Shown here: positions 1-36,648 of the stretch, one piece after another
How the letters are laid out: each line of letters opens with the position of its first letter
Numbering within the stretch: the stretch's first letter is position 1
Assembly (NCBI GenBank): GCA_903920975.1
Contig: CAIXNZ010000059.1
Coordinates: 1 to 36,648, forward strand
Reading direction: 5' to 3'
Length of the DNA stretch: 36,648 nt
DNA from: Candidatus Falkowbacteria bacterium
Lineage (GTDB): Bacteria > Patescibacteriota > Patescibacteriia > CAIXNZ01
Made by a program: the position numbers and the translations under genes
Notes under the pieces: model-generated
Databases searched by the model: none
What the model was told of the DNA's origin: nothing
Seen by the model: the letters and a program-made list of their open reading frames with translations, nothing else

Positions 1-929
1 CTGTTTCTGAAGCATATAACCGAGGAGAAACAGATGAGTTTATTATTCCTACTATTGTAAGAAACCCGATAAAAAAACCAAAATTTATTAATAATAATGA
101 TGCGATTATTTTTTTCAACTTGCGTTCTGACCGCGCGAGGCAGATTACCAAACCGTTTGTTCAGAAAAATTTTGAAGATGAAAATCCTGGCTCGTTCAAA
201 AGGCACAAAGTTTTAAAAAATTTAAAATTTGTGGCTTTAACGAATTTTGGTCCTGATCTAGACGATATAGCTACTGTATATAAGGGTAAGGAATTAACAA
301 ATACTTTGCCATCTGCCTTAAAAGATATCCGCCAATATTATTTAGCAGAAAGAGAAAAATATGCTCATGTGACTTATTTTTTCAATGGCGGTCATGGCCG
401 ACCAGTTAATGGCGAAATTTGGAGGGTGGTTAAATCAGCAGGAGTGCAAAATTATGAAAGTTTTCCGCAAATGTCCATTTTTGAATTAACAGATATAGTC
501 TGCGAGCATTTACGCTTTAAAGATTTTGATTTTATTACTGTTAATTTTTCTAATGCCGATATGATAGGTCATACTGGAAATATTAATGCGGCAATTAAAG
601 CCATCCAATATATTGACCAAAGTTTAGGCAAGATTCACAAAGCTTTGATAAAAAGAAACGGACTTTTAATGATTACGGCTGATCATGGTAATGTTGAGGA
701 AATGGTAAACATAAAAACTCATGAGCAAGATACTGAACATAGTTCAAACCCTGTGCCGCTAATTATCGTACGCAAGGGTTTGAATAAAAAGAAAATGAAG
801 TTAAGAGGGGGAATCTTAGGAGACATCGCGCCCACAATTTTAGATTTAATAGACATTAACAAGCCAAAGGAAATGACGGGACGATCTCTGATCGTAAAAT
901 CCAAACTCCAAGCACCAAAATCCAAGTAG
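1..929 (+). CDS. gpmI: 2,3-bisphosphoglycerate-independent phosphoglycerate mutase, paralog 1, C-terminal part (5' end lies outside the window; codon phase starts at nt 3)
   Basis: The frame is open from nt 3 (VSEAYNRGETDEFIIPT..FFNLRSDRARQI). It contains EREKYAHVTYFFNGG, GHTGN and ITADHGN motifs. The 'M' at 120 in the ORF track is an internal TTG codon. Confidence 0.85.
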   Translation, partial: VSEAYNRGETDEFIIPTIVRNPIKKPKFINNNDAIIFFNLRSDRARQITKPFVQKNFEDENPGSFKRHKVLKNLKFVALTNFGPDLDDIATVYKGKELTNTLPSALKDIRQYYLAEREKYAHVTYFFNGGHGRPVNGEIWRVVKSAGVQNYESFPQMSIFELTDIVCEHLRFKDFDFITVNFSNADMIGHTGNINAAIKAIQYIDQSLGKIHKALIKRNGLLMITADHGNVEEMVNIKTHEQDTEHSSNPVPLIIVRKGLNKKKMKLRGGILGDIAPTILDLIDINKPKEMTGRSLIVKSKLQAPKSK

Positions 930-966
930 TTTGGAATTTGGTATTTGGAATTTATAATTTATATTT

Positions 967-2559
967 ATGGTTAAACTAAAAAATAAACCCGTTGTACTCC
1001 TAATCTTGGATGGTTTTGGAATTGCGCCACCGGCTCCTGGTAATGCTATTACCTTAGCAAAAAAACCAAATATTGATAAATATATTGCTTCTTATCCTGC
1101 CATGTCGCTGGTGGCTAGCGGTGATTCAGTCGGTTTATCTTGGGGAGAGATGGGAACCTCAGAAATCGGCCACCAAAATATTGGTTCAGGCACGATAGTT
1201 TACCAATGGTTGCCAAGAATCAATAAAGCCATTGCTGATGGCAGTTTTTTTGAAAATGAGGCTTTTTTAAAAGCCATTGAACATAGTAAAAAAAATAAAT
1301 CAAAACTTCATTTATTTGGCTTAGTGTCGTCGGGCGGCGTTCATTCACACATGGACCATCTTTTTACTTTGCTGGAATTAGCTAAGAAACAAAAAGTAAA
1401 AGAAGTTTTTATTCACGTCGTGCTTGATGGACGCGATACCATTTATAATACTGGCAAGGGTTTTATTCAGGAATTATTGGATAAAATAAAAAAAATAAAA
1501 ATTGATGCCAAAATTTGCGATATCTCGGGCCGTTTCTATGCCATGGATCGCGATAATCATTGGGAAAGAACAGAAAAAGCTTTTAATGCGATGACAAAAG
1601 GGGAAAGTGATGAGAAGTTTGAGAATCCCATTTCAGCTATTGAAAGTTCCTATAAAAAGCAAATTTATGATGAAGAATTTATTCCGGTAGTTTTAACTAA
1701 AAAGGGAAAGCCCGTCGGCTTGATTGAAGATAAAGATGCAGTGATCTTTTTTAATTTTCGCGCTGATCGCGCCAGACAAATTTCCGAAGCTTTCATTTTG
1801 CCGGGCTTTGAAAGATTTCCGCGAGTTTTTGATTTTTCTAAATTATTTTTTGCAGGTATGACGCAATATGATAAAGATTTGCCGCTGGACGCTTTTGCTT
1901 TTAAACCAATTGAAATAAAAAAACCTTTGGCAAAAATATTAAGCGATGCAGACTTGAAACAATTACATATTTCAGAAACAGAAAAATACGCCCATGTCAC
2001 TTATTTTTTTAACGCCGGAATAGAAGAGCCGTTTCCAGGCGAAGATAGAATTGTAATACCTTCGCCTCGCGTTTCATCTTTTGACCAAAAACCAGAAATG
2101 TCCGCCTACAAGGTTACAGATGAAATTTTAAAGGCAGTGTCAGAAAATAAATATGATTTTATTCTTGCAAATTTTGCCAATCCAGACATTGTCGCTCACA
2201 CTGGTAACTTAAAAGCGACAATCGAAGCCGTTGAAGTCACTGATAAGTGTGTCGGTAAAATAGTGAACATGGTTTTAAGCAAAAATGGCGTTGTTTTTAT
2301 AACTGCTGATCATGGCAATGCCGAAGAACTGCAAAATATTAAAACAGGAGAGATTGATAAGGAACATAGCACAAACCCCGTGCCTTTTATTATTATCGGT
2401 CATAATTGGGAGGGGAAAAATCTGGGCTTACCCGACAGTGTTGGTGGAGATTTAAGCTTGGTTACTCCGTCCGGAGTTTTAGCTGACATTGCGCCGACAA
2501 TTTTAAAGGTTATGGGCATGAAACCGTCTAATGATATGACGGGAACAGCTTTGATTTAA
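967..2559 (+). CDS. gpmI: 2,3-bisphosphoglycerate-independent phosphoglycerate mutase, paralog 2 (full length, 530 aa)
   Basis: Motifs LILDGFG, GTSEIGHQNIG, FFNFRADRARQI, ETEKYAHVTYFFN, AHTGN and ITADHGN. There is no SD. A TATAAT box sits 8 nt upstream of the ATG. Confidence 0.93.
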   Translation: MVKLKNKPVVLLILDGFGIAPPAPGNAITLAKKPNIDKYIASYPAMSLVASGDSVGLSWGEMGTSEIGHQNIGSGTIVYQWLPRINKAIADGSFFENEAFLKAIEHSKKNKSKLHLFGLVSSGGVHSHMDHLFTLLELAKKQKVKEVFIHVVLDGRDTIYNTGKGFIQELLDKIKKIKIDAKICDISGRFYAMDRDNHWERTEKAFNAMTKGESDEKFENPISAIESSYKKQIYDEEFIPVVLTKKGKPVGLIEDKDAVIFFNFRADRARQISEAFILPGFERFPRVFDFSKLFFAGMTQYDKDLPLDAFAFKPIEIKKPLAKILSDADLKQLHISETEKYAHVTYFFNAGIEEPFPGEDRIVIPSPRVSSFDQKPEMSAYKVTDEILKAVSENKYDFILANFANPDIVAHTGNLKATIEAVEVTDKCVGKIVNMVLSKNGVVFITADHGNAEELQNIKTGEIDKEHSTNPVPFIIIGHNWEGKNLGLPDSVGGDLSLVTPSGVLADIAPTILKVMGMKPSNDMTGTALI

Positions 2560-2564
2560 TATTT

Positions 2565-3428
2565 ATGCCAGAATTACCAGAAGTTGAGACAATTAAACGC
2601 GGTTTGCAAAAAAATATCGTTGGTAAAACTATTTCTGATTTTGATTGCAATTGGAATAAAATGCTGAATAAACCCCTTGCCAATTATAGAAAAATATTAA
2701 AAGGTTTGAAAATTAAAAAGGTCAGAAGGCGCGCAAAAATGATAGAACTAAATTTATCTAAGGGTTGGAACGTCCTGATACACTTAAAAATGACTGGCCA
2801 ACTTGTCTTTGGCTCAAAAACTCGTTGTGTGGTTGGCGGGCATCCTATCAAAGAAGGTTATGAATGTTTACCCAATAAATTTACTCACGCGAATTTTACT
2901 TTTACAGACAATAGTCATTTATATTTTAATGATGTGCGCAAATTTGGCTGGGTCAGACTTTATAATGATTTACAGCTGGCCAAAGCCATGACTGATTTTA
3001 AATTGGGTCCTGAGCCTCTTAGCAAAGATTTTTCCTTGAATTATTTAATAACTAGAATAAAAAAGAGACCGAATGTAAAAATTAAGCAGTTTTTGATGGA
3101 TTCTCAAAATGTTACTGGCATTGGTAATATTTACAGCGACGAAGTTGATTTTTTCGCTCATGTCAGGCCCATGCGAGCAGTAAAAACTTTATCAGAAAAA
3201 GAAATTAGTTTAATTTACAAAGGTATTGAAAAGATTTTAACCGCTTCTGTAAAAGCCCAGGGCACAACTTTTAGTAATTACCGTAATGCCAACGGAGAAG
3301 TCGGAGCTTACTCAAAACAATTAAAAGTTTATGGTAAATGGGGAGAAAAATGTTCTTGTGGCGGAAAAATTGTTAGAGTAAAGATTGGAGGACGAAGCTC
3401 TTCATATTGTCCCAAGTGTCAAAAATAA
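2565..3428 (+). CDS. mutM: formamidopyrimidine-DNA glycosylase
   Basis: N-terminal MPELPEVE, an H2TH region, and a C-terminal zinc finger CSCGG..YCPKCQ. Confidence 0.92.
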   Translation: MPELPEVETIKRGLQKNIVGKTISDFDCNWNKMLNKPLANYRKILKGLKIKKVRRRAKMIELNLSKGWNVLIHLKMTGQLVFGSKTRCVVGGHPIKEGYECLPNKFTHANFTFTDNSHLYFNDVRKFGWVRLYNDLQLAKAMTDFKLGPEPLSKDFSLNYLITRIKKRPNVKIKQFLMDSQNVTGIGNIYSDEVDFFAHVRPMRAVKTLSEKEISLIYKGIEKILTASVKAQGTTFSNYRNANGEVGAYSKQLKVYGKWGEKCSCGGKIVRVKIGGRSSSYCPKCQK

Positions 3429-3444
3429 TAATTAAAATAAATTT

Positions 3445-4065
3445 ATGAAAAAAATTATTTTCGTACTGTGTCTGGCTCTGCTTCTGACTGGCTGCGGAAG
3501 CAAAGGTGTCCAGCCCATTGCTCAAGGTGTGCCCGTGTCAGGCTCTATTGAGGACTTAATAAAATTGGGAAAAAATTACAGATGCGAGCTTCAGTTTAAA
3601 GATGGCGATCAGATTTCGTCCAGCACCACCTATTTATCAGGCAGTTCATTAAGATCTGATTATCAGATGAAATCTGGCGAACAGACCCTTAATGGCCATG
3701 CTATCATGACAGGCACAACCATGTACTCCTGGGTGGATGAAATGCCCAATCAGGCAATTAAGTTCAATCGGGCCGATTTAAAGCAGTTTCAGGGTCAGGC
3801 CGAAAAGACTTCGCCGAGTGCAAGCAGTTATGAGAATAAATATGATTACAAGTGTTATTCCTGGACCCCGGATCAGTCCAAGTTTACTGCGCCAGCTGGT
3901 ATAAATTTTACTGATTATTCAGACATGCTTAATCAGCTTCAGGGTCAGCTCAAAGGTCTGAATGTTAATGCGCCAACTGGTAATGCTAATATGTGCGCAA
4001 GTTGCGATTCAATTTCAAACGCCAGTAGCAAGGCAATGTGCAAGCAACAGCTGGGTTGTAAATAG
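3445..4065 (+). CDS. predicted lipoprotein, function unknown
   Basis: MKKIIFVLCLALLLTGCGS gives a signal peptide plus an L-T-G-C lipobox. Six further Cys follow, four clustered at the C-terminus (CASC..C..C). G+C is visibly above the neighbours. A terminator follows. Confidence 0.75.
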   Translation: MKKIIFVLCLALLLTGCGSKGVQPIAQGVPVSGSIEDLIKLGKNYRCELQFKDGDQISSSTTYLSGSSLRSDYQMKSGEQTLNGHAIMTGTTMYSWVDEMPNQAIKFNRADLKQFQGQAEKTSPSASSYENKYDYKCYSWTPDQSKFTAPAGINFTDYSDMLNQLQGQLKGLNVNAPTGNANMCASCDSISNASSKAMCKQQLGCK

Positions 4066-4085
4066 AACCAATAGCAATAAAATTT

Positions 4086-4120
4086 AAAAAAGACCGCCAT
4101 GAGTTTGGCGGTCTTTTTCT
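4086..4120 (+). terminator. intrinsic terminator after the lipoprotein gene
   Basis: AAAGACCGCC-8 nt loop-GGCGGTCTTT followed by a T-run. Confidence 0.8.
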
Positions 4121-4170
4121 TTGCATGTATTCATGCTATTATATTTACATTAAAGCTAAGATAATTATAT

Positions 4171-5217
4171 ATGAAAAAAATATTAATTTTATTAATTTTA
4201 ATCATTTTATTTGCCATCGCCGGCTGGGTTTTTAGTATTGTTTTTATAGCTCAAAGTGGCACGGGCGAAACAAAGCTTTTTACTATCCAAGAAGGTGAAG
4301 GCGTTCATCAGATAAGCCAAAATTTAAGAAAAGAAGGGCTAATAGATAATTCCTTTATCTTTGAAACATATATTTGGCTGATTAAAGGTCAAAATAAAAT
4401 TCTAGCTGGGGATCATTTAATATATGATAAATGGAGTATTAAAAATTTAGTCAGAGTGTTAATTGTTGGTACAGCACTAGAAAAAGAAACAACTATAAAA
4501 ATTATTGAAGGCTGGAATTTAAAAGACATTGCCAACTATTTGGAAAAACAGGGGATATGCAGGGCCGAAGAATTTTATAATGTGGCAGGCAGACCAACAA
4601 TAAATTATGATTTAAATAAAAATTATACAAGACCTCAGGATTTTTCCAATGGGCATCCGATTTTAGCCGATAAACCGAAGAATTATAGCTTTGAAGGATT
4701 TTTATTCCCAGATACTTACAGAATATATAAGGATGCAAAGCCTGAAGCGATTGTTGAAAAAATGATTAATAATTTTGAGAGAAAGGTGAATAAAGAGATT
4801 CTGGATGCCATTAGCGCTTCTGGTAGAAATATTTATGATGTTATAACGCTAGCATCTATTGTTGAAAAAGAAGCCAAAACATATGAAGATAAGCAAAGAG
4901 TGGCCGGTGTTTATTATAATCGTTTGAAAATTGGCATGGCTTTGCAAGCTGACCCGACCATAAATTATGCTACAGGAGAAATAACCGACAGACCAACTTA
5001 CGATCAAATTCAAGTAACAAGTCTATACAATACATATAAGCATGCTGGCTTACCGCCTGGGCCTATTTGTAATCCAGGTCTAGATTCAATCCGCGCTGTT
5101 GTTAATCCGGAAAAAAATAATTATTATTATTTTTTGAACACGCCTGATGGCAAATTAATTTTTTCCAAGACATTGGAGGAACATAAACGCAATCGTCTTA
5201 AATATTTTAATGACTAA
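4171..5217 (+). CDS. mltG: endolytic murein transglycosylase (YceG family)
   Basis: N-terminal TM helix, and a YceG-like body with the characteristic ..GLPPGPICNPG.. segment near the C-terminus. Confidence 0.88.
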   Translation: MKKILILLILIILFAIAGWVFSIVFIAQSGTGETKLFTIQEGEGVHQISQNLRKEGLIDNSFIFETYIWLIKGQNKILAGDHLIYDKWSIKNLVRVLIVGTALEKETTIKIIEGWNLKDIANYLEKQGICRAEEFYNVAGRPTINYDLNKNYTRPQDFSNGHPILADKPKNYSFEGFLFPDTYRIYKDAKPEAIVEKMINNFERKVNKEILDAISASGRNIYDVITLASIVEKEAKTYEDKQRVAGVYYNRLKIGMALQADPTINYATGEITDRPTYDQIQVTSLYNTYKHAGLPPGPICNPGLDSIRAVVNPEKNNYYYFLNTPDGKLIFSKTLEEHKRNRLKYFND

Positions 5218-5222
5218 AATTT

Positions 5223-5801
5223 ATGCTGGATAAAAAGTTTTTTCCTAAAATAAAAAAAGAATATGATTCTTATGACATTGGGCGCAGAATTATTATCAGG
5301 CACTCCAATGATATTTTAAAATTTGCCAAACAGGCGATTTTTGCCTTGCACCGGGAAAATCTGAAAGAAGCAGACGAAACTTTAAAAGAAGCCGAAAAAC
5401 TTTTTAAGTATTTACAGACAAAGATTGACGAGGAAGATGGTTTGAAATATGAAGGTGCTTATTTAGCGGCGGTTGAAGAATTTATTGAAGCCAAGCTTTT
5501 TGAGCAATACATTAAGACTGGTAAAGTTGGCGAAATAAAGGGTTATAAATTTGAAGCTGAAAGTTATTTAGGCGGTATTTGCGATTTTACCGGTGAAGTA
5601 GTCAGAAGGGGAGTATTTCTAGCAACAAAAAGAAGATATAAGGAAGTGGAAAAATGCTGGGCCATTATTGATGCGGTTATTCATGAACTCATTCAATTCA
5701 ATTTAATTGGCAGTATCAGGCCAAAGTATGACCAGGCCAAAAATAATTTGAGAAAAATTGAAGAGATAATGTATGATTTGGAAATTAAGAAAAGAAATTA
5801 A
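5223..5801 (+). CDS. translin-family protein (putative)
   Basis: All-helical protein of ~190 aa. The segment SYLGGICDFTGEVVRRG resembles the conserved translin/TRAX Y-x-G-x-x-D-x-x-GE-x-x-R segment. This is recalled from memory, not searched. Confidence 0.5.
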   Translation: MLDKKFFPKIKKEYDSYDIGRRIIIRHSNDILKFAKQAIFALHRENLKEADETLKEAEKLFKYLQTKIDEEDGLKYEGAYLAAVEEFIEAKLFEQYIKTGKVGEIKGYKFEAESYLGGICDFTGEVVRRGVFLATKRRYKEVEKCWAIIDAVIHELIQFNLIGSIRPKYDQAKNNLRKIEEIMYDLEIKKRN

Positions 5802-5820
5802 AAAAATATTTGATAAAGAA

Positions 5821-5849
5821 AAAGGGCTCGACATTGCGTCAAGCCCTTT
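5821..5849. terminator. bidirectional intrinsic terminator between convergent genes
   Basis: AAAGGGCTCGAC-loop-GTCAAGCCCTTT (12 bp, 1 mismatch), with an A-rich left flank and a T-rich right flank. Confidence 0.75.
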
Positions 5850-5854
5850 ATAAT

Positions 5855-7033
5855 TTATTTGATGGTTATTCGCCCTCCGACAAAACTGGGTGCCATGTTT
5901 TCTGCCAAAGAAGCATGTAGCAGCTGCAGTGTCGTGTAGGTAAAAGCGATTTTCATGCTCATGTCATTTTTGATCTTTTTTGTATAATTCTCCATATGCA
6001 ACTTTTCGTAGTGTTTTTCCAGTTCGTGTATGACTTTGATTAGGCCAGCGAGCTTTCCGTGATCTCTGCAATAAATTTTAACCTTGTCCAAAAAGCTTTT
6101 GAGCTTATTCTTATAATCCATGGGTCCGTAAGTGTCTATGGACATCAAATCTTTCATTGTCTGCTGCAAGCCAGTAATGCCGATAAAATATCTATTTTTG
6201 GCCATGATGAGTTGTCCAGTTTCCGTGTCAATAGTCGGTTCTGACACTTCCAAGGGCTCTTCAATTAACTCGACCAAGTCAACAATCTCTTCTTCAACAG
6301 GCAAAAGCTCCGCGGCTTTTTCAACGAAGGGTTTTGGTATAATCAGGGAAAGACGTTCTTCGTATTGGTCAGCCAGTTTTAGAAGATAGGCGGGAAAGGT
6401 AGAAGGAAGAACTCTGGTAATCAACGCTTTAAGCTGATTAACATCAATCTTCAATTTCTCCTTTTCCAATTGTCCGATTACCATTATGAGCTCTTCATTG
6501 AATGGTTTGGCCAAACGGTCATCTTGGGCAGGTCTTTTGGACCGTTCAAAACAAGTGTTAAGAATTGAGCGGATTTTTTCTTGTATGATAATCTTGGCAC
6601 GCTGTTCTGCGCTGTCTGCCGTTTTATACCGTTTTTCCAGCTCGTCATTTATCCTCATTTTGTTGAATGTAGAAAAATCTTCATCTCCGATGACAAGTTT
6701 TTTCCAAACATAGCTATATGGAACATTTTTTTTGAAGAATTTTTCAACAGTTTCTTCATCAAGGTAAATTCGCCTTTTATAGCATTCCATTTTTAGTTCG
6801 CTCCAGGCAACCCAGAATATTGCTCGTGGTGCACCGTAGGGATCTGGTTGTTTCTTGTCATCAGGAATCGTGCCGTCAAGATTAAGCATGGAAATGTCAA
6901 CCTCAATTTCCGGCTGCTCTGCTTTTTTTTGATGATCTTCTAAACTCTTGCAAAGCTGAACATAGTCATCCATAAGTGAGCTAAAGATTTTGAAAAACAA
7001 AGATTCAAAAGTAAGATTTTCATTTTCAGTCAT
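5855..7033 (-). CDS. hypothetical protein, 392 aa, no family recognised
   Basis: Long ORF with SD GTAGGAGGTAAAA-ATG, its own consensus promoter and a terminator. It is predicted soluble, helical and acidic. Confidence 0.8.
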   Translation of the reverse strand: MTENENLTFESLFFKIFSSLMDDYVQLCKSLEDHQKKAEQPEIEVDISMLNLDGTIPDDKKQPDPYGAPRAIFWVAWSELKMECYKRRIYLDEETVEKFFKKNVPYSYVWKKLVIGDEDFSTFNKMRINDELEKRYKTADSAEQRAKIIIQEKIRSILNTCFERSKRPAQDDRLAKPFNEELIMVIGQLEKEKLKIDVNQLKALITRVLPSTFPAYLLKLADQYEERLSLIIPKPFVEKAAELLPVEEEIVDLVELIEEPLEVSEPTIDTETGQLIMAKNRYFIGITGLQQTMKDLMSIDTYGPMDYKNKLKSFLDKVKIYCRDHGKLAGLIKVIHELEKHYEKLHMENYTKKIKNDMSMKIAFTYTTLQLLHASLAENMAPSFVGGRITIK

Positions 7034-7110
7034 TTTTACCTCCTACGTTATCTGTTAAGGGATTTTTTTACCATTTTTTATTTTTAAGGAACTTTTTTTC
7101 CTAATATGCT

Positions 7111-7139
7111 AATTTATCACATTTTTTTTGTTTTGTCAA
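7111..7139 (-). promoter_or_regulatory. sigma70-type promoter for the 392-aa ORF
   Basis: On the minus strand: TTGACA (7139-7134), a 17-nt spacer, then TAAATT (7116-7111). A second TTGACA lies 10 nt upstream (7149-7144). This leaves a ~75-nt 5' UTR. Confidence 0.65.
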
Positions 7140-7142
7140 TGC

Positions 7143-7171
7143 TTGTCAAAGAGTAAATAAACAAGTAAAAT
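7143..7171 (+). promoter_or_regulatory. divergent promoter for the 7198 gene
   Basis: TTGTCA (7143-7148), a 17-nt spacer, then TAAAAT (7166-7171). The -35 overlaps the minus-strand upstream TTGACA. Confidence 0.55.
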
Positions 7172-7197
7172 TAAGATAAGATAAATAATTATTTTTT

Positions 7198-7565
7198 ATG
7201 TTTAGCGATTTTTTTGCATTTAAAAAAAAGACAAAAGAAGAAATTCCAGATGTTTCAACTGAGGAACTAGTTATTATTGAAGGTGTACAGCCAGAAATTA
7301 GACATTTACTGCAAGAGGCTCAGCTTTTAGAGAAAAAAAGCTCAAAGAAAAGGATATACAAAGCAGAAGAGATCTTTGCGAAAGCGCTTTGCTTAAATAT
7401 CAAAAAGCCCTAGATTCTGTTGAAGCAAATTCAAAAAAATATAAGGATTTTCCACGGCAACAAGATGTTTATATCGGACAAGGTTTGCGTATAAAAAATC
7501 GTATGGATTATTTAGAAAGTATAATTGGGAGTTTTAAAAGTAAAAAACGCAGGGAAGCTGCTTAA
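7198..7565 (+). pseudogene. small helical protein gene interrupted by a -1 frame change (or a sequencing error or programmed slippage) at an A7 tract
   Basis: The frame-1 ORF runs 7198-7413. A second frame is open for 87 codons (7302-7562, stop 7563-7565) but has no usable start. The two frames overlap across the A7 run at 7333-7339, and one extra A would fuse them into a ~122-aa protein. Confidence 0.45.
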
Positions 7566-7570
7566 ACATT

Positions 7571-8128
7571 ATGGATGAAAAGATTGCGAAAATATTAGCT
7601 GGTCTTGAAGAAATCAATAAAGCCGGCGGACAGTGGAATATATCTCATGAAACTGGGCAGTTTTTGCACGATTTAATTATTGAGAAAAAACCAGAACTAA
7701 TTGTGGAAATCGGCGCTTCCAATGGCTATTCCACGATTTGGCTAGCCATGGCAGCCAGAAAAATAAATGCCAAAATAATTACTTTTGAATTCGTGCCAGA
7801 GAAAGTTCGCGATTTGGTATCTAATTTACAAAAATCCGGATTAATCAAATATGTGCAAATAATTCCCGATGATGCAAATAAGCGATTGGGAGAGTTGTCG
7901 GAAAAAGTTGACTTTGTATTTTTGGATGGCAGAAAAAATGAATATTTACAGCAATTAAAACTTTTAGAGCCAAAATTAAATTCCAATGCGATTATTGTAG
8001 CTGACAATGCGATATCTCATAAGCATGTTCTTGAAGATTATCTTTATTATGTAACCAATGAACCCAAATATCGGAGCGAACTAAAAGATATTGGGACTGG
8101 TTTGGAAATAAGTATGTTGGGATACTAA
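7571..8128 (+). CDS. class I SAM-dependent O-methyltransferase (caffeoyl-CoA OMT / YrrM-like family)
   Basis: Motif I LIVEIGASNGYSTIWLA, followed by DFVFLDGRKNEY and VADNA. Confidence 0.82.
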   Translation: MDEKIAKILAGLEEINKAGGQWNISHETGQFLHDLIIEKKPELIVEIGASNGYSTIWLAMAARKINAKIITFEFVPEKVRDLVSNLQKSGLIKYVQIIPDDANKRLGELSEKVDFVFLDGRKNEYLQQLKLLEPKLNSNAIIVADNAISHKHVLEDYLYYVTNEPKYRSELKDIGTGLEISMLGY

Positions 8129-8291
8129 TTTACGAATGTCATATAATGGCGTTAGATATATTAGAATTTTAAATTTAAAAAATGGATTTGATACCGCAGA
8201 AGCGGAAATTAAATTAATTAATACGCGCAAACTAATTAAATTTTGATTTTTATTCGTATAATTAGTACAAATTAGTATATTAGTAGCATTT

Positions 8292-8759
8292 ATGAAAATA
8301 AAAATAATTGCGATATCCAAAGACAAATTTGACTATATTACTTCAGGAGTGATTGATTTTGTCGCTCGTTTAAAAAGATATGCTGACGTGGATATTTTGA
8401 ATTTAAAAGAAGAGCCGATTAAAAGCCAAGGCGTCGATGATATTTTGGAGAAAGAAGGTGAAAAAATTTTAGCCAAACTGGACAAGGAATATTTTAACAT
8501 TGCTTTGCATAGAATGGGTAAGGAAATGACCAGCTTTGAATTTGCCAAATTAATTGAAGATGTTCGCGATTTTAAAGGAGGAAAAATTTGTTTCATTATC
8601 GGCGGTCCCTTGGGTTTGTCGCAAAAAGTTTTGGGTAATGTAAGCTTGACACTATCATTATCAAGGATGACTTTTACGCATCAAATGACCAGATTATTGC
8701 TTTTAGAACAAATATACAGAGGATTTGAAATTTTGGCTGGGACAGAATATAATAAATAA
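8292..8759 (+). CDS. rlmH: 23S rRNA (pseudouridine1915-N3)-methyltransferase, SPOUT family
   Basis: 155 aa, with ..ICFIIGGPLGLS.. and a C-terminal ..LLLLEQIYRGF.. segment typical of RlmH. Confidence 0.88.
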   Translation: MKIKIIAISKDKFDYITSGVIDFVARLKRYADVDILNLKEEPIKSQGVDDILEKEGEKILAKLDKEYFNIALHRMGKEMTSFEFAKLIEDVRDFKGGKICFIIGGPLGLSQKVLGNVSLTLSLSRMTFTHQMTRLLLLEQIYRGFEILAGTEYNK

Positions 8760-8766
8760 TTATCAG

Positions 8767-8807
8767 CCAATAGCTATTAGTAATTTGGTATTAGCTATTG
8801 GTTTTTT
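8767..8807 (+). terminator. terminator-like hairpin after rlmH, ending 4 nt before the next start codon
   Basis: CCAATAGCTA-15 nt-TAGCTATTGG (a perfect 10 bp stem) followed by TTTTTT. Confidence 0.6.
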
Positions 8808-8811
8808 AAAA

Positions 8812-9261
8812 ATGCCCAAAAGCCATATGAAAGAATTTAATCCTAAAATGCATACAGCGGAACATATTTTGAATCAGACCATGATTCAGCTTTTTAAAAC
8901 TGGTCGCTGTTTTTCCGCACACATTGAAGACAAAAAATCAAAATGCGATTATCATTTTGACCGAGCTTTGAGCGAGACAGAATTAAAGGATTTAGAAGAT
9001 AAGATAAACGAAATTATAAATTTGGATTTGCCTGTACAAGAAAGTTTTTTACCCAAAGAAGAAGCTATGAGATTGTATAATTTAGAAAGATTGCCAGAAG
9101 GAACTGAAGGCGATTTGAGGATAATCAAGGTTGGGGATTATGACGCAGTACCCTGCGTAGGTCCTCATGTGCAAAGTACAAAAGAAATTGGTCAGTTTAA
9201 ATTAATTTCCAGTGATTTTAATGATGGAGTTTTAAGAATCAGGTATAAATTGGTTTCCTAA
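8812..9261 (+). CDS. alaX: stand-alone Ala/Thr-tRNA editing domain protein (AlaX-like)
   Basis: HTAEHIL (HxxxH) and PCVGPHV (CxxxH) zinc motifs of the tRNA_SAD editing domain. The start is placed at the first ATG after the hairpin. The ORF-track start at 8725 overlaps the end of rlmH and the hairpin. Confidence 0.78.
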   Translation: MPKSHMKEFNPKMHTAEHILNQTMIQLFKTGRCFSAHIEDKKSKCDYHFDRALSETELKDLEDKINEIINLDLPVQESFLPKEEAMRLYNLERLPEGTEGDLRIIKVGDYDAVPCVGPHVQSTKEIGQFKLISSDFNDGVLRIRYKLVS

Positions 9262-9266
9262 AAAAA

Positions 9267-10148
9267 TTATTCAAGAGTATTTATATCAAATTTTGGCGTG
9301 TAGTTTTTATCAGCCGACTCTAGTTCTTGAAAATATCCACCAGCAAAATTTAGCTCTTCGTAATATTTTTGCATCTCATCATATTCTTGTGCTGAGATTT
9401 TTTTATTTATTTCAGTATATTGGTCAGTCAAATAAGCGGGGTAGTACTGGCTCATTAAACTGACCCAGACTTTGTCCCCAAAATTATCCTTTATGGCTTT
9501 TAGAATTTGCTTAGAATCATTAATTTGACCAGGCAAAATAAGATGCCTGATAAGAACGCCTTTATGTATTAAGTCATTAGAACCCATCTTAATCTCACCA
9601 ACCTGATTTACCATCACTGTAATGGCATTTAAAGCTGTTTTAAGGTAATTTGGGGCCTGGGAATAGTGCTGGGCCATAGCTTCATTAAAATATTTAAAAT
9701 CAGGCAAATAAACATCAATTAAGCCATTTAATTGTTTTAAAGTTTCAACTTTTTCAAAGGCATTGGAGTTCCAAATAATTGGTAATTTTGTCATGGCTTT
9801 TACTTTTGGTAAAATCTTGATTAATAGGTGAGAATAGCAAGTTGGCGTGACCAAGTTGATGTTATGGGCACCTTGATTCTTCAGCTTTATACATAAATCA
9901 ATAAATTCATTTTCACTGACAATTTTTCCTTGACCAAGTTGTAAAATCTGATAATTTTGACAATAAACGCAGTTTAAATTGCAATGTGAAAAGAAAATGG
10001 TCCCAGAACCATTTGTGCCGGAAACACATGGCTCTTCCCAGTGATGAAGCTGAATATGGGCTATTTTAAAATCAAGTGGAGCCCTACAGACTCCAAATTT
10101 GGTTATTCTATCAGCATTACAATTGTGCGGACAAAGATTGCATTTCAT
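9267..10148 (-). CDS. radical SAM protein (PflX-like activase family)
   Basis: CNLNCVYC (CxxxCxxC) cluster motif, plus an N-terminal Cys-rich CNLCPHNC segment. Confidence 0.82.
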   Translation of the reverse strand: MKCNLCPHNCNADRITKFGVCRAPLDFKIAHIQLHHWEEPCVSGTNGSGTIFFSHCNLNCVYCQNYQILQLGQGKIVSENEFIDLCIKLKNQGAHNINLVTPTCYSHLLIKILPKVKAMTKLPIIWNSNAFEKVETLKQLNGLIDVYLPDFKYFNEAMAQHYSQAPNYLKTALNAITVMVNQVGEIKMGSNDLIHKGVLIRHLILPGQINDSKQILKAIKDNFGDKVWVSLMSQYYPAYLTDQYTEINKKISAQEYDEMQKYYEELNFAGGYFQELESADKNYTPKFDINTLE

Positions 10149-10186
10149 ATTGATTTAGTATAAGAACTTTAAATCTTTTTGTAAAC

Positions 10187-10215
10187 TTGCCAAATTATTA
10201 AAAATTGCGTAAGAT
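10187..10215 (+). promoter_or_regulatory. promoter of the PIN-PhoH gene
   Basis: TTGCCA, a 17-nt spacer, then TAAGAT. Confidence 0.55.
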
Positions 10216-10288
10216 AAAGTCGCCGTAAGGCTTTAAAATAAAGAGAAGTATTGTACTTTTAAATAAAAATTAGTAGAGGAGGAAAAAA

Positions 10289-11650
10289 ATGGGCAAGGTA
10301 TTTATTGTTGATACTTCTGTCATTATGCATGATCCACAGTCGCCAATAATTTTGGCAGACAAGGATAATGTGGCAGTGGTTCCATTGCCAGTACTTGAAG
10401 AGCTTGAGCATTTTAAAATAATGGGTAATGGCAAGGGATTTAATGCGCGCGAGGCCTTTAGAATCCTTGATGAGTTGAGGAAAAGAGGATCTTTGAGTAC
10501 GGGTGTCAAAACCGATATGGGCGGGGAAGTGGTAGTCAGCACATTTGAAATAAAAAAATTTCCCGATGGCATGGCCAAGACCAATGACAACAGGATTATT
10601 CTGACCGCGCTTAAGCTTCAAAAAAAGGATTCAGATGTGAAGGTCGTCAGTAAAGACAGAGCTTTGCGCATTAAAGCTGAAGCCCTGGGCGTGGAATCGG
10701 AAGATTATGAAAATGACAAGGTTGTGAGACAAGTTGAAGAATTATACTCAGGCTTTAAACAGGTAAAACTTTCTTCAGCGAACGATTTTGTCATCAGCCG
10801 GATTTATCAGGGACCCATAAGTGCCAATACCATCAGCGGACTTGAGATTTCAGCACTTTATCCTAATCAGTGCATTGAATTTGTCAGTTCTGACTCAAAA
10901 ACTGCACTGGCAATTTTCAAAAAGCAGGACGGCAAATTTCTTAAGGTTCATAAGCCCAAGGATTTAGTAGATAAAAAAGTCTGGCCGATCAATAATGAAC
11001 AGGCTTTTGCCAATGCCTTAATCAATGATGAAGAGATAAGCATTGTCACGCTTTTTGGTAAAGCAGGTACGGGCAAAACTCTTATGGCGCTCAGCGTGGC
11101 CTGTGAATTTGTGGGAACAGAAAAGTATGACCAAATCTTGGTTTATCGGCCAAACATTGAAGTCGGTCAGCAAATGGGCTTTTTGCCCGGCGACATCAAG
11201 GATAAATTCCAGCCCTTTATGTATCCGATTTTGGACAATCTTGCCAGGATTTTAGGAAAACCCCAAAAATCAGGCAAGCAGAAGAATATGGGAGAGCAAA
11301 AAAAAGGTAACTTCGACATGGTTAATGAATATCTGGAAAGCGAATTGATTGTTGTTGAGCCAATTAATTTCATTAGAGGCAGAAGTTTACACAACAAGAT
11401 TGTGATCGTCGATGAATGTCAAAATTTGACGCCTCATGAAGTTAAAACTCTTATAACTCGCGCTGGTGTGGATACCAAGGTTATTTTGACTGGTGATCCC
11501 ACACAGATTGATAATCCTTATGTGGATTTTGCCTCAAATGGACTAAGTCATGTTATTGTGCGTTTTATGGGCCAGCAGTGCTTTGGCAATATTTTGCTGG
11601 TCAAAGGCGAGCGTTCGCCTTTATCTGAGCTTGCCTCCAACATTCTTTAA
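10289..11650 (+). CDS. PhoH-like ATPase with N-terminal PIN domain (PhoH2/YlaK type)
   Basis: N-terminal PIN-like region (FIVDTSV..NDNRIILTAL), Walker A GKAGTGKT, Walker B IVIVDECQN, and LTGDPTQID. Strong SD AGAGGAGGA. Confidence 0.9.
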   Translation: MGKVFIVDTSVIMHDPQSPIILADKDNVAVVPLPVLEELEHFKIMGNGKGFNAREAFRILDELRKRGSLSTGVKTDMGGEVVVSTFEIKKFPDGMAKTNDNRIILTALKLQKKDSDVKVVSKDRALRIKAEALGVESEDYENDKVVRQVEELYSGFKQVKLSSANDFVISRIYQGPISANTISGLEISALYPNQCIEFVSSDSKTALAIFKKQDGKFLKVHKPKDLVDKKVWPINNEQAFANALINDEEISIVTLFGKAGTGKTLMALSVACEFVGTEKYDQILVYRPNIEVGQQMGFLPGDIKDKFQPFMYPILDNLARILGKPQKSGKQKNMGEQKKGNFDMVNEYLESELIVVEPINFIRGRSLHNKIVIVDECQNLTPHEVKTLITRAGVDTKVILTGDPTQIDNPYVDFASNGLSHVIVRFMGQQCFGNILLVKGERSPLSELASNIL

Positions 11651-11655
11651 AACTA

Positions 11656-11685
11656 AGCCCTCTCGCTATGCGGGAGGGCTTTTTC
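11656..11685 (+). terminator. intrinsic terminator after the PhoH-like gene
   Basis: AGCCCTC-loop-GAGGGCT followed by TTTT. Confidence 0.75.
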
Positions 11686-11713
11686 TTGACAAAAATTATA
11701 CTACTGGTATACT
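11686..11713 (+). promoter_or_regulatory. rplJL operon promoter
   Basis: TTGACA (11686-11691), a 16-nt spacer, then TATACT (11708-11713). Confidence 0.7.
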
Positions 11714-11719
11714 GTACAC

Positions 11720-11857
11720 AACCGCAGACAATAGGTTTTCGCAAGATATAAATCCTATCGAGGTTTATACTTAAGGCATTTGCCATTGGGCATTTGGCGT
11801 TAGGTAATGGATTCTGCGGTGACGCAGATTTTTTTATTAATAAATACTTATTAATTT
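11720..11857 (+). promoter_or_regulatory. structured rplJ 5' leader with attenuator hairpin (L10-leader-like)
   Basis: A ~140-nt leader richer in G+C than its surroundings. It ends in TCTGCG-GTGA-CGCAGA plus T7 (11813-11835), about 22 nt before the rplJ ATG. This position matches autoregulatory L10 leaders. The class was not verified by a covariance model. Confidence 0.55.
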
Positions 11858-12382
11858 ATGCCAAAATCAAAAACGCAAAAAAAGGAAATATTAGACGACT
11901 TAATTAAAAAATTAGGCAATTTTAAGGCCGCTGTTTTTACTGATTACAAAGGCTTGACAGTTGCTGAAGCTAAGCAAGTCCGCATCTTAGCCAAGAAACA
12001 AAATGCCGAATATATAGTAGCTAAAAAGACTTTAATCCAAAAAGCGTTGGACGCGGCCAAAATCAAAGATATCAATGTTAAGGATATGAAGGGCAATATT
12101 TCTTTGATAATCGGCTTTGAGGATGAAATTGGTCCAGCCAAAATCGCCGCAGAATTTGGCAAGACACATGAAAATTTAAAAATGCTAGGCGGTATTATGG
12201 AAAATAAGTTTATTGATCTTGATCAGGTTGTGGCTTTATCAAAAATACCAGGCAAGATGGAATTACTAACAAGTTTAGTCGGCAGTATGCAGTCGCCGAT
12301 TCGCGGCTTTGCCACTGTCTTAGCTGGCAATTTACGGGGCCTGCTGACTGCTTTAAACGCAATTAAAGAACAAAAAATTTAA
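11858..12382 (+). CDS. rplJ: 50S ribosomal protein L10
   Basis: Typical L10 N-terminus (..AVFTDYKGLTVAEAKQVR..) and a position immediately upstream of rplL. Confidence 0.93.
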   Translation: MPKSKTQKKEILDDLIKKLGNFKAAVFTDYKGLTVAEAKQVRILAKKQNAEYIVAKKTLIQKALDAAKIKDINVKDMKGNISLIIGFEDEIGPAKIAAEFGKTHENLKMLGGIMENKFIDLDQVVALSKIPGKMELLTSLVGSMQSPIRGFATVLAGNLRGLLTALNAIKEQKI

Positions 12383-12409
12383 ATATAATAATTAATAATT
12401 ATCAAAATT

Positions 12410-12814
12410 ATGACAGAAGAAAAAAAGGAAGTTAAAGTCCCAGCTAAATTTAAATCTTTAGTTGAGGAAATCGAAAAAATGTCAGTTTTAGATCTCGCTG
12501 AATTAGTCAAGATTTTGGAAGAAAAATTCGGCGTCTCAGCCTCAGCCCCAATGGCTATGATGGCTGGTCCAGCCGCTGGTGCCGCTCCAGCAGCTGAAGC
12601 TAAATCAGAATTTAATGTTGAATTAGCTTCAGTCGGAGACAATAAGATCGGAGTGATCAAGGTTATTAAAGACATTACTGGACTTGGTTTGAAAGAAGCC
12701 AAGGATTTAGTTGATGGCGCTCCAAAAATGATTAAAGAAAAAGTGAAGAAAGATGAAGCAGAAGCTATGAAGAAGAAACTTGAAGAAGCTGGCGCCGCAG
12801 TTAATCTGAAATAA
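12410..12814 (+). CDS. rplL: 50S ribosomal protein L7/L12
   Basis: Ala-rich hinge and the conserved C-terminal domain [27 protein letters not shown]. Confidence 0.95.
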
Positions 12815-12830
12815 AACATTTTAAATAAAA

Positions 12831-12858
12831 AGAAGGCTCATGCGAGTCTTCTTTTTTT
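12831..12858. terminator. bidirectional terminator between rplL and the convergent 743-aa gene
   Basis: AGAAGGCTC-ATGC-GAGTCTTCT (one G-U pair), with an A-run to the left and T7 to the right. Confidence 0.75.
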
Positions 12859-12865
12859 ATTTAAA

Positions 12866-15097
12866 TTATTTAATGTGTGTTAAGTTGATAAAGTAAACTT
12901 TATTATCATTAATCACAAACATTTTTTTCTCTTTTTCAAAAATTTCCAGGGCCTTTAAATGATCAAATTTGGCACTGTAATATTGAGTTACTAATCCTCC
13001 ATCTTTGCTTAAAACAACAATTCTATTATTTTTTGGTTCAAGCATATAAATAAAGTTTGTTTCATCGCTGGTTATTAACTGCGTTGGCGCTTCCAATGCT
13101 GGGTCAACGTTTTTTAAAACAAAATTACTTTGTGTGCCTTTATTAAATTTTAATATTTGTCCGGTATTATCTAAAAGCCAAATATTGGTATCAATGCCCA
13201 GTGAAACAATATTTTTCATATCAAAAGTATTTCTGAGCCAAGTGACACCAGTGTCAAAACCAGTATCAACCTTGGGCAGACGATAAATTTGATTATTAGT
13301 TGAATCAACCGTATAAAGTTTGTCATTATATGTGGCAAAATCAATAATATTGGCATTTGTAGGCAGTGCTACGTTAAGAGGCAGGTATTTGCCATCCTTG
13401 TATTCTACAAAGCCATTTTTGTCCTGATAGGCTAGGATCTGATTGCCGATTTTTTTAACTTTAATAATTTTGCCGATATCTGACAAATTTGAACTGAATT
13501 TTTTTTGTTCTTTGGTATCTAAATCAAAGCGATAAATATTATTGTTTATTGAATCAAAAATTACCAGTATGTTATCTGAATAGATAATATTTTTTAAATC
13601 AATATTTTGTTCAGCGCTTAGATCATATATTAAAGTCGGTTCATCAACATTAACAATATGCCTTAATTTGGCAATAACCGTTTCAATCTCCTTATTTAAA
13701 TTTTGGTAAGTATCTTTCTGTTTTTGTGAATTGATCGGCAAAGCGGCTAATAATTTTTGTGCCTCAACGATTTCACCCTTGGCCTTGGCTTCATCGCCGA
13801 TAATAATATCAGATTCTGCCTGACTCTTAACCTGTCCAATTTGGTTGATGGCATCTTGGTATTCCTGGTTATAAGCCGAATTATTTTGGGCATGTTTGAA
13901 ATAGGTTGTGCTAAAGAGGAAAAGGATAATAAGAATTACGGCCATAATTAGTAAAAATTTACTAAGAATGGGTATTTTAGCTAACTTGGTTTTTATAAAA
14001 ATGAATTTGAGCCGCAGCCATAACTTTGTTCTTTGCATTTTTTCACCATAAAATGGAGTTTTGGCCAATAGTTTTTTACAGATTCTTTTGATTTTCAAGC
14101 CCAAAGCATTAATTGGTCTTTGGCCATAATTGCTATTTTGGCCGCTGCTTGCTAAATTCGGCAAAGATTGTTGCTCGGCAGCCAAACGATGAGCAGCCAT
14201 TTTCTTTTGCCAATATGAATACAATTTTTGGACAGGGATAATAACTATATTAAACAAACTTTTAAGTATTGACCAAAAGGAAGGGGAGAGTAGTTTTTCA
14301 GTTGAACTTTCAGTTTTGGTTAAATCGGAAATGGAAGTGACCGAGGGAGAAATTTGGGCTTGTTCAAATTCTCCAGTCGAATTTTTTATAATTATTGCGG
14401 CAAAGTTTTGACCCTCGGTCTGCAGTAAAGAATTTTTAAAATACTCCGCTGATTTATGAAGGGGGAGCGAAGTGATAGTTTTTTGAATTCGTTCCAGGGA
14501 AATAAAATTTAAAAAGTTGCTGTTGCATAAAAATAAATAATCCGGCGGATTTATTTCCCCCTCTAAAAAATTGGAAAATAATTTCGGCTCTTTATTAGCA
14601 CTTTCGCCTGCGTTACTGACTCTTCTTAAATCAATAATTTTATAGTCTTGTTTTGTTTTATGGATCAGATGAATACCCATTTCGTTGGAATAAGAGATGC
14701 AAAGCTTGTTGCCATGCAAAACACCAATGGCCAAATTAATTTTTTCTTTAATAGTATTCTCGTTTAAATTGCCAACCAGATAAAAGCGCTTCTCTTGGAT
14801 TAACTGGGTAAATTTTTGATTTACACGTTCTAGGGCATTTTCAAAGGCGACTTCCAGCGCTTCTTCATTTTCTGACATTTCACCATAATAGGTTTCTTCC
14901 AGCGCATTAATCAATTCAGCGATAATGTGCGAGTTTTCACGACTGGGCATATTAACCTCTAAAATACCGAAAAGTCGGCCCATTTTTTCCTCCAAAGCCA
15001 AATTGGGTTCGCTAATAAAAAGCTTACAGGTCGAAGAAGCCTTATTGGTGTAATAATGGATAAAGATATTGGCAAATTGACTGTTAATCTGTGCCAT
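12866..15097 (-). CDS. large single-pass membrane protein: N-terminal cytoplasmic domain, one TM helix, C-terminal repeat (beta-propeller-like) domain. Function unknown.
   Basis: 743-aa ORF with a mid-protein TM helix, ILSKFLLIMAVILIILFLFSTTYF. The C-terminal third has recurring motifs NNNIYRFD, NNQIYRLP, NNRIVVLS and GQILKFN. Confidence 0.8.
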   Translation of the reverse strand: MAQINSQFANIFIHYYTNKASSTCKLFISEPNLALEEKMGRLFGILEVNMPSRENSHIIAELINALEETYYGEMSENEEALEVAFENALERVNQKFTQLIQEKRFYLVGNLNENTIKEKINLAIGVLHGNKLCISYSNEMGIHLIHKTKQDYKIIDLRRVSNAGESANKEPKLFSNFLEGEINPPDYLFLCNSNFLNFISLERIQKTITSLPLHKSAEYFKNSLLQTEGQNFAAIIIKNSTGEFEQAQISPSVTSISDLTKTESSTEKLLSPSFWSILKSLFNIVIIPVQKLYSYWQKKMAAHRLAAEQQSLPNLASSGQNSNYGQRPINALGLKIKRICKKLLAKTPFYGEKMQRTKLWLRLKFIFIKTKLAKIPILSKFLLIMAVILIILFLFSTTYFKHAQNNSAYNQEYQDAINQIGQVKSQAESDIIIGDEAKAKGEIVEAQKLLAALPINSQKQKDTYQNLNKEIETVIAKLRHIVNVDEPTLIYDLSAEQNIDLKNIIYSDNILVIFDSINNNIYRFDLDTKEQKKFSSNLSDIGKIIKVKKIGNQILAYQDKNGFVEYKDGKYLPLNVALPTNANIIDFATYNDKLYTVDSTNNQIYRLPKVDTGFDTGVTWLRNTFDMKNIVSLGIDTNIWLLDNTGQILKFNKGTQSNFVLKNVDPALEAPTQLITSDETNFIYMLEPKNNRIVVLSKDGGLVTQYYSAKFDHLKALEIFEKEKKMFVINDNKVYFINLTHIK

Positions 15098-15204
15098 AGA
15101 TTGACTTAAATTTTATAAGTGTATTATACTAAAAGTAGGCAAATTTTGAAAGGGTATCGGGTACATAAGTTAATAAGTGATTCAAAATCTAAAAAGTCTT
15201 AAAT

Positions 15205-15798
15205 ATGCTTGAACAATTATTTGGTTCACAAACCAGAGTGCGGTTACTTCAGATATTTTTGAGTAATCCAGAAGAAAAATATTTTGTCAGGGAACTGACC
15301 CGTAATTTGAATTCTCAAATAAACGCTATCCGCCGTGAACTGGAAAATCTGGAAGATTTGGGTGCTATTAGAATAGTTGAAGAAGTCGGGGAGCATAAGT
15401 CTCAAAACAAGAAATTTTACCAGTCCAATTTGGATTTCATCTTATATCATGAATTAAAATCTATTTTTCAAAAGGCCCAATTTCTATTGGAGAAAAAATT
15501 TGCCAAAGCTGTTAAAAAAATTGGTAAAGTACATTTTTTGGCCTTAACCGGAACTTTTGTCGGTAAGAAAGATGTGCCCATTGATATAATTGCCGTAGGC
15601 TCTATGAGCAAAAAGAAGTTTGCCAAATTGATTAAAGAATTCCAGAAGAATTTAAAGCGAGAATTGAATTATACATTATTGGATAAAGAAGAGTTTGATT
15701 ATCGCCGCAGCGTGGCTGATAGATTTTTGTACAATATATTAGACAGCGATAAAATTGTTTTAATTGATGAAATATTTAATCCTATTAAAGAAGAATAA
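15205..15798 (+). CDS. putative winged-helix DNA-binding protein
   Basis: The N-terminus RVRLLQIFLSNPEEKYFVRELTRNLNSQINAIRRELENLEDLGAI looks like an ArsR/MarR-type wHTH. The C-terminal domain is not recognised. Confidence 0.6.
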   Translation: MLEQLFGSQTRVRLLQIFLSNPEEKYFVRELTRNLNSQINAIRRELENLEDLGAIRIVEEVGEHKSQNKKFYQSNLDFILYHELKSIFQKAQFLLEKKFAKAVKKIGKVHFLALTGTFVGKKDVPIDIIAVGSMSKKKFAKLIKEFQKNLKRELNYTLLDKEEFDYRRSVADRFLYNILDSDKIVLIDEIFNPIKEE

Positions 15799-16209
15799 AT
15801 GATTTTATATTTTAATGCTACTAAAGATAAAGAGATATCAACCTTTTTAGTGAAGGGTAGCAAAATCATAGATCGCCTCAAGCAAGTAGGCGATTTTAAA
15901 GTTTCAGAATACCTATTGCCATTAATTGACAAGTTATTAAAAAAGAATAAAATTGAATTTGAAGATTTGCAGGGTATAATTACTGTCAGTGGAATTGGTC
16001 CTTTTACTTCAGTTAGAATCGCAGTGGCAGTAGCCAATACCTTGTCATTTGCTTTAAAAATCCCAGTAATCGGGTTGGAAAATAAAAAGCCAATTAAAGA
16101 GGAACAAAATATTAAAGCAGGTTTATTAAAACTTAAAAAAGCTAAAATTGGTTCATATATAAAACCGGTTTATGGGGGAGAGGCAAACATAACTAGACCA
16201 AAAAAATAA
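15799..16209 (+). CDS. tsaB: short TsaB/YeaZ-like protein (t6A biosynthesis partner), 136 aa
   Basis: SGIGPFTSVRIAVAVANTLSFALKIPVIGL matches the TsaB GPGSFTGLRIG..A..L.....P motif region. The ATG directly abuts the preceding stop codon. Confidence 0.55.
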   Translation: MILYFNATKDKEISTFLVKGSKIIDRLKQVGDFKVSEYLLPLIDKLLKKNKIEFEDLQGIITVSGIGPFTSVRIAVAVANTLSFALKIPVIGLENKKPIKEEQNIKAGLLKLKKAKIGSYIKPVYGGEANITRPKK

Positions 16210-16219
16210 GGAGGTAATT

Positions 16220-16417
16220 ATGGCAGTCTTTGGCTATTGTACTGATTGTGAAAAGGAATATTCAATAGATGCTTTTTCCACGAAAATTACAGAAGAAAAG
16301 GGCGGAAGATTACTTCTTGAGTCAGTATGCCCGGGTTGTGGTGAATTAAGTGCAGTTGCAATACCCAAGAATAATCCTCATTTTCAGAGGGATCCCAAAA
16401 AGACGGTAAAAAAGTAA
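16220..16417 (+). CDS. small zinc-ribbon protein, 65 aa
   Basis: CTDC...CPGC four-Cys ribbon. Strong SD TAAGGAGGTAATT-ATG. Confidence 0.6.
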   Translation: MAVFGYCTDCEKEYSIDAFSTKITEEKGGRLLLESVCPGCGELSAVAIPKNNPHFQRDPKKTVKK

Positions 16418-16435
16418 TTAAAGCCATAGAAAATT

Positions 16436-16467
16436 AAAGGTCATGTCAAACATGACCTTTTTATTTT
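16436..16467 (+). terminator. intrinsic terminator
   Basis: AAAGGTCATG-TCAAA-CATGACCTTT followed by TTATTTT. Confidence 0.8.
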
Positions 16468-16545
16468 AAAAATACAATATTTAGTTTGATTAGGTCTAGT
16501 TTAACCCCAAGATATAGTGGCTGTGTATAAGTGAAGTTAAAATGG

Positions 16546-16574
16546 TTGACCGGGGTAATTTCGTGGGGTATAAT
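16546..16574 (+). promoter_or_regulatory. Pmra promoter
   Basis: TTGACC (16546-16551), a 17-nt spacer, then TATAAT (16569-16574). The spacer itself contains GTGGGG. Confidence 0.75.
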
Positions 16575-16588
16575 GGATTCAAGAGTCT

Positions 16589-16632
16589 AAAAGTGGATAA
16601 AAGTGGGGATAAACCCAAGAATGTGTGGATAA
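16589..16632 (+). promoter_or_regulatory. candidate MraZ operator repeats
   Basis: AAAAGTGG at 16589-16596 and 16599-16606 (10-bp period), each followed by (GG)ATAA. A third GTGGATAA lies at 16625-16632. All sit between the -10 box and the mraZ ATG. Confidence 0.55.
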
Positions 16633-16653
16633 GTTAAATTATCTTTAAATCTT

Positions 16654-17085
16654 ATGTTCATAGGTGAATATCAACACAATTTAGATGAAAAGGGACGTCT
16701 GGCAGTACCAGCGAAATTTCGTGCTGTTTTGGCTAAGGGTGCTGTTGTGACCAGGGGCTTGGATAATTGTTTATTTTTATACACAGCTACTGAATGGGAA
16801 AAATTGGCCTCTAAATTAGCTACTTTACCGATTAGTAAAGCCAATACCAGGGCTTTCAGCCGCTTAATGTTAGCTGGTGCTATGGATGTGCAATTAGATA
16901 AGGCAGGCAGAATTATTTTGCCAGAGTATTTAAGGCGCTATGCCGGTTTAAGCAAACAAGCAGTTGTCACTGGTTTATATAATCGTTTAGAAATCTGGGA
17001 TGAAGGTACCTGGAACAGATATAAAAAAGGTACTGAAAAATCCAGCGGAGATATTGCTGAAGCGCTAGAGGGCTTGGAAGTGTAA
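16654..17085 (+). CDS. mraZ: transcriptional regulator MraZ
   Basis: Two SpoVT/AbrB-like halves with DEKGRLAVPAKFR and DKAGRIILPEYLR. Confidence 0.93.
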   Translation: MFIGEYQHNLDEKGRLAVPAKFRAVLAKGAVVTRGLDNCLFLYTATEWEKLASKLATLPISKANTRAFSRLMLAGAMDVQLDKAGRIILPEYLRRYAGLSKQAVVTGLYNRLEIWDEGTWNRYKKGTEKSSGDIAEALEGLEV

Positions 17086-17301
17086 TTTTATAAGTTATTA
17101 CAGTCTGGTAAAAATATTGTTGCTTTTTCATTTTTACTGGCTGAATTAATATATTTGTTTGTTATTTGGTTTATATTAAGGCATGCCGCCTTATAAAGTC
17201 ATAACAGACCAAAAAACAAGCAGGGTTTTATCCAGAAGAGAAATGGGTCATGCTTATCCTATTTCTCTCCTGTAAAAACAAAATGCAAGGAGGTTCTAGA
17301 A

Positions 17302-17523
17302 ATGCCAGTACCGGAAAGAGTAAGGATATTGGAACGCATGAAGGGATTAATTGAGGGGATTGATAAAAATCATAATTGGTATCAGAAGGCTTACTCGTTT
17401 CTCAAAGATTTTGAGCAAAGACTTCTGCAAATTACCAACGAGATTTTCTATCAGCTTCTGCGGCAATGGGAAGAAATCCTGGAGAGCGCGCCAAGGGAAA
17501 TCACAAAACAGTGGGTACATTAA
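17302..17523 (+). CDS. hypothetical small helical protein, 73 aa
   Basis: SD GCAAGGAGG lies 8 nt before the ATG. G+C is elevated. The gene lies inside the mraZ-rsmH gap. Confidence 0.6.
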   Translation: MPVPERVRILERMKGLIEGIDKNHNWYQKAYSFLKDFEQRLLQITNEIFYQLLRQWEEILESAPREITKQWVH

Positions 17524-17539
17524 ACGCAAGGAGAAAAAC

Positions 17540-17722
17540 ATGAAGCGAACAGAATGCCAGGAATTAGCTCCACATGAGCAAGGAGAAATGAAGCCACATG
17601 GATTGAGATCTCTCTCGCGGAGAGAGAAAAAATTACTCGCAAGAGTAGGATTTATCCAATCCTTAGTTGGCGACAGTCTTCTCAAGCAGGGAAGAAAATT
17701 AGGCCTTCATCTTGGGGGATAA
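17540..17722 (+). CDS. hypothetical small basic protein, 60 aa
   Basis: An internal ATG of ORF-track entry 17351-17722, chosen because SD GCAAGGAGA precedes it by 6 nt and it starts 16 nt after the previous stop. Confidence 0.5.
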   Translation: MKRTECQELAPHEQGEMKPHGLRSLSRREKKLLARVGFIQSLVGDSLLKQGRKLGLHLGG

Positions 17723-17738
17723 TAAATTATCCCCATTT
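17715..17738 (+). promoter_or_regulatory. hairpin overlapping the stop codon of the 60-aa ORF, 20 nt before rsmH
   Basis: GGGGATAA-TAAA-TTATCCCC followed by ATTT. The T-run is weak, so this is either a partial terminator or only a structural element. Confidence 0.4.
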
Positions 17739-17758
17739 CAAAATTAAGTATTTATATA

Positions 17759-18688
17759 ATGTCTTTACAACACGAGCCAGTTTTATTAAATGAAGTGATT
17801 GAATATCTTAACCCGCGCTCGGGTGAAAATTTTATAGATTGTACTCTGGGGGGAGGGGGACATGCCAAAGCAATTTTAAAAAAAACCACGCCAGGCGGAA
17901 AATTAATCGCTATTGATCTGGACACCAAGGCCCTGGAAATTGCCAAAGCTAATTTAAAAGAATATAGCAATAGAATAATTTTTGTTAATGATAATTATAA
18001 ACACCTAGAAAATATAGTAGCCAGTTCAAAGATAAATATTTTTGCTGGAATTTTATTAGATCTAGGTTTTTCAAGTATGGAACTGGCAGATGAAAGTCGG
18101 GGATTTTCTTTTCAAAAAGATGCTTTTTTAGACATGCGTTTTGGCACCAGCGGTAAAACTGCGGCTGATATTTTAAATGGTTATAAAGAAGCTGATTTGA
18201 TTAGAATCTTTAAAGACTATGGCGAAGAAAGGCATAGCAGTCTGATTGCCAGAGCCATAGTTAATAACAGGGGGAAGGAGAAAATCACCACTACTAATCA
18301 GTTGGTTGCAATTATTGAAACGGTTTATAAAAATAGGCCCAAACCCAAAATTCATGTGGCCACCAAAGTTTTTCAAGCTCTAAGAATAGAAGTTAATGAA
18401 GAATTAAATAATTTACAACAAGTTTTGCCAGTTGCTTTAAAACTTTTAAACAGAGGGGGAAAAATTGCCGTAATTTCATTTCATTCTCTAGAAGACCGTA
18501 TTGTTAAGAATTTTTTTAAGCAAGAAGCTAGGGATTGCCTTTGCCCGCCAAAAGTTCCGCTGTGTAATTGTGGCCACAAAGCCAGTTTAAAAATTTTAAG
18601 CAAAAAAGTTATTATTGCCAGCGAGCAAGAAATTAAAAATAATCCCAGGAGCCGCAGCGCTAAATTGCGCGTGGCCGTCAAAATATAA
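17759..18688 (+). CDS. rsmH: 16S rRNA (cytosine1402-N4)-methyltransferase
   Basis: DCTLGGGGHA SAM motif, FHSLEDRIVK, and C-terminal NPRSRSAKLRV. Confidence 0.95.
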   Translation: MSLQHEPVLLNEVIEYLNPRSGENFIDCTLGGGGHAKAILKKTTPGGKLIAIDLDTKALEIAKANLKEYSNRIIFVNDNYKHLENIVASSKINIFAGILLDLGFSSMELADESRGFSFQKDAFLDMRFGTSGKTAADILNGYKEADLIRIFKDYGEERHSSLIARAIVNNRGKEKITTTNQLVAIIETVYKNRPKPKIHVATKVFQALRIEVNEELNNLQQVLPVALKLLNRGGKIAVISFHSLEDRIVKNFFKQEARDCLCPPKVPLCNCGHKASLKILSKKVIIASEQEIKNNPRSRSAKLRVAVKI

Positions 18689-18690
18689 AT

Positions 18691-19050
18691 ATGACTAAAT
18701 TCATGATTGGTGCCAAGTTTGAGCACCTCAAAGAAAAATTTTATAGAAAAGGCATATTAAACCAGCAGATTAACAGCAAGGGGATTTTTATATTATTATT
18801 TACTGTTACTGCCTTGTGTGGCTTGATTTACCTTTGGCAAATTAATGGCTTGGCCACCAAGGGTTATAAGATTAAAGATTTAGAAGAAAGAGTCTCTCAA
18901 ATAAAAAATCAGAATAAAAAATTAGAACTGGAAGTTACAGAGTTGCGATCCAGCGCCAGAATTGCAGAGAAATTAAAGGAATTAAATTTAGTAGAAGTAG
19001 CTAAAATAGAATATCTCACTGCCAATGGTTCAGTGGCTGTAAATAGATAA
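18691..19050 (+). CDS. ftsL: cell-division protein FtsL-like (bitopic, coiled coil)
   Basis: It sits directly after rsmH. It has one TM helix (IFILLFTVTALCGLIYLW) followed by a heptad-rich segment. Confidence 0.6.
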   Translation: MTKFMIGAKFEHLKEKFYRKGILNQQINSKGIFILLFTVTALCGLIYLWQINGLATKGYKIKDLEERVSQIKNQNKKLELEVTELRSSARIAEKLKELNLVEVAKIEYLTANGSVAVNR

Positions 19051-19061
19051 GATTTAAATAG

Positions 19062-19094
19062 AAAACCCCGCACCGGTTGATGCGAGGTTTTTTG
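19062..19094. terminator. bidirectional terminator ending the short dcw unit
   Basis: AAAACCCCGCA-loop-TGCGAGGTTTT (1 mismatch) followed by a T-run. The convergent gene's stop codon is at 19096. Confidence 0.7.
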
Positions 19095-19095
19095 T

Positions 19096-19797
19096 TCAAG
19101 GCAAAATTTTTATTGCCTGCAAATGGCCTTTGACGCTGAACAGGCCAAAAATTAAACAAGCGATAAGGAGAGGCAAAGAAAGATCAAGTAAGGTCAGGTG
19201 GCTTGGCAAATGAATGTATTTATCATGCAGATTGATAGAAGTGGCTGGATCAAAAAGCATAAGAAATGAAAGTACAATCACTTGCAAAACCATTTTGATC
19301 TTACCAAACTTATTGGCGCCACTGGTCAGAACTTCAAATTTGTGATGCAAGTATTTTAATTCGCTTGGCCAGCGCACCAGTACATACTTGAAGGTGGCAA
19401 TGAAAAAAAGCAGCAGATCAATACTGATAATAGGAATGACCAAATAAAGATAGTAGTCAGATCTGATGGTGTAAACAAATCCCAGAAAAGCGGCAAAATT
19501 CACTGCTTTATCAGCCGCTGGGTCCAAAAAGGCGCCGAATTTGGTGATCTGGTTACGAATTCTGGCCATAGAACCATCGAGTCCATCCAAGACAGCGGCA
19601 AAAAGAAAAAGACCGCCCGCAGTCTTGTTATAATGCTCCATAATGAGTAGAATAATTGGTATAGCCAGTAAAAAGCGAAAGCCAGATAAATGGTTAGGGG
19701 TTAGATTTTTTGGCAGAATTTTGATTAAATGTGTCCAGAAGTGATCATGACTTTTTATCTGCGCTCCTTTTTTCGCCACTCCGCTTTCTTCACTCAC
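19096..19797 (-). CDS. CDP-alcohol phosphatidyltransferase family protein
   Basis: Complete motif DGLDGSMARIRNQITKFGAFLDPAADK (Dx2DGx2ARx8Gx3Dx3D) and a multi-TM body. The start is set at GTG 19797, which is preceded by AAGGAGGG. The ORF-track TTG at 19815 lies inside that SD. Confidence 0.82.
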   Translation of the reverse strand: MSEESGVAKKGAQIKSHDHFWTHLIKILPKNLTPNHLSGFRFLLAIPIILLIMEHYNKTAGGLFLFAAVLDGLDGSMARIRNQITKFGAFLDPAADKAVNFAAFLGFVYTIRSDYYLYLVIPIISIDLLLFFIATFKYVLVRWPSELKYLHHKFEVLTSGANKFGKIKMVLQVIVLSFLMLFDPATSINLHDKYIHLPSHLTLLDLSLPLLIACLIFGLFSVKGHLQAIKILP

Positions 19798-19880
19798 TTG
19801 ACCCTCCTTATTCAATTTTTTTTATTTATTTAAGAACAGGATGATAATAGGATAGCAATTTTTAATAAAAATGTAAAGAT

Positions 19881-20993
19881 ATGGAAATTATAAAAAAATC
19901 AAAAAAATCTCAGGCCAGAATTGGCAAGTTAATAACTGGCCATGGTTTTATTAATACGCCATTTTTCATGCCGATTGCCACCAAAGCGGCTGTTAAAAAT
20001 ATTTCAGTTTGTGAATTGGATAAATTGGGAGCCGAAATAATACTGGCTAATACTTATCATTTATATTTGCAGCCAGGCGAGAAACTGATAAAAAAAGCTG
20101 GCGGTTTGCATAAGTTTATGAATTGGTCTGGCCCGATTTTGACTGATTCTGGCGGTTATCAGGTTTTTTCTTTGTCCAAAATAAATAAAATTAAAGCCGA
20201 TGGCGTGGAATTTCAATCCCATCTGGACGGATCCAGACATTTTTTAACGCCAGAAAAATCAATTCAGATTCAGCAAGATTTGGGTTCTGACATAATGATG
20301 GCGTTTGATGTGTGTCCAGCTGGTGATGCCAAGCAAAAAATAGTTGCAGAGGCCTGCGCGACAACCTTTGATTGGGCTAAGCGTTGTTATAAAACCTGGA
20401 AAAAGAGCAAAAAGAATCAGCAATTATTCGGAATAATTCAGGGCGGAATTTATAAAAAATTGCGCGATCAAAGTTTAAAGCAAATAACCAGTCTGGATTT
20501 TTCTGGTTTTGCTCTGGGTGGTTTGGCAGTTGGTGAGGATAGAAAAGATATGTATAAAATTTTGCAGTATATTGCGCCAAAACTCCTTGAAAATAAACCG
20601 CGTTATTTAATGGGCCTGGGCAGACCCGAAGAAATAGTTTTTGCCATAAAACAGGGGATTGATATGTTTGATTGCGTCATTCCCACGCGAGAAGCGCGCC
20701 ATGGCCGTTTGTACCAATTTTGTTCAACCAAGCAAAAAGGTGCGATTAAGTTATTTGGTAATTTAGCTTATAGAACTTCAATTATTAAAAATGAAAAAAA
20801 TAAGCTTGATTATTCTTCCATCAATAAAAATTCTGAAATAAAATTATTGCGCCAGTATTCTAAATCATATTTACACCATTTATTTAAAACCCAAGAGGGT
20901 TTGGGTTTAAGATTGGCAACATTAAATAACTTGGAATTTTATTTAACTTTAATGAAACAAATTCAAAAAGCTATTAAGAATGGCAGTCTATAG
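19881..20993 (+). CDS. tgt: queuine/preQ1 tRNA-ribosyltransferase
   Basis: Motifs LTDSGGYQVFSL, MAFDVC, GIIQGG, GFALGGLAVGE, PRYLMGLGRPEE and GIDMFDCVIPTR. The C-terminal zinc motif is absent (see findings). Confidence 0.9.
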   Translation: MEIIKKSKKSQARIGKLITGHGFINTPFFMPIATKAAVKNISVCELDKLGAEIILANTYHLYLQPGEKLIKKAGGLHKFMNWSGPILTDSGGYQVFSLSKINKIKADGVEFQSHLDGSRHFLTPEKSIQIQQDLGSDIMMAFDVCPAGDAKQKIVAEACATTFDWAKRCYKTWKKSKKNQQLFGIIQGGIYKKLRDQSLKQITSLDFSGFALGGLAVGEDRKDMYKILQYIAPKLLENKPRYLMGLGRPEEIVFAIKQGIDMFDCVIPTREARHGRLYQFCSTKQKGAIKLFGNLAYRTSIIKNEKNKLDYSSINKNSEIKLLRQYSKSYLHHLFKTQEGLGLRLATLNNLEFYLTLMKQIQKAIKNGSL

Positions 20994-20994
20994 T

Positions 20995-21023
20995 TTGACA
21001 GATTTTTAGTATAGTGATAACTT
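20995..21023 (+). promoter_or_regulatory. promoter driving the structured RNA at the island's left edge
   Basis: TTGACA (20995-21000), a 17-nt spacer, then an extended -10 TGATAACTT (21015-21023). It starts 2 nt after the tgt stop codon. Confidence 0.55.
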
Positions 21024-21029
21024 AATAAT

Positions 21030-21142
21030 TGCCCTAGATCGCCTAGCGGGTCTAGTAAGCAGAAAACAGCTAGGTCTCCAAGTAGACGATCCTCGGTCGC
21101 ATGGAGGAATAACAGGGGAAAGCCTCCCGGGGTATTTTTTTT
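21030..21142 (+). ncRNA. unclassified structured RNA, ~110 nt: either a riboswitch-like leader or a small RNA, with an intrinsic terminator
   Basis: This G+C-rich segment lies between a consensus promoter and a T8 run. Stems include CCUAGC (21042-47)/GCUAGG (21069-74). There are also mutually exclusive pairings: CCUC (21091-94) with GAGG (21104-07), versus GGAGG (21103-07) with CCUCC (21123-27) followed by U8. Confidence 0.4.
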
Positions 21143-21172
21143 ATCTGACGCAGCTTAAGCGAAAATGGATTA

Positions 21173-21201
21173 TTGACAAAAAATAGTTTTATTGTTAAGT
21201 T
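21173..21201 (+). promoter_or_regulatory. promoter of island ORF A
   Basis: TTGACA, a 17-nt spacer, then an extended -10 TGTTAAGTT. Confidence 0.6.
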
Positions 21202-21244
21202 GATTTAAAGTAAAAAACCCACAAAGTGGGAAAAGGAGGAAGGG

Positions 21245-21778
21245 ATGAATGGTAATGGTATAAACGCACCGCACATTTGGGAGGGTAAGACGCCTCTTGA
21301 TGAAACAGCATTTAAACGCATGAAGGAGGGGTTTGAAGCAACCCTCAAATCAAGCGGTGGTGAAACCATGGTACCGGAATATGCCATTGTTTTTCACCAC
21401 CAGACCGGTTTTTTCACTGTTTCTGAAGCCCATGTTTACCGCGACAAAAATGGCTTTGCCAAGAGTGACGGATTCGTGCAGAGAATGGTTCTTCATCCGA
21501 CCTGGCCCGTACAAATTGATCCGTCCAGACTGGGCGAGGCGCCAATGCCTCTTTGGGAGGGAAAAGATTTTCCTGACGCTCAGGCCTGGGATCTGATTCA
21601 CAAGACAGCGCAAATGCGCATACCCGAACCCAACGGTGGCGTCATTGAGGTGGAGGTCGCTCTAGTCTTTGACTCCAGAGCCAGACTCTATCGCGCTTTT
21701 TCCAAGGCCTATTATCGCAATGCCGACGGCAGGGCCCTGAGTGATGGTTTTGTGGCCACGGCAGGTTTTGACAATTAG
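21245..21778 (+). CDS. island ORF A: hypothetical protein, 177 aa, made of two tandem ~71-aa repeats
   Basis: SD AAAAGGAGGAAGGG-ATG. G+C is about 50 %. The internal duplication is AP..WEGK....D...A...GG..E.A.VF.....YR...G.A.SDGFV, present twice. Confidence 0.8.
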   Translation: MNGNGINAPHIWEGKTPLDETAFKRMKEGFEATLKSSGGETMVPEYAIVFHHQTGFFTVSEAHVYRDKNGFAKSDGFVQRMVLHPTWPVQIDPSRLGEAPMPLWEGKDFPDAQAWDLIHKTAQMRIPEPNGGVIEVEVALVFDSRARLYRAFSKAYYRNADGRALSDGFVATAGFDN

Positions 21779-21786
21779 AATTTATA

Positions 21787-21817
21787 AAGGCGGAGCAGAA
21801 ATGCTTCGCCTTTTTTC
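21787..21817 (+). terminator. terminator of ORF A
   Basis: AAGGCGGAGC-6 nt-GCTTCGCCTT followed by TTTT. Confidence 0.85.
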
Positions 21818-21835
21818 TATTTATGTCAGCGGGTA

Positions 21836-21864
21836 TTGACAAAATTTGACTAAAGCGCGATTAT
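21836..21864 (+). promoter_or_regulatory. promoter of island ORFs B-C
   Basis: TTGACA, a 17-nt spacer, then GATTAT. The -10 box is the weaker element. Confidence 0.5.
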
Positions 21865-21920
21865 TTAAGTAGAAGTACTTTTTATTAATATTGGGCCAAA
21901 AACACATAAGGAGGTGTACC

Positions 21921-22310
21921 ATGCTAGAATTATTAGTATTGCTTCTAGGCGGTGGTGTGCTGGCCGAAGGTTTGAGCCAAAAGAGCGAGCTTAGTACTGC
22001 GAGAAGCATGATAAAGAGAGAACTCGAAGCCGGAGCAGCCGAACACGCATTTGGCCTTTCCTCGGTCAGATGGCGTCTGGGGTCAGAATTTGATGTAAAT
22101 GGACATATTAATTTAGATAATGTTCTGCCCAGGCCAACAATTGCAGATGGAATGAGCCAAGCCAGCAAATATCGTTTTAAGCTGGAATTGGCAGAATCTA
22201 CCCTGGCTGTGATGGATAGATTCAATATTAGTGAGTTGGGAGGAATGACACGGCATGAAATAAGAGTTGAAACAGCCTTATTGGCAAAACGAGTCAAAAA
22301 CAGACAATAA
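21921..22310 (+). CDS. island ORF B: hypothetical protein, 129 aa, hydrophobic N-terminus
   Basis: AAGGAGGTGTACC-ATG. N-terminal MLELLVLLLGGGVLAEG. The ORF-track start at 21891 (TTG) lacks an SD. Confidence 0.7.
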   Translation: MLELLVLLLGGGVLAEGLSQKSELSTARSMIKRELEAGAAEHAFGLSSVRWRLGSEFDVNGHINLDNVLPRPTIADGMSQASKYRFKLELAESTLAVMDRFNISELGGMTRHEIRVETALLAKRVKNRQ

Positions 22311-22329
22311 AACCTGAAGGAGGTGTACC

Positions 22330-22695
22330 TTGAACAGAAGAACGGCCCTTTCGCTCCTGGGGGGATACACTCCACCGTATTATGGAGATGAGTATCCATT
22401 GTTATTTCCACAGTCACAACCCTTGGTACCTAGCGATCCAAGCGAAAATAGCTTGCGAGCGCTACGTATTTTGAAGGGCATCCAGCTCAAGTCCGCAGCT
22501 ATTGAACAGCTCGGCGGCGTAGCGTTTGAACAAGCGCGCGGCATGAGCGCTGCCATAGTTTCTACTGTGCAAGCTGAAGGTTTGCCAGTAGGTCAGGAAG
22601 TCTGCGGCGACTTCAAAGTAAATTATGATTTTGGCGGCTGCGGCTCCAGAATTTCAATCAGTGGCCACATGTCCGTACGAAGGCGCAGATTTTAG
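22330..22695 (+). CDS. island ORF C: hypothetical protein, 121 aa
   Basis: A TTG start is preceded by the same 13-nt AAGGAGGTGTACC seen before ORF B, 19 nt after the ORF B stop. It begins MNRRTALSLLGG and ends RRRRF. Confidence 0.65.
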   Translation: MNRRTALSLLGGYTPPYYGDEYPLLFPQSQPLVPSDPSENSLRALRILKGIQLKSAAIEQLGGVAFEQARGMSAAIVSTVQAEGLPVGQEVCGDFKVNYDFGGCGSRISISGHMSVRRRRF

Positions 22696-22700
22696 ACCCT

Positions 22701-22731
22701 AAGCCTCTTGGTAATACCAGGAGGCTTTTTA
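22701..22731 (+). terminator. terminator of the B-C unit
   Basis: AAGCCTCTTGGT-AAT-ACCAGGAGGCTT (12 bp, one G-U pair) followed by TTT. Confidence 0.85.
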
Positions 22732-22733
22732 TA

Positions 22734-22762
22734 TTGACAAATTCCTAGATTTTTTATATGTT
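22734..22762 (+). promoter_or_regulatory. promoter of island ORF D
   Basis: TTGACA, a 17-nt spacer, then TATGTT. The 5' UTR carries GACCCGC-GAA-GCGGGTC (22794-22810), which abuts the SD. Confidence 0.55.
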
Positions 22763-22827
22763 ATTATATTAGGATAGGACTTTAAAAAAAATAGACCCGC
22801 GAAGCGGGTCAAGGAGGTGAAAATAAA

Positions 22828-23286
22828 TTGGTTGCTACTGACAAGGAAAAATTGAGAACTCAGGCAATGTTTCTGGTAGGCAACACCTATGTGGGTGAAA
22901 TCAAAAGGCATGTATTTAATCACATTAAAACTGCCCTTGATCAAGGTTTGATTCATTTTGAAGAGCTTGGAATTACCAGAGAACAATGGGTGGTGCTGGA
23001 AAAGGAATTCATAGAAGTTGAAGAAGATTTGCCAATAGAAAAAATGACAGCTGCTGAGGCAAAAGATTTGGCCAAGAGTTTTGGTGCTTTATGGCTAAAA
23101 ATTCAAACGGTTACGGATGAAGAACATAAAAAAGAATTAATTGATTTGTTGAAAAATTTATGGCCGCGCATTAATCATGCCATCAGCACCCGTTTAATCA
23201 CCAATTTAGACATGGGATTAACTAGAACGACTGAGTATTTTGAAATCCAGGCTTTAGTTCACGAAGATGATAAGGCAAAAAAATAA
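22828..23286 (+). CDS. island ORF D: hypothetical protein, 152 aa, acidic and helical
   Basis: A TTG start lies 10 nt after AAGGAGG. The first in-frame ATG (codon 14) has no SD. Confidence 0.65.
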   Translation: MVATDKEKLRTQAMFLVGNTYVGEIKRHVFNHIKTALDQGLIHFEELGITREQWVVLEKEFIEVEEDLPIEKMTAAEAKDLAKSFGALWLKIQTVTDEEHKKELIDLLKNLWPRINHAISTRLITNLDMGLTRTTEYFEIQALVHEDDKAKK

Positions 23287-23318
23287 AGTCCATTCAATAT
23301 TTTGAGTGGACTTTTTAT
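23286..23318 (+). terminator. terminator of ORF D
   Basis: AAGTCCATTCAA-TATT-TTGAGTGGACTT followed by TTTAT. Confidence 0.85.
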
Positions 23319-23320
23319 TA

Positions 23321-23349
23321 TTGACATTTTTTTACATTTTTGCTATATT
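23321..23349 (+). promoter_or_regulatory. promoter of island ORF E
   Basis: TTGACA, a 17-nt spacer, then an extended -10 TGCTATATT. Confidence 0.65.
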
Positions 23350-23379
23350 ATAATATCAGGTTTAAAAAGGAGGCAAAAA

Positions 23380-23595
23380 ATGACTCAAATGACGCAAATT
23401 TCTGCCAAACAGGTCTATGATTTTCTCCGGGATTCTGATGAAGATCCTAAAAAGCTCAAAGTATTAATGACTCGCTTGGCCGGCATAACCAGTTCCGAAA
23501 AAGAGCTTTTAACAGCTCAGCAAGTAAGCCATATCTTTGAAGGATCGCCAAGCCTGAGATCTGCCTTTGAAGCGCGACAAAAGACTAACTCCTAA
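23380..23595 (+). CDS. island ORF E: hypothetical protein, 71 aa
   Basis: AAGGAGG, 6 nt, then ATG. The ORF-track start at 23302 would lie upstream of this unit's own promoter. Confidence 0.65.
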   Translation: MTQMTQISAKQVYDFLRDSDEDPKKLKVLMTRLAGITSSEKELLTAQQVSHIFEGSPSLRSAFEARQKTNS

Positions 23596-23618
23596 TCACT
23601 TTGGTTAGGAGTTTTTTT
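23587..23618 (+). terminator. terminator of ORF E (the stem includes the stop codon)
   Basis: AACTCCTAA-9 nt-TTAGGAGTT followed by T-rich sequence. Confidence 0.85.
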
Positions 23619-23646
23619 ATTGATAAAAATATGGTAAAATTATCAT

Positions 23647-24009
23647 ATGAAAAGGGACTCAACATTACGCCTGATAATTTTGCTTTTAATCGATGAATTA
23701 AAGGCAATTTTGTATTTTCCGCTCTGGTGGTACTCGGCGGGTTTAATTAATGTAGTTAAGGGCTGCGGAAAATTCATTAATGATTTTCAGCAAACCTTGG
23801 GTTTTATGATCTGGGTGAAAAATCTTTTTGTGCCCATGTTTGGCCAGCGCGATATTGCCGGCAGAATTATCAGCTTTTTCTTGCGCTTAGTGCAAATAAT
23901 TTTTAGAGGGATTATTGTTTTAATCTTTTGCGTTTTGAATTTAATTTTTATAATCATTTGGATTTTATTGCCGATTTTTGTGCTTTATCAAATTCTTATC
24001 CAGCTTTAA
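23647..24009 (+). CDS. small polytopic membrane protein, 120 aa
   Basis: Low G+C, with several hydrophobic helices (..LWWYSAGL.., ..IIVLIFCVLNLIFIIIWILLPIFVLY..). The stop lies 1 nt before the Clp-like gene. An extended -10 TGGTAAAAT ends 6 nt before the ATG, and there is no SD. Confidence 0.72.
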   Translation: MKRDSTLRLIILLLIDELKAILYFPLWWYSAGLINVVKGCGKFINDFQQTLGFMIWVKNLFVPMFGQRDIAGRIISFFLRLVQIIFRGIIVLIFCVLNLIFIIIWILLPIFVLYQILIQL

Positions 24010-24010
24010 T

Positions 24011-26749
24011 ATGGAAAATAATTCTGAAAATTTGCAATTTTTAATCTGCAGCCAATGCGCTGGCAGTGGTTTAGTTAATAGAAAAAAATGCAAAACCTGC
24101 CAGGCCAGGGGAGTGATTGCATATTTAGAAGGGCATATTTTATATTGGGGAGAAAAAATAAATTCCCGCTTTTTAACTTTGTATAAAATTGAACGGTTTA
24201 TTACCAATGGCGTTTTTATCATATTATTTACCATTGGATTTTTGGGAATTTTAAGCCTTGGCTATGCGGTTTATCTGGATAATTTCATAAATATAATAAA
24301 ACTAGAATTTTGGACGCAGAAAAATCCCTTGTTATTATATTTTTGGCTGACGATTTTAACTGATTTATATTTAATTTATTATTTTTCATTAGCCAAAGCA
24401 GCAAAAGAAAAAGTGATTGCTAAGCAGTATAGATCAGCAGAAGATAAAAATATTATTGCGCCTCCGGAAATGGATTGGCTGTCAATTAGGAAAATTGGTA
24501 AGAAAATAGATATTGCCAAAGCTTTCAATGAGGAAGCCCTGTTATTAGTAGAACAGGCTTTTAATATTGCCAAAAAATATAAAGCTTCCGAAGTAGGCCC
24601 AGTCCACTTTTTAATTGCCGCCCTAGCTTCTTCAAAAAATATACAGAATATGTTTGTACGATTGGGTGTTGATTTTGAAGATTTTGCGCCAAAAATCGGC
24701 CGTGTCGCAGCGCGTTATCCGCAAAGTGATAGCGAGCCGATATTTAACCAAAATTCCGTGCAAATACTTTTAAAAGCTTATAGAAACTCTTACAATAATC
24801 GAGCAGAACAAGTCACAACCAGCGACATAGTTGTTGAGTCAGTAAAAAGCGATAAATTAATTCAGGAAGTCTTGACTGACATTAATATCACGCCGGAAAA
24901 AGTTGAAAATGTTGTTTTGTGGTATCGTATTCGTGATATATTACACAAACAGTGGTTGCTTTATCGTGCATCAGCCAGATTAAAATCCAAAACAGGCATT
25001 GACCGGGCCATGACAGCATTGCAAACCTCATTTTTAAATCAATTTTCAGAAGACCTGACTCTGCTTGCCAAAACCGGCTATTTATCTTTATGCATTGATA
25101 GAGAAAAAGAATTTACTGAGATTTTTCGAGTTTTAGAGGGCAGTTCTGCGAAGAGCGTGATTTTGGTGGGCGATGTGGGCGTTGGTAAAACCGCCATTGT
25201 TGAGGGCTTGGCTCAAAAAATGATTGCTGATGATGTGCCAGAACTTTTAAAAGATAAAAGATTGGTTAGTTTGAGCACTTCTCAATTACTTGCTGGCGCC
25301 TCAATTAGCATGGCGCAAGAACGTTTTTATCGCTCTTTAAATGAAATTATCAGGGCAGGCAATGTTATTTTATTTATTGATAATATTCATGATTTAATCC
25401 CGGAATTAATTGAAATTTTAACTGAGGCTTTGTCAAAAAATGCTTTTATTTTTGTCAGTAGCACGAATTTGGCTGGCTATAAGAATGTAATAGAGCGCTC
25501 AAGTTTGAGTAGTCTTTTGAAAAAAATACAAGTTAATGAGCCAGATATTAATGGTGCCATTCAAATATTGGAAGGCCGGGCTGGTTTTATTGAAGCCAAA
25601 AATAATATTTTCTTTTCTTATGATGCTTTGGAACAAGCCGTAAAATTAACAGACAGATATGTTCATGATCAAAATTTACCGCTCAAGGCCTTGAATCTGC
25701 TTGAAGAAGTAGGCAACTGGGCCAAGTCAAATCTGGGCGCCAAGGCCATGGTCATGGGTAATGATGTAGCAACTTTGATCTCAGATAAATTAGGAGTAAA
25801 AGCCGCTGATGTGACCAAAAGCGAAGGTGAAAAATTATTAAATCTAGAACAAATAATTCACGAAAGAATAGTTGATCAAGAAGAGGCAGTTAATGCCGTG
25901 GCAAATAGTTTGAGAAGGGCCAGAGCCGAGTTAAGGGAAAACAAGCGTCCAATTGCCAATTTGTTATTTTTGGGGCCAACTGGCGTAGGTAAAACCGAAT
26001 TAGCCAAGGTTATTGCAGAGGTTTATTTTGGCAGTGAAGAAAATATGATACGCTTAGACATGTCAGAATATCAGGAAAAAAACAGTATCAACCGCTTGAT
26101 TGGCGCACCCCCAGGCTATGAAGGCTCAGAAGGCGGAGGGCAATTGACTGAAGCAGTGCGTTTAAAGCCTTTTTCCATTGTTTTGCTTGATGAATTAGAA
26201 AAGGCGCATCCAGATATTTTAAATATATTTTTGCAGGTTATGGAAGATGGCCGCTTGACTGATTCGACGGGCAGGACCATTGATTTTACTAATGTTATTT
26301 TAATTGCCACTTCCAATGCCCAGACTGCCTTTATTTCTGAAAAGGTTAAAGCTGGAATGTCCTTAGAAGAAATAAAAAAGCAACTGCTGGAAACCGAATT
26401 AAAGCAAAATTTTAAACCAGAATTTATTAATCGTTTTGATAATATAATAATTTTCAAACCCCTGGGCTTTGAAGAAGTTTTAAAAATTGCAGGTTTGCTT
26501 TTGCAGCAAGTTGCCAAAAATTTAGAAGCCAAAGGAATCAATTTTCAAGCCAATCAAGACGCAGTTATGGAATTAGCCAAAGAGGGTTTTGATCCGCAAT
26601 TTGGGGCCAGGCCACTTCGCCGCGTCATTCAAGATAGAGTTGATAATGCCTTGGCTCAGTATTTAATCACTGGCAAAATTGGTAAGCGCGATTTAGTCAT
26701 TTTAGATAAAGGGGGAGTAATAAGAGTGGAAAAAGCCAAAGAGCTTTAA
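24011..26749 (+). CDS. Clp/Hsp100-family AAA+ ATPase with an N-terminal DnaJ-type zinc finger and two TM helices, no M-domain, and a degenerate D1
   Basis: CSQCAGSG plus CKTCQARG, two hydrophobic helices, and a Clp_N-like repeat. D1 has Walker A GDVGVGKT, but its Walker B reads ILFIDNIH (Glu to Asn). D2 is canonical: GPTGVGKTELAK, VLLDELEKAHPD, GRLTD and ATSN. Confidence 0.88.
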   Translation: MENNSENLQFLICSQCAGSGLVNRKKCKTCQARGVIAYLEGHILYWGEKINSRFLTLYKIERFITNGVFIILFTIGFLGILSLGYAVYLDNFINIIKLEFWTQKNPLLLYFWLTILTDLYLIYYFSLAKAAKEKVIAKQYRSAEDKNIIAPPEMDWLSIRKIGKKIDIAKAFNEEALLLVEQAFNIAKKYKASEVGPVHFLIAALASSKNIQNMFVRLGVDFEDFAPKIGRVAARYPQSDSEPIFNQNSVQILLKAYRNSYNNRAEQVTTSDIVVESVKSDKLIQEVLTDINITPEKVENVVLWYRIRDILHKQWLLYRASARLKSKTGIDRAMTALQTSFLNQFSEDLTLLAKTGYLSLCIDREKEFTEIFRVLEGSSAKSVILVGDVGVGKTAIVEGLAQKMIADDVPELLKDKRLVSLSTSQLLAGASISMAQERFYRSLNEIIRAGNVILFIDNIHDLIPELIEILTEALSKNAFIFVSSTNLAGYKNVIERSSLSSLLKKIQVNEPDINGAIQILEGRAGFIEAKNNIFFSYDALEQAVKLTDRYVHDQNLPLKALNLLEEVGNWAKSNLGAKAMVMGNDVATLISDKLGVKAADVTKSEGEKLLNLEQIIHERIVDQEEAVNAVANSLRRARAELRENKRPIANLLFLGPTGVGKTELAKVIAEVYFGSEENMIRLDMSEYQEKNSINRLIGAPPGYEGSEGGGQLTEAVRLKPFSIVLLDELEKAHPDILNIFLQVMEDGRLTDSTGRTIDFTNVILIATSNAQTAFISEKVKAGMSLEEIKKQLLETELKQNFKPEFINRFDNIIIFKPLGFEEVLKIAGLLLQQVAKNLEAKGINFQANQDAVMELAKEGFDPQFGARPLRRVIQDRVDNALAQYLITGKIGKRDLVILDKGGVIRVEKAKEL

Positions 26750-26754
26750 AATTT

Positions 26755-27855
26755 ATGCTATACATTTGGGTCTTTATTTTTACATTTTTACTCTCAATAA
26801 TTTTAACGCAGTTAGCTGGCATTTTGGCGTTGAAATTAAATATTGTTGACCAGCCGGATTTTGAGAGAAAAATTCACAAAACCCCAATTCCGCTTTTAGG
26901 CGGTCTGGCGGTTTTTTTAAGTTTTGGGGCTTGTTTGTATTATTTTACATTTTATACCGATTTAATTTTATTTGGTTTCATAGTTCCGAAATATATTGTG
27001 GCTATACTTATGGCTGGTTTGGTAATTACAATTGGCGGTATTTTGGATGACAAATATAATTTAAAAGCTAAATATCAGATTATTTTTCCACTTGCGGCTG
27101 TTTTGATAATTGTGGTTTGCGGCGTTGGCGTTTCTCATATTCGCAACCCCTTTGGCGGAATTATTAGTTTTAATAATTGGCAATTTATTTTATTTTGGTT
27201 TCAGGGTATTCCATATAAAATAACCCTGGTCGCTGATTTATTTACTTTTTTGTGGCTTTTGGGTATGATGTACACTACTAAATTATTAGATGGTTTGGAC
27301 GGTTTGGTTTCAGGAGTTACTGTTATCGGAGCGCTGATTATTGCTTTTGTGGCGTTGAGTACAACTGTTGCTCAACCAAATACTGCGCTCATGGCAATAA
27401 TTTTGGCCGGTGCTTTTGCTGGATTTTTGCTTTTTAATTTTAATCCGGCTAAAATATTTTTGGGTGAAAGCGGCAGTTTGTTTGCCGGTTTAATGCTAGG
27501 CACCTTGGCTATTATTTCTGGTTCAAAAGTGGCCACGACTTTATTAATCATGGGCATACCGATTCTAGACGTTGCCTGGGTAATCTTGCGCCGTATTTTT
27601 AAAAAAGTGCCAATCAGTTATGCTGACAAAAAACATTTGCATTTTAGGTTATTGGATATTGGCTTTAATCAGAGGCAAGCCGTTATATTTATGTATTGTT
27701 TAACAGCTTTATTTGGAGGCATCTCGCTCTTTTTTTCAACTTATGGTAAATTGATTGAGCTGATTGTTCTGGCGTTCTTCATGTTGATTTTAGCCGCCAT
27801 ATTGGTTATTATGTATAAATACAAAAATAGTCCTATTTATGAACAGAAAAAATAA
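26755..27855 (+). CDS. polyprenyl-phosphate sugar-1-phosphate transferase, glycosyltransferase family 4 (WecA/TagO-like rather than MraY)
   Basis: About 10 TM helices, with HKTPIPLLGGLAVFL, ILDDKYNL and LLDGLDGL motifs. Confidence 0.85.
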   Translation: MLYIWVFIFTFLLSIILTQLAGILALKLNIVDQPDFERKIHKTPIPLLGGLAVFLSFGACLYYFTFYTDLILFGFIVPKYIVAILMAGLVITIGGILDDKYNLKAKYQIIFPLAAVLIIVVCGVGVSHIRNPFGGIISFNNWQFILFWFQGIPYKITLVADLFTFLWLLGMMYTTKLLDGLDGLVSGVTVIGALIIAFVALSTTVAQPNTALMAIILAGAFAGFLLFNFNPAKIFLGESGSLFAGLMLGTLAIISGSKVATTLLIMGIPILDVAWVILRRIFKKVPISYADKKHLHFRLLDIGFNQRQAVIFMYCLTALFGGISLFFSTYGKLIELIVLAFFMLILAAILVIMYKYKNSPIYEQKK

Positions 27856-28309
27856 AAAGTTAATAATAATTTTAATCATTGTCATAATAGTGATTTTTGG
27901 CATTGGTCTTCCTGTTTTCCTCTCCGTATTTCATAATGGTTCGGATAAGGGCAAAGTAATGATTAGGGGCCATGTGATTAATGTGGAAGTTGCTAATACT
28001 CCTGAAAGTCGGATGAAGGGCCTGGCTGGCAGGGAGAAATTAGGTGTTAATGATGGTATGCTTTTTGTTATGGATGAAAAACGCTATCATACTTTCTGGA
28101 TGGATGGCATGAAATTTCCCATTGATATTATTTGGATAAGTGATAATAAAATAGTTGATTTAACAAAAAATGTACCTATTCCAACGGATTCCAAGGATAT
28201 TCCCGTATATAGGCCTGCAACCGAAGTTGATAAGGTTTTAGAAGTTAATGCTGGTTATATTGATGCCAATAAGATTGTCATTGATGATGAAGTGGGTATA
28301 GATTATTAA
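27839..28309 (+). CDS. DUF192-family protein with N-terminal membrane anchor
   Basis: A TM helix, then ..A.TPESRMKGLAGRE.L..NDGMLFV......FWMDGMKFPIDIIWI. It overlaps the upstream gene by 17 nt. Confidence 0.78.
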   Translation: MNRKNKKLIIILIIVIIVIFGIGLPVFLSVFHNGSDKGKVMIRGHVINVEVANTPESRMKGLAGREKLGVNDGMLFVMDEKRYHTFWMDGMKFPIDIIWISDNKIVDLTKNVPIPTDSKDIPVYRPATEVDKVLEVNAGYIDANKIVIDDEVGIDY

Positions 28310-28323
28310 AATAAATAAATATT

Positions 28324-28358
28324 AGGGCCGCTTGGTTTTGCCAGGCGGTCTTTTTTTA
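28324..28358 (+). terminator. intrinsic terminator
   Basis: GGGCCGCTTGG-loop-CCAGGCGGTCT (with G-U pairs) followed by T7. Confidence 0.75.
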
Positions 28359-28387
28359 ATCAGCCGTAGCTTTACGCGAAGGCTAAT

Positions 28388-28416
28388 TTGACATTATTTT
28401 TAAAATACGCTATTAT
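28388..28416 (+). promoter_or_regulatory. rplU promoter
   Basis: TTGACA, a 17-nt spacer, then TATTAT. Confidence 0.7.
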
Positions 28417-28424
28417 ATTTTCAT

Positions 28425-28452
28425 AAGATTTAGCCCCACTAAAATCTTTTTT
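28425..28452 (+). promoter_or_regulatory. attenuator-like hairpin in the rplU leader
   Basis: AAGATTT-10 nt-AAATCTT followed by TTTT, 20 nt before the rplU ATG. It is reminiscent of L21-leader attenuators, but the class is unverified. Confidence 0.4.
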
Positions 28453-28471
28453 ATTTATAACACACAAGTAT

Positions 28472-28792
28472 ATGGCAAAAATTGCTGTTATCAAGACAGG
28501 CGGCAAGCAATATAAAGTTTCAGCTGGTGATAAGCTGGATATTGAAAAACTTGCTGGCAAAGAAGGCGATAAAGTTACCTTGGATCAAGTTTTATTGATA
28601 GCTGATGAAGATGGCAAAAATATTGAAGTCGGCAAGCCATTTTTAAGTGGCAAAAAAATTGAAGCTAAAATTGAAAAACAATTTAGAGATGATAAAGTAA
28701 TGGTTGTGAAATTCAAGAATAAAGTCAGATATCGCAGGAAGCAAGGACATCGTCAAAATAAAACCCTGATTAAGATAGACAAGATCTCGTAA
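28472..28792 (+). CDS. rplU: 50S ribosomal protein L21
   Basis: MAKIAVIKTGGKQYKVSAGDKL.., with a basic C-terminus. Confidence 0.95.
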   Translation: MAKIAVIKTGGKQYKVSAGDKLDIEKLAGKEGDKVTLDQVLLIADEDGKNIEVGKPFLSGKKIEAKIEKQFRDDKVMVVKFKNKVRYRRKQGHRQNKTLIKIDKIS

Positions 28793-28826
28793 AAAAAACG
28801 CCCCCGCCACGCGGGGGTGTTTTTTA
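28793..28826 (+). terminator. strong terminator directly after rplU
   Basis: ACGCCCCCGC-CAC-GCGGGGGTGT followed by T5. Confidence 0.88.
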
Positions 28827-28847
28827 TTTGCCCCGCACCAGTTCAAT

Positions 28848-28935
28848 AAAAAAAATCAGCGATGCAAAATCCAGAAAGATTTTTCGTAGGGACAGAACAT
28901 TGTTCTGTCCCTACGTTTAAACGCTGATTTTTTTG
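28848..28935. repeat. nested inverted repeat (Y-shaped, orientation-symmetric terminator-like element)
   Basis: The outer arms are AATCAGCG (28854-61) and CGCTGATT (28922-29), flanked by A8 and T7. The inner element is a perfect 14-bp stem, CGTAGGGACAGAAC-ATT-GTTCTGTCCCTACG (28885-28915). Confidence 0.6.
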
Positions 28936-28938
28936 TTA

Positions 28939-29538
28939 TTACATTTCTTTTCTATTTTTAATGGCGCTGGAAAGAGTTATTTCATCTGTATATTCCAAAT
29001 CTGCTCCGACTGGCATACCGCGCGCCAAACGCGTTATTTTAATTTTAAACGGCTTTAAAAGATTATTTAGATACATCATTGTTGCTTCGCCTTCCATGTC
29101 AGGATTAAAAGCCAACATAATTTCGGAGATTTTGTTTTTCTGAAGTTTTGTTAGTAAATCATTAAATCTTAATCTGTCCGGAGTTTGGCCAGAAAGAGGG
29201 TCTAGAACACCGCCTAACACATGATAAACGCCTTTGTACTCGCCAGTGTTTTCAATGGCTGCTAAATCATGCGGTTCAGCGACAATACAAATTATATGAT
29301 GGTCACGATTTTTATCAGAACAAATACTGCACGGGTCTTTTTCGGAAATATTATGACAAATTGAACATTTAATCACTGAATTATTTATTTGAGTTAAAGC
29401 AGAAGCAAAGTCATTTAATTCTTCCATGGATTGTTTTAACAAATAAAAAACCAGGCGTTCGGCTGTCTTGGGGCCAATACCTGGCAGTTTGCAAAACTGG
29501 TCAATCAATTCTTGGATTGGTTTGGGAAATTTAATCAT
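28939..29538 (-). CDS. recR: recombination protein RecR
   Basis: HhH N-terminus (LPGIGPKTAERL), C4 zinc finger CSICHN..CSICSD, and a Toprim domain. Confidence 0.95.
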   Translation of the reverse strand: MIKFPKPIQELIDQFCKLPGIGPKTAERLVFYLLKQSMEELNDFASALTQINNSVIKCSICHNISEKDPCSICSDKNRDHHIICIVAEPHDLAAIENTGEYKGVYHVLGGVLDPLSGQTPDRLRFNDLLTKLQKNKISEIMLAFNPDMEGEATMMYLNNLLKPFKIKITRLARGMPVGADLEYTDEITLSSAIKNRKEM

Positions 29539-29549
29539 AATATGAACTT

Positions 29550-29578
29550 ATTTTATCTGAAAAATGAAAGATTAACAA
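29550..29578 (-). promoter_or_regulatory. recR promoter, with the -10 ending 11 nt before the ATG
   Basis: On the minus strand: TTGTTA, a 17-nt spacer, then TAAAAT. No SD. Confidence 0.5.
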
Positions 29579-29597
29579 GACATCATTGACTTTATAA

Positions 29598-29631
29598 TAA
29601 AAGAGGATTGAAATTTCAATCCTCTTTTTTC
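29598..29631 (-). terminator. terminator after dnaB
   Basis: The palindrome AGAGGATTGAAA/TTTCAATCCTCT, with A/T runs on both sides. Confidence 0.75.
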
Positions 29632-29642
29632 TTATGTAAAAT

Positions 29643-31052
29643 TTAAAATTTAATGTCTGGTTCTGGACCAAAAGTCGGAGGCGGACCATAAGATTTTTTG
29701 TCCAAATCGCGGAAACTGACTTTTTGTTCATCAAAGAACAATTTAATCATGCCAGTCGGTCCATTTCTGTGCTTGGCAATATGAATTTCAGCCACATTCT
29801 TTCTGTCTAATTCCAGATCAGGCTTATAGATTGCTTCTCTGTAAATAAACATGACAATGTCAGCATCTTGCTCAATTGAGCCTGATTCGCGCAAATCAGA
29901 TAGTTTTGGTATTGGCGGATTTCTGGATTCAACGCCGCGGTTTAACTGGGAAAGGGCTAAAACCGGAATATTCAATTCTTTGGCAATCTGTTTTAAGCCG
30001 CGGGAAATTTCAGAAATTTCTTGGACGCGATTATCTGTTCTAATATTGCCCTCCATTAATTGTAAATAGTCTATAACAATTAAGCCAAGTCCATGCTCCA
30101 TTTGTAATCTGCGAGCTTTGGTTCTAATATCCATAATCGTAGCAATGGCTGAATCATCTATAAAAATGGGGGATTCTGATAACACGCCCATGGCATGGCC
30201 AATGCGTGGAAAATCATCATCCTCTTCGCGATCAGACAAGCGGCCGGTTCTCATTTTCCATAAATCAACATTTGCTTCAGCACAAAGCAAGCGGTCTACT
30301 AATTGTTCCTTGGACATTTCCAGAGAAAAAATACCAACCGGCACTTTATGTTTGGTGGCCACGCTTCTCGCTATATCTAAAGCCAAAGAAGTTTTACCAA
30401 CCGAAGGTCGAGCGGCTAAGATCAATAAGTCTGATTTTTGTAAGCCAGCTAAAAGATTGTCCAGATCTTTATAGCCAGTTGGTATACCTCGTAATTTACC
30501 TTTTTCTTTATGTAGTTCATCAATTCTTTCAAATGTTTCATTCAAAATACTGGTAATGGGTATAAACATTTGTTTCTGATGCCCTTGTGAAACCGCAAAA
30601 ATTCTTGACTCGGCTTTGTCTAAAATATTCCTAACATCATCTTCCTCATTATAGCCCATTTCAGCCATTTCACTGGCTGCTTTGATCAAATTTCTTAAAG
30701 TGGCTTTTTTCTGGACAATTTCCGCATAATTAACCACATGGCTTGAGGTTGGAACGGCATTACTTAGAGAAATCAGATAGGTCCTACCGCCAATATTTTC
30801 TAATTTACCTTTTTCTTCCAAGCGGTTGGCCAAGGTTAAGAGGTCAATTGGTTCATGTTTGCCATATAAATCTAAAATAGCCTCAAAAATCATCCTATGT
30901 TTGTCATGATAAAAATCTTCTGGGCCGACAATATCAGCCACGCGAATAATAGCGTCTTTATCAATCAAAAGAGATCCAAGCAATGATTGTTCGGCTTCAA
31001 CGTTTTGAGGCGGTAATTTTTGAATGAGTTCTTGGTCTTTTTTTGCTGTCAT
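29643..31052 (-). CDS. dnaB: replicative DNA helicase
   Basis: PQNVEAEQSLLGSLL, Walker A ARPSVGKTSLAL, and LIVIDYLQLM. The start is set at MTAKKDQ (ATG 31052), because the extended ORF-track start at 31121 would contain the gene's own promoter. Confidence 0.92.
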   Translation of the reverse strand: MTAKKDQELIQKLPPQNVEAEQSLLGSLLIDKDAIIRVADIVGPEDFYHDKHRMIFEAILDLYGKHEPIDLLTLANRLEEKGKLENIGGRTYLISLSNAVPTSSHVVNYAEIVQKKATLRNLIKAASEMAEMGYNEEDDVRNILDKAESRIFAVSQGHQKQMFIPITSILNETFERIDELHKEKGKLRGIPTGYKDLDNLLAGLQKSDLLILAARPSVGKTSLALDIARSVATKHKVPVGIFSLEMSKEQLVDRLLCAEANVDLWKMRTGRLSDREEDDDFPRIGHAMGVLSESPIFIDDSAIATIMDIRTKARRLQMEHGLGLIVIDYLQLMEGNIRTDNRVQEISEISRGLKQIAKELNIPVLALSQLNRGVESRNPPIPKLSDLRESGSIEQDADIVMFIYREAIYKPDLELDRKNVAEIHIAKHRNGPTGMIKLFFDEQKVSFRDLDKKSYGPPPTFGPEPDIKF

Positions 31053-31064
31053 ATGTTCCTTTAT

Positions 31065-31092
31065 CTTATAACAAATCGAATAATTTTGACAA
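31065..31092 (-). promoter_or_regulatory. dnaB promoter
   Basis: On the minus strand: TTGTCA, a 16-nt spacer, then an extended -10 TGTTATAAG. The -10 ends 12 nt before the ATG. Confidence 0.5.
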
Positions 31093-31114
31093 GTAGTAAA
31101 ATGTTTAGAAGTTG

Positions 31115-31143
31115 TTGACAAAAAGGTTAATTTTAGATAAAGT
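31115..31143 (+). promoter_or_regulatory. purB promoter
   Basis: TTGACA (31115-20), a 17-nt spacer, then TAAAGT (31138-43). Confidence 0.65.
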
Positions 31144-31177
31144 TTTTTTAGTTCATTAAAAAAGAAAAGGAGGGAAA

Positions 31178-32653
31178 ATGATTAGGAGGTATTCTGACAA
31201 GAAAGTCGATGGGAATTGGGCGCTTAAGCACAAATATTTGCTTTGGCAGGAAATTGAACTTGCTGTTATCAAGGTGCGTTGTGAGAGGAGCACATTTCCG
31301 GCTGATGTCTGGAGCAAAATTTCGTTGATTCTGAAGAACTGCGAAATTGATGTTGAAGAAATCAAGCGCATTGAAGAAATAACCAAGCATGACCTAAACG
31401 CCTTCATTGAGGAGCGTAAGTCACATCTGCCAGAGGAACTGCGTAAATATGTGCATTTTATGATGACTTCGTATGATACGGAAGAGGCGCCATTTTCTCT
31501 GATGCTTCTTGATTCAGTCAAGGATGCAGTAACTGCCTGCGATGATTTAATTTTATTATTGTGGGAAATGGCGTTTAAGTTCCGTTATACGCCCATGTTG
31601 GGGCGTACTCACGGCCAGGAAGCCAAGCTGCAATCATTTGGCTTGCGCATTTTGCACTGGTGCCGTTCATTGGATTATGCCCGTTATCAATTGCAAAGCG
31701 CGACCACAGGCATCCGCTTCTCAAAATTAAGCGGTGCCATTGGCAATTATCAGGGCGTCACGCCAGAAGAGGAAAAAGAAGTTCTCAAGTCAATCGGCCT
31801 TGAACCATTTGTTGGCGCTTCGCAGATTATTCCCAGGATTGTGCATCAGCCATTGGCTAATGCATTAGTTATGATCGTAGGCGCTTTGACGCAGATTGCC
31901 GAGGATGTGCGCATTGCAGCACGCAGCGGCATGCCCATTATGCAGGAATTTTTTGACAAGGGTCAGATGGGGTCATCGGCCATGCCCCACAAAAAAAACA
32001 CCATCACCTGTGAAAATCAAATCGGCATGTGGCGCATGGCCAAAGGCTTTGCTGATATGTTGCGTGACTGCATATTAACATGGGAAGAGCGTGCTATCGA
32101 ACAATCCAGTGTTGAGCGCGTGGCTTGGCCGGATTTATTCCATGTGGTTATGCAGTCTTTCAAAAACATGACCAGAATTTTGGAAAAGCTCCAGGTTTTC
32201 CCCGATAACATGATGCTGGAAATTTATTATTCGCATGGCTGCTATGCCTCTGAAGATGCCAAGGAACTTCTTAAGGAATTCGGCCTGATTGACGACGCCT
32301 ACAAGATTGTTCAGCTGGCTGCAGCAATTGTTCACGAACCCTGTAAAGTACTCAAAGATTATCGTCTGGCGAAAAAAGACGGAGAAGAAGAGCATAAATA
32401 TCCAATGATCGAAGAAGCAAATATGCTTGGTCGCTGTCATAAAGATCTTTGCCAGACCATCTGCGAAGTCATTTACACTGGTGCACTTTATCCCATTGAA
32501 GCTCTCGGCCACAGCCAAGAGACAGTGGATGAGTGGAACCGTAAGCTGCAAAATATCTTTGCAGATCCAGAAAAGCTGGAGCGATGGCATAATATTTTTT
32601 CCATCGCATACCAGCTGAGAAATGAAGATTTCATTTTTAACACGTACAAGTAA
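31178..32653 (+). CDS. purB: adenylosuccinate lyase (divergent, 491 aa)
   Basis: Fumarate-lyase superfamily signature GSSAMPHKKN, GRTHGQEA, TSYD, and the PurB-type N-terminus RRYS...W..E.A.....T.HD.NAF. SD AAAAGGAGGG. G+C is elevated. Confidence 0.82.
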   Translation: MIRRYSDKKVDGNWALKHKYLLWQEIELAVIKVRCERSTFPADVWSKISLILKNCEIDVEEIKRIEEITKHDLNAFIEERKSHLPEELRKYVHFMMTSYDTEEAPFSLMLLDSVKDAVTACDDLILLLWEMAFKFRYTPMLGRTHGQEAKLQSFGLRILHWCRSLDYARYQLQSATTGIRFSKLSGAIGNYQGVTPEEEKEVLKSIGLEPFVGASQIIPRIVHQPLANALVMIVGALTQIAEDVRIAARSGMPIMQEFFDKGQMGSSAMPHKKNTITCENQIGMWRMAKGFADMLRDCILTWEERAIEQSSVERVAWPDLFHVVMQSFKNMTRILEKLQVFPDNMMLEIYYSHGCYASEDAKELLKEFGLIDDAYKIVQLAAAIVHEPCKVLKDYRLAKKDGEEEHKYPMIEEANMLGRCHKDLCQTICEVIYTGALYPIEALGHSQETVDEWNRKLQNIFADPEKLERWHNIFSIAYQLRNEDFIFNTYK

Positions 32654-32692
32654 AAAAAATAAAGCCCCATACCAACTGGTACGGGGCTTTTT
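32654..32692. terminator. bidirectional terminator shared by convergent purB and purH
   Basis: AAAGCCCCATACC-AACT-GGTACGGGGCTTT (1 mismatch), with an A-run to the left and a T-run to the right. Confidence 0.8.
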
Positions 32693-32701
32693 CTTTTGGA
32701 A

Positions 32702-34516
32702 TTAGTGTTTGGCAAAGCCGCGATATTCGGGCTCAAGGAAAAAAACACGCAGGCCTGCTTCCTTGAAAAGATCCCAGACCTCGGTAAGATTTTTCCCGTC
32801 AGCCGGCACAATGCCGCCTTTGCAGCCGGCATCAATGAGCATTTCCGCTCCTTCGCGATTGTCTTGCTTGTTAATGGCAGCTGCCGCTTGGACAAGAATG
32901 CGCAAGGCTTTTTTGGAATCTGGCGAAGAAGGTTTTAAGCAGGCAAAGGCCTCGTCCGCGCTCTTGACCAGTTGTTTGGTCAGGTTGTAAAGCACATTGT
33001 CATCCGGAGCGATGCTGGTCGCATAGGGGAAAAAGCCGTCTGAAGCAAAAAACGCTTCTTTGACATCATGTCCTGCATGAAGGGCGCGGTCCAGACAGAG
33101 GCGCACACAAGCGATTCTGTCTTGCTGGCCGCAGCCGACTGAAAGTAGCATGTTGTTTTTGGCCAGGGCAACTGTGTTGCTGGAAGAAAACCAGCAAACA
33201 CACAAAGCAAGGAGTGTTGTTTCTAGGTCATAGGGGCCCATATCTTTTGTCCAGTTATTTTTCATCTTATTCAGATCAATGCTGGGATATGGCTTTTGGC
33301 GGAGAAATCCGCCGAGCACAGGGCTCCAGACCCAATCAATAACTGGCAACGAAGCCGCATCAATTCGTTTAAGGGCTGGATTAACCAAGAGTCGTCTTTT
33401 TTCCTTTTTGCCCAGAAGCTGTACGGTATTTTCAGAAATTTCCGGAGCTAGGATAAGGTCTAAGCCCCAGTTCTGACGGCCGATGGGTTTGTTTGGGTCA
33501 GGCGCATAAAGTATCTGGCCTCGAAGGTCATCAATTGGGAAATTGGTGACCACCTCGCCACCCATGATCGCGGTTGTATCGCCGTAAATGGCTCCCTTTA
33601 AAGCGTCTTCTGGCGAACGCCAATCAAAAGCCGCGCCGCATGGATTGCCATGCTTGCCGGCAATTGCTATAAAAGGCACATTGCCGCGGTTGATGCGGAA
33701 GGCATCAGCCAGATAGCGCATGATTCTGATTATGCCACTGGCATCAGCCGAAGCAATATAGCTCGGATTGCCAGCCAGAACTTGAAAGTTGGGCAGGCTG
33801 AGCGGGTCAGTATCACCGACCAGCTTGAAAAGGTCGGCTGGGTTTTGACACTTGTTTTCAGCATAGGCCAGTTCTTTGACATGTTCAAGGAAAATTGTCT
33901 CCACTTTTTTGCCGCACATTTCAGCCAAGTACTGGCTGATCGCAGTGTCATATTTGGCCATCAGATCAAAGACCTTAAAGGCCAGTTCACGCCGCAGTTC
34001 CCAACTGACTTGTCCGTTTTTGCTTTTTTCCAGAGCTTTAAGTACGCGATCACGATCGGCCGGGTCGCAGATGACGATGGTGCCGTTGTTATGGTTTTTG
34101 GCTGCGCCGCGCAACATGGTTGGTCCGCCGATGTCAGTGAGTTCCATTACCGCGTCCAGGTCGCCTCTGTTTTTTCTGATGGCATCCCTGACCGGATAAA
34201 TGTCCACGCAGACAATGTCAAAGCGCGGGATGCCGTATTTTTCTCTCTCGGCGTCGTGTTCTGGCGATCTTTTGGCCAATATCCCGCCGTGGATTTTGGG
34301 ATGGAGAGTGACCACTCTGTGGTCCAGGATTGCCGGCATGCCAGTGATCTTGGCCACGTCAGTAACCGGAACGTGGTAATCTCTGAGGCATTTGGCTGTC
34401 CCTCCAGAAGATACAATTTTGTAACCCAGCTTTAGGAGCGCATGTGCAAAATCGACAATGCCATCTTTGTGATAGACACTAAGTAGTGCCAACCGTTGTC
34501 CTTTTTTGAATTTCAT
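32702..34516 (-). CDS. purH: bifunctional AICAR transformylase / IMP cyclohydrolase (long form, 604 aa)
   Basis: MGS-like N-terminal domain (ALLSVYHKDGIV..SSGGTAK..RVVTLHPKIHGGIL..DIVCVDIYP). AICARFT domain (AGKHGNPCGAA, ASDGFFPY). SD AAAAAGGAGGAGGAGGA. G+C is about 50 %. Confidence 0.9.
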   Translation of the reverse strand: MKFKKGQRLALLSVYHKDGIVDFAHALLKLGYKIVSSGGTAKCLRDYHVPVTDVAKITGMPAILDHRVVTLHPKIHGGILAKRSPEHDAEREKYGIPRFDIVCVDIYPVRDAIRKNRGDLDAVMELTDIGGPTMLRGAAKNHNNGTIVICDPADRDRVLKALEKSKNGQVSWELRRELAFKVFDLMAKYDTAISQYLAEMCGKKVETIFLEHVKELAYAENKCQNPADLFKLVGDTDPLSLPNFQVLAGNPSYIASADASGIIRIMRYLADAFRINRGNVPFIAIAGKHGNPCGAAFDWRSPEDALKGAIYGDTTAIMGGEVVTNFPIDDLRGQILYAPDPNKPIGRQNWGLDLILAPEISENTVQLLGKKEKRRLLVNPALKRIDAASLPVIDWVWSPVLGGFLRQKPYPSIDLNKMKNNWTKDMGPYDLETTLLALCVCWFSSSNTVALAKNNMLLSVGCGQQDRIACVRLCLDRALHAGHDVKEAFFASDGFFPYATSIAPDDNVLYNLTKQLVKSADEAFACLKPSSPDSKKALRILVQAAAAINKQDNREGAEMLIDAGCKGGIVPADGKNLTEVWDLFKEAGLRVFFLEPEYRGFAKH

Positions 34517-34645
34517 TCCTCCTCCTCCTTTTTAGTTTTGAATTTTTTTGCCAACACTATTTATTTAAACTTTAGTTTTTGCTAAAGCTTGTCAAGGTAC
34601 TAAGATGACTCAACCTTAAGTGATTTTTTGAATAATGTCAATGGA

Positions 34646-34674
34646 TTGACGCAAGGCACATTATTTGTTAAGAT
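34646..34674 (+). promoter_or_regulatory. promoter of the 102-aa orphan, divergent from purH
   Basis: TTGACG, a 17-nt spacer, then an extended -10 TGTTAAGAT. Confidence 0.6.
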
Positions 34675-34725
34675 TTTTTTAGCTCATTAAAAAGGTCTAT
34701 TTGAGAAAGAAGGAGGGGATTGAAA

Positions 34726-35034
34726 ATGAAAGTAACTAAAAAGTGCAAGGAGCCTGGTAATGTCAAAAAGCTTTACAAAGCAATCAATGAATTATTGCGA
34801 AAAATTTTGTTGATTTTTACTTCGCGCGGGTATCCTGAAGGCCAGGTAATGGATTTCATCTTTATCCTTTACTTAATGGTTATCGACGGAACTGATATCG
34901 AACAAATTGCCGATTCTTTGGCAATAGTCAAAACAAAATTAAGCGCAAAGGATATCAAAGACCTCATTGATTATTTGAATCAGGCAAAAAGCCTGTACGA
35001 TAAGGCAAAAAAAACAAAAAGATCTTTTCGCTAG
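34726..35034 (+). CDS. hypothetical protein, 102 aa
   Basis: The ATG lies 9 nt after GAAGGAGGGG. The ORF-track TTG at 34720 is too close to the SD. A terminator follows. Confidence 0.6.
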   Translation: MKVTKKCKEPGNVKKLYKAINELLRKILLIFTSRGYPEGQVMDFIFILYLMVIDGTDIEQIADSLAIVKTKLSAKDIKDLIDYLNQAKSLYDKAKKTKRSFR

Positions 35035-35050
35035 CGCAAATAACAAAATA

Positions 35051-35084
35051 AACGGCTCGTAATAATTCGAGCCGTTTTTCTTTT
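35051..35084 (+). terminator. terminator of the 102-aa orphan
   Basis: AACGGCTCG-8 nt-CGAGCCGTT followed by TTTC. Confidence 0.85.
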
Positions 35085-35094
35085 GGCTTTTTTC

Positions 35095-35103
35095 TGCTAA
35101 AAT
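35095..35103 (+). promoter_or_regulatory. extended -10 promoter element, 7 nt upstream of the helicase ATG
   Basis: TGCTAAAAT. No convincing -35 and no SD. Confidence 0.45.
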
Positions 35104-35110
35104 AAAGTGC

Positions 35111-36648
35111 ATGAAAGAATACAAACTCAAAAAAGAAAATACTTGCCCGCTTAATTCCAAGATTGATTATAAAAATGAATTAAATGAGGAGCAGCTGGGC
35201 GTTGTCTTGAACGGGGAAGGACCGTGTTTGGTTTTGGCCGGGGCTGGCAGCGGTAAAACCAGAACCCTGGTTTACCGCGTGGCTTATTTAATTGAAAAGG
35301 GAATTGATCCTAAGAATATTTTATTGGTCACATTTACCAATAAAGCAGCTAAAGAGATGCTTAATCGCGTGGAAACACTTTTAAAATGCCAGCCCAAAGG
35401 TCTCTGGGGCGGAACTTTTCATCACATTGGCAATATGATTTTGCGTCGTTATGCTAAAATTTTGGGCTACTCAAATAATTTCAATATCTTAGACACAGAA
35501 GATTCGAAGAATTTGCTTAAGGCAGTAATGGGTGAGATGCAAATAAATTATAAAGAGAAATATTTTCCCAAAGCAGAAGTAATTTTAAATATTATTTCTT
35601 TTGCATCAAATTCGCAAAAGCCAATTTTGGATGTGATAACTGACAAATATAATTATCTGGACCCCAAATTAATTCCGGTCATTGAGTCGATTGAAAGAGA
35701 ATATCAGAAAAAGAAACTCAAAACCAATGTCATGGATTTTGATGATTTATTAACCAACTGGCTTAAACTTTTGAAAAAAGACAAGGGAGTTAAAGCAAAA
35801 CTTTCTGCCCAATTCAAATATATTTTGGTTGACGAATATCAAGATACCAATAAAATTCAGAGTGAAATAATTTATGAACTTTCTTCAGCGCACAATAATG
35901 TTTTAGTGGTAGGCGACGATTGCCAGAGCATTTATTCTTTCCGCGCTGCTGATATTAATAATATTTTGGATTTTCCCAATCGCTTGGCCAAGACTAGAAT
36001 TTTTAAATTAGTAACCAATTATCGCAGTACGCATCAGATTTTGGATTTGGCTAATCATAGTATTGGCAATAATTTAAATCAGTACAAAAAAGAATTGCAG
36101 ACAATTAAACAGGGCGCGGTTAAGCCCGCTCTTGTCCCAACCAAAGATTCTTATCAGCAAGCAGATTTTATTTGCCAGAGAGTTTTAGAATTGCAGGAAG
36201 AAGGGGAATCGCTTAATGACATGGCAATTCTATTTCGCTCTTCATTTCAAGTCATGGAAATGGAATTAGAATTAAATAAAAGAAATATTCCTTATGTCAT
36301 GCGCGGGGGCATCAGGTTTTTTGAACAAGCGCACATTAAGGATGTCGTGGCCTATTTGAAGATCTTTGCCAATTTCAAGGATGAACTCTCCTGGAAGCGC
36401 GTTTTATTGCTTTACGAGGGCATTGGACCTTCAAATGCTGAGAGAATATGGCAGGAAGTGGTTAAATATAGTGATTTGAAAAAAGCTGTCAGTGAACTTT
36501 TAAACTTACCATTTTCAGTCAAAGTTACGCGCAGTTTGGAGCAATTAAATTCTTTATTGGGAATTTTATTAAAGCAGGAAAAAGATTTTATTGCCACAGC
36601 CATTCGTCAGATTCTGAAAAATAATTATGAGGATTATATTAAAAATAA
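35111..36648 (+). CDS. UvrD/PcrA-family ATP-dependent DNA helicase (3' end outside the window)
   Basis: It is not in the ORF track because no stop codon is reached. It translates as MKEYKLKK..LNEEQLGVV..LVLAGAGSGKTRTLVYRVAYLI.. with ILVDEYQDTN and VGDDCQSIYSFRAA. Confidence 0.9.
   Translation, partial: MKEYKLKKENTCPLNSKIDYKNELNEEQLGVVLNGEGPCLVLAGAGSGKTRTLVYRVAYLIEKGIDPKNILLVTFTNKAAKEMLNRVETLLKCQPKGLWGGTFHHIGNMILRRYAKILGYSNNFNILDTEDSKNLLKAVMGEMQINYKEKYFPKAEVILNIISFASNSQKPILDVITDKYNYLDPKLIPVIESIEREYQKKKLKTNVMDFDDLLTNWLKLLKKDKGVKAKLSAQFKYILVDEYQDTNKIQSEIIYELSSAHNNVLVVGDDCQSIYSFRAADINNILDFPNRLAKTRIFKLVTNYRSTHQILDLANHSIGNNLNQYKKELQTIKQGAVKPALVPTKDSYQQADFICQRVLELQEEGESLNDMAILFRSSFQVMEMELELNKRNIPYVMRGGIRFFEQAHIKDVVAYLKIFANFKDELSWKRVLLLYEGIGPSNAERIWQEVVKYSDLKKAVSELLNLPFSVKVTRSLEQLNSLLGILLKQEKDFIATAIRQILKNNYEDYIKN

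Follow-up and report, generated by a model that had tools for sequence, protein, structure and literature searches.

Patescibacteria have small genomes rich in unannotated small genes, and few proteins of the phylum have been characterised, so it is useful to tell the stable genes of a lineage from those that are swapped. In a Candidatus Falkowbacteria contig (CAIXNZ010000059.1), five small genes, A to E, occupy the slot between tgt and a membrane-protein/Clp operon, at positions 20995 to 23618 of the 36,648-nucleotide stretch that we analysed (the window). The first-pass annotation had taken this 2.6-kb island for a G+C-elevated, acquired accessory module. Did the five genes arrive together as one system, or does the slot have a more complex history?

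Layout and expression signals of the locus

The five products have the sizes given in the first-pass annotation (177, 129, 121, 152 and 71 aa), and none matched a Pfam, PHROG, NCBIfam or PADLOC family, in agreement with its failure to recognise any. All five ORFs are under purifying selection (dN/dS 0.05-0.38). Genes A, B-C, D and E form four promoter-to-terminator units, in which each ORF has a strong ribosome-binding site; all four had been described before, and a fifth bounded unit, at 20995-21142, had been overlooked. The features are as follows.

20995 to 21142, forward strand: candidate small RNA unit (sequence reading; homologue in L091; predicted own promoter and terminator)
21173 to 21230, forward strand: promoter and 5' UTR of A (sequence reading; kept in L006, L004 and L091)
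21245 to 21778, forward strand: gene A, 177 aa (internal repeat by alignment; dN/dS; AF2 model)
21786 to 21817, forward strand: terminator of A, AAAGGCGGAGC-AGAAAT-GCTTCGCCTTT plus T-run (terminator scan)
21816 to 22731, forward strand: B-C cassette, comprising promoter (21836-21864), B, C and terminator (blastn map against L091)
21921 to 22310, forward strand: gene B, 129 aa, pI 8.1 (ORF call; dN/dS)
22330 to 22695, forward strand: gene C, 121 aa, TTG start, pI 9.1, ending RRRRF (ORF call; dN/dS)
22701 to 22731, forward strand: terminator of the B-C unit (scan: 12 pairs, six of them G-C, then T-run)
22734 to 22810, forward strand: promoter of D (TTGACA-17-TATGTT, 22734-22762) and 5' UTR (consensus scan, sequence reading)
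22828 to 23286, forward strand: gene D, 152 aa, acidic, all-helical (homologues, AF2 model)
23285 to 23349, forward strand: terminator of D (23285-23318; scan, 13 pairs), then promoter of E (23321-23349; 11/12 promoter matches)
23380 to 23595, forward strand: gene E, 71 aa (orthologues adjoining D)
23587 to 23618, forward strand: terminator of E, abutting the promoter of the membrane-protein/Clp operon (scan)

The slot is bordered by tgt, a CDP-alcohol phosphatidyltransferase gene, and the genes for a membrane protein and a ClpB-like ATPase. No tRNA or tmRNA gene was found, no integrase or transposase occurs among the ORFs of the window, and the island carries no phage, plasmid, defence or toxin-antitoxin signatures. 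The only repeat found in the search for attachment repeats at its flanks was the 10-bp promoter motif TATTGACAAA, present at both B-C borders (21833-21842 and 22731-22740), which may simply reflect two promoters.

An AAGGAGG-type Shine-Dalgarno sequence (SD) precedes each of A to E and is absent in 27 of the 32 non-island ORFs, bearing out the earlier contrast with an SD-less backbone. The TTGACA promoters with 17-nt spacing were likewise recovered, by consensus scan for B (21836), D (22734) and E (23321) and by sequence reading for A (21173-21178). So were the four terminators (21786-21813, 22701-22727, 23285-23314 and 23587-23613), each a 12-13 bp hairpin followed by a T-run; over 9 kb, a terminator scan found 18 sites of terminator type where shuffled sequence gave 8.5 ± 3.2, the four of the island being the longest. 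These promoters and terminators, called from consensus scans and sequence reading, are conserved in relatives. Read from consensus signals alone, expression of the modules is probably high.

The A promoter consists of TTGACA (21173-21178), a 17-nt spacer and TGtTAAGTT (21193-21201), and a 5' UTR stem-loop, CCCAC-AAA-GTGGG (21218-21230), abuts the SD. L006, L004 and L091 share both promoter and hairpin, the latter with covariation in L004 (CCGC-TTG-GCGG). Similarly, in the D leader a stem-loop, GACCCGC-GAA-GCGGGTC (22794-22810), abuts the SD; it is conserved with its promoter in L091 and L093, and an additional 40-nt hairpin occurs in the D leader region of L091, L092 and L093. The E promoter is TTGACA-17-TATATT with TG, and its junction with the D terminator is conserved in L091, L092 and L093. 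Downstream of the island, TGgTAAAAT ends 6 nt before the ATG of the gene at 23647.

Base composition

Compared with the backbone within the 36.6-kb window, the stretch 20995-22730, which comprises the candidate small RNA, A, B and C, was atypical both in G+C (46.3% versus 35.6 ± 1.9%, z = 5.7) and in tetranucleotide distance (0.038 versus 0.019 ± 0.003, with a backbone maximum of 0.028). The D-E part (22731-23618) has 35.8% G+C and tetranucleotide values inside the backbone range. Thus, although the earlier hand counts of G+C (29, 34, 12 and 27 of 60) were all exact, the elevation claimed for 2.6 kb holds for 20995-22730 and not for D-E.

A second G+C-rich region of the window spans purB-like/purH (31178-34516, 45-50% G+C), and purB-like, purH and PhoH/PIN are further genes that bear an SD and are richer in G+C; these could be imports, which leaves some probability to a foreign origin of the core. 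The gene for ribosomal protein L10 in the window has no SD and low GC3, so the pairing of SD and high G+C does not generally mark highly expressed genes here. We infer that the elevated G+C of the core comes from RNA structure and from amino-acid and codon bias maintained in strongly expressed genes.

A candidate small RNA next to tgt

The overlooked unit starts with TTGACA (20995-21000), a 17-nt spacer and an extended -10 element, TGaTAACTT (21015-21023); the predicted transcript, of about 113 nt, would run from around 21030 to a hairpin and T8 run at 21135-21142. A homologous element with the same promoter lies directly 3' of tgt in L091 (9263-9512). Between the two, the bases of one helix have changed in a compensatory way (CTAGA/TCTAG to GTAAC/GTTAC), and a second helix changes from UCUCC/GGAGG to UCUUC/GAAGG. 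The folding z was -3.2 for the longer L091 version and -1.4 for the window version alone; these are the only two distinct copies known, and the 3' half kept in L091 is missing in the window.

The element resembles small trans-acting or housekeeping bacterial RNAs in having a promoter of its own, a Rho-independent terminator and conserved helices that show compensatory changes, and in being G+C-rich within an AT-rich genome; unlike them, it matched no Rfam family even at E ≤ 10. The L091 homologue matched Rfam through its terminator alone, far below thresholds, and pairing with neighbouring genes as targets was not detected. We conclude from its sequence that 20995-21142 is likely a small RNA gene.

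Gene content differs among relatives

Most comparison contigs were 1-2 kb long, and gene presence or absence was read at the covered locus only. Contig L091 shares backbone synteny with the window and lacks B-C; blastn homology between the two picks up again precisely at three points: the A promoter, the 3' end of A with its terminator, and the D promoter. Consistent co-occurrence of the five genes was not found: A occurs without B-C in L091 and in L006 (where a different gene, whose product starts MEKGLHLECG, stands at the B position), B-C without A in L088, and D-E without A-C in L093. In L088, an A promoter remnant, SD and terminator surround a 10-codon ORF, followed by B-C. The slot measures 1.4-2.7 kb, and no relative compared had an empty tgt|clp junction. 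Even in the distant MAG L007, where Tgt is only 59% identical, the same tgt ... membrane/Clp frame recurs, but the small genes in it are unrelated and are joined by a further bounded, non-coding element.

Gene A is a tandem duplication of a domain of about 80 aa (WEGK ... EVAIxF ... YR ... SDGFV), with dN/dS of 0.09-0.20; an AF2 model (pLDDT 62.6, pTM 0.63) predicts a beta-alpha-beta-beta arrangement for each half and had no Foldseek or PDB match. An exhaustive HMMER search gave two two-domain and three one-domain representatives, one further match, to a repeat protein, being spurious. Members follow tgt in four lineages (window, L091, L107 and L108) and stand in other contexts in L004 and L109. 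Their G+C of 41-51% compares with 33-41% elsewhere on the contigs, and it is high in every lineage despite saturated synonymous divergence; high G+C thus looks like an enduring feature of the family, which argues for selection and against recent import. The ORF at the A position of L091 is a different member, with 28% identity to either half of A, although its promoter and that of the window are homologous by blastn. A 22-mer of the A terminator is identical behind different genes in L006, L087, L091 and L093, has a one-base change in L088 and is more divergent in L092 and L004; the genes that it follows in L093 and, as a variant, in L092 are unrelated. As judged from these alignments, the A family appears native, with different members swapped between conserved promoter and terminator flanks.

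Genes D and E were present wherever the region was covered (L091 and L093). Homologues of D have 79%, 72% and 65% identity, lying at the same position in L091 and L093; its dN/dS is 0.14-0.24, its G+C (37%) is backbone-like, and its AF2 model (pLDDT 77) had no Foldseek match in PDB or BFVD. E, too, has orthologues at the matching position, with 62% identity in L091 and 46% in L093 and dN/dS of 0.32-0.38, and it had no family or PDB match. D and E are at the same place in syntenic relatives, and so are conserved core genes of the clade.

The B-C cassette occurs in the window, L087 and L088, whereas in L091, L092 and L093 the corresponding junction upstream of D lacks it; by blastn, 916 bp of the window (21816-22731) stand in place of 33 bp of L091. 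These comparisons indicate that B-C alone would be a true presence/absence cassette of the locus and the sole candidate for recent acquisition. The earlier idea of an accessory module finds support for B-C, which behaves as an accessory cassette, but not for the five genes as one acquired module.

A probable variable slot filled with expression modules

On balance, we consider it probable that the stretch from tgt to the membrane-protein/ClpB-like genes is a long-lived variable slot in one Patescibacteria clade, filled with autonomous expression modules. On this reading, some of its genes are old residents and only one pair is a recent arrival, which would make it a gene-swapping hot spot and not one imported system. 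Each module would open with a consensus sigma-70-type promoter and close with a strong intrinsic terminator; between them would lie a short leader, which in A and D carries a stem-loop immediately before a strong SD, and one or two small ORFs. The content would vary in the structured small RNA (long or short), the A-family gene (one-domain, two-domain or a deleted remnant) and the B-C bicistron (present or absent), with D and E conserved. The near-identical terminator/promoter junctions (T-run then ATTGACAAA) and the conserved flanks may serve as homology arms, at which recombination would swap, insert or delete whole modules. The products are most likely small, abundant and without enzymatic activity; a cytoplasmic location seems likely for A, D and E, and B may be anchored in the membrane or secreted. 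With chromosomal integration hot spots and flexible genomic islets the slot shares fixed flanks with variable content between; it differs in being very small, without integrase, tRNA gene or mobility genes, and in variation that seems to proceed module by module at terminator/promoter junctions.

An unlikely alternative would trace the units to phages, as morons or as what is left of a degraded prophage, with CPR phages repeatedly targeting the slot. Morons are reportedly autonomous promoter-gene-terminator units between genes of lambdoid prophages. The island units fit that definition in architecture, sharing an own sigma-70-type promoter, a factor-independent terminator and atypical core composition, and B-C shares presence/absence between otherwise collinear relatives. 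Moreover, directly upstream of D, L092 carries a phage cement/head-decoration gene (PF09956, E = 3.9e-7; phrog_122, E = 1.4e-7) with the same terminator type behind it. However, the island sits between housekeeping genes (tgt and the Clp-type ATPase operon) and not in a prophage, and the clade has kept the A family, D and E by vertical descent. No PHROG match of A to E fell below E = 0.06, IMG/VR held no relative of A, B, C, D, the A-domain alignment, the terminator or the small RNA, INPHARED phages gave no match, and neither integrase nor attachment site was found.

We also regard as unlikely a reading in which the WEGK...DGFV domain is a clade-restricted new small-protein fold, kept beside tgt under a strong promoter of its own, with the structured small RNA as a joint, lineage-specific and highly expressed RNA/protein set, possibly tied to tRNA/queuosine-precursor handling or to an episymbiotic lifestyle. 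If true, an SD-less, largely leaderless CPR genome would express a few modular genes under a regime of their own that depends on the SD.

It is quite improbable that B-C is a toxin/immunity pair, as had been speculated before, or a toxin-antitoxin or bacteriocin-like pair, mobile on its own. B and C do form the tight bicistron described earlier, with a 19-nt gap and identical, duplicated AAGGAGGTGTACC initiation regions, and are gained or lost together at strain level, as in type II toxin-antitoxin or bacteriocin/immunity bicistrons. The hydrophobic N-terminus reported for B (MLELLVLLLGGGVLA) was also recovered (Kyte-Doolittle 19-residue score of 1.74 at residue 1); from the SD-supported ATG it is a 14-residue run without a positive n-region, and an upstream in-frame TTG (21891), which has no SD, would add KHIRR. 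C is basic with a poly-Arg tail. Against this, no toxin-antitoxin, defence or bacteriocin profile matched, no Pfam, NCBIfam or PADLOC match was found at E ≤ 1 and no PDB sequence match; the pair has its own strong, constitutive-looking promoter, and both genes are under strong purifying selection, but with no recognisable DNA-binding or nuclease features. B (dN/dS 0.05 versus L087 and L088; a 90% cluster of three members only) had no family, PDB or viral match, and C (dN/dS 0.11-0.22; a singleton cluster) had none in family, PDB, viral or metagenome scans. Linkage of the two is uninformative because homologues are known only from three near-identical strains. Separately, Tat export of C, whose start had been likened to a twin-arginine n-region, was not supported: its RR is followed by TALSLLGG and then YTPPYYGDEY, with no hydrophobic h-region, and its best Kyte-Doolittle 19-residue score is 0.79, at residue 74.

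That the whole 2.6 kb is one horizontally acquired module, with five products acting together, for instance as secreted or host-interaction factors, we consider very unlikely. The atypical G+C and tetranucleotide composition of the core, the SD-led genes in a mostly SD-less genome, the lack of family matches and the order A-B-C followed by a divergent D-like start in L087 would suit such an origin, but D-E is backbone-like in composition and is kept without A-C in L091 and L093, A and B-C are each found without the other, and in four lineages the A family stays linked to tgt, with high G+C throughout. Mobility genes are also missing, as are signal peptides in A, C, D and E.

Finally, a non-coding RNA or annotation artefact in place of a protein-coding core is extremely improbable: structured RNA genes are G+C-rich in AT-rich genomes, and the first 150 nt indeed look like one, but synonymous far exceed non-synonymous changes in A, B and C (dN/dS 0.05-0.22, which refutes them as non-coding), A homologues at 48% identity keep length and reading frame, and strong SDs stand at the correct spacing.

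Implications

The locus gives no evidence for a new multi-gene system. It holds a tiny new protein-domain family linked to tgt and a candidate new small RNA, and its SD-led, accessory-style genes contrast with a backbone that is SD-less. Should high abundance be borne out by expression data, structural or functional work could reasonably start with A, D, E and the small RNA. The probable variable slot offers a clean, small example of promoter-to-terminator modules that appear to be exchanged between conserved flanks.

Five small genes in the slot after tgt

The slot between tgt and the operon for a membrane protein and a ClpB-like ATPase contains five open reading frames (ORFs), with the sizes reported in the first-pass annotation:

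21245-21778, gene A, ORF of 177 aa
21921-22310, gene B, ORF of 129 aa
22330-22695, gene C, ORF of 121 aa with a TTG start
22828-23286, gene D, ORF of 152 aa with a TTG start
23380-23595, gene E, ORF of 71 aa

In comparisons with near and distant homologues, dN/dS values were 0.05 (B), 0.09-0.20 (A), 0.11-0.22 (C), 0.14-0.24 (D) and 0.32-0.38 (E). This substitution pattern strongly indicates five real genes and refutes the alternative that A, B and C are non-coding. As first proposed, none belongs to a recognised family, with no match in Pfam, PHROGs, NCBIfam or PADLOC. In PDB, neither sequence nor profile searches gave a meaningful match to any of the five proteins or to the A domain, and a metagenome scan found no relative of C. 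AlphaFold2 models, built on alignments of 3-4 sequences, showed beta-alpha-beta-beta in both halves of A (pLDDT 62.6, pTM 0.63) and an all-helical D (pLDDT 77). Foldseek found nothing below E = 0.1 for A against PDB or for D against PDB and BFVD (TM-scores ~0.15-0.4 for both). For the A domain, a dodecin-like fold (beta-alpha-beta-beta) was considered and dropped for lack of Foldseek support.

Composition and expression signals

The first-pass annotation had described the whole of 20995-23618 as elevated in G+C. Its hand counts were exact on recount, and the elevation held for 20995-22730 (46.3% versus 35.6 ± 1.9%, z = 5.7, with the host represented by 36.6 kb of genome) but not for 22731-23618, which carries D and E (35.8%). 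Likewise, tetranucleotide distance placed 20995-22730 outside the backbone range, whereas the segment with D and E was indistinguishable from the backbone. Part of the elevation is due to a candidate small RNA (sRNA) at the start of the island.

The expression signals originally ascribed to the island were all recovered. GGAGG-type SD sequences precede 5/5 island genes versus 5/32 other ORFs of the window, a striking contrast with the mostly SD-less backbone. A consensus scan located TTGACA promoters with 17-nt spacing upstream of B, D and E, and the promoter of A (TTGACA, 17-nt spacer, TGtTAAGTT) has an extended -10 conserved in four relatives. The four proposed terminators are in place, as hairpins of 12-13 bp followed by T-runs. 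Stem-loops in the 5' regions of A and D abut the SD, with covariation in one relative (L004) and a G-U change in another (L091). Together, these strong signals suggest stable, well-translated mRNAs.

No SD was found in 27 of the 32 non-island ORFs, and ATTT often stands just before the start codon (e.g. at 967, 4171, 23647 and 26755). For the gene at 23647, an extended -10 (TGgTAAAAT) ends 6 nt upstream of the ATG, suggesting leaderless mRNAs. The SD-bearing ORFs outside the island are those at 5855-7033 (minus strand), 10289, 31178, 32702 (minus strand) and 34720; GC3 is mostly higher in these five and in A to E.

The window is a chromosome fragment of 37% G+C, with genes for phosphoglycerate mutase, YceG, PhoH/PIN, L10, MraZ, MraW, a DivIC-like protein, CDP-alcohol phosphatidyltransferase, Tgt, the ClpB-like ATPase, a family-4 glycosyltransferase, RecR and DnaB. 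The nearest genome in the species-level collection, L007, is a Patescibacteria MAG whose Tgt is 59% identical, indicating that the host is an uncultured CPR bacterium. The pair formed by the 120-aa membrane protein and the 923-aa ClpB-like ATPase (window 23647-26749; L007 12551-15701), which overlap at the ATPase start, is kept in the window, L091, L093 and L007; the ATPase contains hydrophobic segments and, near its N-terminus, a CxxC...CxxC motif. A second G+C-rich block of the window (31178-34516, 45-50%) carries the genes of a purB-like lyase and of PurH, each preceded by a strong SD, and the L007 locus (21 kb) is likewise G+C-rich (45-56%) over its final ~3 kb (18001-21000); both blocks may be imported purine genes. 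Three more ORFs without a family lie at 5855-7033 (minus strand), 34720-35034 (plus strand) and 3445-4065 (plus strand, 44% G+C, with a lipoprotein-like N-terminus). A strong SD precedes two of them, and they may be modules like those of the slot.

Relatives carry different genes in the slot

Comparison contigs were mostly 1-2 kb long. In the 22-kb contig L091, gene order is that of the window throughout the backbone, from L10 as far as the Clp gene, and blastn aligned the two in four blocks:

18001-21118, backbone, tgt and 5' domain of the candidate sRNA, 87% identity
21170-21203, promoter of A
21746-21815, 3' end and terminator of A
22732 onward, from the promoter of D, 89% identity

Between these blocks, the position of A is occupied in L091 by an 83-aa gene, a single copy of the domain that A has duplicated, which shares only 28% identity with each half of A and is nearer to other one-domain members. 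Window positions 21816-22731 (916 bp), comprising the B promoter, B, C and their terminator, are replaced by 33 bp. Contig L087 carries B and C, preceded by part of A and followed by a divergent D-like start; L088 has B and C, and what stands at the position of A is no more than a promoter remnant, an SD, an ORF of 10 codons and the terminator of A. D occurs in L092 and L093, the latter also containing E and the Clp operon, and in both contigs the genes upstream of D are other than those of the window, closed in each case by an A-type terminator. L007 keeps the frame from tgt to the membrane protein-Clp pair around an unrelated Cys-rich lipoprotein, a 107-aa protein and the following element:

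L007 12203-12515, G+C-rich non-coding element of ~300 nt with a TTGACA/TATAAG promoter and a terminator, without Rfam or ARAGORN match

D and E are conserved native genes. In three relatives, an extra nested hairpin of ~40 nt (GCCCCGCACC...GGTGCGGGGC) that is not in the window lies right before the D SD:

L091 9985-10028, extra hairpin in the D 5' UTR
L092 ~705-750, extra hairpin in the D 5' UTR
L093 ~250-292, extra hairpin in the D 5' UTR

A prophage or moron origin of the slot units agrees with their architecture and with a phage gene in one relative:

L092 1-600, phage cement/head-decoration gene (PF09956, phrog_122) and 74-aa ORF, immediately upstream of the D orthologue and closed by an A-type terminator

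All viral searches nevertheless speak against it: viral scans with A to D, the alignment of the A domain, the terminator of A and the core of the sRNA were all negative, and blastn against phages and plasmids gave no match.

The A family

When 1.84 billion representative proteins were searched exhaustively with a HMMER profile, only five matches were credible, two with two domains and three with one (80-82 aa); a sixth was spurious. The window's A and the L091 gene bring the known members of the family to seven. Conserved in their domain are WEGK, where strand 1 ends, a strand with E-x-A-I/L, YR and (S/N)DGFV. A degenerate DNA pattern (WEGK..YR..DGF) hit 13 loci, all chance matches once translated.

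A-family genes lie directly 3' of tgt in the window, L091, L107 and L108, and elsewhere in L004 and in L109-L111, where they occupy the interval between a TsaB-like gene and mraZ. A D-like gene after the family member in L107 was rejected (hhalign probability 2%). In L108 and L109, and also in L110 and L111, a one-domain gene and a member of another orphan family of small proteins, X, form a pair whose order varies:

L108 458-951, A-family/X pair
L109 1357-1901, A-family/X pair

X proteins of 75 and 94 aa match with a BLASTP E-value of 5e-12. Family X is absent from the window, and B was rejected as its relative (BLASTP E = 0.68).

In every lineage, A-family genes have a strong SD and 41-51% G+C, versus 33-41% in the remaining contig. 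This high G+C persists between lineages whose synonymous sites have reached saturation, so that selection fits better than recent import; it could act through codon choice, amino-acid composition or mRNA structure. A represents a native, clade-restricted family whose members have apparently been exchanged within conserved promoter and terminator flanks.

A candidate small RNA directly after tgt

Beyond the four transcription units first recognised, the island contains a fifth bounded by promoter and terminator:

20995-21142, plus strand, non-coding element (candidate structured sRNA) directly after the tgt stop codon and followed by the A promoter

Its promoter (TTGACA at 20995-21000, 17-nt spacer, TGaTAACTT) precedes a body of ~113 nt with 52% G+C, and a hairpin with a T8 run extends to 21142. 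Its counterpart at the equivalent place in L091 (9263-9512) shares the promoter and is homologous in the 5' domain, where two helices show compensatory changes; this version is about twice as long (folding z = -3.2). The element had no Rfam match, and SRP, 6S, tmRNA and RNase P were rejected for lack of Rfam or ARAGORN matches. It showed no homology to the non-coding element of L007 and no excess pairing with neighbouring translation-initiation regions (duplex energy z ~0 versus shuffles). We consider it a candidate new sRNA.

Discussion

Among the slot units, only B-C behaves as a recently gained accessory cassette. Its two genes may be a toxin-antitoxin or bacteriocin pair, to which their arrangement is the sole positive pointer. 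The first-pass annotation had taken all five genes for one acquired module, a reading contradicted by their distribution among relatives: D and E are conserved, members of the A family are apparently exchanged and B-C alone behaves as recently gained. On this comparison, A to E are not one system.

Exchange may instead proceed unit by unit. A junction of a terminator T-run followed by ATTGACAAA recurs at all units, identical copies of TATTGACAAA lie at both borders of B-C, and the promoter regions of D and E are 75% identical over 48 nt; these repeats would provide a plausible substrate for module-wise recombination. Taken together, the locus is not the coherent undescribed system first envisaged. 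It is a real and tidy slot of variable small-gene content that harbours a candidate sRNA and one new, very small domain family.
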